Of a DNA stretch of 64,000 nucleotides, positions 1 through 64,000 are shown in pieces. This stretch comes from Acutalibacteraceae bacterium (GTDB taxonomy: Bacteria; Bacillota; Clostridia; Oscillospirales; Acutalibacteraceae). Positions within the stretch are counted from its first letter, which is position 1, and every line of letters begins with the position of its first letter. The notes below the pieces were generated by a model that was given only the letters and a program-made list of their open reading frames with translations, searched no databases and was not told where the DNA came from. The position numbers and the translations under genes are program-made. The stretch is taken from assembly GCA_045538015.1 (NCBI GenBank), contig JAZSQO010000008.1:1759-65758 (forward strand), given 5' to 3'.

Positions 1-1
1 G

Positions 2-1642
2 GTGGTGCTGCTGCTCACCGGCAATGTGCTCAATTCCATGTACATATGGGATGTGGAGATAAAGCTGGCCATGGACAGCGGCAAGCCCATCATCCCCATC
101 GCCTTTGACTTCCCCGCCTCAAAATACGCCGTGGTAGAAGAGCGGCTGGGCGGCGAAGGCACCCACATAATCAACTGGCCGGGCGGCGACGATGACACGC
201 CCCAGAGCGAGCCGGAATTCAACGACGCCCTGAGCCGCGTTCTGGACGGACTGGCGGTCAGCTCCTCCCTCTCTCAGGAGATAGTCAAGCTCCGTCCGGT
301 CATGGACAGCGGCACCTCTCTCATCTACATCACGCCCTATCAGTGGTACCTGATGGGCTGCGCGTGGCTGCAGGGCATCGGCGTGGCAAAGGACACCGCC
401 AAAGGCATCGACCTGCTGGAGTCGGTGGCCTATTTCTCCGTGGAGGGCGAGGATGTGCGCGCCCTGCGCTGCAAGGCGGCCAACGCCCTTTTTTCCTATT
501 ATTATGACCTGCACAAGAGCGATCCCGACACCTACGGCCTCAAGGAGTGCCGCAAATACGCCGAGCTGGGCACCGAGCTGGGCGACGCCGAGCTGACCTA
601 CCGCCGGGGCTATATGTACCGCACCGGCCGGGGCGCCGGACGGGACATCGACAAGGCCGCCCAGCTGTACACCGCCGCGGCGAAGCTGGGCAGCGCCAAG
701 GGCCAGTGCGCCCTCGGCATGATGCACCGCGCGGGTGACGGCGTGGCCAAGGACAACGCCAGAGCCTTTGAGCTGTTCACCCTCTCCGCTGCTCAGGGCA
801 GCGGCGACGCCATGTGGAACCTGGCCGAAATGTACGACGGCGGACTGGGCGTTGAGAAGAACGAAGCCCTCGCCGAGGAGTGGTACATCAAGGCCGCTCA
901 GCTCAACGGCGGCGCCGCCATGCGCCGTCTGGGCGACCTTTTTGAAAAGGACAAGGATATGGCCGCCGCCTTCAAGTGGTATTACAATTCCGCCCAGCAG
1001 GGCGACAGCATCGCCATGCGCAACCTCGGTGATATGTACCGCAAGGGCATCCATGTGGCTCAGAACCACGGCGAGGCCTTCGGCTGGTATTTCAAGGCCG
1101 CTTCTCTGGGCAATTTCGTGGCCATGCGCCGTCTGGGCATCATGTTCCACCGCGGCTTCGGTGTGGATGTGAATATCGAAAAATCCGAGGAGTGGTTCGA
1201 GCGCTCCGCCGACTTCGGCGGCATCCGCGCCATGACCTCCCTCGGTCAGCTCTACTACAACGGCAAGTACATAAACGGCGACATCCACAAGGCCATCGGC
1301 TGGTACGAAAAGGCCGCCGCTCTGGGCAGCCCCGAGGCCTTCCGTATGCTGGAAAAGCTGAAGCAGGAGGTTCTGCTGGGCTATCACGAGGAAAACACTG
1401 CCGAGGCGGAGACTGTGTCTGAGCCCGTATGCGAGACTGTGACCGAAGCCGCGCCCGTTCCCGCTCAGCCCGAGCCGGCAAAGGCCGCTCCGGTGGCCGA
1501 AAATCAGCCCGCTCCCGTGGCTGTTTCTCTGACCCGCAAGGAAATCAAGGCGGCACAAAAAGCGGAAAAGCAGGCGCAGAAAGAGGCGGCAAAGGCCGCA
1601 AAGCAGGCCGCCAAAGAGGCAAAGAAAGCCGCTCGCCGCTGA
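2..1642 (+). CDS. TIR-domain / Sel1-like repeat protein with Lys/Ala-rich basic tail. The TIR is C-terminal half only because the gene runs off the 5' edge.
   Basis: The frame is open from the window edge. 'VLLLTGNVLNSMYIWDVEIKLAMDSGKPIIPIAF' aligns by eye with the distal half of the two TIR domains in 58111-61026. Many Sel1/SLR units follow (e.g. 'AAQLYTAAAKLGSAKGQCALGMMHRAGDGVAKD'). A Pro/Ala linker and the tail 'KAAQKAEKQAQKEAAKAAKQAAKEAKKAARR' end the protein. Confidence 0.75.
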   Translation: MVLLLTGNVLNSMYIWDVEIKLAMDSGKPIIPIAFDFPASKYAVVEERLGGEGTHIINWPGGDDDTPQSEPEFNDALSRVLDGLAVSSSLSQEIVKLRPVMDSGTSLIYITPYQWYLMGCAWLQGIGVAKDTAKGIDLLESVAYFSVEGEDVRALRCKAANALFSYYYDLHKSDPDTYGLKECRKYAELGTELGDAELTYRRGYMYRTGRGAGRDIDKAAQLYTAAAKLGSAKGQCALGMMHRAGDGVAKDNARAFELFTLSAAQGSGDAMWNLAEMYDGGLGVEKNEALAEEWYIKAAQLNGGAAMRRLGDLFEKDKDMAAAFKWYYNSAQQGDSIAMRNLGDMYRKGIHVAQNHGEAFGWYFKAASLGNFVAMRRLGIMFHRGFGVDVNIEKSEEWFERSADFGGIRAMTSLGQLYYNGKYINGDIHKAIGWYEKAAALGSPEAFRMLEKLKQEVLLGYHEENTAEAETVSEPVCETVTEAAPVPAQPEPAKAAPVAENQPAPVAVSLTRKEIKAAQKAEKQAQKEAAKAAKQAAKEAKKAARR

Positions 1643-1698
1643 ATTCCGCACTGAACGACTGACCGGTTATTGTGCGCTCGACGGAAGACGGATGAAAC

Positions 1699-1845
1699 GG
1701 GCGGATATAGAATCCGCCCCTACGGAGCAAGCCGAAGGTTTTGCGGCGGACTCCCCAAAATATTTCTTATATTATTTATTCTATATTCTATATTCTTTAA
1801 CGGACTGACCGCACTGAGGTAACCTCCGCTGGAATCCGCCCTAAC
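1699..1845. repeat. Mosaic intergenic repeat, copy 1 (hairpin P1 + linker + AT-rich block + tail)
   Basis: P1 'gggcggatatagaatccgcccctac' is at 1699-1723, followed by linker 'ggagcaagccgaaggttttgcggc'. The AT block 'aaaatatttcttatattatttattctatattctatattctttaacgg' is at 1757-1803. The same modules recur at 7018, 16571, 31071, 32446, 36668 and 37404. Confidence 0.85.
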
Positions 1846-1897
1846 AAAGGATATACGCGCCCTTTTCTCAAGGGTGCCGCCGAAAGGAGCATTCATC

Positions 1898-3196
1898 ATG
1901 CCCAACCAAAGCAAAACTGTAACCATCCTCACCCGGCCCACCCGGGAGGATACCCGCCGGGCCATCGAGCTTTCCTTCGCCCAAAAGCCGAAAATCAAGG
2001 TGAAAGGCACTCTGCTGGCACTGCTGGGTGCCGCCCTGTGCCTTGTGGCAAGCATTGTGCTTCACGGTCTTGGGCTGGACGATATCTCCGTGATATTCTT
2101 CTCCGCGTCCATTTCCGTGGCCACCATCGCTCTCAGCCGACTGCTGGCAAAATGGCTCACCCTGCTGATCGCCCGGCGCGCCGCGGGCAAGCGGAAGGAG
2201 CGAGCGCTAAAGGATCTTGAGGACGGCCATCATCCCGACATCGTCCGCTGCTTCACCTTTGGGGAGGAGAGCTTCGAAGGCAGCGCTGACCGGGAGTCCG
2301 GCTCGTCGCTTTACAGCGGTATTCACCGCTTCGAGGAGCACGGCGACTGCTTTTTCATTGAAATAGCCACCCTGTGCTATATTATCCCCGCCCGCTTTGT
2401 GAGCGGTGAGGCTTACATCGCTCTGACCGCCCTGCTGAAGGAGCGCTGCCCGTGCTACAAGGTCGTGGAGACCATGCGACTGCCGGGCGAGACAGAGGCA
2501 GTGGAGCTGCCCGCCCCTCCGGAGCCGCTGGCAAAGGCGGAATACACCCTGACCGACGAGGAAAAGGCGCAGGTCATCGAGCTGAGCCCATCCTGCTTCC
2601 CGAAAGCCTCCGCCCGGCTGATAAAGTACGACCTGAGATCCTTCTTTGAATACAGCACTGACTGCCTTGTCGCTCTTTACGAGGACGGCATTGTGCTGCG
2701 CCGCTTCGATTCGGAGCACCGCTATTACTACGGCCAGATCGATGCTGTCACCGATGCCGGGCAGTTTGTGTACATCGTTCTGGAAGGCCAGTGCAGGCTC
2801 TATCCCGTTCCCGTCCGCGCCCTCGAGGACAAGGAAGCCTTCCTCCGCCTGCTGACCGAAATGGCCGAGGCCGACCGTGAGGGCGCCATTCAGGCAAAAT
2901 TCGAGCGCACCGACCTGCCCGATTCCCAGCCCATTGAAGATGCCGACCTGAAAAAGGGCCGCACCCTGCTCAGCGCCCGCTTTGACGGCATGGACATCCT
3001 CTACCGCCGCCGCTTCGGCGTGACCGAGCTGATAATCGACGGCAAGGTGTACGACCGGAGCAAAATGCTCCTCGAAAGAGACCACCGCCTCACCGCCCGG
3101 GTAAAGGGCATCGACTACACCGCCTTTCTGGAGAATCAGTATTCCTTCCTCACGGCGGGAAACCGGCTGCTGCGCTGCAAGCTCCGCGTGATCTGA
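1898..3196 (+). CDS. Hypothetical membrane protein, YcxB-like N-terminal region
   Basis: ATG at 1898 lies 8 nt after RBS aaaggag. There are two TM helices after 'KIKVKGTLLALLGAALCLVASIVL'. The YcxB-like call is by eye only. Confidence 0.6.
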   Translation: MPNQSKTVTILTRPTREDTRRAIELSFAQKPKIKVKGTLLALLGAALCLVASIVLHGLGLDDISVIFFSASISVATIALSRLLAKWLTLLIARRAAGKRKERALKDLEDGHHPDIVRCFTFGEESFEGSADRESGSSLYSGIHRFEEHGDCFFIEIATLCYIIPARFVSGEAYIALTALLKERCPCYKVVETMRLPGETEAVELPAPPEPLAKAEYTLTDEEKAQVIELSPSCFPKASARLIKYDLRSFFEYSTDCLVALYEDGIVLRRFDSEHRYYYGQIDAVTDAGQFVYIVLEGQCRLYPVPVRALEDKEAFLRLLTEMAEADREGAIQAKFERTDLPDSQPIEDADLKKGRTLLSARFDGMDILYRRRFGVTELIIDGKVYDRSKMLLERDHRLTARVKGIDYTAFLENQYSFLTAGNRLLRCKLRVI

Positions 3197-3251
3197 CCGG
3201 ATACAGCCTGATTTCTCATCCGTATCGTTTATATCAATTGCATAATTGTCA

Positions 3252-3280
3252 TTGCATCATCAGCAATTATTTGGTATAAT
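3252..3280 (+). promoter_or_regulatory. Candidate sigma-A promoter of uxuA
   Basis: TTGCAT, 17 nt, TATAAT, with TGG just upstream of the -10. Repeated 'attgcat' half-sites flank it. Confidence 0.5.
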
Positions 3281-3344
3281 AATATTAAACCGTCGCCTCA
3301 ACACAGCGACATCACAGAAAAAACGCAAACGGAGGTAGCTTATT

Positions 3345-4388
3345 ATGTATATGTCCTTCCGCTGGTACGGCGAGGATGATCCCGTTACCCTCAGACAGAT
3401 ATCCCAGATCCCCGGCATGAGAAGCATCGTGTCGGCGGTGTACGATGTTGCTCCCGGCGAGGTATGGCCGGAGGAGAGCCTTGAGCGCATCAAGACCCAG
3501 TGCGAGGCTCATGGCCTTGTGTTCGATGTGGTGGAGTCGGTTCCCGTCCACGAGGACATCAAGCTGTGGCGCAACAATGTGGACGAGCTGGTGGAGGTGT
3601 ACTGCGAGAACATCCGCCGCTGCGCCAAATACGGCGTCAAGTGCATCACCTACAACTTCATGCCGGTTTTTGACTGGACCCGCACCCAGCTTGACCGCGA
3701 GGCTCCCGACGGCTCCACCAGTCTTGTAATGTACTGGGATCAGCTGCGCGGCCTCGATCCCCTCAAGGACGACATCCACCTCCCCGGCTGGGATTCCAGC
3801 TACACTCAGGACGAGGTGCGCGAGCTCATCTCCGCCTACGAGAAGATCGGCGAGGAAGGCCTGTGGAACAACCTTGAGCGCTTCCTCAGGAAGATCATTC
3901 CCGTTGCCGAGGAAGTGGGCATCAGAATGGCCATCCATCCCGATGATCCTCCCTATCCCATCCTCGGCCTGCCCCGCATAATCACCTGCGAGCAGAGTCT
4001 CGACCGCCTGCTGGCCGCTGTGGACAGCCCCGCCAACAGTCTGTGCCTGTGCACCGGCAGCCTGGGCTGCTCGGCCAAGAACGATATGCCCGCCCTTGCC
4101 GCCAAGTACGCGGCAAAGGATCGCATCGCCTTTGCCCACATCCGCAACGTCAGGATCATGGAGGACGGCTCCTTCGAGGAGACGGCTCACCTTTCCGACT
4201 GCGGCACTCTCGATATGTTCGCCATTGCCAAGGCTCTGACCGACAACGGCTTCAAAGGCTATGTGCGTCCCGACCACGGCCGCATGATCTGGGGCGAGAC
4301 CGGCAAGCCGGGCTACGGCCTCTACGACCGCGCTCTGGGCGCCGCCTACATCAACGGCCTGTTCGAGGCCTGCGAAAAGTCAAAGTAA
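3345..4388 (+). CDS. uxuA: Mannonate dehydratase
   Basis: 'SFRWYGEDDPVTLRQISQIPG...ITYNFMPVFDWTRT...HPDDPP...GYVRPDHGR' are hallmark UxuA blocks along the full length. Confidence 0.9.
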   Translation: MYMSFRWYGEDDPVTLRQISQIPGMRSIVSAVYDVAPGEVWPEESLERIKTQCEAHGLVFDVVESVPVHEDIKLWRNNVDELVEVYCENIRRCAKYGVKCITYNFMPVFDWTRTQLDREAPDGSTSLVMYWDQLRGLDPLKDDIHLPGWDSSYTQDEVRELISAYEKIGEEGLWNNLERFLRKIIPVAEEVGIRMAIHPDDPPYPILGLPRIITCEQSLDRLLAAVDSPANSLCLCTGSLGCSAKNDMPALAAKYAAKDRIAFAHIRNVRIMEDGSFEETAHLSDCGTLDMFAIAKALTDNGFKGYVRPDHGRMIWGETGKPGYGLYDRALGAAYINGLFEACEKSK

Positions 4389-4473
4389 AGGCAACACCGC
4401 ACCATTCCCGTTGTTGAACTCAAGCACGATCTTGCCTGAAATAAAATGGCTTCGCCGCAGCGAAGCTTTACCG

Positions 4474-4516
4474 AAATTTATTCTTTATTCTCCATTATTT
4501 ATTATTTATTAAAAAT
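4474..4516. repeat. AT-rich block of the mosaic repeat family (rearranged variant)
   Basis: 'aaatttattctttattctccattatttattatttatt' shares word content with the AT blocks at 7018, 16594, 36682 and 37404. Confidence 0.6.
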
Positions 4517-4550
4517 AACTCACCGGCTGAGTCTTTTCTCAGCCGGTGAG
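4511..4550 (-). terminator. Intrinsic terminator after pduL
   Basis: 13-bp perfect stem ctcaccggctgag / ctcagccggtgag. A T-rich run follows on the minus strand. Confidence 0.75.
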
Positions 4551-4585
4551 TTGTGTTATAATGGCAATCAGTACAGGCTCGTTCC

Positions 4586-5155
4586 TTACGGAATGATCTC
4601 GCCCCAGACCTCGCCGGAGCAGCCGGCGGCGTTGGACTCGTCGGTGTCAATGTGCATGGCGGCGGCGAACTTGGGGCTGACGCGCACAACGACATCACCA
4701 AAGCTCAGGGAACGGCCATTGCTCTCCACCTTGACGGAAACGACCTGCTTGTCCACAAGACCGAAATCGGCGGCCTCGGTGTCAGAGAGGTGGATGTGGC
4801 GCTTGGCGGCGATGACGCCGCAGGGCAGCTCGACCTCACCCGCGGGGCCAACCAGCTTGCAGGCGGGGCTTCCGGCCAGATCGCCGGACTCACGGACGGG
4901 AGCAGCCAGACCCAGCTTGCGGGCATCGGTCAGAGAAAGCTCGACCTGACCGGCGGGACGGGTGGGGCCAAGGATGGAAACACCGGCCATCTCGCCCTTG
5001 GGGCCGACAACGGTCACGCGCTCTTCGCAGGCGTACTGACCGGGCTGGGAAAGATCCTTCTTCTTGGTCAGCTGATGACCCTCACCGAACAGAACAGCAA
5101 GCTGCTCTTCGGTGATGTGGACGTGACGGGCGGAGGTCTCGACAAGAATCTTCAT
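4586..5155 (-). CDS. pduL: PduL-type phosphate acyltransferase
   Basis: 'MKILVETSARHVHITEEQLAVLFG' and the second half-repeat 'VIAAKRHIHLSDTEAADFG' form the duplicated PduL motif. Confidence 0.88.
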   Translation of the reverse strand: MKILVETSARHVHITEEQLAVLFGEGHQLTKKKDLSQPGQYACEERVTVVGPKGEMAGVSILGPTRPAGQVELSLTDARKLGLAAPVRESGDLAGSPACKLVGPAGEVELPCGVIAAKRHIHLSDTEAADFGLVDKQVVSVKVESNGRSLSFGDVVVRVSPKFAAAMHIDTDESNAAGCSGEVWGEIIP

Positions 5156-5298
5156 TTCAGATTTCTCCTCATTAATATTATTTCGGCGCTGTCTGAATAT
5201 TCACGTTCAGATGGCATTCCGAGTCTTTCAGCATAATTGTATAGCAATCGACGGTTTATTTCAAGCTATTTCACTATGATTTTTCGGAGGTGCGCACC

Positions 5299-5871
5299 AT
5301 GAGTGAACTGGAGAGGCTCCGTGAGGAGTGCCTGTCCTGCGATAAATGCCAGCTCTGCGCCACCCGCACCAATGTGGTGTTCGGCGTGGGCAATCCCGAG
5401 GCGGATATCATGTTCATCGGCGAAGGGCCGGGCGAGCAGGAGGATCTGACCGGCCAGCCCTTTGTGGGCCGGGCGGGAAAGCTGCTGGATCTGATGCTGG
5501 ACGCGGTGGGACTTTCCCGGGAGACAAACATATACATCGCCAACATCGTCAAGTGCCGCCCGCCAAAGAACCGTGATCCTCTGCCCGAGGAGCAGGAGAC
5601 CTGCATCGAGTGGCTGAGGCAGCAGGTGGCCATCATGAGGCCGAAGATAATCGTGTGTCTGGGGCGCATCGCCTCGGCCCGAATAATCGACCCGGATATA
5701 AAGATCACCAAACAGCACGGCCAGTTCGTGGAGAAGAACGGCATACTGATGATGCCCATGCTCCACCCCGCCGCCCTGCTGCGCAACCCGAAGCAGAAGC
5801 CCGAGGCCTTTGAGGATTTCCTCCGGCTGCGGGACAAGCTCAAGGAGCTTTCCGGCGGGGAAAACCAGTGA
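5299..5871 (+). CDS. Uracil-DNA glycosylase, family 4
   Basis: 'CxxCxLC...[23 protein letters not shown]..[13 protein letters not shown]...NIVKCRPP' is present. ATG at 5299 follows RBS ggagg. Confidence 0.88.
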
Positions 5872-5923
5872 TTTTTGCCGCAAATCCGTAATATTACATA
5901 AATATAATACGAGGTGTAATGCA

Positions 5924-6961
5924 ATGATAAAGAAAATTCTGGCCGCCTTCTGGGCCGCGATATTCTCCTTCACTCTGCTGCTTCCTCTTGCCGGCTGCGG
6001 CAAGGACAGCACCGACCTGCCTACCGGCACCTTCCCCGTTTCTGTTGCCGGCGTGACCATCGAGCGCCGCCCGGAGACCATCGTCTGCCTGCCGGTCAAC
6101 TACGCCGAGGCCATCGTGGACATGGGCTACACCGACCTGCTGGACGGCCGTCCCGGTGACACCCAGCTGGCTCAGCTGCAGGCCATCCAGCCCTGCGGCA
6201 CCGCCAAAAGCCCCGCCACCGAGAACATCATCAACATGGGCACCGACCTCATCATCGTGGACATGACCACTCCCATCGAGACCCTCCAGCAGTTCTCCGA
6301 CGCGGGCATCACCGTGCTCCAGCTCATCGAGCCCTCCACCCGCACCGGCTTTCTCAATCTTTACCGCTGCTTAGGCACCGCCATGAACGGCAACGGCGCC
6401 GGCTACGACGCCGGCGAGGCCGCCGCTCAGAAGATAATCACCCAGCTGGACACCATCGAGCGCACCGTTATGAACGAAACTCCGGTCAATGTGTGCCTCT
6501 ACACCTCTCCCGAGCTCAACAGCTGCATCACAGGCGATATGTTCCCCAGCTTCCTCATCGAGATGGCCGGCGGCTTCAACATCAACATCGAGTCGGTCAA
6601 CGGCTACTGCGACATGGAGACCATCCTCTACTCCTGCCCGGACATCATCCTCTGCCCCATCGGCGCAGAAAACTATGTGCGCTCCCAGCGTGAATTCAAG
6701 AACTTCGGCGCCATCAACGACAACCGCATCTACGGCTACGACATTTCCCGCTTCGATTCCCTCGGTCAGGATCTGGTTCTGGCCACATGGGAGCTGGCTC
6801 ACCTGTTCCATCCCAGCGTAGTCACCGCCGAGGATCTGCCCTACGGCGCGGTGGACTACTATCCCACCTACGACGGCACCGTCATCGTGACCACCGAGGA
6901 GGAATACAACCAGATGCTCGAAGAGCAGCCCGCCGCCACCGCCACCACAACCGCAAACTGA
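5924..6961 (+). CDS. Lipoprotein, periplasmic-binding-protein (Fe-siderophore/B12-type ABC substrate-binding) fold
   Basis: Lipobox '[10 protein letters not shown]' is present. The family call is by eye and weak. No permease or ATPase gene is adjacent. Confidence 0.5.
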
Positions 6962-6974
6962 CCATAGACGCAAC

Positions 6975-7010
6975 CAGCCCGGAGAGCGGCGAAAGCCGCT
7001 TTCCGGGCTG
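6975..7010 (+). terminator. Hairpin after the binding-protein gene
   Basis: cagcccggagagcggc-gaaa-gccgctttccgggctg, with a weak T tract. Confidence 0.55.
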
Positions 7011-7017
7011 TATCACT

Positions 7018-7180
7018 TTCTTATTTATTATTTATTCCATATTCTTTATTCTTTAACGGGCAATCCGCACTGAGGCCGCCGCTGTTCGTACACGGCACCG
7101 ATTCGCGGGCGGTCAATGATCGCACCTACAAAGGAAACCCGGAGGTTTGTGCAAGGGCAGATATGGGATCTGCCCCTAAG
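7018..7180. repeat. Mosaic intergenic repeat, copy 3 (AT block + hairpin P2 + hairpin P3)
   Basis: The AT block is at 7018-7059. P2 'gggcggtcaatgatcgcacctac' is at 7107-7129. P3 'gggcagatatgggatctgcccctaag' is at 7155-7180. Confidence 0.85.
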
Positions 7181-7224
7181 AAGCAGACCGACGGTTTCGC
7201 TCAAAACCCGGTCATCCCGTCCGC

Positions 7225-7914
7225 TCATCTCCCGCCGGAAACAACCCTCTCAAAAACCCGTGAGATCTCCTCCACCGTCATGCTTTTGAAGATATACGCG
7301 CCGTCTCCGGTGTATTCTTCACCGCCGTCATCCTCCAGCGCCAGAGAGTGGGTGAGCATGGGGTCACAGCCGCGTACACGCACCCGAAACCACACCCGCC
7401 GTCCCTCCTCGGGAGAGCTGTAGGTGGGATACTTCTCCACCTCCCGGGCGGTGTGGTATATCTCAAAATACTCCTCCATCGCCGCCGAGAACCGGGCGGC
7501 AATGCTGTCTGCGCTTTCGCCCGGCTCAAGCAGTATGCCCTCGCCTATGGTCACACTGTCAAAGATAGGCTCAAAGCCCTGCCGTTCCGCGCAGTACATC
7601 AGCACCGACTGGGCGTAGTCGTCCCGGGCGCGCCAGCCGGCAAGACCGTCGCTGATGTCGATAAAGGAAAAGGTCAGGCCGGGATGCTCCACCGCCTCAA
7701 AGGTGTATTCCACCCGCTGATGCTCGGTCTCCTTCACGCCCACCACGGTAAATTCCTCGTCGTAGGCAAGGAGCATTATCTCCTCGGCCTGCTCCCGGGT
7801 GTATGGGCTGCCTCTGCGGCCAAGGATATCCCCCCCGCTGCCCGAGCAGCCGCCGGTCAGACAGCAGAGGATAATCACTGCCGCCAGCAGCGCCGCGATC
7901 ATTCTCCTGCTCAT
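7225..7914 (-). CDS. Hypothetical lipoprotein
   Basis: Signal peptide plus lipobox 'CCLTGGCSGS'. Confidence 0.65.
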   Translation of the reverse strand: MSRRMIAALLAAVIILCCLTGGCSGSGGDILGRRGSPYTREQAEEIMLLAYDEEFTVVGVKETEHQRVEYTFEAVEHPGLTFSFIDISDGLAGWRARDDYAQSVLMYCAERQGFEPIFDSVTIGEGILLEPGESADSIAARFSAAMEEYFEIYHTAREVEKYPTYSSPEEGRRVWFRVRVRGCDPMLTHSLALEDDGGEEYTGDGAYIFKSMTVEEISRVFERVVSGGR

Positions 7915-7932
7915 ATCGCTCGCCCTCCCGCC

Positions 7933-8613
7933 TCACCGGACTGCCATCAGCGCCTCGGCGATGTCCTCGGCCTGTTTTGCCTGCTCCTCCTCGCCGCCGG
8001 CGCGCAGTCCCGCCGCCTTTGTGCGCAGAGAGGACGCCGTCCGGCTGAGATATTCCACCGCCGCCGGGTCGTCACTGCCGATGAGCAGGCCGCCGTACAG
8101 CATGGCCTCGGTGTATGCCACCTGACCGGTATAGCGAACGGCCATGACCGAGTACACCCGTCCTGCGTCTCTGACCGCCTGCTCCCCTTCCACCTCAAAG
8201 CCGTTTTCAAAGAGGTATTCCCGCAGGCGCTCGGCGTGGCTCATGGGCTGGAGTATCAGCCTCAGGGAGCCGTCCTTCACCCAAGGGGCGGCGGAGAGGA
8301 TGGAGGCGATGAGGTCGCCGCCCATTCCGGCGATGACGATGTCGTTCACCTGACCCGGCTGAATGCCCTTCAGGCCGTCGGCCACAATGGCCGTGACCCG
8401 GTCGCCCATGGCGCAGCGCTCTATGTTCTGCCGGGCCCGGCTGATGGGGCCTTCGTTTATGTCGGAGGCGATGGCACCGGGTGCGATGCCCTCCCTGACC
8501 AGCCACACCGGCAGCAGGGCGTGGTCAGTGCCGATGTCGGCCACCACGCTGCCCGGGCGCACGAAGGAGGCGCACACCGCCAGCCGGGGACTGAGTGTGT
8601 ATTGACGGCTCAT
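7933..8613 (-). CDS. trmK: tRNA (adenine22-N1)-methyltransferase
   Basis: 'VADIGTDHALLPVWLV..G....ASDINEGP' is present. ATG at 8613 follows RBS aaagggtgg. Confidence 0.8.
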   Translation of the reverse strand: MSRQYTLSPRLAVCASFVRPGSVVADIGTDHALLPVWLVREGIAPGAIASDINEGPISRARQNIERCAMGDRVTAIVADGLKGIQPGQVNDIVIAGMGGDLIASILSAAPWVKDGSLRLILQPMSHAERLREYLFENGFEVEGEQAVRDAGRVYSVMAVRYTGQVAYTEAMLYGGLLIGSDDPAAVEYLSRTASSLRTKAAGLRAGGEEEQAKQAEDIAEALMAVR

Positions 8614-8688
8614 GGGAACCACCCTTTCTCTGTCAGATAACAAAATAACAAAAGCGGGACCGCGCAGCGCAGTCCCGCAAGTGGTCAG

Positions 8689-8892
8689 TTACTCGCCCTT
8701 GGCGAAGTGCTTGTTGAGCTTCTCAACCAGCTCCTCGCAGCTGACGCCGTGGACGGCGCAGGCCTGCTCGAGGCTTTCGCCGCGGGAAGCGGGGCAGCCC
8801 AGGCAGTGCATACCCATGGCGATGAAGTAGGGAGCGGTGGAGCGGTCGGCATCGAGGATCTCGCCGATGATGCTGTCTTTGGTAACGGTCAT
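8689..8892 (-). CDS. DUF1858 / hybrid-cluster-associated redox disulfide domain protein
   Basis: 'TVTKDSIIGEILD....APYFIAMGMHCLGCPAS' is present, with RBS aaaggag. Confidence 0.7.
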   Translation of the reverse strand: MTVTKDSIIGEILDADRSTAPYFIAMGMHCLGCPASRGESLEQACAVHGVSCEELVEKLNKHFAKGE

Positions 8893-9038
8893 TTTAAGCA
8901 CTCCTTTGCTTTGTAATTATTGTTGAAACACCATGATAATAAAAATATCATGCCCGAAAACATGGGAAGGCGACATGGGAAATGCTCCCCGAAAACCTTC
9001 CGGGGAGCATTCGGTTGTCATGTCAGATCAGTTATCTA

Positions 9039-9317
9039 TTACTGCTCTTCTCTTTTCTTGGCAAAGCACTCGCTGCAATAGACGGGGCGATCCTCACGGG
9101 GCTTGAAAGGAACCTTGGCTTCCTGACCGCACTCAGCGCAGACAGCGATGAAGGTCTCGCGCTCGGGGCGACCGGCGTTCTTTCTCTTGTCGCGGCAGGC
9201 CTTGCAGCGCTGGGGCTCGTTCACGAATCCCTTGCTGTCATAGAACTCCTGCTCGCCGGCAGTGAAAACGAATTCTTCGCCGCAGTCCTTGCAAATAAGA
9301 GTCTTGTCTTCGTACAT
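9039..9317 (-). CDS. Zinc-ribbon (CxxC...CxxC x2) small protein
   Basis: 'CKDCGEEF...CKAC' and 'CAECGQEAKVPF...CSEC' are present, with RBS gaggt. Confidence 0.7.
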   Translation of the reverse strand: MYEDKTLICKDCGEEFVFTAGEQEFYDSKGFVNEPQRCKACRDKRKNAGRPERETFIAVCAECGQEAKVPFKPREDRPVYCSECFAKKREEQ

Positions 9318-9455
9318 GTTGTTTTTACCTCGCTTTGGAATAATGATTTCGCCCACGGACGGCGGTAAACCGTCACCTTTGCCCAAACCGGTGCAATGCT
9401 CTGATTAAGCTACTAGGGCATATATGCGCACAGCCTTCCGGCTGCTTTCGCCTTT

Positions 9456-10094
9456 TCAATCGCCCCCCACAAGGGCTTTTTTCAGCTTGCGGCGGACACG
9501 CTGAAGGGCGTTGTCCACTGCCTTGGCGTCCATCCCGAGGCATCCGGCGATCTCCTCGTAGGAACAGTCGTGCATATGATACTGGGTGAACACCTGATAC
9601 TCTCGCTCCGAGAGCAGCTCCCTGAGCCGCTGCTTCAGCTCGGCGACGCTTTCGTCGATGAGCACCAGAGCCTCCGGATCGGCTCCGGCATCGGCGGTGT
9701 CCTCCTGCCGATAGTAGTCGGACAGCTCCATATACTGGGAGAGAGGCCGGTTCTTTTCCCGGGCGGAATTTCTCACCGCCGAGCGCAGCCGGTTGTCGAT
9801 GCACACACCGGCGTAGGTGCGGAAGGAAGCGGCCTGACCGGCAGAAAAGCTCCGGGCGGCGCTGAACAGCCCCAGAGAGGCCTCCTGCATGAGGTCGTCG
9901 GCATCCATGCCGCACGCCTTGACATGAGCTACCTTATATAATATAATATGGTAGTATCTGCTCAGCAGTTCGGGGAAAGCCTGCGGTTCGCGGGCGGAAA
10001 GAGCGGCCAGCTCTTCGTCGGACACGCCGAGATAACGATCGGCGACATCCTCGAGCACCATTCTGTGCTGCAAACCATCTTTCACCCCAATCAT
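9456..10094 (-). CDS. Sigma-70 family RNA polymerase sigma factor
   Basis: A region-2-like 'DDLMQEASLGLFSAARSF...SFRTYAGVCIDNRL' is followed by the region-4 HTH 'SYEEIAGCLGMDAKAVDNALQRVRRKL'. Confidence 0.8.
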   Translation of the reverse strand: MIGVKDGLQHRMVLEDVADRYLGVSDEELAALSAREPQAFPELLSRYYHIILYKVAHVKACGMDADDLMQEASLGLFSAARSFSAGQAASFRTYAGVCIDNRLRSAVRNSAREKNRPLSQYMELSDYYRQEDTADAGADPEALVLIDESVAELKQRLRELLSEREYQVFTQYHMHDCSYEEIAGCLGMDAKAVDNALQRVRRKLKKALVGGD

Positions 10095-10245
10095 TCTATG
10101 CTATCTAAGCATACACCGAAATCTGTTGGATGTCAATATTTATTTAAAAATAAATTTACAAATGATAATATTCGGGGAAATTGCCAAAAATGATGCCTCA
10201 AAGGCATTTTTTGAAGCATTTGACCCCACGAATAAAAAATAACTA

Positions 10246-10274
10246 TTGCAATTGTCGGAAAGCTGTGGTAGAAT
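10246..10274 (+). promoter_or_regulatory. Candidate promoter of rpmB
   Basis: TTGCAA, 17 nt, TAGAAT, with an extended -10 TG. Confidence 0.5.
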
Positions 10275-10322
10275 ACGACTGTTGCACGAAAACAAGCTTA
10301 TGCAAAAAGGAGGTACAGTAAA

Positions 10323-10511
10323 ATGGCAAAGTGTGAAATTTGCGGCAAGGGTGTTACTTTTGGAATCAAGGTGTCCCACTCCCATCGCCGTTCCAATCGT
10401 ACCTGGAAGCCCAACGTAAGACGCGTCAAGGCTATTGTCAACGGTACTCCCACTCGTGTGTACGCTTGCACCCGCTGCCTGCGTTCCGGCAAGGTCAACC
10501 GTGCCGTCTGA
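10323..10511 (+). CDS. rpmB: 50S ribosomal protein L28
   Basis: 'MAKCEICGKG..FG..VSHS.RR..R.W.PN' is present. The protein is 62 aa. Confidence 0.95.
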   Translation: MAKCEICGKGVTFGIKVSHSHRRSNRTWKPNVRRVKAIVNGTPTRVYACTRCLRSGKVNRAV

Positions 10512-10538
10512 TCATTCGTTGAAAACTTCTGACGATCA

Positions 10539-10566
10539 AGCCCGCCTCTGTGAGGCGGGCTTTTTG
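10539..10566 (+). terminator. Intrinsic terminator of rpmB
   Basis: agcccgcctc-tgtg-aggcgggct followed by TTTTT. Confidence 0.8.
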
Positions 10567-10587
10567 TCGTCCGCGGGCAAGGACGCG

Positions 10588-10617
10588 AAAAAAAGGGACG
10601 GAGCAGGCTCCGTCCCT
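10588..10617 (-). terminator. Intrinsic terminator of the 10646-11905 gene
   Basis: gggacggagc / gctccgtccc stem followed by T7 on the minus strand. Confidence 0.8.
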
Positions 10618-10645
10618 TTCTGAGTTTTCTGAACAGCTTCCGCAA

Positions 10646-11905
10646 TTACTTGGCGACAAAGGTCACACGATCAAACACGAGGGGATCGCCGTAGCCGTCC
10701 TCGCCGTAAACTCTGCATCTGAGCTCAAATTCGTCGTAGTTCTCCCAGTCGGAGATCTCGGCGGTGTCGATGTCAAAGTAGCCTCTGGTGCCCGCGGGCA
10801 GTTCCACCACCCAGAACACATTATCAAGGCCGTCCGCCCAGGAGATCTCGTCGATGTCAATGGTGAGGGCTTCGTCGGTCTTGTTTTCGATGTAGGCGGT
10901 GAACACCAGTCCATAGATGTCGTCATATTCGCACAGAATGGTGGTGAGGGTCATGTACTCGTTGTCGATCACTACATTCTCGGCGCCCAGAGTGACGCGG
11001 TCGGCCGGAGCAACATCCTCGGCGGTCAGGCCGCTGGGATAGATGGCCACGGTCTCGTCCAGAATGTCGTCGTAGCTGACGCTGTCATAGCAGTTGATAT
11101 TCATCTGCAGCTCCACCGGCTCGGTGACCTGACACAGTTCCATCATGTCGGTGTCCAGAACCATCTCGTCGTAGCCCGCGGCTCCGGGCAGGATGGTGCC
11201 GGAAAGGCCGAAGGTGCTCATGGCCCATTTGTCGGCGTAGATATTCTCCACGCTGTATGTGACGGCCTGCTCGGAATTGTTCTCCACATAGATTCTGAGG
11301 GCGTAGCCGTCCTCATCCAGAGGATCGATGCTGTCCACCAGCATGAGGATATCGCTTTCGTCCACAAGGATGATGTCCTCGTCCTTGGCCTCACGCTTGG
11401 TGATCTGGGGAGCGTTCTCGGCGCCGTTGGGGTAGTAGGTGACAAAGGCAACTACTGCCTCAGCGTCCCAGTCATCCGATTCAACCATGGAGATATAGAG
11501 ATCGACCTGATCCACGGACTCAATGCCGTATTGCTCCAGCTCACTCTCCCAGATGTCTATCTCGACCATGACGCTCTGTCCGGGCTCGACGGTCTCAAGC
11601 TCCCAGTAGTCCATCTTCCAGCCGTTGATGGTGCAGCCGCTCCACTCAATGTCCAGCGAGACGTCGCTCTTGTTTTCCACAACGGTGCCGATGGAATAGT
11701 CGCCGTAGCTGTCCATGCCTTTGGTGACCACGGTCTGCTTTACCAGCTCGTTTTCAAAAATAACATTGGGGTCGGCGGCAGGCTCGGTCACCGCGGTCTC
11801 GCCGGTGCCTCCCTGGTCGCCGATAGGCTCGATGCCGGTCTTGCAGGAGCAAAGCCCCACACACAGCACCGCGCAGAGGATAAACGCGATAATTCTCTTC
11901 ATCAT
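10646..11905 (-). CDS. Hypothetical acidic lipoprotein
   Basis: Lipobox 'VGLCSCKTG' is present. The sequence is acidic with internally repeated ~130-aa segments (by eye). Confidence 0.65.
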   Translation of the reverse strand: MMKRIIAFILCAVLCVGLCSCKTGIEPIGDQGGTGETAVTEPAADPNVIFENELVKQTVVTKGMDSYGDYSIGTVVENKSDVSLDIEWSGCTINGWKMDYWELETVEPGQSVMVEIDIWESELEQYGIESVDQVDLYISMVESDDWDAEAVVAFVTYYPNGAENAPQITKREAKDEDIILVDESDILMLVDSIDPLDEDGYALRIYVENNSEQAVTYSVENIYADKWAMSTFGLSGTILPGAAGYDEMVLDTDMMELCQVTEPVELQMNINCYDSVSYDDILDETVAIYPSGLTAEDVAPADRVTLGAENVVIDNEYMTLTTILCEYDDIYGLVFTAYIENKTDEALTIDIDEISWADGLDNVFWVVELPAGTRGYFDIDTAEISDWENYDEFELRCRVYGEDGYGDPLVFDRVTFVAK

Positions 11906-12037
11906 TCTGAATACTCCTTCCGATTATTTGTTGGGATCGTGTGCTGACTGCATGATACCACAGAGTGGTGGATTTTGTCAACAAGATGATAACAAAGGAG
12001 CCGCCCGAGGACAGCTCCTTTTCATTATATAATGTAC

Positions 12038-12871
12038 TTATTCAGCCAGCATGGCGATCAGCTTGCCCAGAACCGGCTCGAACTTGGCGCCGTACCAGTG
12101 GTTCTCCTCCCCGGCGGTGGCCTTGATGCACTCCACGGTGTAGTCGGAGGCGATCTTTGCCGCGTCGTAGGTGGTCTTTCCCCGCACCAGAGCGCCCACG
12201 AAGGCCGAGGCGTAAATGTCGCCGGTGCCGTGGCAGCTGTTGGGCAGCAGCTCGTGCTCGTAGTAGGAGTATTCGCCCTTCTCCACCACCACCGAGCCGG
12301 TGCGGCCGGGAGCGTAGGAGATGCCGGTGAGCACGATGTTTCCGCAGCCCAGAGCGGTCAGCTTCTCGATTATCTCGTCGATGTAGGCCCGGTCGTATTC
12401 GGTCTTGTATTCCATGCCGGTGAGGAAGCAGGCCTCGGTGATGTTGGGCAGCAGGCAGTCGGCCTTGGCGCACAGCTTCTTCATGGCCTCCACAAAGGCG
12501 GCGTCAAAGCCGGGATAGAGCTTGCCGTTGTCGGCCATGGCCGGGTCAACGATCAGCTTGGCACCTTCTCTGGAGCAGGAGGCGGCGATGTCCAGCACAT
12601 AGTCGATCTGCTGAGCGCTGCCGAGGTAGCCGGTGTAGATGGCGTCAAAGGCGATGTTCTCCTTCTCCCAGTGAGCCTTGATGGCGGGCATATCCTCGGT
12701 CAGGTCGCGGAAGGTGTAGCCGGAAAAGCCGGCGGTGTGGGTGGACAGCACTGCCGAGGGCAGAATGCAGGTCTCGATGCCGCAGGCGGAAATGATGGGC
12801 AGAGCCACGGTCAGCGAGCACTGGCCGACACAGGAAACATCCTGAATGGTAAGTATTCTGGGATAGGACAT
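12038..12871 (-). CDS. pdxK: Pyridoxal/pyridoxamine kinase
   Basis: 'RILTIQDVSCVGQCSLTVALPIISACG' and the C-terminal 'GTGDIYASAF' ribokinase-family anion hole are present. RBS is gaggag. Confidence 0.85.
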   Translation of the reverse strand: MSYPRILTIQDVSCVGQCSLTVALPIISACGIETCILPSAVLSTHTAGFSGYTFRDLTEDMPAIKAHWEKENIAFDAIYTGYLGSAQQIDYVLDIAASCSREGAKLIVDPAMADNGKLYPGFDAAFVEAMKKLCAKADCLLPNITEACFLTGMEYKTEYDRAYIDEIIEKLTALGCGNIVLTGISYAPGRTGSVVVEKGEYSYYEHELLPNSCHGTGDIYASAFVGALVRGKTTYDAAKIASDYTVECIKATAGEENHWYGAKFEPVLGKLIAMLAE

Positions 12872-12978
12872 AATAAACACTCCTCACAGTCTTGATTTTT
12901 ATTGACTGACCATGAGTATAGCCCTATTTTGGTAATAAGTAAATGGTCAAAACGGTAAATTTTAATATGACCAGATGG

Positions 12979-14070
12979 CTATTTTTCTTCTGCTTCCTTT
13001 CGCCTTGCCCGGCGGACGCGGTTGATGTGCCGCTCGAAGTCGCCGCTGGTCAGCAGCTCGGCCAGCATATACTGCTCCAGCAGAGGCACCGTGCAGGAAT
13101 AGAAGCCCAGCCGGCGCTCAAATTCCTCCAGCAGCCGCTCGGGCAGCACCATGTAGCCCACCCGGATGGAGGGCGCCACGGTGCGGGAGAAGGTGTTGAG
13201 GTAGATGACCGACCGGCCTGCGTCCACGGAAAAGAGCGTATCCTCGTGCTTGGAGGAAACGGTCAGCTCGGAATCATAGTTGTCCTCGATTATCCAGCCG
13301 CCCCGCTTTTCCGCCCAGCGGATGTATTCGGCCCGCTTGGAGGCCGAGGCGGTGACGCCGCTGGGAAAGCTGCGGAAGGGAGTGACATGGAGCACCTTTG
13401 CCCCGGTGCGCTCCAGCTCCGGGGAGCGGATGCCGTCCCGGCCCATGCGCAGCAGGTCGCATTCCACACCGCAGGCGTGGTACACCCGGCGTATCTTTTC
13501 GTAGGAGGGATTTTCCAGCCCGAACACACACTCCCTGCCCAGCAGCTGCACCACCATGCTGTAGAGGTACTCCGCGCCGGAGCCCACGATTATCTGCTCG
13601 GCCGAGGCGGTGATGCCCACCGAGCGGGCGAGGTAGGCGCAGATGGCGCTCCTCAGCTCGGGGCAGCCGTGGTTGGGCGACTTGACCAGAATATCCTCTC
13701 CCCTCTCCTGCAGCACCTTGCGCAGAGTGCGGGCCAGCACCGTGAAGGGAAACCGGCCGCTGGCGGTGTGGCTGTGGCCGCTCTGGCCGGTGGGTGCGGG
13801 CACGGGAGCCTCGGAGGACACAAAATCATCCTCCCGGTATATTACAAAATATCCGCTGCGCTGGCGGGCCTCCACATAGCCCTCGTCGCACAGCAGGGAG
13901 TAGCAGTGCTCCACGGTGATGACGCTGACGCCCGACTCCTCGGCCAGAATGCGCTTGGAGGGCAGCCGCGCCCCGCAGGGATAAACTCCGCCGGTGATGT
14001 CGGCGCGCAGCTGATAATACAGCTGCAGATAGGCCTTCACCCCGGAGTGCTCGTCGATGTGATACTTCAT
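12979..14070 (-). CDS. MocR/PdxR-like regulator (GntR wHTH + aminotransferase-like domain), short form
   Basis: The wHTH is 'LPSKRILAEESGVSVITVEHCYSLLCDEGYVEARQRSGYFV'. The AAT-like domain carries 'NTFSRTVAPSIRVGY'. Confidence 0.75.
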   Translation of the reverse strand: MKYHIDEHSGVKAYLQLYYQLRADITGGVYPCGARLPSKRILAEESGVSVITVEHCYSLLCDEGYVEARQRSGYFVIYREDDFVSSEAPVPAPTGQSGHSHTASGRFPFTVLARTLRKVLQERGEDILVKSPNHGCPELRSAICAYLARSVGITASAEQIIVGSGAEYLYSMVVQLLGRECVFGLENPSYEKIRRVYHACGVECDLLRMGRDGIRSPELERTGAKVLHVTPFRSFPSGVTASASKRAEYIRWAEKRGGWIIEDNYDSELTVSSKHEDTLFSVDAGRSVIYLNTFSRTVAPSIRVGYMVLPERLLEEFERRLGFYSCTVPLLEQYMLAELLTSGDFERHINRVRRARRKEAEEK

Positions 14071-14942
14071 CTGTTCAGCAGCTCTTTTCCGATAACCTTT
14101 ATCATTATGGATATGTTCAGCCGGGAGGCGTCCTCGGGATAGACCGCCCTTATGCGGCGGCTTCTGACGTATCTTTCAAGATATTCCTCGGTTATTTGCT
14201 CCTCGTCCATGCCCGCCGCCAGACGGCTGCGCAGGAACTCGCCGCCCTCCCGGTTGGCCTCAGCCGCGTGGTCAAGGAACCACGCCGTCTGCTCCCGGCT
14301 CAGCAGCCCGAAATGGGGAGCCAGCATCTCCTCGATGTCAAATTCTCTCAGCCGCTCGATGGAATCAAGGGTGAGCTGATAGCCCACAAGGCAGGAGAGC
14401 GCCACGGTCTCAATGCCGTCGTACACGCCCAGAGTCTCGCAGCCCAGCAGCAGGCGGCGCTCCCGGCAGTAGTAGCCAAGGGAGCATTTCGTGTGTCCGG
14501 GCAGCTCCTCCGCCTGAAAGCTCATGCTCCCGGCGGAAATGACGTCGCCGTCCTTCACCGCCCGATCCACCCGCAGTCCCTCGCCGGGGAATACGTAGTC
14601 GGTCACGCCGCATTTTGCCGCCATTTTGCCGTCAAGGTCGGCCATGACCGCCAGCGCTCCGGGACGGCGGAATACGCTCGCGGCGTGCTCTCCGGCCACC
14701 ACCACCGCCTCCGGGTACCGCTCAAGGACGCGGGCGCTGCCGAGGGCGTGGTCGTAGTGGGAATGGGTGAGCAGGATATAATCCAGCGGCCGGTCGCCCA
14801 GCACAGCTTTTATATTGTCGGCCACGCCGTATCCGGTAAAGCCGAAGCCGGTGTCATAAAGCACGGCAGCGGAGCCGTCGTCAAGGAGAAAGGCGCTGTC
14901 CCCGGGCAGGACACGCACATCGGTAACGGTGATTTCGTTCAT
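14067..14942 (-). CDS. MBL-fold metallo-hydrolase
   Basis: 'ILLTHSHYDHALG' is present. A 4-bp ATGA overlap links it to the MocR gene. Confidence 0.8.
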   Translation of the reverse strand: MNEITVTDVRVLPGDSAFLLDDGSAAVLYDTGFGFTGYGVADNIKAVLGDRPLDYILLTHSHYDHALGSARVLERYPEAVVVAGEHAASVFRRPGALAVMADLDGKMAAKCGVTDYVFPGEGLRVDRAVKDGDVISAGSMSFQAEELPGHTKCSLGYYCRERRLLLGCETLGVYDGIETVALSCLVGYQLTLDSIERLREFDIEEMLAPHFGLLSREQTAWFLDHAAEANREGGEFLRSRLAAGMDEEQITEEYLERYVRSRRIRAVYPEDASRLNISIMIKVIGKELLNR

Positions 14943-15006
14943 TCAAGGCACCTCCGGGTAAAAGCATTATAATTATGCCCCTCCCTCACCCATCTTGTCA
15001 AGGCGC

Positions 15007-15035
15007 TTGCGTTTTCTCTCCTCCGGTGGTATAAT
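15007..15035 (+). promoter_or_regulatory. Candidate promoter for the leader ORF + MFS gene
   Basis: TTGCGT, 17 nt, TATAAT. Confidence 0.5.
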
Positions 15036-15070
15036 ATCCCGCAGAAATTATCTCCCAAAGGAGGCAGCCC

Positions 15071-15148
15071 ATGAACGCTGTGATCCATCTCTGCTCAGCA
15101 GAAGCTCCGTGCAAGGTCGCGCAGGACAGGCGCTGCACGGGGCGGTAA
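15071..15148 (+). CDS. Candidate 25-codon leader peptide (MNAVIHLCSAEAPCKVAQDRRCTGR)
   Basis: RBS AAAGGAGG lies 6 nt upstream of the ATG. The hairpin ccgtgca...tgcacgg (15107-15140) sits inside the ORF. Confidence 0.35.
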   Translation: MNAVIHLCSAEAPCKVAQDRRCTGR

Positions 15149-15217
15149 AGCTCCCCACTCTGTCCGGCGGCTTTGCGGTCTTTATGATATATAATAAAAA
15201 CAAGGAGCAAAGCCAAA

Positions 15218-16534
15218 ATGAAAAACAAGATAAAATCCGGGCTTCACGCCCTTTACGAAATGCGCACCTTTCTGCTGCTGTGGAGCACCCAGTCCTTTTC
15301 GGCCCTGGGCAGCTCCATGACCAGTTACGCTCTGGTCATCTGGTCGTACAGTCAGCAGGGCTCGGCGCTGGTCACGGCACTGCTGATGGTGTGCTCCTAC
15401 GCGCCCTATGTGCTGTGCAGCGTCTTTGCCGGCGCTCTCAGCGACCGCTGGGACAAGAAAAGGACCATGCTGGTGTGCGACGCGCTGGCCGCCGCCGGAA
15501 CGGTGGCCGTGCTGATACTGCTCAAGGCTGACGCCCTGCGCGTCTGGCACCTCTACCTGCTCAACGGTCTGAGCGGCCTGATGAACACCGTGCAGCAGCC
15601 CGCCTCCGAGGTGGCGGTGACCTCCATCCTGCCCCGTAAATACTACCAGAAGGTGGGCGGCATCCGCTACATCTCCAACTCCGCCAACACCATCCTCACG
15701 CCCATCATCGCCACGGCCTTCATGGGTCTGCTGGGGCTGGAGGCGGTCATCCTCTTTGACCTGCTGACCTTCTGCGCGGCCTTCGCGGTGCTGCTGTTCT
15801 TTATTCGCCTGCCCCGGAGCAGGCCGGATGAGGAGAAGAAGGAATCGGTGCTCCGCGCGGCAAAGGCCGGCCTTGACTACCTGCGGAGCAACCCGGGCAT
15901 TTTCTGTCTCATTCTCTTTCTTGCCTCGGTCAATCTGGTGGCGTCGCTGTACAACGCCGCCTTCCCGGCCATGATGCTCTCCCGGCAGGGTGCCGGCGAG
16001 GAGGTCATGGGTCTGGTCAACGCCGTCATCGGCGTGGGCACCCTGACCGGCAGCCTCATCGCCTCGGCTCTCAAGCCGCCCAAAAGCCGGGTGAAGGTCA
16101 TCTTCGGCACCATGCTTTTCTCCCTGACCATCGAAAACGCCCTGCTGGCCTTCGGCCGTGTGCCGTGGGTGTGGTGCGTGGCCGGTTTCCTCGGCTGGGT
16201 GCTGGTGCCCGTAATGGCCACCAACCTGGACGCCATTATCCGCCTCCGGGTGCCCGAGGAGCTGCAGGGACGGGTGTACTCCGCCCGCAACACCTTCCAG
16301 TTCTTCACCATCCCCGTGGGCTACTTCCTCGGCGGCCTTGCCGTGGACAGAGTCTTCGAGCCGCTGATGGCCTCCCAGCCCTCCGGCAGCCTGCTGACCC
16401 TCTGCTTCGGCGAGGGCAAAGGCTCGGGCGCGGCCATGTTCTTCGCGGTGCTGGCTGTGCTGGGCGCGGCGGTGTGCCTTGTTGGACGGAGAAACAGACA
16501 CATTCTCCGGCTGGAAGAGAAGGCCGAGGGCTGA
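15218..16534 (+). CDS. MFS transporter (macrolide-efflux / EntS-like subfamily by eye)
   Basis: About 12 TM helices. 'FLLLWSTQSFSALGSSMTSYALVIW' and 'GALSDRWDKK' are present. Confidence 0.8.
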   Translation: MKNKIKSGLHALYEMRTFLLLWSTQSFSALGSSMTSYALVIWSYSQQGSALVTALLMVCSYAPYVLCSVFAGALSDRWDKKRTMLVCDALAAAGTVAVLILLKADALRVWHLYLLNGLSGLMNTVQQPASEVAVTSILPRKYYQKVGGIRYISNSANTILTPIIATAFMGLLGLEAVILFDLLTFCAAFAVLLFFIRLPRSRPDEEKKESVLRAAKAGLDYLRSNPGIFCLILFLASVNLVASLYNAAFPAMMLSRQGAGEEVMGLVNAVIGVGTLTGSLIASALKPPKSRVKVIFGTMLFSLTIENALLAFGRVPWVWCVAGFLGWVLVPVMATNLDAIIRLRVPEELQGRVYSARNTFQFFTIPVGYFLGGLAVDRVFEPLMASQPSGSLLTLCFGEGKGSGAAMFFAVLAVLGAAVCLVGRRNRHILRLEEKAEG

Positions 16535-16570
16535 TATTTTTTGAATTTTTCCTCCTCGTTTCTGCTTTGC

Positions 16571-16638
16571 GGAAGCGGGGAGGAAACCTTTTTCATTAAA
16601 GAATAAAGAATGGAGAATAAATAAGAAATAATAAATTT
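16571..16638. repeat. Mosaic repeat AT block, inverted orientation
   Basis: 'ggaagcggggaggaaaccttttt' followed by 'cattaaagaataaagaatggagaataaataagaaataataaattt'. This is the reverse complement of the block at 36668-36728. Confidence 0.85.
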
Positions 16639-16685
16639 GATTATTGGGCGGAGGTATGATATCCTTGATCGTGGAGGTGAGGACG

Positions 16686-17564
16686 ATGCACTTTGTTCAG
16701 GCCAAGGGGCTGCTTTCGGCTAAGAACGGCATGAACATCTACCGCGGCTGCACCCATGGCTGCATATACTGCGACTCCCGCAGTCTGTGCTACTGCTTTG
16801 ACCATCCCTTTGAGGACATCGAGGTCAAACAGAACGCTCCGGAGCTGCTTGAGAGGGCGCTGAAATCAAAGCGGCGGCGGTGCATGATCGCCACCGGCTC
16901 CATGTGCGACCCATACCTGCACTGCGAGGCGGAGCTTGGGCTGACACGGCGCTGTCTTGAGATCATCGACCGATACGGCTTCGGCCTTTCCATCCTCACC
17001 AAATCCGACCTGATAATGCGGGACATCGACCTGCTGGAGAGCATCAACCGCAAGGCAAAGTGCGTGGTGCAGATGACCCTGACCACCTTTGACGAGGAGC
17101 TGTGCGCCATTCTCGAGCCCAACGTGTGCTCCACCCGCCGGCGGTACGAGGTGCTCTGCGAAATGCGTGACCGTGGCATACCCACGGTGGTGTGGCTATG
17201 CCCGGTGCTGCCCTACATAAACGACACCGCCGAGAATATCGGCGGCATACTCGATCTTTGCGCCGACGCGGGTGTTTACGGCATCATCCACTTCGGCATG
17301 GGCATGACCCTGCGGGAGGGCGACCGGGAATACTACTACGCCGCCCTTGACCGTCATTTTCCCGGCCTGAAGCAGAAGTACATCAGCCGCTACGGCACCG
17401 CCTACGAGCTGTCCTGCGAAAACTGGCGGGAACTTGAGGCTCTGCTGGAGCGCCGCTGTGAAGAAGAGGGCATCCGCTGTGACGCCGACGGGCTGTTCGC
17501 CTACCTTGCCCATCTGCCGGAGAAGCACGAGCAGCTGAGCTTTCTCGACGATTTTTCCGAATAA
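16686..17564 (+). CDS. Radical SAM protein, SPL/SplB-like family
   Basis: 'YRGCTHGCIYC' is the CxxxCxxC motif. RBS is ggaggtgagg. Confidence 0.8.
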   Translation: MHFVQAKGLLSAKNGMNIYRGCTHGCIYCDSRSLCYCFDHPFEDIEVKQNAPELLERALKSKRRRCMIATGSMCDPYLHCEAELGLTRRCLEIIDRYGFGLSILTKSDLIMRDIDLLESINRKAKCVVQMTLTTFDEELCAILEPNVCSTRRRYEVLCEMRDRGIPTVVWLCPVLPYINDTAENIGGILDLCADAGVYGIIHFGMGMTLREGDREYYYAALDRHFPGLKQKYISRYGTAYELSCENWRELEALLERRCEEEGIRCDADGLFAYLAHLPEKHEQLSFLDDFSE

Positions 17565-17576
17565 AGGAGTCATTCC

Positions 17577-18488
17577 ATGAAGATAATTGTCCCCGATTAT
17601 TACCACCGCTTCCGGTGCGCAGCCGGCACCTGCGAGCACAACTGCTGCATCGGCTGGGAAATCGACATCGACCCGGACACCTGCGCCCGCTACCGCTCGG
17701 TTGGCGGCCAGCTTGGCGAGGCTCTGGCGGCCAATATCAACTGGGGCGAGGAGCCTTCCTTCCGTCTGGGCGAGGACGAGCGCTGTCCCTTCCTCAACGG
17801 CGACAACCTCTGCCGGATAATCTTAGAGCTGGGCGAGGATGCTCTGTGTCAGATATGCTCCGACCATCCCCGGTTCCGCAACTGCTTTGAGAGCCGGGAG
17901 GAGATGGGACTGGGGCTGTGCTGTGAGGCCGCCGCCGAGCTGATAGTGGGCAATCCTCACACGGTGAAGCTGACCGTCCTTGAGGAGGACGGCGAGGAGG
18001 AGGCTCCCGACAACGAGGCCGCCTTCCTCTCCCTGCGCGACGGCATCCTCGACACCCTGCAGGACAGAAGCCTCGCCATTCCTCAGCGGATACAGTCGGT
18101 GCTTTCCCGCCTTGACGCTTCTCTTCCCGACCGGAGCCTTTCGGTGTGGGCGAGGATATACGCCTCCCTCGAGCGGCTGGACGACAGCTGGGGCACTCTG
18201 CTGGACAGCCTCTCCGCCTCTCCCGCCGCCGAAAACCCTCTGCCCGATGTGGTGCGGGAGCAGCTGCTGGTGTATTTTGTCTACCGCCATCTTTCCGAGG
18301 CTCTGTACGACGGCCAGCTCCGGGAGCGCCTTGCCTTCTGCGTGCTGAGTGAGGCCATGATCGGCGGTCTGTGCGCCGTCAGCGGTCTGCCCGCCGCCGA
18401 GGCCGCCCGGATGTACTCGGCGGAGATAGAATACTCCGACGAGAACATTCAGGCTCTGCTGGATGTGCTGGCGAGGAATGATAATTAA
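17577..18488 (+). CDS. FliB-family (flagellin lysine-N-methylase-like) Cys-rich protein
   Basis: 'YYHRFRCAAGTCEHNCCIGWEIDID' and 'CPFLNGDNLCRI...CQICSDHPRF' are present. It starts 13 nt after the radical SAM gene. Confidence 0.65.
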   Translation: MKIIVPDYYHRFRCAAGTCEHNCCIGWEIDIDPDTCARYRSVGGQLGEALAANINWGEEPSFRLGEDERCPFLNGDNLCRIILELGEDALCQICSDHPRFRNCFESREEMGLGLCCEAAAELIVGNPHTVKLTVLEEDGEEEAPDNEAAFLSLRDGILDTLQDRSLAIPQRIQSVLSRLDASLPDRSLSVWARIYASLERLDDSWGTLLDSLSASPAAENPLPDVVREQLLVYFVYRHLSEALYDGQLRERLAFCVLSEAMIGGLCAVSGLPAAEAARMYSAEIEYSDENIQALLDVLARNDN

Positions 18489-18563
18489 ACTGCATAAAAA
18501 CACCGCCGCCGGAATCAGACCCGGCGGCGGTGCTGTTATGTGCGTATGAAATTATCGGTTCGC

Positions 18564-19190
18564 TTAGAAAATGTTGCCGGTCTTGCCCAGAGCCACCAGC
18601 AGAACGATGCTGATAACCAGAGCGGCGATGGCGACTGCGGAAACGAGCAGGGCGCCTATAATCGGGCTGACGAAAACAAGCACGACAGAGATGATCTCGG
18701 CGATGATGATGCCGATGTACCATTTCCACAGGGAGTTCCACTTTCTGGAGCGGACATCGTTGATGCCCTTGAGGGTCTCGCTGTAGCCCTTCATCATGCT
18801 GTACATCATGACCAGCTCGACAATGAGGTTGACAAGGCTGATGACCAGAGCAGGAACAGCGCCGAGAATAAAGATGCCGGCCACTTCCGCGACGATGGAA
18901 ATGATGCCGAGGATACCGGCGGTGGTGAAGCGGCGGCTGACCTTGCCCATGCTGAGCAGGCAGATGATCTGGATAACGGTGCAGACCACACCGAGGACGG
19001 AGCTGGCCTTATCGGAAGCGCCGTCGCCCAGAGCCAGACCGATGACAAACGCTCCGACAATGGAGAGGATGAGGGCCCAGAACATGGCCTTGGTGCCGCT
19101 GCGCATGACCGCTCTGTCGTGAATGTCAATGGTGGCTATTTCCTGAGTCTGCTCTGCGTTTTCGAGGATGATGCCGTTGTTTTCTGCCAT
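18564..19190 (-). CDS. Multi-pass membrane protein, paralog A
   Basis: It is homologous to the membrane part of 19387-20241. Compare 'MMYSMMKGYSETLKGINDVRSRKWNSLWKWYIGI' with 'MMYFFIKGFEEVLEKKDVMLSEKWSLLWSWYIGI'. Confidence 0.75.
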   Translation of the reverse strand: MAENNGIILENAEQTQEIATIDIHDRAVMRSGTKAMFWALILSIVGAFVIGLALGDGASDKASSVLGVVCTVIQIICLLSMGKVSRRFTTAGILGIISIVAEVAGIFILGAVPALVISLVNLIVELVMMYSMMKGYSETLKGINDVRSRKWNSLWKWYIGIIIAEIISVVLVFVSPIIGALLVSAVAIAALVISIVLLVALGKTGNIF

Positions 19191-19267
19191 TTTTCATTAC
19201 TCCTTTTTTTCCTGATACTCTTTTGGAATGTGCCCGGTGGCTATTTACCGCCCGCCGGGTTATTTAC

Positions 19268-19296
19268 ATAATATAGAGCTGTTACGATTTTGTCAA
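19268..19296 (-). promoter_or_regulatory. Sigma-A promoter of paralog A
   Basis: Minus strand reads TTGACA, 17 nt, TATTAT. It is duplicated at 20312-20340. Confidence 0.65.
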
Positions 19297-19386
19297 GCCA
19301 AATTCTGACAAATATGCACCGAAGATGTATGTTCTTGCATTATCCACACATTTTCAGTGAATGCTTCTTGCATAATTCACAACAGC

Positions 19387-20241
19387 TCAGTCGGCCTTTG
19401 CGGCCTTCCGGATGTCCTTGAAAAAGCGGCCGGTCTTGTAGAGCATGACCACCATGGCGATGTTGACCACGACCATGGCGATGGGTGCCAGAGTCAGCAC
19501 CAGAGAGCCCAGCCACGGGATCATCAGCAGCATCACCACGGCGGCGATCATGGCCATTGGGATGCCTATGTACCAGCTCCACAGCAGGCTCCACTTTTCC
19601 GAAAGCATGACATCCTTCTTTTCCAGAACCTCCTCGAAGCCCTTGATGAAGAAGTACATCATAAGCACGGATATCACGGTGGAGGCAATTTCGATTATGG
19701 TCTTGGCCGGATCCTCGGTGAATATCTGCTCAAGGACAGGAGGCACGATGGTGAGCAGATTAAATATGGCGGCGGTTCTGAAGCGGGTGTTGACAAGGCC
19801 CATGCGGAAAAGACAGACGACCATGATCACCGCGCAGACCACCTGCAGGCCGACACCGGCCAGAATCGCGGCCTGATTGCCTATGAGCGCGGCCACGGTC
19901 AGAACCACCGAGCCCACGATGTTGGCGATGGTCACCCAGAACACAGCCATGGTGTTCCGGCTCATGATCTTGCCGTCCCGCTCCGTGCGTTCGGCCAGCG
20001 CGGCCTCCTCCTGACGCTTTTTCAGCCGCTTTCCGGCGGTGTCCTTCTTCCAGCGCAGAGGGCTGCAGGTTTCAAACTGAGGACATTCGCTGCAGAACTC
20101 CCGGTCTTTGTCGTAGCAGCAGTGGGCAATGCTGCAGTCGCCCTTGCTGGGATGGCCGGGGCCGGCCTTGCAGCCGGGGCACTGAAGGGCCTCTCTGTGT
20201 TCGCAGCTTTCGCAAGCTATTCCGCAATAGGATTCTGCCAT
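19387..20241 (-). CDS. DUF3795-like Cys-rich domain fused to multi-pass membrane domain, paralog B
   Basis: N-terminus 'YCGIACESCEHREALQCPGCKAGPG...CSIAHCC...FCSECPQFETC', then the membrane domain shared with paralog A. Confidence 0.75.
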   Translation of the reverse strand: MAESYCGIACESCEHREALQCPGCKAGPGHPSKGDCSIAHCCYDKDREFCSECPQFETCSPLRWKKDTAGKRLKKRQEEAALAERTERDGKIMSRNTMAVFWVTIANIVGSVVLTVAALIGNQAAILAGVGLQVVCAVIMVVCLFRMGLVNTRFRTAAIFNLLTIVPPVLEQIFTEDPAKTIIEIASTVISVLMMYFFIKGFEEVLEKKDVMLSEKWSLLWSWYIGIPMAMIAAVVMLLMIPWLGSLVLTLAPIAMVVVNIAMVVMLYKTGRFFKDIRKAAKAD

Positions 20242-20311
20242 TTTTCATTACTCCTTTTCTTTTCCGAATACTCTTTTCCGGCGGTATTTCTTCACCCGCC
20301 GGGTTATTTAC

Positions 20312-20340
20312 ATAATATAGATTCATCACAGAATTGTCAA
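20312..20340 (-). promoter_or_regulatory. Sigma-A promoter of paralog B
   Basis: Minus strand reads TTGACA, 17 nt, TATTAT. Confidence 0.65.
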
Positions 20341-20631
20341 GCGATATTCACATTTAATTTTACATAACCGCACATTCTTACAGCATAGCCATAATTTATG
20401 TAAATTCTTATTGCATGATTCACAGTTTTTCTCCGGTCAGATCAGCATCAGCACCAGCAGATCCCAGTACATATGCAAGGCTATGGGCACGAGGATGCCT
20501 TTCGACACATTGCGTTATCTGTCACAAAAATATTAACAATTCATTCTTTATTTCCGTGCAATATAGTAGTATAATAAGTTTTAAGGGATATTTCCCGCTC
20601 ACAAATGATATTGAAGGAAGGTATAAAATTT

Positions 20632-22131
20632 ATGGCTCAGTTTGTCAAGCTTGATCCCTCTGCACTGACCGCTCTGCGTTCCATCGACCGGCGACTGGTA
20701 TCCTACAATGTTGAAATGACCGAGGTCACCGGCGGCACCTTCTGGACGGCCTACACCGACGCTCAGGTGGACGGCACCGAGGAGTTCCCCGTCATCGCCG
20801 ACTGGCGCGACATGGGCAACCTGCAGCAGTGGTATGAGCCTATCGACCTCTATAATCCCCGCCTGCGCAAGCTGGCAAAGGAGCTGGGCACCGCGTGGGT
20901 GCGCGTCTCCGGCACATGGGCCAACAAGACCTATTACGACTTTGACGGCCACTGCGGAGGCGTTGTGCCCGAGGGCTTCCAGAACCTGCTGACCAAGGAG
21001 CAGTGGACAGGCGTTCTCGATTTCGTCAAGGCCATCGACGGCAAGCTGCTGGTGTCCATGGCCAACTGCCCGGGCATCCACACCGCCGACCAGCCCTGGC
21101 CCTCGGAGCAGGCCGAGCTGCTGTTCTCCTACAGCAAGGAATACGGCGTACCCATCGCCGCTGCCGAGTTCACCAACGAGCCCAACATGATGGTCATGTC
21201 CGGCCTGCCCCATGGCTACACCGCCGAGGATCACGCCCGTGACCACGATCTGTTCGGCGCGTGGCTGCGGGAGAATTATCCCGAGTGTCTGTTCGTCGGC
21301 CCCTGCACCGTTGGCGACATCGATATGTTCGGCCTTGCCGGCGACAGCGTAGGCGGCGGAATCGCCTCCGCTCTGCAGATGGTCACCACCGAGGAGCTGC
21401 TGGGCGAAAACAAGGTCAAGATGGATGTGTTCAGCTATCATTATTATAACGGCGTTTCCGAGCGCGGCGCCGCCATGGGCGGTCACTGGCCGGTGGAGCA
21501 GTGCCTGACCGAGAAATATCTGGCTGTGGCCGCCAACTGCGCCCGCCAGTATGTCGACCGCCGTGACCGCTATGTTCCCGGCGGCCAGATGTGGGTCACC
21601 GAGTCGGGCGACGCCGGCTGCGGCGGCAACACATGGGCACCCACCTATCTCGACGTCCCCCGCACCCTCAACGAGCTGGGCGAGTTCTGCACCGTCACCG
21701 ACGGCATCATCTTCCACAACACCCTCGCCTCCTCGGCCTACGGCTTCCTCCAGCACGGCACCTTTGAGCCCCGTCCCAACTACTTTGCCGTTCTGCTGTG
21801 GAACCGCCTGATGGGCGACACCGCCTACGCCACCGGCGAGCCTGTGCGCGAGGGTGCTCATGTCTACTGCCACTCCCGCAAGGACGGCAAGGAGGGCTTT
21901 GTCTATCTGGTGATAAACAACTCCGACGAGGCCACCACCGTGGAGCTGCCCGCCGACGCGGTGCGCTACTCCCTCACCGGCGACGGCAAGCTGCGCAGCC
22001 GCGTCATGCTGCTCAACGGCCGCCCGCTGACCCTCGGCGAGAACGACGGGCTGCCCTCTCTGGAGGGCGAGGCTCAGCCCGCCGGCAAGGTGGAGGTCGC
22101 TCCCGGCGGCTGCACCTTCTTTGTGGTGTAA
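20632..22131 (+). CDS. Clan GH-A glycoside hydrolase, GH79 (beta-glucuronidase/heparanase)-like
   Basis: 'FTNEPN' is the acid/base NEP and 'WVTESG' the nucleophile. There is no signal peptide. The family assignment is by eye. Confidence 0.55.
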   Translation: MAQFVKLDPSALTALRSIDRRLVSYNVEMTEVTGGTFWTAYTDAQVDGTEEFPVIADWRDMGNLQQWYEPIDLYNPRLRKLAKELGTAWVRVSGTWANKTYYDFDGHCGGVVPEGFQNLLTKEQWTGVLDFVKAIDGKLLVSMANCPGIHTADQPWPSEQAELLFSYSKEYGVPIAAAEFTNEPNMMVMSGLPHGYTAEDHARDHDLFGAWLRENYPECLFVGPCTVGDIDMFGLAGDSVGGGIASALQMVTTEELLGENKVKMDVFSYHYYNGVSERGAAMGGHWPVEQCLTEKYLAVAANCARQYVDRRDRYVPGGQMWVTESGDAGCGGNTWAPTYLDVPRTLNELGEFCTVTDGIIFHNTLASSAYGFLQHGTFEPRPNYFAVLLWNRLMGDTAYATGEPVREGAHVYCHSRKDGKEGFVYLVINNSDEATTVELPADAVRYSLTGDGKLRSRVMLLNGRPLTLGENDGLPSLEGEAQPAGKVEVAPGGCTFFVV

Positions 22132-22160
22132 GTCTTACGCTGAATAACACACAATAACCG

Positions 22161-22205
22161 ACCGCCCCCGGCTCCCTTTCCCGGAGCCGAGGGCGGTTTT
22201 GCGGT
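22161..22205 (+). terminator. Intrinsic terminator of the GH gene
   Basis: accgcccccggctcc / ggagccgagggcggt stem followed by TTTT. Confidence 0.75.
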
Positions 22206-22225
22206 TTATTGGCGTGTCATGTTTC

Positions 22226-22747
22226 TCATATATTGCTTAAGGCAAGACACAGTTCAATGTAATAGGTCATCGCCAGAGTGACGCTCGCGCTGGATACCAG
22301 CAGAACGATCAGCTCCTTTGGCTTTTTGTACACACGCTGACTGATGTAATAAATCACTTCGATCAGCAGCGAAAGCGCCGGCACGATCCAAAAAAGATTT
22401 ATATACAGCAGAAAGATGTCCGACGGCAAGTCGTCTGCCAGATACATCAGAACGAGAAAGCTGCTCAGGATCAGAGTGGAAACCAGAATGGTAACCAGTC
22501 CGAAGACGGTATGCGTCTTGAAGTATCTGCTGAGGTCGGGCTTTAATATATAATTCAGAGCCACCGTAATCGCGATCATGATCGCGGCCGGCACAAAAGC
22601 CATGAGCTGCTCCGGAATATGGGGTCTGAATGAGATTGCAGCCTCTCCAAATATTGCGGGACTGAGCATAGGAAAGGCAAAGCTGAACCACGAGAGAAAC
22701 AAAATCAATGAAAAGGAAATCGCCTGTTTGTTGAGTTGTTTTTTCAC
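22226..22747 (-). CDS. Hypothetical multi-pass membrane protein; last gene of the two-component operon
   Basis: GTG at 22747 ('VKKQLNKQ') follows agaaagga; the track start is at 22783. It has 5-6 TM helices. G+C is visibly lower than in the neighbours. Confidence 0.5.
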   Translation of the reverse strand: MKKQLNKQAISFSLILFLSWFSFAFPMLSPAIFGEAAISFRPHIPEQLMAFVPAAIMIAITVALNYILKPDLSRYFKTHTVFGLVTILVSTLILSSFLVLMYLADDLPSDIFLLYINLFWIVPALSLLIEVIYYISQRVYKKPKELIVLLVSSASVTLAMTYYIELCLALSNI

Positions 22748-22797
22748 TGCCGCAGCATCCTTTCTATTCTGGATCGGGCACAAGCCGGTCCGTAATA

Positions 22798-25062
22798 TCA
22801 GCCGTTGGGTTCCAGATCCTCGGCTTCCGCTGTCAGAATGGGCATTTCGCCCTCCGGCTCGGCTGTTTCGTCGGCGAATAAATCACCCGGCGGGAGAAGG
22901 AGGTCGGCCTCCCAGTCATCGGTTTCCTCCGCGGAAACCGGAGCTTCCGCTGCCGGGATCAGGCCTTCGTCAGTGAATACTTCTTCCTCCTCCGGCTGAG
23001 GACGATCGCCCGCGGGGACAGTCACCAGCGCCTTGAAGAGGTCGCCGTCGATGCTCAGGCCGAAGGTTCCGCCCTGCAGCTCGGTGAGACTGCGGGCGAT
23101 GGTCAGGCCAAGACCGTTTCCCGGAGTGGAGCGGGAGCTGTCGCCCCGGACAAAGCGCTCCATCAGCTCCTCGGCGGGAATGTTCAGCTCCACGGCGGAA
23201 ATATTGCGGAAGGAGATGCCTATCGCGTCCTCCCTCTCCGCCGCGTCGATGTACAGCCGGGTGCCGGGCATGGCGTATTTGCAGGCGTTGGAGAGGAGAT
23301 TGTCAAACACTCTCCACAGCAGCCGTCCGTCGGCGTGGGCGGTCAGCTCGCCGCCGTGAACGGTGAGCACCGGGATAAGGGAGGCCGAGGTCAGCCGGTC
23401 GTGGTATTCGGACACCGCCTGCTCCAGCAGCTCGCCCACATTGACCGGGGCAAGGTCGGGCGTGACGCTGCCGCTGGTCACCTTGGAGGCCTCCACCAGA
23501 TCCTCTATCAGCCGTCCCAGACGCACCGCCTGACGGTCGAGAATGTCGATATACTCCCGGGCGGCGGGATTATCTATGGTCTCGCCCTTGAGCAGACCCA
23601 CATAGCTGACGATGGAGGTCAGCGGAGTCTTGAGGTCGTGGGATACGTTGGTTATCAGGTCGGTCTTCATGCGCTCGCTGCGCATCCGCTCCTCCACCGC
23701 CGCGGCCACGCCCTCGCCTATGCTGTTGAGCCGCTGGCCGTGGTCTCTGAGGGCGGGAAGCATACGGTCGGTGTCCACCTTTGCCCCGGTGTCTCCCGAG
23801 GCGATGGCCTGGGCGGCCTTGCTCAGCTTTCGCCACTGAGCCGCCACGGCGATAACGCCCGCCGCTGCCGCCAGATTGAACAGCGCCAGAAGGATAATGC
23901 CCAGCTCCGGCTCGTGGAACAGCACGATGGTGAAAATCAGGTTTCCCACCAGCCAGCCGGCCACGCACAGAACCGCCTGCCACAGGTCGGGCAGATTGCT
24001 CAGCAGCCACCGGGCGCCCCGGTAAAGGGCGTAGAGGATGGTGTGCTTCCGCCAGTCCTTCATCTTGAAGCGGGCAACGAGGGAATGAACCACTCCGGCG
24101 GCGGCCAGAGTGAATAAGAATCCCGCTCCCGCAAAGCCGAGAATGGACAGCAGGTCGCCCTCAAGGCAGTTGAGCGCCTCCTCGGCAAGGGCAAAGAGCA
24201 GCACGAGCACAGGCGCGCTGACGGCCAGAAAAACGCCCAGAGGCATCCGCTCCCGCCATGTTCCGGTGGGCTGGTCGCCATCCTTTCTCCAACCGGCGGC
24301 CTTGCAGAGGAAGGCAAAGAGCGCTGTTCCCAGCAGCACGGCTCCGGCGAGGATACCCACCAGCGTCCAGCGCATACGGTAAGCCAGCAGCATGATGTGG
24401 TCGTCGCTGAAGCGCTCCACCGAATCGGCGGCGCGGCACAGGGTGATGTTGCAGTGGCGGGTGGCCTTGACCAATTCGGTGCTGGTGTGTATGTCGGTGT
24501 TGTATTGAGCCGTGAAGGCCTCTCCGTACTCTTCCAGAATGTCCTCGTCGCTCATGCCGTAGGTGTTGATGCCGTACTTTTCAAGGAGCCATTCTCCGAA
24601 GGTCTGGTTGGACTGGACATTCCAGCGGATCACGGTGTGCTCTATTTCGTCCAGAGGGTTGTCGTGCCCCTGAGTATAGGCAAAGGCCCACTCTTTTTCG
24701 CCGGCACCGAAGGAGACGGTGTATCTCAGCTCGACCTCCGGATAGGCCTCGCCGTCGTAATTGCTCAGCAGCACCTCTCCGTCCTTCTCCACCGTGACCA
24801 TGGTATCGCAGCGGTCAGGGGCGAACTTCATCTGAAATTCCTTCTGCGCCTCCTCGTCGAAGTAGAGGTTTTCGTCGCTCAGCTCCTCAAGGTCGAAGCC
24901 GATGACTCCGCCCAGCATCTGCTCGAGACATTCCTCGCTGTAGGCGGCTCGGTTGGCAAGAACGCCCACGGCTATTCCGCCCAGCAGGGCGGTGGGTATG
25001 AACACCGCCAGCAGAATCAGTGCCACAGCCTTGGCGGCGGTGCTTCTTTTTATTTTATTCAT
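22798..25062 (-). CDS. Sensor histidine kinase (754 aa)
   Basis: The H-box is 'NVSHDLKTPLTSI'. N and G boxes are 'NLLSNACKY' and 'GNGLGLTIA'. There is a large N-terminal extracytoplasmic domain, several TM helices and a ~70-aa acidic C-terminal tail. Confidence 0.9.
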   Translation of the reverse strand: MNKIKRSTAAKAVALILLAVFIPTALLGGIAVGVLANRAAYSEECLEQMLGGVIGFDLEELSDENLYFDEEAQKEFQMKFAPDRCDTMVTVEKDGEVLLSNYDGEAYPEVELRYTVSFGAGEKEWAFAYTQGHDNPLDEIEHTVIRWNVQSNQTFGEWLLEKYGINTYGMSDEDILEEYGEAFTAQYNTDIHTSTELVKATRHCNITLCRAADSVERFSDDHIMLLAYRMRWTLVGILAGAVLLGTALFAFLCKAAGWRKDGDQPTGTWRERMPLGVFLAVSAPVLVLLFALAEEALNCLEGDLLSILGFAGAGFLFTLAAAGVVHSLVARFKMKDWRKHTILYALYRGARWLLSNLPDLWQAVLCVAGWLVGNLIFTIVLFHEPELGIILLALFNLAAAAGVIAVAAQWRKLSKAAQAIASGDTGAKVDTDRMLPALRDHGQRLNSIGEGVAAAVEERMRSERMKTDLITNVSHDLKTPLTSIVSYVGLLKGETIDNPAAREYIDILDRQAVRLGRLIEDLVEASKVTSGSVTPDLAPVNVGELLEQAVSEYHDRLTSASLIPVLTVHGGELTAHADGRLLWRVFDNLLSNACKYAMPGTRLYIDAAEREDAIGISFRNISAVELNIPAEELMERFVRGDSSRSTPGNGLGLTIARSLTELQGGTFGLSIDGDLFKALVTVPAGDRPQPEEEEVFTDEGLIPAAEAPVSAEETDDWEADLLLPPGDLFADETAEPEGEMPILTAEAEDLEPNG

Positions 25063-25778
25063 TTGGTCGCGCTCCTTTCAAACTTGTAGCCCTGTCCCCA
25101 CACCACCTTGATGTAGCGAGGCTCGGCGGGATTTATCTCCAGCTTTTCCCGCAGGTGGCGGATGTGGACAGCCACGGTCTTTTCCGCGCCGGGCGAGCTT
25201 TCGTTCCACACCCGGCGGTACAGCTCCGCCGAGGAGAATACCCGTCCCGGCTGGCTGATGAGAGTGTGGAGAATGCTGTATTCAATGGGAGTCAGCGCCA
25301 CCGGCTCGCCGTCCAGAGTGACGGTCTTTTCCCGGTCGTTGACCGAAATGCCGCCGATGGTGACGGCGTGGTTGGGCTCCATGCCTCCCAGACGGGTGTA
25401 ACGGCGCAGCTGGGATTTGACCCTTGCCAGCAGCTCCACGGGATTGAAGGGCTTGGTGACATAGTCGTCGGCTCCCATGCCAAGGCCCAGCACCTTGTCG
25501 GTGTCCTCGCTCTTGGCGCTGAGCATGATGACCGGGATGTTGCTCTCCTCTCGCAGACGGGCCACGGCGGTGATACCGTCCATTTCCGGCATCATCACAT
25601 CCATCAGCACCAGCTCGGCTCCTTTCTCCCGGAGGAGGCTGAGAGCCTGAGCACCGTTGTAGGCCTCCAGCGTCTCGTAGCCCTCGGCGGTCAGGTATAT
25701 CCTTATGGCGTTGACGATGTCCCGGTCGTCGTCGCAGATGAGCACCCGGAAAGGGGCAGCTCCTCGGTCATTGTTCAT
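25059..25778 (-). CDS. OmpR/PhoB-family response regulator
   Basis: 'VLICDDDRDIV...LVLMDVMMPEMDG...MLSAK..D.D...GL..GADDYV.KPF' is followed by a winged-helix C-terminus. A 4-bp overlap links it to the kinase gene. Confidence 0.92.
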   Translation of the reverse strand: MNNDRGAAPFRVLICDDDRDIVNAIRIYLTAEGYETLEAYNGAQALSLLREKGAELVLMDVMMPEMDGITAVARLREESNIPVIMLSAKSEDTDKVLGLGMGADDYVTKPFNPVELLARVKSQLRRYTRLGGMEPNHAVTIGGISVNDREKTVTLDGEPVALTPIEYSILHTLISQPGRVFSSAELYRRVWNESSPGAEKTVAVHIRHLREKLEINPAEPRYIKVVWGQGYKFERSATK

Positions 25779-25952
25779 GTGTACGCTCCTTTCGGCGCAA
25801 AGGCAAAGTGTCGCGCGTCTCCTTGCGCTGTTATGATAGCACAGCCGCCCTTTAAGAATAAAGAGGGCAAATGATTAAGATTTTATTAAGCTATGTAAAA
25901 CCTGACAGTAGTGCGTTCTCCCGATGCTGTATAATACTCCCGCCCGAAGCAC

Positions 25953-26238
25953 AGCCCGCAGGCAGGCCGGAAATATTCCCGCGGCGCAAACCCCGATTAT
26001 CGCAGCAGAAACCCCGATTATCGCGGCAGGCTGGCGGTCAGGCCGAAAAGCCATTCCTCTTCAGGAAAGACCATTTCCGCAGCAGAAACCCTTATTTCTG
26101 CCGCAGAAACTCAGGTTATCGCGGCAGATTCGCGTAGAGACCGGAAAACCGTTCTCCCCGGGAAAGACCATTTCCGCAGCAGAACCCCCGGTTATTGCAG
26201 CAGAAACTCCGGTTATCGCTGCAGAAACCCCGGTTCCT
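25953..26238. repeat. Higher-order tandem repeat: seven 21-bp units in 2+2+3 groups, separated by two related ~55-bp spacers
   Basis: Units start at 25981, 26002, 26079, 26100, 26176, 26197 and 26218 (consensus GCAGCAGAAACCCCGGTTATC). Spacers 26023-26078 and 26121-26175 both end in 'ggaaagaccatttcc'. Confidence 0.9.
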
Positions 26239-26253
26239 GTATTCCATAATGCA

Positions 26254-26360
26254 ACAAATCAAATCAAACAAAACAAAATCAAATGAAATGAAATCAAATC
26301 AAATCACATCAAACAAAATCAAACCAGACAAAAGAAAATTAGATCAAATCAAAATCAAAG
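26254..26360. repeat. A-rich degenerate (AAATC)n-like microsatellite
   Basis: 'caaatcaaatcaaacaaaacaaaatcaaatgaaatgaaatcaaatcaaatcacatcaaacaaaatcaaacc...'. Confidence 0.85.
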
Positions 26361-26436
26361 AACGGAGGCTGAGCAAAGGACGGCGGGATGATTGTGATGA
26401 TGGATGATAAGAATTATTTTAGAATATTTTTTTGGA

Positions 26437-26473
26437 TAAATAAAGAGCCGACAGGGGTTACCCTTATCGGCTC
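26437..26473 (-). terminator. Intrinsic terminator of the CWB2-GHL10 gene
   Basis: gagccgataagggtaacccctgtcggctc hairpin followed by a T-rich run on the minus strand. Confidence 0.7.
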
Positions 26474-26487
26474 GTGAGGTGATGCTG

Positions 26488-28620
26488 TCAGTAATTGCTG
26501 TCGGTGAACAGCTGGCGGATGGCTTCCACCTCGCCCTCCCAGCCCTCGGTGTTGAGGTACTGATAGGAGTAGAGCATGAAGCCGTCGGCGTTGATGCCGT
26601 TTTCTCTGGCGTATTCTATCTGCTGGGCGATGTCCCGGTCGCTCTTCTGCCACTTGCCGCCGTCGGCGGTGCCTCCCGCCTTGTAGAGGGCAAGACCGAT
26701 ATACAGCTTGACATCCTCGCAGGTGGTTATCTCTTTCCACTGCTCGCAGCGCTTGGCGTAGGGCGAGATGGTGTTGTCGAAGGTCCAGTATATCTGGGGA
26801 CAGATGTAGTCAACATAGCCCGGTGTGGAGCACCATGTGTACACATCGGCGCCGATACGGGTGCAGTTGCCGATGTTGCCCTGAGGGCTGATGCCGAAGT
26901 CGCAGTCGGGATCGGCGGCCTTGACGGCGGCGTAGGAGTCGCGCACAAGGGTGTTGATGATGTCCGTGCGCCACTGGATGAGGGTCATGGTGCCGCCCGA
27001 TTCCTTGTAGGCGTTGTAGGCAAGGCTGTCGTCAAAGGAGGCGTCGGCGGCGGGATAGAAGTAATCGTCCCAGTGGATGCCGTCGATGTCGTAATTCTCC
27101 GCCAGTTCCACCATGCCGTCGATGAGCAGCTGCCTTACCTCGGGATGGGCGGGATTGTAGAACTTGCCCTTCTGGAAGTCGATGACCCAGTCGTCGTTGT
27201 CCGGGTCGCTGTCGGTGCGCCAGAGGGTGTAGGGATTATCCTCGGAGATAGCCTTGGGCAGCGAGCCGTTGGCCAGCTGGATGCGCAGCGGGTTTATCCA
27301 CGCGTGGAGCTCAAGACCGCTGTCGTGAGCCTTTTTCACGATGTATTCCAGCGGGTCAAAGGAGGGAGCTTCGCCCTGAGTGCCGGTGCACACATGAGAC
27401 CAGGGGAAGATGTCCGAGTCATACACCGCGTCGCCGAAGGGACGCACATGGAAGATTATGGCGTTTGCCCCCACATTAAGACAATCGGCCACCATCCGGT
27501 CAATGGCGGCCTCGGTGATGTTGTTCTGGCTAAGATAAGGGATCCACACGGCCCGCATCTCCTCGTCGGCGCTGACCGCGGGAGTGGAGGATGATGAACG
27601 GGAGAAGTACCCGTCCACCACCTCGGCGGACACCGCCCGCTCGCCGCCCAGCACATACACCCGGGAAGGCTCACGGGAGGAGACATAGGAGGCCACGGCA
27701 CGGTTGCCGGCGTTGGGAGGCAGCAGCACGATGGGCGCGTTGTTGAAGGCAGCCAGAGCGCCTCCCGCAAGAGCGTCGGGGAAGGCGGTGCCGGTGGCGG
27801 CCACCATGGTGCGGCTGTTGAGCACATGGGAATAGGCGCTGTTGATGGCAAGGGCGGTGGAGTAGCGGTCGGAGCCGGAAAGGCGATCCACCTCGGAAAG
27901 GCCCCGGGAGGCTATGGCTTCCTCGGCGCTGCCGTCAACGGCGGAGGTGCCGCCCAGAATCCGGGCGCTGTCCAGACCCTTTTCCGCAAGGCCGGAAAGG
28001 AAGTCGGCAGTGGCTTTATCCAGAGTGCCGTCAGGGCGGACATACAGTATGGGACAGCCGGCAGCCGAAGCGGCGGGGCCGGCGGCAAGGGCATCGGGAT
28101 AGTTGGCCGAGCTGGCGAAGAACACGTCCTCGGGCAGCTGACCGCACAGGCTTATCATCTTGTCGGCAATGGCTACGGCGGTGGCAAAGCGATCCTTGCC
28201 CTGCAGGCGGTTGACCCGGCAGCCCATTTCCTTGAGCTGAGCCTCGATGTCACCGCTGACGGCGGAGGTGCCGCCCAGAATATAGACATTGCGCACGCCC
28301 AGATGCACCAGCTGATTTCTGACCTCCTTCTCGAGGGAGGAGCCGTTGCCGGTGAGCAGAATGGGAGCGCCCAGTGCTCCGGCCAGAGGAACGCCGGCCA
28401 GGGCGTCGGGGAAGGAACGGGAGTTGGCCAGCAGCACGGTGCCGCAGCTGTTCCAGCCCTCACCGGCGATCATGGACGCGGTCTCTATTCGGTTTTCGCC
28501 GCCGATGCGGATTATCTCGGCGCTGCCGGAGCCGGCAAAGGCGTTCATGGTCACCGCCGGCACGGCCATGGTCACGGCCAGCACAAAGGCGGCAACGGCG
28601 CGGAAGAAGCGTCTGCCCAT
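26488..28620 (-). CDS. Secreted cell-wall-binding (3x CWB2) protein with glycosyl-hydrolase-like-10 (GHL10/DUF187) domain
   Basis: The signal peptide is 'MGRRFFRAVAAFVLAVTMAVPAVTMNAFA'. The three CWB2 units are 'GENRIETASMIA', 'GKDRFATAVAIA' and 'GSDRYSTALAIN'. A TIM-barrel-like C-terminal half follows. Confidence 0.75.
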   Translation of the reverse strand: MGRRFFRAVAAFVLAVTMAVPAVTMNAFAGSGSAEIIRIGGENRIETASMIAGEGWNSCGTVLLANSRSFPDALAGVPLAGALGAPILLTGNGSSLEKEVRNQLVHLGVRNVYILGGTSAVSGDIEAQLKEMGCRVNRLQGKDRFATAVAIADKMISLCGQLPEDVFFASSANYPDALAAGPAASAAGCPILYVRPDGTLDKATADFLSGLAEKGLDSARILGGTSAVDGSAEEAIASRGLSEVDRLSGSDRYSTALAINSAYSHVLNSRTMVAATGTAFPDALAGGALAAFNNAPIVLLPPNAGNRAVASYVSSREPSRVYVLGGERAVSAEVVDGYFSRSSSSTPAVSADEEMRAVWIPYLSQNNITEAAIDRMVADCLNVGANAIIFHVRPFGDAVYDSDIFPWSHVCTGTQGEAPSFDPLEYIVKKAHDSGLELHAWINPLRIQLANGSLPKAISEDNPYTLWRTDSDPDNDDWVIDFQKGKFYNPAHPEVRQLLIDGMVELAENYDIDGIHWDDYFYPAADASFDDSLAYNAYKESGGTMTLIQWRTDIINTLVRDSYAAVKAADPDCDFGISPQGNIGNCTRIGADVYTWCSTPGYVDYICPQIYWTFDNTISPYAKRCEQWKEITTCEDVKLYIGLALYKAGGTADGGKWQKSDRDIAQQIEYARENGINADGFMLYSYQYLNTEGWEGEVEAIRQLFTDSNY

Positions 28621-28780
28621 AGTCAGTCCCTTTCGTTGTTGGATATAATTACCGGTCAGCCCGCCCGGTCGGCGCACTTCACCAGTGTCTTTTAATTATA
28701 TACCGCGTTCTTCATCAGAATATCGAATTATAGTAAACAATTCGTGAACAGATTGTTTCGTGGCGGAACGGAAAAGGCGC

Positions 28781-28820
28781 AAAAAGCCGGTGCCGGGATC
28801 ACATGGCTCCGGCACCGGCT
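28781..28820 (-). terminator. Intrinsic terminator of the NYN / 4Fe-4S operon
   Basis: agccggtgccgg / ccggcaccggct stem followed by TTTTT on the minus strand. Confidence 0.75.
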
Positions 28821-28834
28821 GACGGTGAATATTC

Positions 28835-29653
28835 TCAGAGGGCGTTCTTCGGGCAGCTCTTCGCGCACTCGAAGCAGAGGATGCATTCGGTGCCGTTCTC
28901 CCGCTTTCTGGAGTTGTCGGTCATGTCCACATTCATGGGACACACCTGCCTGCACTTTCCGCAGTCCACGCACTTGCTCCTGTCGCATTTTACCCTCAGC
29001 AGGGAAAAGTAGCTCATGGGCTTGAGGAACACGGTGACGGGGCATATGTATTTGCAGAAGGCGCGGTTGTCCTTCAGCAGGCAGGCAAGGACGATGCCCA
29101 CGGCGTAGTACAGCAGGTTGCCCGCGATGAAGGCCCAGAACATTATCCTTTCGATATTGCCCACCCGGGCGAGGAACAGCGCCGCCACAAAGACGAAGGA
29201 GGCGGCGAAGGTGATGTACCTTATCCAGCCCAGCTTTTTTCTCGGGGCCTTGGGCACCTTCCACGGAAGAAGGTCGAGCACCATTGCCGTCCAGCAGGCG
29301 TAGCCGCACCAGCCCCGGCCGAAAATCAGCGGGCCGAATATCTTGGCCACGGCGTAGTGGATGGTGGCCGCCTCGAAGACGCCGGTGAAAAGATAATACC
29401 AGAAGCCCTCTATCTGCATATTCTCATTGCAGGCAAGACCCAGATAGAACAGCATATACATTCCCACCAGCAGCTGGGTGACCCGCCGGGCGTGCTTGTA
29501 TTTCCTGATGAAGAGAAACAGCCCCAGCGCTATGGAAAGGCCGATGTAGCTGAAGTTGAGCAGATAGAAAAGATTATCCTTGGTCAGCCAGAGGGTGACC
29601 GCCACCGTTTCAAACACGGCGAGGATAAAAAGGGGCGCGAGATACTTTTTCAT
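28835..29653 (-). CDS. Integral-membrane 4Fe-4S binding protein (NapH/MauN-like)
   Basis: 'GRGWCGYACW', 'FCKYICP', 'CVDCGKCRQVCP' and 'CILCFECAKSCP' are present, with about 6 TM helices. Confidence 0.75.
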   Translation of the reverse strand: MKKYLAPLFILAVFETVAVTLWLTKDNLFYLLNFSYIGLSIALGLFLFIRKYKHARRVTQLLVGMYMLFYLGLACNENMQIEGFWYYLFTGVFEAATIHYAVAKIFGPLIFGRGWCGYACWTAMVLDLLPWKVPKAPRKKLGWIRYITFAASFVFVAALFLARVGNIERIMFWAFIAGNLLYYAVGIVLACLLKDNRAFCKYICPVTVFLKPMSYFSLLRVKCDRSKCVDCGKCRQVCPMNVDMTDNSRKRENGTECILCFECAKSCPKNAL

Positions 29654-29663
29654 GCTCTCTCCC

Positions 29664-30440
29664 CTATTCTATATTTCTGACAAGGAACTGCTTGCTGCCG
29701 TCCTTGCCCCGCACGGCGTTCATCTCAAAGCAGTTGCAGGATTTCATAAGGCTGGTCAGCTTGAGGAAGCCGTAGTTGCGCACGTCGAAATCGGGATAGC
29801 GCTTGAGAAGGATGTTGCCGATGTGGCTCATGGGTGCCCAGCCGTCGTCGTCGGATATCTCGTCGATGATGGCGATGATGGCCTTGCGGACGGTCTTCAT
29901 GGGGGTGAGGGTTATCTCCGGCTCGGCAGCGTGATGCTCGGTCTCCTGAGCGGGACGGCTGTCCGTCCGGGACTGCTTTTCCCGGGCGCGCTCCTTCTCG
30001 GTGTCCCGCAGGAGCACATCCAGATAGCGGAACTTGTCGCAGGCGGTGATGAAGGGCTTGGGCGTTTTCTGCTCGCCCATGCCGATGACATACACTCCCG
30101 ACTCGCGCAGGCGGGCGGCAAGGCGGGTAAAGTCGCTGTCGCTGGACACGATGCAGAAGCCCTCCACCCGGCCGGCATAGAGGATGTCCATGGCGTCGAT
30201 TATCATGGCCGAGTCGGTGGCGTTTTTGCCCGAGGTGTAGCTGTACTGCTGGATGGGCGTTATGGAATAATCCAGCAGCACCTTTTTCCACGCTCCGAGG
30301 TCGGGGCGTGTCCAGTCGCCGTAGATGCGCTTGTAGGTGATGGTGCCCTCGTTGGAAAGCTCATTGAAGATAACTCCGATGAATCTGGGCGCAACATTGT
30401 CCGCGTCGATAAGCACGGCAAAGCGCTTGTCCTGTGACAT
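29664..30440 (-). CDS. NYN (LabA-like) nuclease domain + C-terminal OST-HTH/LOTUS domain protein
   Basis: 'FAVLIDADNV...YGDW...KNATDSAMIIDAMD...IVSSDSDFTRLA..LRE.G..V.G' is present. The C-terminus reads 'GWAPMSHIGNILLKRYPDFDVRNYGF.KL'. Confidence 0.8.
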   Translation of the reverse strand: MSQDKRFAVLIDADNVAPRFIGVIFNELSNEGTITYKRIYGDWTRPDLGAWKKVLLDYSITPIQQYSYTSGKNATDSAMIIDAMDILYAGRVEGFCIVSSDSDFTRLAARLRESGVYVIGMGEQKTPKPFITACDKFRYLDVLLRDTEKERAREKQSRTDSRPAQETEHHAAEPEITLTPMKTVRKAIIAIIDEISDDDGWAPMSHIGNILLKRYPDFDVRNYGFLKLTSLMKSCNCFEMNAVRGKDGSKQFLVRNIE

Positions 30441-30548
30441 ATTTATTCATTTCCTTTATTTTCGGATTTATGGCCCGAGGCTTGCGCCCGGAGCGCAAAG
30501 GGGATAAAATCTACAGTGATAACTCAGCACCGCGAAAGGGGACAGTCT

Positions 30549-31040
30549 ATGCTCCAGCGAATTACCCATGCCTTTGACCCGGTATACGACCGGAACAGCC
30601 GGGTGCTTATACTCGGCACCATGCCCTCGCCCGCCTCCCGGGAACAGGGCTTTTACTATTCTCACCCGCGCAACCGGTTCTGGCCGGTGATGGCGGCGGT
30701 GCTGGGCGAGGCTCAGCCGGTCACGCCGGAGGAGAAGCGGGATCTCTGCCTTCGGAACCGCATAGCCCTCTGGGATGTGCTGAAAAGCTGCGATATAGAC
30801 GGAGCCTCCGACGCCAGCATACGCTGTCCGGAGGCCAACGATATTCCTTTTGTGCTGAGCCGGACGGATATCCGCCTTGTGTGTACCACCGGAGCCAAAG
30901 CGGCTCAGCTTTACCGGCGGGAATTTCCCGGGCTGGATGTTCCCCACATCGCCCTGCCCTCCACCAGCCCGGCCAACTGCCGGGTGAGCACGGAGGAGCT
31001 GACAAAGGCTTATGGGGTGGTCAGGGAGTGGTGCGGGTGA
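30549..31040 (+). CDS. DNA-deoxyinosine (hypoxanthine) glycosylase, UDG superfamily family 6-like
   Basis: 'VLILGTMPS..S......YY.HP.N.FW' is present. RBS is gaaagggga. Confidence 0.7.
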   Translation: MLQRITHAFDPVYDRNSRVLILGTMPSPASREQGFYYSHPRNRFWPVMAAVLGEAQPVTPEEKRDLCLRNRIALWDVLKSCDIDGASDASIRCPEANDIPFVLSRTDIRLVCTTGAKAAQLYRREFPGLDVPHIALPSTSPANCRVSTEELTKAYGVVREWCG

Positions 31041-31070
31041 AGGCCGTGCGATGATTCGGCGCCGCATATC

Positions 31071-31213
31071 GGGCGGTCAATGATCGCCTCTACAGCCAGA
31101 ATGCGGAGGATTACCATCGTAGGGGCGGATTCCATATCCGCCCGTAATGTTCTTCCGGCAGGCGCGGTGCAATCGTGTCGGCCATGGCGGGCGATCGATG
31201 ATCGCCCCTACTA
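31071..31213. repeat. Mosaic repeat hairpin cluster, left of the IS
   Basis: P2 is at 31071-31093. Inverted P1 'gtaggggcggattccatatccgccc' is at 31119-31143. P2 'gggcgatcgatgatcgcccctac' is at 31189-31211. Confidence 0.85.
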
Positions 31214-31224
31214 TGTCGTAACAT

Positions 31225-32019
31225 CTAAAACTTTACTTCTGGATAAAGATGTTTTAACTTAGTTCTGGCGTCTGAAGTCTTGAATTGCCACGAAACGCCT
31301 CTTTGGGACGAATTGCGATTCAAGCTCCACGAGGATAGGATATCATTGAGAGCATCAACCGATGGAATTCTTTCGCCCAACAAGCATTGAATCGTCAACG
31401 CAGAAAGCTCGATTTCCGCAATGTCCAACCAAGAGCCATGTTTGGGAGTGTAGTGGACTTCGAGTTTTTGAGACAGCCGAAATGCTTCTTCCGGTGAAAA
31501 TATCTTGTAGAATGAAGCGGTTGTATGTGTATTCAAATTGTCCATAACAAGAACGATCTTTTCCGCATTTGGATACGCTTCGTCAATCAGCCATTTCATT
31601 TGCCTTGCCCAGTCTTCGCTGGTTCTGCGCGGCAACGCGTGTGCCTCTCTCCATTGGCCCAAAGGTTCGGTGAACATGAAAATTGAACAAGAGCCTTTCC
31701 GGACATATTCGCAATCATATTTTTTTGTATGGTTGCTCTCACTCATGGGAATAGGCGCAAACATCTCATCCAGCAACTGAAAAGGCTTTTCGTCCATACA
31801 GATTATGGGCCTTTTTTCGTTGTAGGGACGAGAATACACTTCCAAAACATCCTCCATATGGGCAACAAACTCGGCGTTTTGCTTCGGTGGGATGCACCAC
31901 ATCGTCTTCAGGTGAGGCTTATATTTCGTTTTTTTAAAAGTCTCTGAACCGTCATGTGCGAAATACTTTCCACAAGTTGAAGCTGAACAATTCTTTCGCT
32001 TAAAAGCCGCACAGTCCAT
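31225..32019 (-). CDS. IS630 transposase OrfB (DDE domain), reached by -1 frameshift from OrfA
   Basis: 'PIICMDEKPFQL', 'VLVMDNLNTHT' and 'TPKHGSWLDIAEIE' are the DDE-type blocks. This frame is -1 relative to OrfA. Confidence 0.8.
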   Translation of the reverse strand: MDCAAFKRKNCSASTCGKYFAHDGSETFKKTKYKPHLKTMWCIPPKQNAEFVAHMEDVLEVYSRPYNEKRPIICMDEKPFQLLDEMFAPIPMSESNHTKKYDCEYVRKGSCSIFMFTEPLGQWREAHALPRRTSEDWARQMKWLIDEAYPNAEKIVLVMDNLNTHTTASFYKIFSPEEAFRLSQKLEVHYTPKHGSWLDIAEIELSALTIQCLLGERIPSVDALNDILSSWSLNRNSSQRGVSWQFKTSDARTKLKHLYPEVKF

Positions 32020-32369
32020 CTGGAACAGCCCTTGGGCGGTTCACTGCAAGCCAGGGCAATGATCTTTGCCTCGGTTTCTCCGTCAATCTTGGGGGCTGTT
32101 GGTGGTGTTTCTCTTTTCTTGCGGGTAAGATACGCTTCAATATCGTGGTTGGAAAGAAATTCATCACGCATATTGTATACCGCTTGAACGGAAATCTGGG
32201 CAAATTCCGCCGTCCGCTTATATCTCACATGATCCGCCTTACCGGTACGATCCAACATCAACAACACTCTCGCACGAGTTATCGTGTGAGAATTGTGAAT
32301 TCCGTTTCGGACTATTTCCTTAAGGTAAACTTGTTCTTCCTCAGTTAAATATATCTCTTTGTTTAACAT
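31908..32369 (-). CDS. IS630 transposase OrfA (HTH N-terminal part)
   Basis: 'ARVLLMLD...' is a helix-turn-helix region. The frame ends just after the A7 slippery run. Confidence 0.8.
   Translation of the reverse strand: MLNKEIYLTEEEQVYLKEIVRNGIHNSHTITRARVLLMLDRTGKADHVRYKRTAEFAQISVQAVYNMRDEFLSNHDIEAYLTRKKRETPPTAPKIDGETEAKIIALACSEPPKGCSRWTVRLLSERIVQLQLVESISHMTVQRLLKKRNISLT
31929..31935 (-). promoter_or_regulatory. A_AAA_AAA slippery heptamer for -1 frameshift (or transcriptional slippage)
   Basis: The minus strand reads cttTTAAAAAAACGA. The OrfA frame is tta-aaa-aaa-cga and the OrfB frame is ttt-aaa-aaa-acg. Confidence 0.7.
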
Positions 32370-32445
32370 TGCGGTATACTCCTTTGCTGTTTTCCTTTAG
32401 TATACCACATATTTTGCAAAAAGTAAAGTTTAAGATGTTACGAAG

Positions 32446-32705
32446 TACTACATCCGGGACGAACCCGGTGTGATGCTTCGGCGCGATCCGGGCGATTGGT
32501 GATCGTCCCTTGGCAGGTCCGGAGAATAAATGAACCGCGCCCATGCTGCCGTTGATACCGTAGGGGCGATCATTGATCGCCCGACGCTCCCGGGACGAAC
32601 CCGGTGCGATTTTTCAGCGCGATTCGGCATAGATGTTGGTGCGCGAGGACATATTTTGCCCGCAGGCATTGAGTGCGCATACCGGGCGATCATTGATCTC
32701 CCTAA
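32446..32705. repeat. Mosaic repeat hairpin cluster, right of the IS
   Basis: Two copies of 'ccgggacgaacccggtg' are present. A degenerate P2 is at 32490-32509. Inverted P2 'gtaggggcgatcattgatcgccc' is at 32560-32582. Another P2 is at 32683-32705. Confidence 0.8.
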
Positions 32706-32730
32706 CTCAGGTTATAGGCCTTTCCCGTTT

Positions 32731-33192
32731 TTATCCCTTCATCGCGCGCTCGATGTCGCGCTTGGCCGATTTCTGAGCGGCGGCCTCCCGCTTGTCGTAG
32801 AGCTTTTTGCCCTTGCACAGTCCCAGCTGCAGCTTGACACGGGAGCCTTTGAAGTAAAGGGACAGCGGGATGAGAGCCAGTCCCTCCTGCTTGACCGTGC
32901 CGTAAAGGCGCATTATCTCCCGCTTGTGCATGAGCAGACGGCGCTTGCGCATGGGATCGCGGTTGAAGATGTTGCCCTGCTCGTAGGGCGAGATGTGCAT
33001 GGCGTGGACGAATATCTCGCCGTCGTGTATGCCGCACCAGGAGTCCTTGAGGTTGACCCGGCCCTGACGCAGGGATTTGACCTCGGTGCCGCACAGCTCG
33101 ATGCCGGCCTCGAAGGTCTCCTCCACGAAGTAGTCGTGGTAGGCTTTTTTGTTCTGGGCTATGGTGCGGTTTTCAGTCTTCTTTTCCGCCAT
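32731..33192 (-). CDS. smpB: SsrA-binding protein
   Basis: 'IAQNKKA.HDY......EAGI.L.GTEVKS.R.G...L.DS' is present, with C-terminus 'KGKK.YDKR'. Confidence 0.93.
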
Positions 33193-33724
33193 CGGCGCGG
33201 GCACCTTCTTTCGGTTGGTCGTTTTTGGAGCTGCTCTGCTGAACCTCACGGCTGTCGGAGTCCACGAACACCACCAGCCGGCAGCCCAGATAGTTTATCA
33301 GAAAGGTAAAGGGGCAGGTCAGCCAGAAGGCCAGCTCGCCGTTTATCCCCCAGCTGAGGAAAAGGGTGAGCAGAGCCTCGCCGGCCAGCATGGTCACGAG
33401 GTTGAGCAGGCAGAAGCCCACGAAACGGGGCAGAAAGGAGCCGGCCTTTACCTCCTTGGCGGTGAACCAGCGCAGCAGATACATTATTATCACGCTGCTG
33501 ATATAGTAGACCGCGTAGGCCGAATGCTCGTTTATGCTGATATCCACGCTCCCGAAGGGCAGCTCCAGAGTGTGGGTGCCCGGGAAGAAGCGAAGTAAAA
33601 TATACCTCAGCAGCAGCGCGGAAAATGTTGAAACACCGGTGATGAGCAGGTACTTTATCAGCACCTTCAGCTCACCGCCGGCTATTTTCTTTTTAGGGGT
33701 GCCAGGTGCTTTTTTCATGTCCAT
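33173..33724 (-). CDS. GtrA-like membrane protein
   Basis: Four TM helices and '[22 protein letters not shown]' are present. The family call is by eye. Confidence 0.5.
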
Positions 33725-33744
33725 CTTTGATGTTATCTATGGTG

Positions 33745-34341
33745 TTACATATCACTCCGGCCGCTCATGGCCCGGCCCAGAGTGACATTGTCGGCGTATT
33801 CAAGGTCTCCGCCCACGGGAATGCCGAAGGCCAGACGGGTGCAGCGCACTCCCATGGGCTTGAGCAGCCGGGAGAGATACATGGCTGTGGCCTCGCCCTC
33901 AACGGTGGGATTGGTGGCCATTATGACCTCGGAGACGCTGTCGTTCACCCGGCTGAGCAGCTCCTTGATGTGCAGCTGCTCGGGGCCGACGCCGTCCATG
34001 GGGGAAATGGCACCGTGGAGCACATGGTAAACGCCGGTGTATTCGTTGGTGCGCTCGATGGCGATGACATCCCGGGGATCCTCCACCACGCAGATGACCG
34101 AATGATCCCGGGAATCCTTGGCGCACACCGGACACACCTCCGAGTCGGTCAGGTTGCAGCAGACCGAGCAGTGGTGGATCTTGGCGCGGGCGTCCAGAAT
34201 AACCTGAGCGAAATTCTCCGCCTCTCCCTCGGGAAGGTTGAGAATATGCAATGCCAGGCGCTGGGCGCTTTTGCGTCCAACGCCCGGCAGTCGCTCAAAT
34301 TGCTCTATTAATCTGGACAGCGGAGCAACGCTGTATGCCAT
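33745..34341 (-). CDS. recR: Recombination protein RecR
   Basis: 'LIEQFERLPGVGRKSAQRLALH' is present, with zinc finger 'CSVCCNLTDSEVCPVC' and a Toprim domain. Confidence 0.95.
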   Translation of the reverse strand: MAYSVAPLSRLIEQFERLPGVGRKSAQRLALHILNLPEGEAENFAQVILDARAKIHHCSVCCNLTDSEVCPVCAKDSRDHSVICVVEDPRDVIAIERTNEYTGVYHVLHGAISPMDGVGPEQLHIKELLSRVNDSVSEVIMATNPTVEGEATAMYLSRLLKPMGVRCTRLAFGIPVGGDLEYADNVTLGRAMSGRSDM

Positions 34342-34344
34342 GGC

Positions 34345-34695
34345 TTAGAATATGCCGGGGAGAGTCATGCCGCCGGTGATGGCGCCCAGACGGGCTTCCT
34401 TGTCGGTATTGACCATACGGAGAGCCTCGTTGACGGCGGCCATGATCATATCGGAAAGCATCTCGATATCCTCGGGGTCAACGACCTCGGGCTTGATCTC
34501 GATGGACTTGACTTCATTGCTGCCAAGAACGGTGACGGTGACGGCATTGCCGCCGGCAGAGGCGGTATATTCCTTGACCTCCAGCTCGTCGCTGATGCGC
34601 TCCATCTCGGCCTGCATCTTCTGAGCCTGACGGGCCAGTGCGTTCACATTGTTCTGGGCTCCTCCGCCGTAGCCCTGGGGCAGTCTTGCTTTCAT
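34345..34695 (-). CDS. ybaB: YbaB/EbfC nucleoid-associated protein
   Basis: 'AQKMQAEMERISDELEVKEYTASAGGNAVTVTVLG' is present. RBS is caggagga. Confidence 0.9.
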   Translation of the reverse strand: MKARLPQGYGGGAQNNVNALARQAQKMQAEMERISDELEVKEYTASAGGNAVTVTVLGSNEVKSIEIKPEVVDPEDIEMLSDMIMAAVNEALRMVNTDKEARLGAITGGMTLPGIF

Positions 34696-34796
34696 GATTG
34701 TTTCCTCCTGTTTTTTGCTTGTTAATTTTTTAATGTATTGTTCTGAGTATATTTCGGAATTGTGTGCCCGGTGTGATGCCATACCATCAGGAAGCA

Positions 34797-36386
34797 TCAG
34801 CTCTCGCTGACGGTCACGCCGTTCTGGCGGGCGGCGTCAAGCAGATCCTGAGCCGGTGAGCGCCTGGCCTCGGCGCTCCGCGAGGTGGGGTTGTAGGGCC
34901 CCAGAGAGTATTCTCTGCCCAGCACGGTCTGCATGGCCTGCCGGATGGATGTGCGGGCGGTGTCTCTGCGCAGAAGACTGCGCGCCATTTCGGTTGTATC
35001 CAGAAGCAGCATATTGTCCACCACATAGGCGCTCGAGCCGTTGAGCAGGGAGAAAAGGGCGCTGCTGCTCTTTTCCAGCTCGGCCATGATCTCGTTCCAC
35101 TTCTCGAAGGGCTGGGCGCGGTCGCTGAGCTGACGGATGCGCTCCAGCTGAGCCGGAGACATTCCCGTGTCCCGCTGAGGCGGCGGAGCCGGTCTGGGCT
35201 GGGCGGCGGGCACTCCCTCGCTCACCGCCTTTTCAAGGGCGGCAAGGCGCTTTTCGGCGGCCTCCATGCGGGCCTCGGAGGCGGCGGACCGGCCTTCCTC
35301 CTCGGCGCCCCGGCGGCACACACGCAGCAGGGCAAGCTCCAGCTCGGTGCGGCGATCCACACCCTTGCCCATGCGCTCAAGGGCAAGCTGAAGGGTATCC
35401 AGAATGCTCATTATGGCCGGCAGCGGATACTTTGCCGCGTCCTCCCGCAGGTGGGCGAGCTGTTCGGTGGTGGCGATGATTATCTGCTCGGGATGCTTTA
35501 CCGAGTTGATGACCATGAGCGAACGGTAGTGGCTTATCAGCTCGGAGCACAGGCGCTGCATATCCTTGCTGAGGCGGTGCAGCTCATCCACAAGAGCCAG
35601 CACGCCGGCGGCGTCCCGCTCGCGGATGGCGCCGGACAGCCGGAGGATGTACTCCGGGTCGGCAAGACCGGCGGCGTCCCGCACCGTTTCCTCGGTGACG
35701 GTGGTGTCCCGGGCCATGCACTGATCCAGCAGGGAGATGGCGTCGCGCATACCGCCGTCGGCTATGCGGCCGATGAGCAGGGCGGCGCTTTCGTCCAGTT
35801 CTCCGCCCTCGGTGGCGGCGATCTCGTGGAGACGGCCGGAGATATCCTCGGCGCAGATGCGGCGGAAGTCCATCCGCTGGCACCGGGAGAGGATGGTGGC
35901 GGGGATCTGGTGCACCTCGGTGGTGGCCAGAATGAATATCACATTGTCGGGCGGCTCCTCCAGAGTCTTGAGCAGAGCGTTGAAGGCGCTGGGGCTGAGC
36001 ATATGCACCTCGTCGATGATGTAGACCCGGTACTTGGCCTGAGTGGGCGGGAACATAAGCCGCTCCTGCAGGTCTCGCACATCGCCCACACCGTTGTTGG
36101 AGGCAGCGTCCATTTCCACGACCTCGTGGATGGTCTCCTCGTCGATGCCCCGGCATACCTGACACTCGTTGCAGGGATCGCCCTCCCTCGGGTTGAGGCA
36201 GTTGACCGCCTTGGCCAGAATCTTGGCGCAGGTGGTCTTGCCTATGCCCCGGGAGCCGGTGAACAGATAGGCGTGAGCCAGCCGGTCGGACATGATCTGC
36301 CGCTTGAGCAGCTCGGTGACCTGAGGCTGTCCCCACACATCGGCAAAGCTCGCCGGGCGGTATTTTCGGTACAACACGCGGTACAT
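34797..36386 (-). CDS. dnaX: DNA polymerase III subunit gamma/tau
   Basis: 'YRKYRP.SF.DV.GQ......L' and 'HAYLFTGSRGIGKTTCAKILAKAVNC' are present, with zinc module 'CNECQVC'. ATG at 36386 follows RBS ggaggg. Confidence 0.93.
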   Translation of the reverse strand: MYRVLYRKYRPASFADVWGQPQVTELLKRQIMSDRLAHAYLFTGSRGIGKTTCAKILAKAVNCLNPREGDPCNECQVCRGIDEETIHEVVEMDAASNNGVGDVRDLQERLMFPPTQAKYRVYIIDEVHMLSPSAFNALLKTLEEPPDNVIFILATTEVHQIPATILSRCQRMDFRRICAEDISGRLHEIAATEGGELDESAALLIGRIADGGMRDAISLLDQCMARDTTVTEETVRDAAGLADPEYILRLSGAIRERDAAGVLALVDELHRLSKDMQRLCSELISHYRSLMVINSVKHPEQIIIATTEQLAHLREDAAKYPLPAIMSILDTLQLALERMGKGVDRRTELELALLRVCRRGAEEEGRSAASEARMEAAEKRLAALEKAVSEGVPAAQPRPAPPPQRDTGMSPAQLERIRQLSDRAQPFEKWNEIMAELEKSSSALFSLLNGSSAYVVDNMLLLDTTEMARSLLRRDTARTSIRQAMQTVLGREYSLGPYNPTSRSAEARRSPAQDLLDAARQNGVTVSES

Positions 36387-36419
36387 GGCTCTGCCCTCCG
36401 TTTCACCCGGGTGATACAA

Positions 36420-36566
36420 AACGACCTGCACACCGACATACGGACACCAGGCTTGCTGCGCGCACATGGCTGGCCGCTTAATGCTGCTCGGTTCCCCGCC
36501 TGACATGGTTCACGGGGCCATGTCGCACAGGGCCCGATGTCCGTATGTCGGTATGCAGGCTCATTC
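36420..36566 (-). ncRNA. ffs: Signal recognition particle RNA, short (4.5S-like) form
   Basis: The minus strand reads 'gaaccatgtcaggcggggaaccgagcagcattaag', which is the conserved domain IV (GUCAGG...GGAA loop...AGCAGC). It is closed by a ~22-bp helix, cctgcataccgacatacggaca / tgtccgtatgtcggtgtgcagg. The position upstream of dnaX-ybaB-recR is canonical. Confidence 0.8.
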
Positions 36567-36574
36567 GCTATAGT

Positions 36575-36603
36575 ATTATACACTATGTCCGGGACTATTT
36601 CAA
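36575..36603 (-). promoter_or_regulatory. Candidate promoter of ffs
   Basis: Minus strand reads TTGAAA, 17 nt, TATAAT. Confidence 0.55.
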
Positions 36604-36667
36604 CTGTTTTTTTGATGTAAAGTGATTTTTGGCGCATTGTTTCCTGAAACGCCTTTTCCGGGGTGGC

Positions 36668-36846
36668 CTTCCCTCCCCGAAAAATTTATTATTTCTTATT
36701 TATTCCATATTCTTTATTCTTTAACCGGCATTCCGCACCGAGGTAACCTTCGTCGGAATCCGGCAGTAATTCACGGGCGATCAATGATCGCCCCTACGGA
36801 GTAAGCCGGAGGCTTTGCGCCGGGCGGATATGGAATCCGCGCCTAC
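36668..36846. repeat. Mosaic intergenic repeat, full copy (AT block + structured linker + P2 + linker + P1)
   Basis: The AT block is at 36682-36728, P2 at 36775-36797 and P1 at 36822-36846. Confidence 0.9.
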
Positions 36847-36886
36847 GGGATGGCGACGAAAGTTGCGCAGGCGCTGTCCCCCGGAA

Positions 36887-37384
36887 TCACTCCAGCTCCT
36901 CGATGTAGACGATGATGTTGTCTCCGCTCAGGGGCGCGCGGACATAGCCGATGCGCAGGTGCTGGCCGTTGCCTGTGATGACGCCGCCGTGGGAGAGGGC
37001 GTTGTGGTAGCCCTGAGTGATGGAATAATCGGAGTATTCAAACTCAACACCGCCGATAGTGAAGGATTCCATGGAATGTCCCTCGTAGGGCATCGGGTGG
37101 AAGTCCTCCACAAAGCCCTCCACGGTCTCGTAGTCGCCGTTCCGGTAGGCCTGCACAACATTTTTGTATCCGCTGACTTCGATCATCACGGATAAAAGGC
37201 AGAACAGCGCGGCTATCGCCGCTCCCACACCGCAGAACACCTTTACCGCCCTTTCGCCCAAGGGATGCTCTCCGTAGGTATGGGCGATGATCTTTGGCAT
37301 GAACAGCGCGAAGACCATGAGGAACAGAGGTGTGAGCAGCATGAAGTCGAAGGTGTAGGATGCTTCGTAGAGTACGGTTCCCAT
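36887..37384 (-). CDS. Hypothetical membrane protein
   Basis: RBS ggagg is present. Two or three N-terminal TM helices precede a soluble C-terminal domain. Confidence 0.6.
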   Translation of the reverse strand: MGTVLYEASYTFDFMLLTPLFLMVFALFMPKIIAHTYGEHPLGERAVKVFCGVGAAIAALFCLLSVMIEVSGYKNVVQAYRNGDYETVEGFVEDFHPMPYEGHSMESFTIGGVEFEYSDYSITQGYHNALSHGGVITGNGQHLRIGYVRAPLSGDNIIVYIEELE

Positions 37385-37403
37385 GGTGTGGCCTCCAATC
37401 AGA

Positions 37404-37640
37404 AAATTTATTATTTCTTATTTATTATGTATTCTTTATTCTTTAACGGACAGTGAGCAGTTAGGAAGCCACAGTGCGGATGCGGCGCGGTTTCGCTGGC
37501 GATCAATGATCGCCCCTACGGAGTGAACCGAAGGCTTTGCGGCGGGCGGATATGGAATCCGCCCCTACGAAAGAGGGCCGGAGGTTTTGCGCCGGGCGGA
37601 TATGGAATCCGCCCCTACAGCGGAACCCGGAGTTTTTGAA
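37404..37640. repeat. Mosaic intergenic repeat, longest copy (AT block + P2 + P1 + P1)
   Basis: The AT block is at 37404-37449 and P2 at 37497-37519. P1 is at 37544-37568 and at 37594-37618. The units are joined by 'ggagtgaaccgaaggctttgcggc'-type linkers. Confidence 0.9.
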
Positions 37641-37649
37641 TAGAACCTG

Positions 37650-37695
37650 ATAAATAAACCGCGCGGCCGTCCGATCGCTCAGACGGCCGCGCGGT
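37650..37695 (-). terminator. Intrinsic terminator of the 2231-aa gene
   Basis: accgcgcggccgtc / gacggccgcgcggt stem followed by 'tttattta' on the minus strand. Confidence 0.7.
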
Positions 37696-37726
37696 CATTA
37701 TTGTGCTGATTGCCTCTGAAGGGGAA

Positions 37727-40700
37727 TTATTCGTAGAACACTACGGTTCTGCCGCGGCGTCTGAGGTAGAGAACCACAAAGACGATGGACAGCAGAATGG
37801 CGTTTACGGCGATGGTGACTCCGGTGCCGGAGGTCATGGTGGTGTCGCCGGTCTTGGGGACTTCGCCGCCGGTGCCGGCACTTCTGGTGGTGACGGTGTA
37901 CTCACGGGCTATGGTGACTATGCCGTCGGCCTCCCATGTGGTGCCGTTGTGGGTGTAGCGCTGGAATTCCACCTTGAGGGTGTACTTGCCGGTCGCGGCC
38001 TGCTTGAAGGTGGCCGAGTAGGTGAAGGAGGGATCATCCTTGCCGCCCCAGTCGCCGGAGGGATCAGCGTGGTGCCAGTTGAGAGGCACATAGTACTGGT
38101 CGCCATTGATGTAGGTGGTGGCGCTGTCCGGCCAGGAGCCGATGGCGGTGAAGGTGATGTCCTCGTTGACGTAGAAGGTCTGGCCGTTCTTCATGTTTAC
38201 GCTGGCGGTGCCCACGATGGGCTCAGCCGCGAAGGTGACCTCGACGGCGGTATCAGCGGAGATGTCGGAGACGGTGAGGGCCTTGCCCTTGCCGGAGGCG
38301 GGCAGCTTGCTCACATCCACGGCAGTGCCGTTGACCTTGACGGAGGTGATCTCGTAGCGGTCGTTGTCGGGAGTCAGGGTGAAGGTGACATCCTCGCCCT
38401 CCACGGCCTCGACCTGAGAGGGAGTGACGGTGCCGCCGGCGGTGGCGGTGACGGTGACCTTATAGGTGGGCAGAGTCTCCCACTGGGCGGTCAGGGTGAC
38501 CTTGCCGCCGTTCTCAGCGGTCAGATTCTTCACGCTCTGGCCGTCGGTATACTCGTTGCCGTCGGCGTCCTTCCAGCCGGTGAATTCGCAGCCTTCCTTG
38601 GTGAAGGCGTTGGCGGTGAGATTCTGAGCCTCATCATAGGTGAAGGACTGGTCGGCCATGGTGCCTTCGCCGCCGTTGGCGTCAAAGGAAACGGTGTACT
38701 CGTTGGCCTCCCACTGGGCGGTGACGGTCATGTCCTCAGCGGGCATGACAGCGGGGAGCTCCTTGTCCCAGCCGGTGAAGGTGTAGCCTTCCTTGGTGGG
38801 ATCGGCGGGAGCGGTCACGGCGGTGCCGATGTCCTGAACGATGGGAGCGATGGCGGAGCCGCCGTCGGTGTCGAAGGTGATGGCGCGCTCGTTGGATCTC
38901 CACTGGGCGGTCAGGGTGACATCCTCGGCGTTTCTGACGATGGAATCAGCGGTGATCGCTTCGTCATCCAGCTTCCAGCAGACGAATTCGTAGCCGTCCT
39001 TGGTGGGAACGGGCAGCGTACCGTAAGCGGAATCGTAAACGACGGTCTTGCTGGCGGGATTGACCTCGCCGCCGTCGGCGTTGAAGGTGACGGTGTAGGT
39101 GTTGGCTTTCCACTGGGCCTTGACCTCCACATTCTCAGCGGGCATGGTGGAGGGAATCTCCTTGTCCCAGCCCTTGAAGGTGTAGCCGGTCTTGGTGGGA
39201 TCGGTGGGAGCAGTCACGTCAGTACCGAAGTCCTGAGTGATGGGATCAACAGCAGAACCGCCCTTGGTATCGAAGGTAATGGTGTACTGGTTGGGGTCCC
39301 ACTGAGCGGTGATGATCATATTCTTAGCGGGCATGGTGGCGGGAATCTCCTTGTCCCAGCCTGCGAAGGTGTAGCCTTCCTTGGTGGGATCGGCGGGAGC
39401 GGTCACATCAGTGCCGTAGTCCTGAGTGATGGGAGCGATAGTGGTGCCGCCCTGAGTGTCAAAGGTGATGGTATACTCATTGATCTTCCACTGAGCGGTG
39501 ATGGTCATGTCCTCAGCAGGCATGGTGGCGGGAATCTCCTCGTCCCAGCCGGCGAAGGTGTAGCCTTCCTTGGCGGGAGCGTTGGGAGCGGTCACGTCGG
39601 TGCCGTAGTCCTGAGTGATGGGGGCGATCTCGGTGCCGCCCTGAGTGTCAAAGGTAATGGTGTACTCATTGATCTCCCACTGAGCGGTGATGATCATGTC
39701 CTGAGCGGGCATGGTGGCGGGAATCTCCTTGTCCCAGCCGACGAAGGTGTAGCCTTCCTTGGCGGGATCGTTGGGAGCGGTCACATCAGTGCCGTAGTCC
39801 TGAGTGATGGGATCAACGGGAGAACCGCCATTGGTTTCGAAGGTGATGGTGTACTCGTTGGCGTCCCACTTGGCGGTGATGGTCATGTCCTCAGCGGGCA
39901 TGGTGGCGGGAATCTCCTTGTCCCAGCCGTCGAAGGCGTAGCCTTCCTTGGTGGGATCGGCGGGAGCGGTCACGTCAGTGCCAAAGGCCTGAGTGATGGG
40001 GGCGACGGGAGTACCGCCATTGGTATCGAAGGTAATGGTATACTTCTTGGCTTCCTTATCACCAAACTGAGCGGTGTACACAGCGTCGCCGGTCACGGCT
40101 TCGATGGCGGGATCCCAGCCGGTGAAGGTGTAGGTGTACTGGGCATCGTCGTCCTTGACGGGAGTGACGCCGGTGTAGGCGGGAGTTTTACCGTAGGCGA
40201 CGGTGTCGGTGGCCAGCGTGGAGCCGTCGTGGTTCTTCCAGAGCACAGTGTACTCTCTGGGAGTGGCGGTGAACTGGGCGGCGTAGGTGACGGTGCCGGT
40301 GACGATGTTGATCTCGGGATCCCAGCCGGCAAAGGTGTAATCCTCAGCGGCGGTGGATTCCTTGGCGGGCACGCCGTACTTGGCGGAATCGTAAGCGGGA
40401 ACGGTGCCGAAGAGGAGATCCTCGCTGTAGATAATCTCGTCGCCGTTCTTCCATGTTACGGTGTATTCTCTGGTGTCGTCGGTGTACTTGGCGGTGTAGG
40501 TAACATCGCCGGTGACCTCGGAGATAATGGGAGTCCAGCCGACAAAGGTGTAGTCCTTGGCGTCGTCGGAGGGCTTGGCAGGAGTGGCGCCGTCGTAGGT
40601 GGGAACGGTGCCGTAGGGAACATCGGTGTCCACCTCAAGCTCGGTGCCGTCCTCGTTCTGCCATGTGACGGTGAAGGTCTCGGCCTCCCACTGGGCATAG

Positions 40701-43700
40701 AGGGTGACGGTGCCGATATTATCGGTGTACAGATTCTTTACGGTCTGCTTGTCGGTGTAGGTGTTGCCCTCGGCGTCCTCCCAGCCGGTGAAGGTGTGGC
40801 CTTCTCTGGTGAAGGTGTTGGCGGACAGAGCCTGCTCAACATTATAGGTGAATATCTGAGCATCCATGGTTCCCTCGCCGCCGTTGGCGTCGAAGGCCAC
40901 GAGATACTCAAAGCTGTCGGCGTAGACCTGAGTCTTGGTGGTGACCAGTGTCAGGTCGGGATAGAGAGGATTGGTCATGGCGCAGTAGATCTCTTCGCCG
41001 TCAAGTTCGGGACCGAAGGAGAATTTGCCGCCATTCTCGGTGATGTATTCCGGCTCAACGGCGGTGCCGTCGGCGTAGTACCACTTGTAGGTAGTGGGAC
41101 TGCCGAAGGGCTCGGCCTCGGAGGAAAGATCCAGTATGCTGGTGGCCGCTACGGTCTCCTGAATCTTGTATTCGCCCTGAGGAGCGTAATCCTGATCAAC
41201 ATAATAATAGGGATTGTCAAAGGTCTTGTTGGGATCGAGCAGGGAGCTGAAGCCCAGGAAGTTGTTTTCGCAGGAGAGCGACATCATGTCGGGATTGGAG
41301 CTGAAGTCGAGGGAGGTCAGCTGGTTGCCCGAGCAGTGCAGCGCGCACATATCGGGATTCGCGGAGAAGTCGAAGGAAGATATCTGGTTGTTATTCACTG
41401 TCAGCGCATCCAGCTTGGGACAGGCGGAAGTGTCGATCTCGCTGAGGAGGTTGTCATTGGCCTCCACGATCAGCAGCTTGGGGTTACCGCTTATATCCAG
41501 CTCGGTCAGCTGGTTGTCGTTCAGAGTCACGAACTCCAGATCGGGCACGGAGCTGAGATCGATGGAGGTCAGGTTGTTGTCGGTAAGGTACAGCGCGTAA
41601 ATGTTCGGGCAGCCGGTCAGATCAATGGAGTCAATGCCGCAGCTTTCTATGCTCAGACCGCTGAGTTCAGGATTGTCCATCACCAGCTGATCAATAGCGC
41701 AGTTGGTAATGTACATCCAGTGGAGATTGTCAGCGGCGGTAACATCAACGCTGACAGCGCCGGTGCTGTTGGACAAATCCAACTGAGACATTTCTCTACC
41801 GGGTTCGGCGTATATGGTCACCGTACTTCCGAGGGTGACCGCGCTGTTAAAGTAATTGCCGACCTGTATCTCGCCGTTGCCAAAGTCCACATAGAAATCC
41901 GTATGGACAGGGGAGCTTTCAGATCCGCCGAAGACGCCGAGATCAAAGGCAGCACCCGGGCTGGCCACGGTGATGACCGCCTGAGGCAGCAGATCAATGG
42001 CCCACACGGCGTAGAGGGTCATGGTGTCCTGACCGGAGGTGAAGATATCCTTCACAGCGGCGCCGTCGGCATAGGCGACCTCTTTGGAGTCCTTGTCGGT
42101 GCTCCAGCCTTCAAAGCGGTAGTAATCTCTGGTAAATTCGTTGGCGTGCAGGATGTATTCAAAGCCGGATACCATGACCTGATCGAGCATGGTGCCCTCG
42201 CCGCCGTTGGCGTCAAAGCTGACGGTGCAGTATTCGTCATCCGACACAACGGTCACATCGGTGGTGAAGATGACAGTGTCGCCAAACTTGTCGTTGGCCA
42301 TGCCGGCCATGTAGGCGCGTCCGACATCCTCCTCAGTGAAGGTGACCACGGCATCCTCGCTGTAGAGGTTTTCCTCGTCGCCCTCAAGGGCGCCGACCTC
42401 GAACCAGCCGAACTCGGTGCCGTCGGTGTCGTAGGGAGCGAGGGTTTCCAGAGCCACTCCGGGCTCAATGGAGGCGGGAAGGACGATGGGAGCCTGATCC
42501 TTATAGTTGAAGTTCGTGTCCGCTCCGGGAACGGGCAGGGTGAGGAAGGTCAGGCAGTTTTCGCTCAGGTCGATCTCCTCCATCTGGGCGGGATCGCTGC
42601 CCAGAGTGACGGAGGAAATCCGGTTGCCCGACGCGGTCAGATTTTTCAGAGCGGTGCAGGCGCTCAGATCGAGCGTGGTCAGGTCGTTTCTGTCGCAGGA
42701 AAGCGTGGTCAGGTCAGAGCAGTCGGAAAGATCAAGGTCATAGTCACTCAGATTGTTCCCGGCGCAGGAAAGTATGGTCAGGTCAGAGCAGCCGGAAAGA
42801 TCAAGGTCATACAGATCGTTTTCGGCGCAGTGAAGCTCGGTCAGAGCAGGACAGCCGGAAAGATCAAGCTCAGACAGAGCACCGCCGGGGCAGCTCAGAC
42901 AGGTCAGAATGGGATGGCTGCCCAGTTCAAGGCCGATCAGCTCCGGACAGTTGGCAAGGATAGCCAGGTTGAGATTGCTCATGTGAGACAGATCCAGATA
43001 GGAAATATTCGTGTTGGAGCACAACAGAGTCATAAGGCTGGTGTTGGTGCTCACATTCAGATCAGCCAACGGATTACTTCCGCAGTCCAGATAGTAGAGA
43101 CTGGGAAGATGGCTGACATCAAGAATGAATATATCGTTATTCTTGCAGTTGAGCATCCCGAGGCTGTCGCAGCCGGTGGTGTCCAGCTCGAACAGATCGT
43201 TGTCCGCGCAGTTCACGTTGGTCAGCATTGAGGCTCCGGAGACAAGCAGCTCGTTCAGACCGCAGCCTTCGCAATCGATGGCGCTTACATAGCCGTTGCC
43301 GCGGGCGTCGATGGAGGAAAGTCCGGTGCCCTCGGCGTAGATGTCCACGCGCTTGCCGGCCACCACAAAGTCGTCGGTGTAGGGCACGATGTTGCCGTCA
43401 CCGCAGTCGATGTAGAGGTCTTCGGTGCCGCCGTCGGAGTTGCGCACCATGATGCCGCCGGGCTGGCCGATGCCGGGAGCATTGTAATCAAACCAGGCCA
43501 CCCGCTCCAGCTCCACGTCCAGAGTGGCGACGGAGACCTCGTAGTCGGTGGTGCCGTCTATTTCGATGACCAGAATGACCTCGCCCACAAAGGCGGACAT
43601 GGGCACGGCGTAGAGATAGCCGTCCTCGCCCAGCTCAACGGCAAGGCAGCTCTCGTCGCTGGAGCCGGCGGCGGTGACGGTGCCGGTGATACCCAGAGCC

Positions 43701-44422
43701 TTGGCAATGACGCCGATCTCCACGGCAACATCGCCGGCCATGGTGTAGTAATAGCCGCCGTGGGTCAGCTCGATGACGAAGATGGAGAAGGAGTCGGTGC
43801 TGACCGACACGCTGTCTCCGCTGACGACGGGAGCCATTTCCTCCGAGGAGGTCACGGCGTCGTTGACATGGTAGACGCTCACATCGGTGTTGGCGGGAAT
43901 GTCAGCCAGAGAGAAGCGCACGGACACGTTGCCGTAGGCGCTGTCGGGCTGGATCTCCTCGCCGTTCAGCATTACCTTGATATCAAAGGAATAGCAGTCG
44001 GAGTCCTTGTCGGCGCCGATGAGCTTTTCCACCTTTCCGCCGACAGCGGCGCCCAGAGCGGTGACGCTCAGCTCAGCACCGGCGGGGAACACGCCCACGG
44101 GAGCGGAAACGGTGACGGTGACACCGTTTGCCGCAGCCGACTGGGCAAAGACGGGATGGCTCTCGGTGATGTTCACGTCGGAGCCGGAGGTCGCGGCGTC
44201 AGAGCCGGAGACGCTCAGGTCGGAGAAGGACACCGGAGCCTCGCCGGTCTCCTCGGCGGAAAGGATATCCGAGCCGGACACCGCCGGGCCTGCCTCCGCC
44301 CGGGCGGAGATGAAGGGCAGCGTGGAGGCCGGGATGACCATGAACAGCATGGCCGCCATCAGCACCACCGCGGTGACCCTTCGGGCTTGTCTCTTCAGCA
44401 TTTCTGCCTTGGATCTACTCAT
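37727..44422 (-). CDS. Giant (2231 aa) cell-wall-anchored surface protein: two LRR blocks + >10 Listeria-Bacteroides (Flg_new) repeats + xPKTG sorting signal
   Basis: A signal peptide is present. LRRs read e.g. 'LTELHCAENDLYDLDLSGCSDLTILSCAGNNL'. Repeats read 'YTITFDTNGGTPVAPITQAFGTDVTAPADPTKEGYAFDGWDKEIPATMPAEDMTITAKW'. The C-terminus is 'VPKTGD', a TM helix and 'RRRGR'. Confidence 0.9.
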   Translation of the reverse strand: MSRSKAEMLKRQARRVTAVVLMAAMLFMVIPASTLPFISARAEAGPAVSGSDILSAEETGEAPVSFSDLSVSGSDAATSGSDVNITESHPVFAQSAAANGVTVTVSAPVGVFPAGAELSVTALGAAVGGKVEKLIGADKDSDCYSFDIKVMLNGEEIQPDSAYGNVSVRFSLADIPANTDVSVYHVNDAVTSSEEMAPVVSGDSVSVSTDSFSIFVIELTHGGYYYTMAGDVAVEIGVIAKALGITGTVTAAGSSDESCLAVELGEDGYLYAVPMSAFVGEVILVIEIDGTTDYEVSVATLDVELERVAWFDYNAPGIGQPGGIMVRNSDGGTEDLYIDCGDGNIVPYTDDFVVAGKRVDIYAEGTGLSSIDARGNGYVSAIDCEGCGLNELLVSGASMLTNVNCADNDLFELDTTGCDSLGMLNCKNNDIFILDVSHLPSLYYLDCGSNPLADLNVSTNTSLMTLLCSNTNISYLDLSHMSNLNLAILANCPELIGLELGSHPILTCLSCPGGALSELDLSGCPALTELHCAENDLYDLDLSGCSDLTILSCAGNNLSDYDLDLSDCSDLTTLSCDRNDLTTLDLSACTALKNLTASGNRISSVTLGSDPAQMEEIDLSENCLTFLTLPVPGADTNFNYKDQAPIVLPASIEPGVALETLAPYDTDGTEFGWFEVGALEGDEENLYSEDAVVTFTEEDVGRAYMAGMANDKFGDTVIFTTDVTVVSDDEYCTVSFDANGGEGTMLDQVMVSGFEYILHANEFTRDYYRFEGWSTDKDSKEVAYADGAAVKDIFTSGQDTMTLYAVWAIDLLPQAVITVASPGAAFDLGVFGGSESSPVHTDFYVDFGNGEIQVGNYFNSAVTLGSTVTIYAEPGREMSQLDLSNSTGAVSVDVTAADNLHWMYITNCAIDQLVMDNPELSGLSIESCGIDSIDLTGCPNIYALYLTDNNLTSIDLSSVPDLEFVTLNDNQLTELDISGNPKLLIVEANDNLLSEIDTSACPKLDALTVNNNQISSFDFSANPDMCALHCSGNQLTSLDFSSNPDMMSLSCENNFLGFSSLLDPNKTFDNPYYYVDQDYAPQGEYKIQETVAATSILDLSSEAEPFGSPTTYKWYYADGTAVEPEYITENGGKFSFGPELDGEEIYCAMTNPLYPDLTLVTTKTQVYADSFEYLVAFDANGGEGTMDAQIFTYNVEQALSANTFTREGHTFTGWEDAEGNTYTDKQTVKNLYTDNIGTVTLYAQWEAETFTVTWQNEDGTELEVDTDVPYGTVPTYDGATPAKPSDDAKDYTFVGWTPIISEVTGDVTYTAKYTDDTREYTVTWKNGDEIIYSEDLLFGTVPAYDSAKYGVPAKESTAAEDYTFAGWDPEINIVTGTVTYAAQFTATPREYTVLWKNHDGSTLATDTVAYGKTPAYTGVTPVKDDDAQYTYTFTGWDPAIEAVTGDAVYTAQFGDKEAKKYTITFDTNGGTPVAPITQAFGTDVTAPADPTKEGYAFDGWDKEIPATMPAEDMTITAKWDANEYTITFETNGGSPVDPITQDYGTDVTAPNDPAKEGYTFVGWDKEIPATMPAQDMIITAQWEINEYTITFDTQGGTEIAPITQDYGTDVTAPNAPAKEGYTFAGWDEEIPATMPAEDMTITAQWKINEYTITFDTQGGTTIAPITQDYGTDVTAPADPTKEGYTFAGWDKEIPATMPAKNMIITAQWDPNQYTITFDTKGGSAVDPITQDFGTDVTAPTDPTKTGYTFKGWDKEIPSTMPAENVEVKAQWKANTYTVTFNADGGEVNPASKTVVYDSAYGTLPVPTKDGYEFVCWKLDDEAITADSIVRNAEDVTLTAQWRSNERAITFDTDGGSAIAPIVQDIGTAVTAPADPTKEGYTFTGWDKELPAVMPAEDMTVTAQWEANEYTVSFDANGGEGTMADQSFTYDEAQNLTANAFTKEGCEFTGWKDADGNEYTDGQSVKNLTAENGGKVTLTAQWETLPTYKVTVTATAGGTVTPSQVEAVEGEDVTFTLTPDNDRYEITSVKVNGTAVDVSKLPASGKGKALTVSDISADTAVEVTFAAEPIVGTASVNMKNGQTFYVNEDITFTAIGSWPDSATTYINGDQYYVPLNWHHADPSGDWGGKDDPSFTYSATFKQAATGKYTLKVEFQRYTHNGTTWEADGIVTIAREYTVTTRSAGTGGEVPKTGDTTMTSGTGVTIAVNAILLSIVFVVLYLRRRGRTVVFYE

Positions 44423-44608
44423 TTTTTTACCCCCTGATTCTTCTGTTTCTTCTTTCTACTAAACCTCTTCTACACTTTTAATCATCAAAATGTAGATCAA
44501 TTAACATAATACACTTCGCTGTTGCCAAAGTCAACCATAACAGAGGTGCGAATTTATTTTCTAATACATTATATATAATCAACATCGCAAATTGGTGAAA
44601 GCATACAA

Positions 44609-44641
44609 TAAAAACCGGCCCGCCGAAGGGAGGCCGGTTTT
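44609..44641 (-). terminator. Intrinsic terminator after the 44681-45256 gene
   Basis: ccggcc...ggccgg stem followed by TTTTT on the minus strand. Confidence 0.7.
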
Positions 44642-44680
44642 CGTTATGTAGTCGAGCACAAAAGCTTCTGCTTTCGCCCC

Positions 44681-45256
44681 TCAGCCGAACAGAGCGGCCA
44701 GCAGTATATCCAGCGCCGGAGCCAGCACCGCCATAACCGCCCAGAGGGCCACAAGCACCCAGAAGCTCCCGCTCATTTTTATCCGGGCGTGGGGCGCGTA
44801 TTTTCTGACCGCCCAAAGGCCGTGGAAGGGGAAATGCTCGATGACCGTGTCCACGGTTCCCGAGGAAGCGGCGTGCTTCACTGTGGCCGACGAGGCAAAA
44901 AGGCGGTACCTGCCCACGACCGAGGGATCGTAGGTCACCGACTCGATTTCTTCCCATTTCATCCATTTTCCGTTGTATTCAAGCCCTTTCTTCCCCGCTT
45001 TACATACTACCGTACCGAAAAAGATATTGAGCACGCACAGCACCGCCAGCGGCAGAAGAAACATCCCGATTATCGCCAGCCTTACCGGCAGCTGAGCGAG
45101 CACCTCGCCGCCCTCTCCCGGGTCGGCCATTCTGAAATCGGCTGCGGTAATCCATGTGGTGGCCTTGGCCAGCAAGGCAATGGCGTACCACAGAAAGGCT
45201 GAAAAATACTGTCTGCGAAGGGGAAAGCCCTCGGGTCGGGCCTTGTTCTTTTTCAT
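44681..45256 (-). CDS. Hypothetical membrane protein between the two giant genes
   Basis: ATG at 45256 ('MKKNKARP') follows gaggtg. It has 3-4 TM helices around a central soluble segment. Confidence 0.6.
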   Translation of the reverse strand: MKKNKARPEGFPLRRQYFSAFLWYAIALLAKATTWITAADFRMADPGEGGEVLAQLPVRLAIIGMFLLPLAVLCVLNIFFGTVVCKAGKKGLEYNGKWMKWEEIESVTYDPSVVGRYRLFASSATVKHAASSGTVDTVIEHFPFHGLWAVRKYAPHARIKMSGSFWVLVALWAVMAVLAPALDILLAALFG

Positions 45257-45407
45257 CGCGTTCACCTCGGGATAATTATACCATTTCCTCTCTCAGAGGG
45301 CAATGGGCTAAGCGGGAACGAGGGTCTTTAAATGACAATCGCCCCAATCCGGTCGGGCCGGACTGGGGTTCTTGTCAGGAAAAATCTATGGAGTGAGGTG
45401 TAAGCTG

Positions 45408-48400
45408 TTATTTTTTGCGTCTGATAATGAAGACCATTACCAGGATCACAACCACCGACAGAGCGGCGGCGATGATGGCGGGGGCGACGCTGCGTTCCGC
45501 TTCCTCACCGGTATCCGGGCCCATGGGGCCCTTGTTGGTGGCGGTGACGGAAAGCACCCATCCGCTCTGCTTGTTCTCGGCTCCGGGAGTGCCGGAGGAA
45601 CCGGCGGCGTTGTTGGAAACAGAGGTGGCGTCCTGAGCCGAGGTGGGGATCTGATAGGCGGCCTCGCCCGACTTGGTCTGCCAGACCTCGCCCACGCCGA
45701 GGTTGCCAACGGTGAAGTACTTATCCAGCAGGTCGTCGTAGATCTTCAGATCCTTGATGACGCAGTTGCCGGTGTTGGTCACCACGATGGTGTAGGTGAC
45801 GGTTTCGCCCGGCTTGGCGCTGGACACGTTACCAACCTTGGTCACGGTGTAGGAAGGACGGTCAGCGGCCAGAACCTGCACGAGGTTCTCGGCGGTCCTG
45901 GGCTCGGCATTCTCCGGGTCGGCGGTGGCCCTATTGGTGTGGTAGGTTCCGGCCTGAGCGGCGGCGGGCACCACGCAGGTGACCTCTACCTCAGCGGTCT
46001 TTTCCGGCTCCAGAGAAGGAATGGTGGTTATCACATCGCCGGCCTTGACGGCAGTGCCGTTGTACACAACATCCAGAGCGTCGGTGACGGCGATGTTGGT
46101 CAGGGTCACGTTGCCGGTGTTGGCCACAACGATGGTGTAGGTGACGGTGTCGCCCGGCTTGGCGGCGGAAACGCTGGAGAGCTTTCTGACGATGAAGTCG
46201 GGAGTCTCAACCACCGGCTCGTATACCTTGACGGTGTCGTCGTCCTGATCGGTCACGCCGTTCTCCGCGGTGGCGGTGGCGGTGTTGACCAGCTCGGTTC
46301 CGACGGCGGCGTCGGCGGGCACGGTGTAGGTCACCTTGAAGCGCTGGCTGGCGCCGGGAGCGAGGCTCTCGATCACAGCGAAGGCTTCGTTGGCTTCATA
46401 TTCTTCGCCCTCATAGGTGACGGCGAAGATGTCGCTGACGCTGATCTTCTCCAGAGCGATGTCGCCGGTGTTGGCCACGGTGATGTAGAAGTCCACGGGC
46501 TTGCCTGCCTCAACATTGGGCATGGCGGCGGTCTTGGTGACCTCCAGACCGGGGATCTTCACGGTCACATCGGCCTCCGACTGCACCGGCTCGGTCTGGT
46601 TGGAGTCGGCCACCACCACATTGGTGATGACGTCGCCCGACTTGGCGTCGGCGGGAACGGTGACGGTGTAAACGAGCTGCAGAACAGCGCCGCCCACTTC
46701 CATCTTCTCCACGGTCACGGTGCCGTTTTCGGCCACGGCCGCGCCGGTGGTGCCGGCGGGCAGAGAAGCGGGAAGGGTCCATGTGCCGCCGGTGATCTTA
46801 TCCTCGATGACGATGCCGGTCAGGTCGGTGTTGCCGGTGTTAGTCACATCGATGATGTAACGCACGGTGTCGCCCGGCTTGGCCTCGGTCACGTTGGCGG
46901 ACTTGATAACGGTCAGCTCGCTGTCCTCGAGAACGGTGACATCCACGTCGTCCTCGTCCAGCTTGGTGCCCTCCTTGTCCAGCAGCTCGGCCACATTGGT
47001 CAGCTTGCCGGCGGCGGTGCCCATGGGAATGGTGTAAACACTTTCGATTACGGGAATGATGGTGGATTCACCGGCCCGGAGGCTGGCGATCTTCCATTCC
47101 TTGCCCAGAAGCTCATCCTTGACGGTGAGGTCGGTGTAGTTGACATCGCCGTTGTTCTCCACAAGGATGGTGTAGCTCACAAGGTCGCCGGGATAATACT
47201 CGGTGCCTCCGGCCACGTTCTTGGTGATGGTGATGTCCTCGTTGAGAGGCACCTCCACGGGAGTGACATTGGCGGTATCCTGACGGGTGATGGGAGTCTC
47301 CTCGCCCTTGGGAGTGCCCACGGCCACAGCGGTGTTGGTGATGACCGGATTGGCCTCAACATCGTAGCCCGCGGGAATGGTGTAGGTAACGGCGGGGATC
47401 ACATAGGTCTTGCCCGGCTCCAGAGCGGAAATGCTCCACTCGCCGTCCAGCATCTCGTCGGTGACGGTGATGTTCTCCAGAAGGGTGTTGCCGGTGTTGG
47501 TGACGGAGATGGTGTAGTAGACATCGCCGCCCACGACCTGAGTTTCGGGCACAGCGGACTTTTCGATGACCATGTCGCTGACGCGCTCCACGGTGAAGTC
47601 GGCGGTGGCTTCCTGATCCTCAAGGTCGGTCACGGTGCCGCCGGCATTGATGTAGTCGGCGTCAACGGTGACGGTGTTGACAAATTCCTCGCCGCCCTTG
47701 GCGTTGGCGGGAACCTCATAGCTGAGGCGGTCGGCGCGCCAGCTCTGGCCAACGGCCAGATCGGTGGGGCAGCTGAGAGCCCAGGCGGAGGTGGGAATGA
47801 CGGTCAAGGCGTCGCCCATCTGGCGGACAAACTCATCGGTCAGGGTCACGTTGCACAGAGGCACGTTGCCGGTGTTGGTGACGGTGATCCAGAAGTATAC
47901 GGTCTCGCCCGGCTCGGCGGTGGCCTTGCCGTTCTCCTCGCCGGAGGTGATGACCTCCTTGGTCACGGTGAAGGCGGGAGCGGGAGTGATGGGAGTCTCG
48001 TCCACGACCACGTCCACATCGTCGCTGACGGTGAGCTTCTCGCCGGTGGCGGGATCGGTCACGGTCTCAGCGGTGGCGATGTTTCTGATGGTGCTGCCGG
48101 CTGCGGCAGTGTTGGGAACGGTGACGGTGTAGGTAAACTGAGCCACGCCGCCCATGGGGAAGACGGTCAGCACGGGATGGCTGCCGCTCATGCTCACGGT
48201 GACGCCGGCGTCGGTGGTGGCGTTGATCCATCTGCCGCCGGAGATGGAGTCGGTGACATCCACATCGGTCAGCAGGCAGTTGCCGGTGTTGGTGACCACG
48301 ATGGTGTAGACCACGCTGTCGCCGGCCTTGGGATGGGCGTTATTGACCGTCTTGACGATGCTCATGCCGGGATCGCGCTCCACGGTGAGGATGGCGTTTG

Positions 48401-51400
48401 CCTCCTTGGGAACCACATCGCCCTTGGTGCCGTCCTCCTTGACATACTTGGAGGTGACGGTGACGGTGTTGTCGTACTTCTCGCCCGCGGGAGCGCCGGA
48501 GGCAACGGTGTAAGGCATGGGCTGGCTGATCCACGCTCCGCCCACGGGCAGAGTCTCGAAGCAGTCAAGATCCCAGCCGGCGGTGGACAGCTGAGTGCTG
48601 ACCGAGCCGTTTACCTTGCTGAATACGTCGGTCAGGTTCACATCGCACAGAGGCACGTTGCCGGTGTTGGTGACGATGATCTGGAAGTATTCGGTCTGGC
48701 CGGGCTTGGCGTAGGCGTTGGTAACCGTCTTGGTCACGGTGATCTCGGGAGCGATGGGCTCAACCACTCTGACAGTCTCCTCGTCGGTGGCAGGCTCGGT
48801 GCTGGGCGAGGTGGAGGTGGCGGTGACGGTGTTGTCAATGTCGGTGCCCTCGGCGGTGCCGTCGGGAACCGTGTAGGTGTAGAGGAGGATGACCTTTTCG
48901 CCCGCTCCCAGCTCGGGGATGGTGGGGTTGGAGGTCAGGTTGGTGACATTGTGGGTGTTGGTGCCGGACACCGACCATGTTCCGCCGGTGAGGGCCTCGG
49001 TGACCACAACGCCGTTGAGCTTGCAGTTGCCGGTGTTCTCCACAACGACGGTGTAGACTACGGTCTGACCGGCGCTGACGGTGGTGCGGCTGGCGTCCTT
49101 GGTGACGGACAGGGCAGGCTGAGCGGGAACCACGGTCTCGGCGCTGTCGGTGACCTCGTCAAGGGCGGAGGAAGGATCGTCGGGATCCTCATTCGCGTTG
49201 ACGGTGACAACATTGCGGAAGGTGGTGTCGCCCAGAGTGTCCTCGGGGATGGTGTAGTAGAGCAGGCCGCTCTCCCAGCTTTCGCCGGCCTCGAGAGTCT
49301 CGGGGCAGTCCAGCTGCCAGCCGGTGTTGGTGATCTCGGTATCGCTGGTGCCGAAGAGTCTGGAGAATTCATCCTCAAGGGCAACATTGTACAGAGGCAC
49401 ATTGCCGGTGTTGGTGACGGTGATCCAGAAACTGACCGTCTGTCCGGCCTTGGCGGTGGGAGTGCTGACTTCCTTGTTGACGGCGATGGAGGGAGCGGGA
49501 TCGTCCGGACGGGCGGTCAGCTCCACATCGGCGTCGTCGTGGACGGTGGGAGTGGCGGGATCGTCGCAGGAGGCGTAGGCGATGTTCTTGATGGTGTCGC
49601 CCGCGTTTCCGGCAAGATGATCGAGGGTGTAGGTGAGCAGAACCTGATCACCCGGCTCCATGAGGGAGATGACGGGGCTGCCGCCGGTGATGGCGACATT
49701 GAAGCCGTCGGCCTCGGCCGCGTCGGTATTCCAGATGCCTCCGGAGATGGAGTCGGTGACCGAAACGTTGTTCAGGTCGCAGTTGCCCACGTTGCTGACA
49801 ACGATGGTGTAGACCACGCTGCTGCCCTGCATGACAGTGTCGGCGCTGGCGGTCTTTTCGATGGCCAGTCTGGGATCATCGGGGATGATGACCTCGGCGT
49901 CGTCCTGTCTGAGGTAGGTGGTGGGATCCTCGGGATCAAAGGTGGTGCCCTCGGTGTCGAGGTAGGCGTTGTTGAGCACGTCGCCCTTCATGCCGGCCTC
50001 GGTGGGCACGGAAACGGTCTTTGTCCAGATGCCGCCGGCCTCGAGACGGCCAACCTGCCAGCCGTCGGGATAGGCGATGGCAGAGGGCACGCCGATGACA
50101 TCGGCGATGTCGTAGACCACAAGGTCGTCGATGGCCACGCCGCTGTTGTTGGTGACCACGATGACGAACTCGGCGTTCTCACCGGGCTTGATGGGGCTGT
50201 TGAGAGCCACCTTGCTCAGGGAGACCTGATTGTGGGGATCGTTGCCCACGGTGGCGATGACATCGTCGCTGCGGTTGCCGGTCTGGTCGGAGGTGACGGT
50301 GACGGTGTTCTTGTAGACGGTGTTCTGGCCGGCATCGTCGGGAACCTCAAAGGGCATGGAGCCGGAAGAGGTGCTCCAGCTTTCGCCGGGAGCCAGCTCG
50401 TCGTCCATGGCGGCCAGCTCGGTCAGCCACGCGGCGGGCGTGGTCTGCTGAACGCCGTTGATGGTGAACACATCGCTCACCAGAGCCACTCCGGTCAGAG
50501 GAGTGGAGCCGATGTTGGTGACGGTGACGGTGTATTCGATGGTGTCGCCCTGATCGGGGACGTTGTTGGAGACGGTCTTGGTGACCATCAGCTCAGCCGA
50601 CTGACCGATGGTGACGGTCTCGTTGTCGGTGTCGGTCAGCTCGGTGCCGTCGGGAGCCTTGGCGGCGACCACGGCGGTGTTCAGATAGCTCTCGCCGGCA
50701 AGGGCGGAGGAGGGGATCTTGTACTGATAGGTCAGCTTGACCGGGGTGCCCACGGGCAGGTCGCCGATGGTGTGGGAGCCGGTGGTGGTGGAACCCACCT
50801 GAGTCCAGCCGGTTCTGGAAGAGGCGACGGTATTCTCGTCAAAGACCTTGTCGTCGGATACCACAACATCGCTCAGAGCCACGTTGCCGGTGTTCTTCAC
50901 GGTGAGGGTGTAGGTGACGGTTTCGCCGGCATAGGCGGTGGTCTTGCTGACTTCCTTCTTGATGTCGATGGCGGGAACGATATTCTCGTTCTTCACGACC
51001 ACGCTGGCGTCGTCCTGACGGGTGATAGGCTCATGGGTGCCGGTCACGGTGGAGGGCACGGTGCCGGTGGCGGTGGCCACGTTGGTCAGCACCGAGGCGT
51101 TGGCGGCGTCATCGGCGATGACGGCGTCAACGGTGACAGTGGTTCTGCCGCCGGCGGCAAGGGTGAAGGTGCCGTCGTAATTCATGGGCAGGGAAGCGCT
51201 GTAGCTCAGGCTGCCGGTAAGCTCCTGACCGGCGAACACATCCTCAAGGGAAACGTTCAGCGGGCAGTTGCCGGTGTTGATAACGGTGATGGCGAAGGTC
51301 ACGGTGTCGCCGGGCTCCACAACGGGAATGGCGGCAGTGGAAGAGTCGCCGTTCACGGCGGTGACCTTCTTGTCGATGGTCATGTCGGGGTTGATGGGAT

Positions 51401-54400
51401 CGGTGAGGATGACATCAACCGAGCTGGTGATGGGGCTGGGATCGTAATCCTTGGTCTGGCCATCAACGGGATCCACATAGGTGGCGTAGGTGTTCAGGGT
51501 GTTGGTGGCGCGGTTGTTGACATAGGTCACATCCACGGGGAAGGTGACCGGCAGGCGGTCAATGACCCAGTCCTCGCCGGGCTGGATGGTGAAGCTGGAC
51601 AGAGCGGCAGCCACCCAGTCAAGGGCGGTGATCTGCGCCGGATTCATCACATCCTCCAGACGGACGGTGACGGGCACGTTGCCCGAGTTGGTGATGGTGA
51701 AGCGATAGTAAGCGGTCTGACCCTTTTCAACGGTGACCGGCTCGCGGCCGTAGGTGCCGGGATTGCCGGAGGCGGAAACCTCCTTGACGGCGGTGATGGA
51801 CGGCTTTGCGTTGATGGTGTACCTGGCGGTATCGCTGGACACGACCTCCTTGTCCTTGTGGACGCAGGAGGCGGTGGCGGTATTGACATTGTCGGCCGAA
51901 GCGGAGGCATCGGCGGGAACAACGTAGGTCAGGGGACCGACGACCTGGCTTTCGCCGGGCTGGAGGGAGGAAATGGTGGTGATAACGCTGCCGGCGGCAT
52001 AGGTGCTGCCGCTGTAGATAACAGCGTGGTCATCGGTGACTTCGATATTCTCAAGGAGAGCGTCGCCGCTGTTTTCCACCTCGATGAAGAAGAAGATGGA
52101 TTTGCCCGGATCCTGAGCCACCGACTCGCCGGCCTGACTGAGGTCGTTGGTGAGGGCGGCGGTCTTGTTTACGGTCAGGGCGGGGTTGTTGGCCACAACG
52201 GGCACTTCCTCGGTATCCTCGGCGGTGACCTCCTCGTCGGTGCCGGGAACCACGGCGGTGGCGGTGGCGTTGTTGACCGCCTTGCCCGCGGCAAGGTCGG
52301 ACTCCTGCACGGTGTACTGGAAGGTCAGCTCAGCGGAGCTGCCGCCGGCAAGAGAAGAAATAACGGTGTTGCTGGTGATCCATCTGCCGTTGGCGGAGTC
52401 GGCCAGAGAGTCGTCCACGCGGACATTCTCAAGGGTCTGCTCGCCGAGGTTGGTGACCACGATCTTGTAGGTGATGGTCTCGCCTACGCTGTAGTTTTCT
52501 CTGGGATCGACAACGCTCTTCTCCACCTTGAGAGGGTTGGTGTAGAGGGTGTCGGAAACGGTCTCGCCCTCGTTGACGTAGGCGAAGTTGGTGATCTCGG
52601 AAATATGCTCGCCGTTGTTGTCGGTGGTGACAACCTGAGCGTCAAAGGTGAGATACAGGGTGGAGTTGGCGGGAACATTCACCGCGCCGTCAAGGGAGGC
52701 GGCGGTGACATCAATGCCGGTGGTGACGTCGGACTGAACGCCGCCGGAGACCACATAGCACTGCATGGTATCGGGGAGGAACTGCACGCCGGCAGGAGCG
52801 GTGTCCTGAATGGTGATGTTCTCCGAGGGCAGGGTGCTGGGGTTCTCGATGGCGATGGTGTAGCGGATCTTGTCGCCCACTTCAACAACGCTGCCGTTGA
52901 GGTCGACATTGCCGTTCTCGTCCAGCTTGCTGGCGCTCTTGGAGTAGGAAAGGTCGGCGAAGGCAAGGTTGGTGATGAGCTTGAGGTTGGAGTCTCTGGT
53001 GCTGCGCTCCATGTAGTAGATGGTCAGGTCGTGGTAGCCGGGAGCCAGCTTGTAGCCGCTGCCGGTGCTGACGAACATCTCGCTCAGCTTCTTGTTGACC
53101 AGAGTCTCGTTGTTGTAGTAGTCGGTGCCTTCCGCGGCGAGCAGGTTGGCCTTGGCTACGTCATACATACTTCTGGCGTTGCCGGAGGTGCTGCCGGAGT
53201 TGAACACGGTGGTGGTGTTGTCGCCCAGATCCACCACGCCGGTGATGGCCTCGTGAACGCCGCCGATGTCCAGAATGAGGACGCCGTCGATGAACAGCCA
53301 GAAGTCGTCGTCTCCGGTGAAGCGGAAGGTCTCGTCGCTGTTTGCGGATACGAGGAACTGGGCGTCAAACTCCATGCCGAAGTGGTAGTTGTGGCGGATA
53401 CCCTCGGCGTCCAGGTCGGGAGCCACGCCGCACATGGGGAAGTAGCCGTTCTCGCCCTCGGTGCCGTAGCCGTCGGCACAGTCGGAAGCCTGATACTGCT
53501 TGTCGCTGTCAAAGACATAGTAGCCTATGTAGGCGTCGTTGCTGTAGTTGTCAGCGTCGGTGATCTTGTAGAGGGTGATGTCCGAGTCGATGGCATTCTC
53601 CCGGAACATCTTCACATCGTCGTTGAGATGTTCGGCGGTGATGCGCTCGGCGTTGCTGGGGTTGACGTGAGCGTTGTTGTTGCTCAGGTTGTAGTATTCC
53701 ACCTCGTCGGTGAAGATGGGGCGGCCGTTCTCGTCAAGAGCGCCGGCGACCAGACCGGGACGCACGCCCTGCTGAGCCTCGTTGGAGCCCCAGGTGAACT
53801 CGAAGAAGCGGGCGGTGTCCAGGTCACGGAAGCTGTAGTCGTACAGCTTGATGGGAACGGTGACCGATTCGCCCTGAGGATACTCATAGGGGCGCAGGGT
53901 GACCTTGTCGGCCCAGATGGTATAGTTGGAGCCGTAGATGGCCTTGTTGACATTATCGTCGCTGTTGGCGACGGCGTCGGAGGCAAGAGTGATCTGCAGG
54001 CAGCCGTTGGCGTCGGCCTCGGCGTAGACATAGCAGGTATGGAAACCGGTGACCACGCCCGCACGGGTGTCGTTGCCGTTGCCCGAGGGATAGGAGGCGA
54101 AGGAACCCAGGTTGCTGCTGATGTAATAAGTGCCTTCCTTGTCGGCTTCGGCGCCGGGAGCGGCGGCGGTGAACACGGTGTTGCCCTTGCCCAGAGTCAT
54201 GGCCTCAACGCCCACACGATAGGTCTGGCCGGGAGTGAGTCCGCTGATGATCTGGGTGACATAGGAGCCGCTGGTTCCGGGGATCATCCGGAGCAGGTCG
54301 GCGCCGCCGTCGGTGGGAGTATATTTGTCGCCGCTGGAATAACTGTTTACATAGCTGTCGGGAATGGTGATACCCGAATAGGAGAAGGGCTCGGTGATGA

Positions 54401-55367
54401 TGTCGGCGTCGCCGCTGAAATCCCAGCCGAAGCCGTCGCCGGTGACATCGCTGTTCTCTTCAAAGCTGAAGTTGAAGTCGTCACCGCTCTCGCCGGTAAT
54501 CTCGCCGCCCAGCTTGCCCAGATAGGACTTGGAACCGTTGGCTCCGTTGGCGTCGGGAGTGCTGGGAGTGGTGATGGAGCTGGCCAGAGCCTTGTTGGTC
54601 TCCACGTCATAGGAGGGCACGACTATCTCGCCCGGCTCCTCGGGATCTTCAGGATCCTCGGGATCGCCGGAGCCGGAACCGGAACCGGTGCCGGTTCCGC
54701 CGGAGCCGTCGGTGGTGGTGACGGCGATGCTGTCAAGGTTGAAGGTGGGACAATACTCGGCGATCATGTGCAGACCCACATAGAGAGTCTGACCGTCGCT
54801 GAGGGTGGCAGAGGCGCTGCGGCTGTGCTCGGCAGTCGCCTGACCGAAGGTGGCCGACTCGTTCAGAGCCGACTCGGCGGTGAGGCTGTCGCCGGCGTAG
54901 GCGAACAGCTTGGTGGTGCTGTTCTGCACCGAGTTGGCGCTCCAGTTGGTGGCAATGGCGCGGGCAACAGCGTCAACGGTGTAGGTTCCCGCGTCGAGGC
55001 CGGGAATGGCCAGATAATACAGGAACTCGGTGCTGTTGGTACCGCCGGCAGACTTGCTGTTGCTGCCGTTGGTGGTGAACTGGCCGGTGAGGCCGCTGGG
55101 CGCGGAGGCGGTGTAGGTGCCCTTGTTGCCCTGATTCGCGGTGTTGTAGCCGCTGGAGGTGGTGACGAACTTGCCGTCGTTGAGGATCCGCCAGCTGAGA
55201 CCGGACAGATCCACCTCGGTGGCGGCGCTGACCTTCACCACTCCGCCCAGCAGGTCAAGAGAGGTGTTGAACAGCAGAACCAGCGCCAGCAGCACGCAGG
55301 CCGCCACGCGCAGAACTCTGCTGCCCGGGTACAGGTTTTTCGGATGTTCAGTGTTGTTCTTTTTCAT
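45408..55367 (-). CDS. Giant (3319 aa) surface protein: CBM-like domains + fibro-slime/PA14-like domain + about 20 DUF11 repeats + xPDTG sorting-like signal
   Basis: The RBS is aaggag..aggaga. A signal peptide is present. The fibro-slime block reads '[26 protein letters not shown]'. The DUF11 signature '[TI]xVxNTGN' recurs about 20 times. The C-terminus is 'GPDTGEE', a TM helix and 'RRKK'. Confidence 0.9.
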   Translation of the reverse strand: [3319 protein letters not shown]

Positions 55368-55865
55368 TTCTCCTGCATCTCCTTAGATAATTTCAGATTT
55401 TTCCTTGTACCAGAAAATTGTATGTCAGTTTTTTGCTAAGTCGGCTATTCGATTTCAGGATATATACATACACAAACCAGCATTATCCATCCACACAACG
55501 CAATTATAGTACTTGTCGAAAACGATTTCTACCAACAACTCTACCGGTTTTTGCAAAATTCTAACCTAATATCATCACAATTTCATTGCCTCCCATTCAA
55601 TTTTTCCGCTATTTTTCTCGCCGATCCGAGGCAGTTGACCTCTTATTTTGGGTTCGCTTTAATTATAGCACCAAATTCACCGCGCAAACAATATTAAATT
55701 TCAACAAATATGCACTAACTTTATCAACGTTTATGATACTCACCAAAAACCGCGCGTAGATATTGTGAATACATTATGAATTGATCCCTGCGGAGCGCTC
55801 TTGCCAGCTGTCACCTTGACCGAATTCGTTTTCTGTGGTATCCTTGAGCAAAAGGAGGTTTTATA

Positions 55866-56888
55866 ATGAAAAAGATCTTTACTATTGTTTCCACCGTTGT
55901 ATTCGCGGCGCTCTGCCTCTGCGGCTGCACCGCCGCCCAGAAGCTGGAGCAGGCGGTGGCCGACGCCAAGGCCGCCATCCCCGGAGCCTACGACCCGGCA
56001 AGCTACTACCCCGAGGAGCTGGCCGCCCTCGAGCAGCTGGCCGCTGACTACACCGCCGCTCTGGACGCCGCCGGAAGCGAGGAAGAGCTGCCCGCTCTTG
56101 CCGCCGACTTCGCCGCCAGGGTGGACGAGGTCAGCACCATGGAGGAGGTGGACGAGGCCATGAACAAGCTGGCCGACGAGACCGCCGCCGCCTTCTTTGA
56201 ATCGGCTCACAACCGTCTCGTCTCCTACGAGACTGCCGAGGAATATCTCAAGGCCCTCGGTGATTATTATAAGGAAGAAGCCTCCATGACCGCCGCCCAG
56301 CGCATCGAGGCCATCGAGGCTCTGGAGGCCATTCTGGGCGAGGCCGACGCTCCCATCGAGTTCACCTGCTCCTTCGAGGGAACCACTCTGCCCCTCGAGG
56401 TCAGTCTTTCCAGGAATTTCGGAGGCAGTCCCGTTGTCACCCTGACCTGCGGCACTCCGTGGAGCGAATACAATGACCTGCCCAAGTTCACCAACTTCGG
56501 CTACACCTCTTACACCATGCTGGACTACGAGCTGTGCAGAGGTGAGCTGACCGCCGAAGCCGTTTCCCGTATGCTCACCTGGCACACTGCCATCCTCACT
56601 CCCTACGAGAACATCTATCAGGGAGAGGATCTGGTTCCCGTCTCCGAGGGCAAGGCCGCCCGCTTTGAGCTCACCGGCAGCGCCATCACCGACACGGTCA
56701 TGTCCCCCGTGCATATTTCCGTCATGAAGGACACCGCCGACACCTTCATCAACTCCGACGGCATCGAGGTCGACCGCTATCTTGACGACGATCCTCTCAC
56801 CATCGACTACATCCTCATCGACTTCAAGGCCTACACCACCGATCCCGACCCCGTGGGCGCGAACCCTGTGTGGGTGGTTCTTCTGTAG
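55866..56888 (+). CDS. Hypothetical lipoprotein
   Basis: RBS aaaggagg and lipobox 'ALCLCGCTAA' are present. Confidence 0.7.
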   Translation: MKKIFTIVSTVVFAALCLCGCTAAQKLEQAVADAKAAIPGAYDPASYYPEELAALEQLAADYTAALDAAGSEEELPALAADFAARVDEVSTMEEVDEAMNKLADETAAAFFESAHNRLVSYETAEEYLKALGDYYKEEASMTAAQRIEAIEALEAILGEADAPIEFTCSFEGTTLPLEVSLSRNFGGSPVVTLTCGTPWSEYNDLPKFTNFGYTSYTMLDYELCRGELTAEAVSRMLTWHTAILTPYENIYQGEDLVPVSEGKAARFELTGSAITDTVMSPVHISVMKDTADTFINSDGIEVDRYLDDDPLTIDYILIDFKAYTTDPDPVGANPVWVVLL

Positions 56889-56916
56889 CTCCCGATTCTG
56901 ATTTTACGGCAAAACA

Positions 56917-56956
56917 AAACCGAGCCTTCGGAAATCCCGGAGGCTCGGTTTTCTGT
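56917..56956. terminator. Bidirectional terminator between the lipoprotein gene and pnuC
   Basis: aaaaccgagcc...ggctcggtttt. T runs are present on both strands. Confidence 0.8.
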
Positions 56957-56962
56957 TGTGTG

Positions 56963-57649
56963 TCAGCTTTTGCCGGACTGCTGCTCCTTCATTCTCTGCC
57001 AGTTGTAAAAGCCGTAAAGGTCGTTGGCCAGAAAGGCCGCGAAGCACAGCACTATGGGCAGATACGCCATGTCCTTGGCCGCGGCAATGACCCACAGCAC
57101 GATGAGCACCACGTCGTTGGCCGCGTAGGCAAGGGCGTAAAAGGGACTGCGCAGCCACGTCAGATATGAGGCGGCAAAGCTGGTGGCAACGGACAGCGTG
57201 CTCACTCCGAGGCTGGCGTTGCCCAGCGCCCTGAGGATGAAGTAAAAGGCGGCGGTCACAAGCACCGTCAGCGCGGCCATTACCGCCAGAGCTCTGCCCG
57301 AGGGCGTGGCCACCTCCACCGTTTTTGTTCCCTTGTAGGGATGTCTTGCCCACGAGATCACCGCCGCGGCGGCGATGGGTGCGGTCATGCACAGATAGGT
57401 TATCATCTCGCCGTAGTAGCGCTGGGAGAAGGAGATCATTCCGTAGAAGACGGCGAACACCACCGTGAGCACCTGCCCCAGCACATAGCCCTTGGCCACG
57501 AAGATAAGCGCCGTGACGCCGACCAGCGAGGCGATCAGGCTCAGCACATCCTTCCCGCCCGAGGCAAGAAAGCCGGCGATGATGACCGCCGCCGAAGCCA
57601 TATACAGCCACCGCTCCGGCCGCGTCAGATCAGAAAAGGGATTTTTCAT
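56963..57649 (-). CDS. pnuC: Nicotinamide riboside transporter PnuC
   Basis: About 7 TM helices are present. The C-terminus 'FAAFLANDLYGFYNWQR' is typical of the PnuC family. Confidence 0.8.
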   Translation of the reverse strand: MKNPFSDLTRPERWLYMASAAVIIAGFLASGGKDVLSLIASLVGVTALIFVAKGYVLGQVLTVVFAVFYGMISFSQRYYGEMITYLCMTAPIAAAAVISWARHPYKGTKTVEVATPSGRALAVMAALTVLVTAAFYFILRALGNASLGVSTLSVATSFAASYLTWLRSPFYALAYAANDVVLIVLWVIAAAKDMAYLPIVLCFAAFLANDLYGFYNWQRMKEQQSGKS

Positions 57650-57663
57650 TTTTCATCCTCCAT

Positions 57664-57721
57664 AAAAAAACAGCACCCGCCGCGCGCATCTTCTAAGACC
57701 TAACGACGCGCGCACGAATGC
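57664..57721 (-). terminator. Leader terminator/attenuator immediately upstream of the pnuC RBS
   Basis: On the minus strand the stem gcattcgt(g)cgcgcg / cgcgcggcgggtgc has a ~20-nt loop. It is followed by T7, then 'atggagg' and the ATG. Confidence 0.55.
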
Positions 57722-57768
57722 TTCCGCATATCGCTGCCCGGTGGCAGCACATATTTATTTGCAGGGAA

Positions 57769-57798
57769 AGTATAACAGAGATGAGGGGCGGGTGTCAA
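57769..57798 (-). promoter_or_regulatory. Candidate pnuC promoter
   Basis: Minus strand reads TTGACA, 18 nt, TATACT. Confidence 0.5.
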
Positions 57799-58110
57799 GA
57801 GGAGGGGGACAATTGATATGCTGAGGGCATTATCGGTATACTACTGTTAATTAGTAGTACATAAAAAGGCAGAGCGGCAGGGAGCATATCCTTGCCGCTC
57901 TGTTTACATTGCCCCGGCAGTTTCGAACCACCGAAATTGATTAGTCGCTCTGAGCCCGCGAGGGAGGCTTTATCAGAAACTATCAGACACTGAATAGGAC
58001 TGCCGCGAGAGAATAATTCCCGACAGCTCCTTTTTTGCGCCCTCGGGCAAAAAGGTTGAAATATCGTGATGATCATTGTATAATGTAGTAAAAATCACAA
58101 CGGAGGGGTA

Positions 58111-61026
58111 ATGATGTCAGAAAACACCGTAATGAAAAGGGTTCCCATGGACGTTCCGTTTGCGGCGGAGGATACGGCGCGATATATTTTCGTCAGCTAC
58201 GCCCACGACGACAGCAAGATGGTTTTCCCGATCATTGAAAAGCTGTACGAAATGGGCTGGCATGTCTGGTACGACCAGGGCATCGAGATCAACACCAACT
58301 ATCACAACGTAATCGCCGACCACGTTCTGGGCTGCGAAGTTGTGCTGCTGTTTGTTTCAAAGGTCTCGGTTACCCGCGATTATGTTACCGATACGGAGGT
58401 AGGCTTCGCGCTGGATAACAAAAAGCGGGTTGTGTTCTGCTTTCTTGATGAATCGGAGCTGCCCAGCGGAATCCGGTCCCGCGTCCGTGATACGGAGCGC
58501 CACCCCCGCACCACCCCCGATGGGCTTTGCAAAGTCCTTGAGAGCATAAAAGAGCTGACAAGAGTACCTAAGCGCAAGGCGAAGGGCATCAGGATAAACG
58601 CGCAGGAGAAAGGCGACCTTGCCGTTTCCAACGAAAGCGACGAATACAAATCGGTAGCCATGGACAACGGCGGCGTTCGCCTGACGGAATACAAAGGAAA
58701 CGCCGAGAATGTGGTGGTTCCCGCCCGGTGGAAGGGTCGTCCTGTGGTGGAGTTGAGGATGACTTTTTGGAACAATAAACGCGTAAAATCCGTCACGATA
58801 CCGGACAGCGTGACAAGCATTGGCACTAGTGTATTCTACGGATGCAGCAGCCTTACCGCCATCACGATACCGGACAGCGTCACGAGCATTTGCGGTAGTG
58901 CATTCCGAGGCTGCAGAAGCCTTACCGCCATCACGATACCGGACAGCGTGACGAGCATTGGCGATTATGCATTCCGAGGCTGCAGCAGCCTTACCGTCAT
59001 TACGATACCGGACAGCGTGACGAGCATTGGCGATTCGGCATTTTACGATTGCAGCAGCCTTACGGTTGAATGCGAAGGGAATTCTTATGCGTATCGATAC
59101 ACGAAAAAAGAAAAAATCCCCGTTCGCACAGTAAAGCTTGAAAAAACGCTTAAAAAAAAGAAAAAAAACACAAAACGTACCGCATCAGGCAAGATGCCAT
59201 TTGTCAGCGATAAAGAAGCGCCATTCGTATACTGTAGCTACGCCCACGAAAACGCAGATATCGTTTTCCCGATAATGAAAAGGCTCCATGACGATGGATT
59301 CAATATCCGGTATGATGAACTTGACCGCGACCCGTACGAATGCGCCGGCGAGATAAGGGACTGTGCGTATTTCCTTGCTTTCCTTACGCCTGCGTATATT
59401 GACTCTGCAATAAGTGAACTGAGACATTCCTTGCCGCAGGGAAGAATACTTTATTGGCTGGAAGCCTGCAAGCTGCCCAATGACATGGAAATGAATCAAG
59501 GCTGTATTCAGGGGCTTTGCGGCTGGGAACGCACCTATGAGGATATATTAACCACTATTGAAGCCACCCTCGATAAAGGCGGCTGCCGTGGTCGGCGTAC
59601 CGCTGTTATCCCTGATTTTGAATATCGGGCTGACGACACGGGCATAACGCTTTTGAAATATACCGGCAAGAGTGAAAATGTTGTTATTAAGTCGGAGTAT
59701 TCCGGCTTGCCTGTGACGAGCATTGGTTGGTCTGCATTCTCCGGCTGCAGCAGCCTTACCGCCATCACGATACCGGACAGCGTGACGAGCATTGGCGAGT
59801 GGGCATTCTCCGACTGCAGCAGCCTTACCGCCATCACGATACCGGACAGCGTGACGAGTATTGGCGATTCGGCGTTCCGGTGCTGCACCTCGCTGACGCA
59901 GATCACCATCCCCGACAGCGTGACGAGTATTGGCGATTCGGCGTTCGCACGATGCACTGGTTTAATATCCATAAACATATCTGATGGAAACAAACAATAC
60001 AAGTCAGTAAATGGGGTTTTGTATTCCATCGATGGCACAGCAATAATTGCATGCCCCGGTGGGCGGTACGGAAATTTCACCATCCCTGACGGCGTGACAA
60101 GTATTGGCTATTCGGCGTTCGACGGCTGCGCCTCGCTGACTCAGATCAATATCCCTGACGGCGTGACAAGTATTGGCTATTCGGCGTTCTCCGACTGCAC
60201 CTCGCTGACGCAGATCACCATCCCAGACAGTGTGACGAGTATTGGCGATTGGGCGTTTAACGGCTGCACCTCGCTGACACAGATCACCATCCCCGACGGC
60301 GTGACCGGTATTGGAAATTGGGCGTTCGACCGCTGCACCTCGCTGACGCAGATCACGATCCCCGACAGCGTGACAAGTATTGGCAATTCGGCGTTCGAAC
60401 GCTGCACCTCGCTGACGCAGATCACCATCCCCGACAGCGTGACAGTTATTGGCGATTCGGCGTTCCGCGGCTGCACCTCGCTGACGCAGATCACCATCCC
60501 CGACAGCGTGACAAGTATTGGCGATTATGCGTTCTACGGCTGTACCGCTCTGACGCAGATTACCATCCCCTACGGCGTGACAAGTATTGGCTATGAGGCA
60601 TTCTACGGCTGCACCGCTCTGACGCAGATCACCATCCCCGACAGTGTGACAAGCATTGGCAAGTGGGCATTCGATGGTTGCGATGACCTTACCGTCTACT
60701 GCTCCGAAAACTCCCACGCTTGGCAGTATTGCGAGGAGAACAAAATCAAGCACAAGCCCCTTGCGGCTCAGGCTCCCACTGAAACCGCAATCTCCGAAGA
60801 AATCCCCGCCGCGCTTCCCGAAACAGCTCCGGCGGCTTGCCCGGAAACCGTGGCTGAACCCTCGGCAGAGATTCCTGCGGACACCCCGGCAAAGTCCGCC
60901 CCCACACCCCGCAAAAAATCCCCCGCCCGCTGGCTTGTTCCCCTCCTCGTCCTCCTCGCCCTTGCCGCAGCTGCCGGACTGCAGCTCTCCGGGCTGTTGG
61001 ATATCCTCGGACTTCTCGGGCTGTAA
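58111..61026 (+). CDS. TIR-LRR-TIR-LRR protein with C-terminal transmembrane anchor (971 aa)
   Basis: The two TIR-like domains are 'RYIFVSYAHDDSKMVFPIIEKLYEMGWHVWYDQ' and 'PFVYCSYAHENADIVFPIMKRLHDDGFNIRYDE'. BspA-type 23-aa LRRs read 'LTQITIPDSVTSIGDSAFxxCTS' (4 + about 12 copies). The C-terminus is a Pro/Ala/Glu linker plus 'WLVPLLVLLALAAAAGLQL'. RBS is ggagggg. Confidence 0.88.
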   Translation: MMSENTVMKRVPMDVPFAAEDTARYIFVSYAHDDSKMVFPIIEKLYEMGWHVWYDQGIEINTNYHNVIADHVLGCEVVLLFVSKVSVTRDYVTDTEVGFALDNKKRVVFCFLDESELPSGIRSRVRDTERHPRTTPDGLCKVLESIKELTRVPKRKAKGIRINAQEKGDLAVSNESDEYKSVAMDNGGVRLTEYKGNAENVVVPARWKGRPVVELRMTFWNNKRVKSVTIPDSVTSIGTSVFYGCSSLTAITIPDSVTSICGSAFRGCRSLTAITIPDSVTSIGDYAFRGCSSLTVITIPDSVTSIGDSAFYDCSSLTVECEGNSYAYRYTKKEKIPVRTVKLEKTLKKKKKNTKRTASGKMPFVSDKEAPFVYCSYAHENADIVFPIMKRLHDDGFNIRYDELDRDPYECAGEIRDCAYFLAFLTPAYIDSAISELRHSLPQGRILYWLEACKLPNDMEMNQGCIQGLCGWERTYEDILTTIEATLDKGGCRGRRTAVIPDFEYRADDTGITLLKYTGKSENVVIKSEYSGLPVTSIGWSAFSGCSSLTAITIPDSVTSIGEWAFSDCSSLTAITIPDSVTSIGDSAFRCCTSLTQITIPDSVTSIGDSAFARCTGLISINISDGNKQYKSVNGVLYSIDGTAIIACPGGRYGNFTIPDGVTSIGYSAFDGCASLTQINIPDGVTSIGYSAFSDCTSLTQITIPDSVTSIGDWAFNGCTSLTQITIPDGVTGIGNWAFDRCTSLTQITIPDSVTSIGNSAFERCTSLTQITIPDSVTVIGDSAFRGCTSLTQITIPDSVTSIGDYAFYGCTALTQITIPYGVTSIGYEAFYGCTALTQITIPDSVTSIGKWAFDGCDDLTVYCSENSHAWQYCEENKIKHKPLAAQAPTETAISEEIPAALPETAPAACPETVAEPSAEIPADTPAKSAPTPRKKSPARWLVPLLVLLALAAAAGLQLSGLLDILGLLGL

Positions 61027-61061
61027 TATCATAATTATCCCCACAACACAATAAAAGACGA

Positions 61062-61108
61062 GGGCAGCCGCGGAAATCGTATCCTGCGGCTGCCCTTTCA
61101 TATTTCTT
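61062..61108 (+). terminator. Intrinsic terminator of the TIR-LRR gene
   Basis: gggcagccgc / gcggctgccc stem followed by a T-rich run. Confidence 0.75.
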
Positions 61109-61119
61109 GATTATCCAAG

Positions 61120-61170
61120 ATAAACAACAAATCCGAACCCCTCACCAACAGGTACATGGTTCGGATTTGT
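61120..61170 (-). terminator. Terminator after tRNA-Leu
   Basis: acaaatccgaacc / ggttcggatttgt stem followed by 'tgtttatctt' on the minus strand. Confidence 0.6.
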
Positions 61171-61176
61171 CATGTC

Positions 61177-61263
61177 TGGTGCCGGTGACCGGGATCGAAC
61201 CGGTACGCTGTTGCCAGCACGGGATTTTAAGTCCCGGGCGTCTGCCAGTTCCGCCACACCGGC
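61177..61263 (-). tRNA. tRNA-Leu (anticodon UAA), CCA encoded
   Basis: The minus strand reads gccggtgtggcggaactggcagacgcccgggaCTTAAAAtcccgtgctggcaacagcgtaccggttcgatcccggtcaccggcacca. It has a 7-bp acceptor stem, a long variable arm and a GGTTCGATCC T-arm. Confidence 0.95.
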
Positions 61264-61292
61264 GTGTGGTTGTTTGTCTATTATAACAGCAA

Positions 61293-61326
61293 ACGGCGGG
61301 AAAAGCAATGCTCACTTTCCCGCCGT
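61293..61326 (-). terminator. Terminator of the 61359-62615 gene
   Basis: acggcgggaaa...tttcccgccgt hairpin. Confidence 0.6.
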
Positions 61327-61358
61327 CTGTAACTTTTTGTCACTTCGATACGCCCGCC

Positions 61359-62615
61359 TCAATCGTGGTCCCTCATATAGATATCCCAGCGGGAGTTGCC
61401 GTCGGCGGCCATGAAGTAGTAGTCGCGCACCTCGGTGCCGTCGGCGTTGCTGTCGGCCTCCACGTCGAGGTAGTAGACGATGCCGTTGACCGACATCCGG
61501 TTCCAGTAGTGGCGCACCGAGCGCTCAAATTCCGTGTCGCGGTTGAGCACGAAGCTGCCGCTGACCACGTCGCAGCGGTATCCGGCGGCCTCGATGAGGG
61601 CGGCCAGCACAGCCGAATAGTGCTGGCTGGTGCCGCCGTTGTAGGCGAAGTAATCCCGCAGGAGGGAGAGCTGATCCTCGCCGCTCATTTCGTACTCCTG
61701 ATAGGTGGAGTGGGTGCCCACATAGTTGTACAGCGCCTTGAGCTTGGCGAAGTTGGACATATCGTCGGTGATGACGCTTCGGATTATCTCGATGAGCTTG
61801 GCGTTGATCTCCACGTCCTCGGTGTAGGTGGGAGAGCCGGCGGTGTTGCCTATGGTGGCGGGGAACTGGTAGTCGATGTGCACGCCTTCCTCGTTCACAT
61901 CCAGCTTCGAGGCCTGCTCAAAGAGGCTGGCCACCTCGCCGTAATTCACGCTTTCGGCCTCGGTGATGATGAATTCGTCATACACCCGCTCGTCCATGAA
62001 TACCTCCTCCATGGGATCGAGCATACCGGCACGCAGGTCGCGGATGTAGATGACGGTGAAAACGATGACGGCCACCACGGCCACAGCGCCCACAAGGATC
62101 ATCAGAGCCGAGCGGAGGATGTCCCACGGGGACATATAGCGCATATCGGACATGGTCTGGTCGGCCAGCACCGAGAAGATGGTGGATTTGCCGGGAACGG
62201 GTATCAGCCGCCACGGGTCGATGTCCGCGGTCTTGGTTATGCGTTCCCAGATATCCTCCTTGAGAGATTCGCTGACGGTGGACGCGGCGGTGAAGCTGCT
62301 TCCGTCCTCCACCAGAACCAGCAGCCGGGAGCGCAGAAGGCCGCGAAAGGCCTTCTGGACGCATTCCTGCTGCCATTTATCCACCGACTCGGCGCCGCGC
62401 AGCTCGGCGATGTGCTCGAACATATAGATGTACGAGTCACGGGTGATGAGCTCGGCGTCCTTGCGGTTGGGGCTGCATTCGTGGCTGTAGTAGTAGATGG
62501 TGCTGCAGGTGCGGTTGTACAGCTGGAGGAAATTCTCCCGCTTGCCGTCACGGCTCTTGGTGCTCTTCTGCTTGGTGAAGGTGCGCCTGCGCAGGTCTTT
62601 TTTGCTTTCGGACAT
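61359..62615 (-). CDS. Single-pass membrane protein: N-terminal sigma-70-region-2-like segment, TM helix, C-terminal transglutaminase-like domain
   Basis: The TM helix is 'ALMILVGAVAVVAVIVFTVIYI'. The C-terminal block is 'GGTSQHYSAVLAALIEAAGYRCDVVSG...RHYWNRM...YYLDVE'. Confidence 0.65.
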   Translation of the reverse strand: MSESKKDLRRRTFTKQKSTKSRDGKRENFLQLYNRTCSTIYYYSHECSPNRKDAELITRDSYIYMFEHIAELRGAESVDKWQQECVQKAFRGLLRSRLLVLVEDGSSFTAASTVSESLKEDIWERITKTADIDPWRLIPVPGKSTIFSVLADQTMSDMRYMSPWDILRSALMILVGAVAVVAVIVFTVIYIRDLRAGMLDPMEEVFMDERVYDEFIITEAESVNYGEVASLFEQASKLDVNEEGVHIDYQFPATIGNTAGSPTYTEDVEINAKLIEIIRSVITDDMSNFAKLKALYNYVGTHSTYQEYEMSGEDQLSLLRDYFAYNGGTSQHYSAVLAALIEAAGYRCDVVSGSFVLNRDTEFERSVRHYWNRMSVNGIVYYLDVEADSNADGTEVRDYYFMAADGNSRWDIYMRDHD

Positions 62616-62672
62616 CTGAGGTCATCACCGCCTTTCGTCGGGTGGATAGATTTTTTATAATTCTGAATGATC

Positions 62673-64000
62673 TTAGATCTTGAAGTAGTTTACGCCGGAC
62701 TCGAACAGCAGCTGATCCTTGCTGCCCGGGACATTCTTGATGATGTCGCTGCCCTTGCGCTCGGAGTGACCCATCTGGCCCAGCACGCGGCCATCGGGAG
62801 AGGTGATACCCTCCACCGACCATGCCGAGCCGTTGGGATTCCACAGCACGTCGGCGCTGGGAGCGCCGGCCTCGTCGCAGTACTGGAAGGCGATCTGACC
62901 GTTGGCGGCCAGCTGGCGGAGAGTCTCCTCGTCGGCCACGAAGCGGCCTTCGCCGTGGGACACGGGGATGGAGAACACGTCGCCGGCCTCACATCCGGCC
63001 AGCCACGGGGACTTGACCGAGGTCACGCGGGTGTAGACCATGCGGGAGACGTGGCGGCCCAGAGTGTTGAAGGTGAGGGTGGGATCGTTGGCGCCGATCT
63101 CTCTGATGGAGCCGCCGGGCAGCAGACCCAGCTTGATGAGAGCCTGGAAGCCGTTGCAGATACCCAGCATCAGGCCGTCGCGCTGCTCCAGCAGGCGGGC
63201 GACCGCTTCGGCAACTCTGGGATTGCGGAAGGTGGTGGCGATGAACTTGCCCGAGCCGTCGGGCTCGTCGCCGCCGGAGAAGCCGCCGGGCAGCATGATC
63301 ATCTGGCTGCGGTCGATTATCTGAGCCATCTTCTCGATGGTCTGCTCAATGTCGCTGGGAGTGAGGTTGCGCACCACCAGCAGCTCAACATTGGCTCCGG
63401 CCAGCTCGAAGGCGCGGGCGGAGTCGTTCTCGCAGTTGGTGCCGGGGAAGGCGGGAATGAACACGGTGGGCTTGCTCTCTCTGGTGATAATGGAGGGAGC
63501 GGCGGCGCGCTCGGTGTAAAGCTCGGCCTCGCCCACGGTGCCTTCGCCGGCGGGACGATTGGGGAATATGGGCTCAAGGGTGGACATCCAGGACTTCTCC
63601 AGAGTCTCAAGAGCCATGGCCTGACCGAAGAGAGTGATCTCCTCCTCGGGCATGGTCAGACCCAGACGGCTGCACTCGATGCCGTCCAGAACGCTCTTGT
63701 CGCCGTTGAGCTCGAGGATCAGGCAGCCGATCTGGGGAGCGTACAGCACCGAGGGATCGGCCATGTCGTCAAAGCTGAAGCCCACGCGGTTGCCGAAGCA
63801 CATCTTGCTCACGGCGGCGGCGATACCGCCCTCGCCCACCACGGAGGCGGCGCAGACGGCGCCGGTGCTCACGGCGCTGAACACCTTGGAGTAAACAGCG
63901 CGCAGGGCGGGATAGTCGGGCATCATGTTTTCATTGGTGGGCACGGGAACGAACACCACCTGATGGCCGGCGGCCTTGAAGGCGGCGGAAACGGTGCGCT
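62673..64000 (-). CDS. purL: Phosphoribosylformylglycinamidine synthase, large single-chain type. This is the C-terminal part; the gene continues past the 3' window edge.
   Basis: The glutaminase domain reads 'FIPAFPGTNCENDSARAF...MLPGGFSGGDEPDGSGK...LGICNGFQALIKLGLLPGG...HGEGRF'. The frame stays open to position 64000. Confidence 0.9.
   Translation of the reverse strand, partial: RTVSAAFKAAGHQVVFVPVPTNENMMPDYPALRAVYSKVFSAVSTGAVCAASVVGEGGIAAAVSKMCFGNRVGFSFDDMADPSVLYAPQIGCLILELNGDKSVLDGIECSRLGLTMPEEEITLFGQAMALETLEKSWMSTLEPIFPNRPAGEGTVGEAELYTERAAAPSIITRESKPTVFIPAFPGTNCENDSARAFELAGANVELLVVRNLTPSDIEQTIEKMAQIIDRSQMIMLPGGFSGGDEPDGSGKFIATTFRNPRVAEAVARLLEQRDGLMLGICNGFQALIKLGLLPGGSIREIGANDPTLTFNTLGRHVSRMVYTRVTSVKSPWLAGCEAGDVFSIPVSHGEGRFVADEETLRQLAANGQIAFQYCDEAGAPSADVLWNPNGSAWSVEGITSPDGRVLGQMGHSERKGSDIIKNVPGSKDQLLFESGVNYFKI

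What the first reader, a model, noticed from the sequence alone, without database searches (positions are those of the whole stretch)
58111..61026. Two complete TIR-LRR modules fused in one tail-anchored protein, sitting against tRNA-Leu
Seen in sequence:
- The 971-aa ORF is two head-to-tail copies of one architecture.
- Module 1 is a TIR-like domain (aa ~22-135), a linker, 'VRLTEYKGNAENVVVP', four 23-aa BspA-type LRRs and the cap 'LTVECEGNSYAYRY'.
- Module 2 is a TIR-like domain (aa ~375-480), 'ITLLKYTGKSENVVIK', about 12 LRRs and the cap 'LTVYCSENSHAWQY'.
- The protein ends in a Pro/Ala/Glu-rich spacer and a single C-terminal TM helix. There is no N-terminal signal peptide.
- Both TIRs carry a Glu ('VTDTEVGFAL', 'DSAISELRHS') where TIR NADases have the catalytic Glu. 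This is a by-eye alignment to the SxWxxxExxxA pattern.
- G+C and third-position usage look lower than in flanking genes.
- The gene abuts tRNA-Leu(UAA), a classic island boundary.

Established knowledge: bacterial TIR domains act as NAD+-consuming or signal-generating modules in antiphage systems (Thoeris, TIR-STING, SPARTA and others). LRR solenoids are the sensor part of TLR/NLR immune receptors.

Inference: this could be a single-polypeptide sensor (LRR) plus effector (TIR) tethered to the membrane. No ThsA-like, STING, Argonaute or other partner effector gene is adjacent. It therefore does not match the described TIR systems I know.
Basis: partly seen in the sequence, partly recalled or inferred. 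Interest (0 to 1): 0.8.

Follow-up and report, generated by a model that had tools for sequence, protein, structure and literature searches.

The report
Membrane-tethered double TIR–LRR protein
A gut Clostridia gene encodes a cytoplasmic, membrane-anchored protein with two enzyme-like TIR domains, each followed by a leucine-rich-repeat domain, and it belongs to a widespread but apparently undescribed bacterial family that looks like a self-contained immune sensor, though no function has been tested.

Summary
ORF 58111-61026 (+) encodes TIR–LRR_5–TIR–LRR_5, a Pro/Ala/Glu spacer and one C-terminal TM helix, with no signal peptide. It has its own promoter and terminator.

- **TIR domains:** TIR1 models confidently as a TIR fold. 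Its best structural matches are NADase TIRs (SPARTA, SARM1, AbTir). E96 aligns with their catalytic Glu, and E436 of TIR2 aligns with E96. Both TIRs are under purifying selection (dN/dS 0.13-0.17).
- **Family:** The gene is not a one-off. N-terminal TIR + BspA-type LRR proteins lacking export signals are common in gut and rumen Clostridia, often as several paralogues per genome. The double-module, tail-anchored form recurs in at least five 50%-identity clusters and shares a conserved C-terminal motif.
- **Partners:** No partner gene is conserved next to family members.
- **Composition:** GC3 is atypical (0.64 versus about 0.8 in neighbours).
- **tRNA-Leu:** Adjacency is real but shows no island hallmarks and is not seen at the twelve closest homologue loci scanned. 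The neighbouring PnuC gene is also not conserved.

Best reading: a self-contained cytoplasmic LRR sensor plus TIR NADase effector, probably for phage or mobile-element conflict. NADase activity, ligand and phenotype are all untested. I rate it a new variant of a known kind.

The parts
58056..58084 (+). Sigma-70-type promoter TTGAAA-17-TATAAT
   Evidence: 11 of 12 consensus matches. It lies 27 nt upstream of the ATG.
58102..58106 (+). Ribosome-binding site GGAGG
   Evidence: Read from the sequence. It is 4 nt before ATG 58111 and 7 nt before ATG 58114. The public protein P0001 starts at 58114.
58150..58563 (+). TIR domain 1 (aa 14-151), putative catalytic Glu E96
   Evidence: Pfam TIR_2 49.6 bits, E=7e-13. 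AF2 model pLDDT 89. Foldseek top hits are SPARTA TIR-APAZ, SARM1, AbTir and TIR-STING. E96 aligns with the catalytic Glu of AbTir, SARM1 and Cat1. dN/dS is 0.17.
58564..58791 (+). Linker 1 and LRR N-terminal cap (aa 152-227, 'VRLTEYKGNAENVVVP')
   Evidence: Low pLDDT at aa 153-176, then beta strands at 179-215. No Pfam domain, so there is no room for a STAND NTPase.
58792..59130 (+). LRR_5 solenoid 1: four 23-aa BspA-type repeats plus C-cap 'LTVECEGNSYAYRY' (aa 228-340)
   Evidence: Pfam LRR_5. Repeat register. pLDDT is 84-91.
59131..59187 (+). Lys-rich inter-module linker (aa 341-359)
   Evidence: pLDDT is below 50 at aa 345-369.
59188..59565 (+). TIR domain 2 (aa 360-485), Glu E436, shortened BB-loop region
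   Evidence: Pfam TIR_2 25.4 bits alone, E=2.2e-5. It aligns with TIR1 at E=2e-15, with E436 opposite E96. dN/dS is 0.13. It is poorly modelled, pLDDT 30-55.
59566..59763 (+). Linker 2 and LRR N-cap (aa 486-551, 'ITLLKYTGKSENVVIK')
   Evidence: Alignment with linker 1 and beta strands at 503-538.
59764..60759 (+). LRR_5 solenoid 2: eleven regular 23-aa repeats, an irregular insert (aa ~621-678) and C-cap 'LTVYCSENSHAWQY' (aa 552-883)
   Evidence: Pfam LRR_5. Repeat table: variability is concentrated at repeat positions 12, 13, 16 and 17 (IGxxAFxxC). DNA repeat family D1.
60760..60918 (+). Pro/Ala/Glu-rich spacer (aa 884-936)
   Evidence: pLDDT is below 50 at aa 886-944. It is poorly conserved among homologues.
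60919..61026 (+). C-terminal anchor: basic patch PRKKSPAR, TM helix WLVPLLVLLALAAAAGLQL, conserved end SGLLDILGLLGL, stop codon
   Evidence: This is the only Kyte-Doolittle TM segment, aa 939-957. It is nearly invariant among homologues that are only 55-86% identical overall. In my sample the motif occurs only in proteins of this architecture.
61057..61099 (+). Intrinsic terminator hairpin followed by a U-rich tract
   Evidence: Folding energy -29.4 kcal/mol, z = -5.1, and 0 of 200 shuffles fold as well.
61177..61263 (-). tRNA-Leu(UAA): a neighbour, not shown to be functionally linked
   Evidence: ARAGORN and Rfam at 53.3 bits. No att-like repeat. No tRNA in the 12 closest homologue loci scanned.

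Best explanation
The gene encodes a self-contained, cytoplasmic, tail-anchored sensor-effector. Two BspA-type LRR solenoids act as ligand-binding sensors inside the cell. Two TIR domains, both keeping the catalytic-position Glu, act as NAD+-cleaving effectors.

In the resting state the two TIRs are kept apart by the intervening LRR arc and by tethering to the inner face of the membrane. Binding of a multivalent or membrane-proximal ligand, most plausibly a phage or mobile-element protein, would cluster the TIRs head to tail within one chain or between neighbouring chains. That would form the composite active site, cleave NAD+, and cause growth arrest or abortive infection.

**Shown here:** the architecture; the cytoplasmic topology (by exclusion); the TIR fold; the Glu alignment; purifying selection on both TIRs; family-wide conservation of the Glu; the lack of a conserved partner gene; the paralogue-rich, compositionally atypical nature of the gene.

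**Inferred only:** NADase activity, ligand-induced clustering, the nature of the ligand, and the defence role.
For: **TIR domains**
- TIR_2 hits.
- TIR1 model has pLDDT 89. Its nearest solved folds are NADase TIRs: SPARTA, SARM1, AbTir, TIR-STING and ThsB.
- The family profile aligns its invariant Glu with the catalytic Glu of AbTir, SARM1/TIR-1 and Cat1.
- The Glu is kept in 88% of 396 TIR domains of the family, including 172 of the non-first TIRs.
- dN/dS is 0.17 for TIR1 and 0.13 for TIR2.

**Topology**
- No signal peptide, and no TM between TIR and LRR.
- Most relatives are soluble TIR-LRR_5 proteins.

**Sensor surface**
- LRR variability is confined to four positions per repeat, on a scaffold whose codons differ synonymously.

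**Genomic behaviour**
- No conserved neighbour in 28 family loci. The commonest neighbours are further LRR_5 and TIR_2 genes, with scattered AbiE, SspH, Cas6, dGTPase and MazF-type genes.
- Several paralogues occur per MAG.
- Monocistronic, with its own promoter and terminator.
- Atypical GC3.

**Precedents**
- SpbK is a single-gene TIR NADase in Bacillus. It is switched on when the phage portal clusters its TIRs into head-to-tail assemblies (PMC12847820).
- A TM tether restrains the TirC NADase (PMC13142454).
Against: - No biochemical or phage data exist for any member.
- PADLOC gives only weak, partial hits: PDC-S66 at 5.5e-9 over about 30 residues, and ThsB at 1e-4.
- Defence genes near family members are sporadic. 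I could not compute a proper enrichment statistic.
- TIR2 falls just under Pfam's threshold on its own and has a shortened BB-loop region. It may be non-catalytic.
- The Trp usually found four residues before the catalytic Glu is absent.
- A conserved Glu also occurs in some non-enzymatic TIRs (PMC7075850).
- BspA-type LRRs are classically extracellular adhesin modules.
- No homologue with this architecture was found on phages or plasmids. That finding is neutral.
Confidence: 0.45

Rival explanations
1. It is a signal-generating TIR, like ThsB. On sensing through the LRRs it makes a cADPR-isomer or related nucleotide, which activates an effector encoded elsewhere in the genome.
For: TIR folds nearest to signal-producing TIRs (AbTir, ThsB) also appear among the matches. 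There are weak ThsB HMM hits.
Against: No ThsA, SLOG, Macro or SIR2 gene is adjacent in the window. None recurs among the 130 neighbours of 28 family loci. Defence signalling pairs are normally co-encoded.
Confidence: 0.12
2. It is a host- or surface-directed BspA-like adhesin or immunomodulator. The LRRs bind host or bacterial surfaces, and the TIRs mimic host TIR adaptors (Tcp-like). The protein would reach the outside by lysis, vesicles or an unrecognised export route.
For: LRR_5/BspA repeats are typical of surface proteins in gut anaerobes. The top LRR-driven homologues carry Fn3, dockerin, Big and cell-wall domains. NCBIfam gives partial hits to the adhesin HupY/LrrG and to PARCEL surface repeats. 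The organism is a gut or rumen commensal.
Against: There is no signal peptide, lipobox, sortase motif or TM between the domains. The basic patch precedes the TM, indicating N-in topology. Most relatives have no hydrophobic segment at all. A 936-aa N-terminal domain cannot be translocated by a C-terminal anchor (established knowledge of membrane insertion). The catalytic-type Glu is conserved across the family.
Confidence: 0.1
3. It is a non-enzymatic scaffold. The TIRs serve only as oligomerisation modules and the LRRs as protein-protein interaction modules, in some membrane-associated housekeeping or signalling complex unrelated to conflict.
For: TIR domains are primarily assembly domains in animals, and conservation of the Glu does not always track with activity (PMC7075850). 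Neighbours in this window are housekeeping genes.
Against: The gene is rare and sits in different contexts in different genomes. Each close homologue is a singleton cluster. Composition is atypical. Paralogues are expanded and repeat number varies. dS is mosaic along the gene. All of this is unlike a housekeeping factor.
Confidence: 0.15
4. It is an NAD+/nicotinamide-riboside physiology module that works with the divergently transcribed PnuC transporter next door.
For: PnuC (NMN_transporter, E=1.9e-27) lies 460 bp upstream on the opposite strand. TIRs cleave NAD+.
Against: None of the 83 related loci fetched up to that point contains a PnuC, transglutaminase-like or lipoprotein homologue next to the TIR-LRR gene. 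The two genes differ strongly in GC3, 0.81 versus 0.64. PnuC has its own promoter and leader.
Confidence: 0.03

Closest known systems
SpbK (Bacillus subtilis single-gene TIR abortive-infection protein)
   Same: Both are Firmicutes proteins that would combine sensing and a TIR NADase effector in one polypeptide with no partner gene. SpbK is activated by ligand-driven TIR clustering into head-to-tail assemblies (PMC12847820).
   Different: As far as I know, SpbK has one TIR and no LRR or membrane anchor. Its trigger, the phage portal YonE, is known. Here there are two TIRs, two LRR_5 solenoids and a tail anchor, and the trigger is unknown. Homology beyond the TIR fold was not tested.
Thoeris ThsB / AbTir-type bacterial TIR enzymes
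   Same: TIR fold and catalytic-position Glu. Weak ThsB HMM similarity.
   Different: No ThsA-type effector is adjacent or recurrent. ThsB proteins are small single-TIR proteins without LRRs.
Plant TIR-NLRs and bacterial STAND/NLR-like defence proteins (Avs, bNACHT, TIR-NLR)
   Same: The logic is the same: an N-terminal TIR effector plus a C-terminal repeat sensor in a cytoplasmic protein.
   Different: There is no NB-ARC, NACHT or STAND NTPase. The linkers are only about 50-75 aa and have no Pfam hit. The LRRs are BspA-type LRR_5, not plant or RI-type. The module is duplicated and the protein is membrane-tethered.
Animal Toll-like receptors
   Same: The same two domain types, LRR and TIR, occur in one membrane protein.
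   Different: TLRs have an extracellular LRR, a TM helix and a cytoplasmic TIR. Here everything is on the cytoplasmic side, the order is TIR then LRR, and the TM helix is at the extreme C-terminus. The nearest TIR relatives, P0122-P0125, do have TIR-TM-LRR_4, which is an inverted-order TLR-like topology.
BspA-like LRR_5 surface proteins of oral and gut anaerobes
   Same: The same 23-aa repeat family, N-cap and C-cap.
   Different: Those proteins carry signal peptides and wall or surface-anchoring domains. This one has none, and it carries TIRs.
Dictyostelium TirC (TM-tethered TIR NADase of bacterial origin)
   Same: A single TM helix tethers a cytoplasmic, filament-forming TIR NADase. The tether restrains auto-activation (PMC13142454).
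   Different: TirC has an N-terminal helix, one TIR and no LRR, and it is eukaryotic.

Membership tests
TIR domain superfamily (Pfam TIR_2, PF13676) | Significant match to the family HMM | tested here: met
   The whole protein scores 68 bits against a 28-bit cutoff, with two stretches. TIR1 alone scores 49.6 bits. TIR2 alone scores 25.4 bits, E=2.2e-5, just under the cutoff, but it aligns with TIR1 at E=2e-15.
TIR domain superfamily | Flavodoxin-like TIR fold | tested here: met
   This holds for TIR1. The AF2 model has pLDDT 89, and 46 PDB matches at E<=1e-3 are mostly TIR domains, with some DNPH1/BcmB nucleoside deoxyribosyltransferase-like folds among them. TIR2 was not confidently modelled.
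Enzymatic (NADase) TIRs | Catalytic Glu in the alpha-C region | tested here: met
   E96 aligns with the catalytic Glu of AbTir, SARM1/TIR-1 and Cat1. E436 aligns with E96. The Glu is kept in 88% of 396 family TIRs.
Enzymatic (NADase) TIRs | NAD+ cleavage activity | not testable with these tools
   This needs a biochemical assay.
Thoeris | ThsB TIR gene co-encoded with a ThsA (SIR2/SLOG or TM/Macro) effector | tested here: not met
   The adjacent genes are a lipoprotein, PnuC, a transglutaminase-like protein and PurL. No such partner recurs among the 130 neighbours of family members. ThsB HMM hits reach only E=1e-4.
SPARTA / short pAgo systems | TIR fused to APAZ, with an adjacent short Argonaute | tested here: not met
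   There is no APAZ or Piwi domain in the protein or its neighbours. The similarity is limited to the TIR fold.
TIR-STING / TIR-SAVED effectors (CBASS, type III CRISPR) | A STING or SAVED nucleotide-sensor domain and an adjacent cyclase or CRISPR locus | tested here: not met
   There is no such Pfam domain. The PADLOC SAVED_TIR hit has E=0.006 and covers the TIR only.
STAND / NLR-like defence proteins (Avs, bNACHT, TIR-NLR) | A central P-loop STAND NTPase between effector and repeat sensor | tested here: not met
   There is no NTPase hit. The TIR-to-LRR linkers are too short, about 50-75 aa.
Toll-like receptor architecture | LRR ectodomain, then a TM helix, then a cytoplasmic TIR | tested here: not met
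   There is no signal peptide and no hydrophobic segment between LRR and TIR. The single TM lies at aa 939-957.
BspA-like surface LRR proteins | LRR_5 repeats | tested here: met
   LRR_5 at E=2.9e-144.
BspA-like surface LRR proteins | An export signal or surface-anchoring domain | tested here: not met
   The N-terminus MMSENTVMKRVPMDVPFAAEDTARY has no hydrophobic core, and there is no LPXTG-type signal. DeepTMHMM and SignalP were not available, so this rests on a Kyte-Doolittle scan and inspection.
Tail-anchored membrane proteins | A single TM helix within about 35 residues of the C-terminus, no N-terminal signal, and basic residues on the cytoplasmic side | tested here: met
   The TM helix is at aa 939-957 of 971 and is preceded by PRKKSPAR. 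It is conserved in homologues. Membrane insertion itself is not testable here.
tRNA-linked genomic island | An integrase and a direct repeat of the tRNA 3' end at the far boundary | tested here: not met
   There is no meaningful repeat and no integrase among the neighbours. The 12 closest homologue loci scanned lack tRNAs. Only the atypical GC3 suggests foreign origin.

The most novel reading that the evidence does not exclude
TIR–LRR_5 proteins of gut Clostridia form a previously unrecognised class of STAND-less, single-polypeptide intracellular immune receptors. BspA-type LRRs, assumed to be surface adhesin modules, would here act as cytoplasmic pathogen sensors. They would switch on TIR NADase activity directly by induced proximity. 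In the double-module, tail-anchored subgroup, two sensor-effector units would be fixed at the inner membrane face, possibly to survey phage entry or assembly. This would be a bacterial counterpart of the LRR+TIR logic of TLRs and plant TNLs, achieved without a nucleotide switch.
Probability: 0.35. Interest if true: 0.75.

Novelty: new variant of a known kind. Interest (0 to 1): 0.58.

Why it matters
If these proteins are active, they would link LRR sensing directly to a TIR enzyme in bacteria without a STAND ATPase. That pairing of LRR sensor and TIR output defines animal TLRs and plant TNLs.

It would change how thousands of 'BspA-like leucine-rich repeat proteins' annotated in gut and rumen Clostridia are read, since some would be intracellular receptors rather than adhesins. 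It would also give a tractable system for asking two questions: how ligand binding to a solenoid triggers TIR clustering, and why some members are duplicated and membrane-tethered.

The family is abundant. The TIR profile finds 1,489 50%-identity clusters at E<=1e-30. I found no paper describing a bacterial TIR–LRR_5 family in the five literature searches I ran.

Tried and rejected
- **Exact-sequence contig look-ups** for the window protein and for P0001 found nothing.
- **Presence/absence at this locus could not be tested.**
  - A metagenome scan with the transglutaminase-like neighbour found nothing.
  - A metagenome scan with PurL found only relatives at 58% identity or less, with no shared neighbours.
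- **tRNA-island idea:** no att-like repeat.
- **PnuC functional link:** rejected, because the adjacency is not conserved.
- **Mobile-element carriage:** the viral-contig scan gave no relatives. Phage and plasmid tblastn gave only LRR-only or TIR-only partial matches.
- **C-terminal tail profile search:** returned only one 55-aa fragment, so it is unknown whether the tail occurs on other protein types.
- **Rfam:** nothing but the tRNA in the flanks.
- **Full-length AF2 model with four sequences:** too poor in the TIRs to judge TIR1-TIR2 contacts.
- **PDB sequence search with single TIRs:** too weak to place the Glu. A 37-sequence profile solved this.
- **One repeat-finding script** failed on a wrong regular expression and was rerun.
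- **Cluster look-up** gave no names or accessions.


Full report
**1. The observation**

The ORF at 58111-61026 (+) is real and encodes 971 aa. A public protein identical over 970 aa (P0001, NCBI, one contig of 66.9 kb) starts at the second ATG, 58114. The GGAGG at 58102-58106 is better spaced for that start.

Pfam finds LRR_5 (E=2.9e-144) and TIR_2 (E=1.4e-18, two stretches). Scanned separately, TIR1 scores 49.6 bits (E=7e-13). TIR2 scores 25.4 bits (E=2.2e-5), just below the 28-bit gathering score.

The two modules (TIR + linker + LRR N-cap) align end to end at 25% identity, E=2e-15. The head-to-tail duplication is therefore real and old.

A repeat scan finds four regular 23-aa repeats in module 1 and eleven in module 2. 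Module 2 also has an irregular insert at about aa 621-678.

A Kyte-Doolittle scan finds one hydrophobic segment, aa 939-957, and none at the N-terminus.

The gene is monocistronic:
- It has a near-consensus promoter, TTGAAA-17-TATAAT, at 58056-58084.
- It has a strong terminator hairpin at 61057-61099 (-29.4 kcal/mol, z=-5.1).

GC is 0.538 and GC3 0.639, against GC3 of 0.78-0.86 for genuine genes in the window. TIR2 is the most deviant part, with GC3 of 0.50.

tRNA-Leu(UAA) lies at 61177-61263 on the minus strand.

**2. The TIR domains**

I built a 37-sequence alignment of TIR1 with diverse relatives. It gave a confident AF2 model (pLDDT 89, pTM 0.83).

Foldseek against the PDB returns 46 hits at E<=1e-3, mostly TIR domains, with some DNPH1/BcmB nucleoside deoxyribosyltransferase-like folds among them. 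The list is led by SPARTA TIR-APAZ, SARM1, AbTir, TIR-STING, ThsB and Cat1.

A profile of the same alignment matches Cat1, AbTir and SARM1/TIR-1 at E=1e-9 to 1e-11. It places the family's invariant Glu on their catalytic Glu: WDEL in Cat1, NYEL in AbTir, HKEL in TIR-1/SARM1. In the window protein this residue is E96. E436 of TIR2 falls in the same column.

Further points on conservation and selection:
- Both residues are invariant in the four full-length homologues.
- Across 396 TIR domains from family members, the column is Glu in 88%. That is 176 of 184 first TIRs and 172 of the later TIRs.
- Against the closest orthologue (L011), dN/dS is 0.17 for TIR1 and 0.13 for TIR2. TIR2 is therefore not a decaying copy.

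Caveats:
- TIR2 has a shortened region after beta-B, the BB loop.
- TIR2 was not modelled confidently.
- The Trp that usually sits four residues before the Glu is missing in this subfamily.
- Conservation of the Glu does not guarantee enzyme activity (PMC7075850).

**3. Topology**

There is no signal peptide, lipobox or sortase signal, and no hydrophobic segment between any TIR and LRR. All four globular domains must therefore lie on one side of the membrane.

The anchor is preceded by PRKKSPAR and followed by only about 12 residues. By the positive-inside rule this indicates an N-in, tail-anchored protein. This step is inference from sequence, because no dedicated topology predictor was available.

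The anchor and its end motif (QL.G[LI].DILG[LW]L) are nearly invariant among homologues that are otherwise 55-86% identical. In my sample the motif occurs only in proteins of this architecture.

**4. The family**

Full-length homologues with the same TIR-LRR-TIR-LRR-TM order exist:
- P0002, 839 aa
- P0004, 1020 aa
- P0058, 796 aa

The number of LRRs differs between them.

An exhaustive HMMER search with a TIR profile found 54,926 representative proteins at E<=1e-3 and 1,489 at E<=1e-30. I classified the top 150 with my own TIR HMM, an LRR regular expression and a hydropathy scan:
- Multi-TIR proteins dominate.
- 22 of the 150 combine TIRs with LRR_5.
- The double-module, tail-anchored form recurs in at least five 50%-identity clusters: P0058, P0136, P0165, P0175 and P0217.

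A scan of species-representative genomes found 507 relatives. They come overwhelmingly from gut and rumen Clostridia MAGs (Acutalibacteraceae, Oscillospiraceae, Lachnospiraceae). Several copies occur per MAG and some are in tandem arrays.

Most members are 480-700 aa: an N-terminal TIR plus LRR_5, with no hydrophobic segment at all. LRR_5 is therefore used intracellularly across this family.

The nearest TIR relatives outside the family (P0122-P0125) are TIR-TM-LRR_4 proteins, with a receptor-like topology.

Within the LRRs, amino-acid variability is confined to repeat positions 12, 13, 16 and 17 (IGxxAFxxC). The conserved scaffold positions differ by synonymous codons, and mean nucleotide identity between repeats is 74%. 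This is the pattern expected for a maintained solenoid with a variable binding face.

**5. Genomic context**

In the window the neighbours are:
- a lipoprotein-like ORF
- a divergently transcribed PnuC nicotinamide-riboside/NMN transporter
- tRNA-Leu
- a transglutaminase-like membrane protein
- PurL

None of these protein-coding neighbours has a homologue in any of the 83 related loci fetched up to that point. No tRNA lies in the 12 closest homologue loci scanned. There is no att-like repeat of the tRNA.

So the tRNA and PnuC adjacencies appear incidental. Only the atypical composition hints at foreign origin.

I also scanned 130 ORFs flanking 28 family loci. No partner family recurs. The commonest neighbours are more LRR_5 genes (6) and TIR_2 genes (4). 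Known defence genes (AbiEi/Eii, SspH, Cas6, dGTPase, BnzB, mad3/8, MazF-like) appear once or twice each. This is suggestive but not a statistic.

No phage, plasmid or viral-contig record carries the TIR+LRR module.

Each close homologue is a singleton among about 15 billion proteins. Contexts differ between homologues. dS along the gene is very uneven, from 0.04 in the linkers to 0.41 in TIR2, which suggests recombination.

**6. Mechanism**

The best-supported reading is a self-contained cytoplasmic sensor (LRR) plus effector (TIR NADase). It would be activated by ligand-induced TIR clustering, most likely in conflict with phages or other mobile elements.

Two precedents support this:
- SpbK of B. 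subtilis is a single-gene TIR NADase. It is activated when the phage portal clusters its TIRs into head-to-tail assemblies (PMC12847820).
- A TM tether restrains the auto-activating NADase TirC (PMC13142454).

The two-TIR arrangement could pre-position the asymmetric TIR pair that forms the composite active site. The tail anchor could both restrain spontaneous clustering and place the sensor at the membrane. These steps are inference.

Rivals, all less well supported, are set out in the rival-explanations section:
- a Thoeris-like signalling TIR with an unlinked effector
- an exported adhesin or immunomodulator
- a non-enzymatic scaffold
- a PnuC-linked NAD+ role

**7. Comparison with known systems**

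The protein works most like single-gene TIR abortive-infection proteins (SpbK). Conceptually it also resembles TIR-NLRs without the NTPase.

It fails the membership tests for Thoeris, SPARTA, TIR-STING/SAVED, STAND/NLR, TLR topology and exported BspA proteins.

PADLOC's best hit, PDC-S66, covers only about 30 residues.

Five literature searches found no description of bacterial TIR–LRR_5 proteins.

**8. Verdict**

The architecture is a new variant of a known kind, the TIR-based single-protein sensor-effector, and belongs to a sizeable family for which I found no description.

Function is unproven. I put confidence in the defence/NADase mechanism at about 0.45 and interest at about 0.58.

Noticed in passing
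window 56963-57649 (-) and leader 57650-57798: A PnuC-type NMN/nicotinamide-riboside transporter is transcribed divergently from the TIR gene. Its leader has a near-consensus minus-strand promoter at 57798-57769. A long GC-rich hairpin plus U-run sits immediately before the RBS, which looks like an attenuator or riboswitch expression platform. No Rfam family matches, including the NAD+ riboswitches.
   Followed up: partly
window 57860-57905: An orphan strong hairpin (CAGAGCGGCA...TGCCGCUCUG) with a U-tract on the minus strand lies in the 460-bp intergenic region. Folding energy is -32 kcal/mol, z=-3.2. It is not attached to any obvious gene.
   Followed up: partly
P0122-P0125 (metagenomic proteins, nearest TIR relatives): These proteins of about 330-375 aa have an N-terminal TIR, one TM helix and a C-terminal region that scores as LRR_4 in P0122 (P0125 has only TIR hits). 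That is a receptor-like topology with cytoplasmic TIR and extracellular LRR, the domain order reversed relative to TLRs.
   Followed up: partly
P0133, P0135, P0160, P0173, P0185, P0196, P0225, P0241 (representative-library hits): Giant proteins (1,600-2,300 aa) carry five to seven tandem TIR domains followed by a TM segment and a long C-terminal region. Multi-TIR proteins dominate the top hits of this TIR subfamily.
   Followed up: no
window 58111-61026 versus L011: Synonymous divergence between the window gene and its closest orthologue is strongly mosaic. dS is about 0.04-0.07 in the linkers and spacer, 0.12 in TIR1 and 0.41 in TIR2. This suggests recombination or domain swapping among alleles or paralogues.
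   Followed up: partly
L004 13212-14381; L002/L006 ~8800-10540; P0126: LRR_5-only proteins without a TIR sit next to some TIR-LRR genes. One type shares the same linker and N-cap sequence and has no signal peptide. Another is a multi-TM LRR_5 protein. They could be decoys, partners or decay products.
   Followed up: no
L001 5346-5909; L002 7158-7724; L003 1850-2416: A DUF6199 gene lies a few kb upstream of the TIR-LRR gene in two otherwise different homologue contexts. It is not present next to the window gene.
   Followed up: no
window 31225-32019 (-): A DDE_3 transposase ORF has markedly low GC (0.44, GC3 0.49) in a 59% GC window. It is probably an insertion sequence.
   Followed up: partly
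window 37727-44422 (-) and 45408-55367 (-): Two giant surface proteins lie here. One is 2,231 aa with Flg_new/List_Bact repeats and LRR_4. The other is 3,319 aa with 18 DUF7507 and 16 DUF11 repeats, a PA14 domain and a sortase-like C-terminal signal. They contrast with the signal-less TIR-LRR protein.
   Followed up: partly
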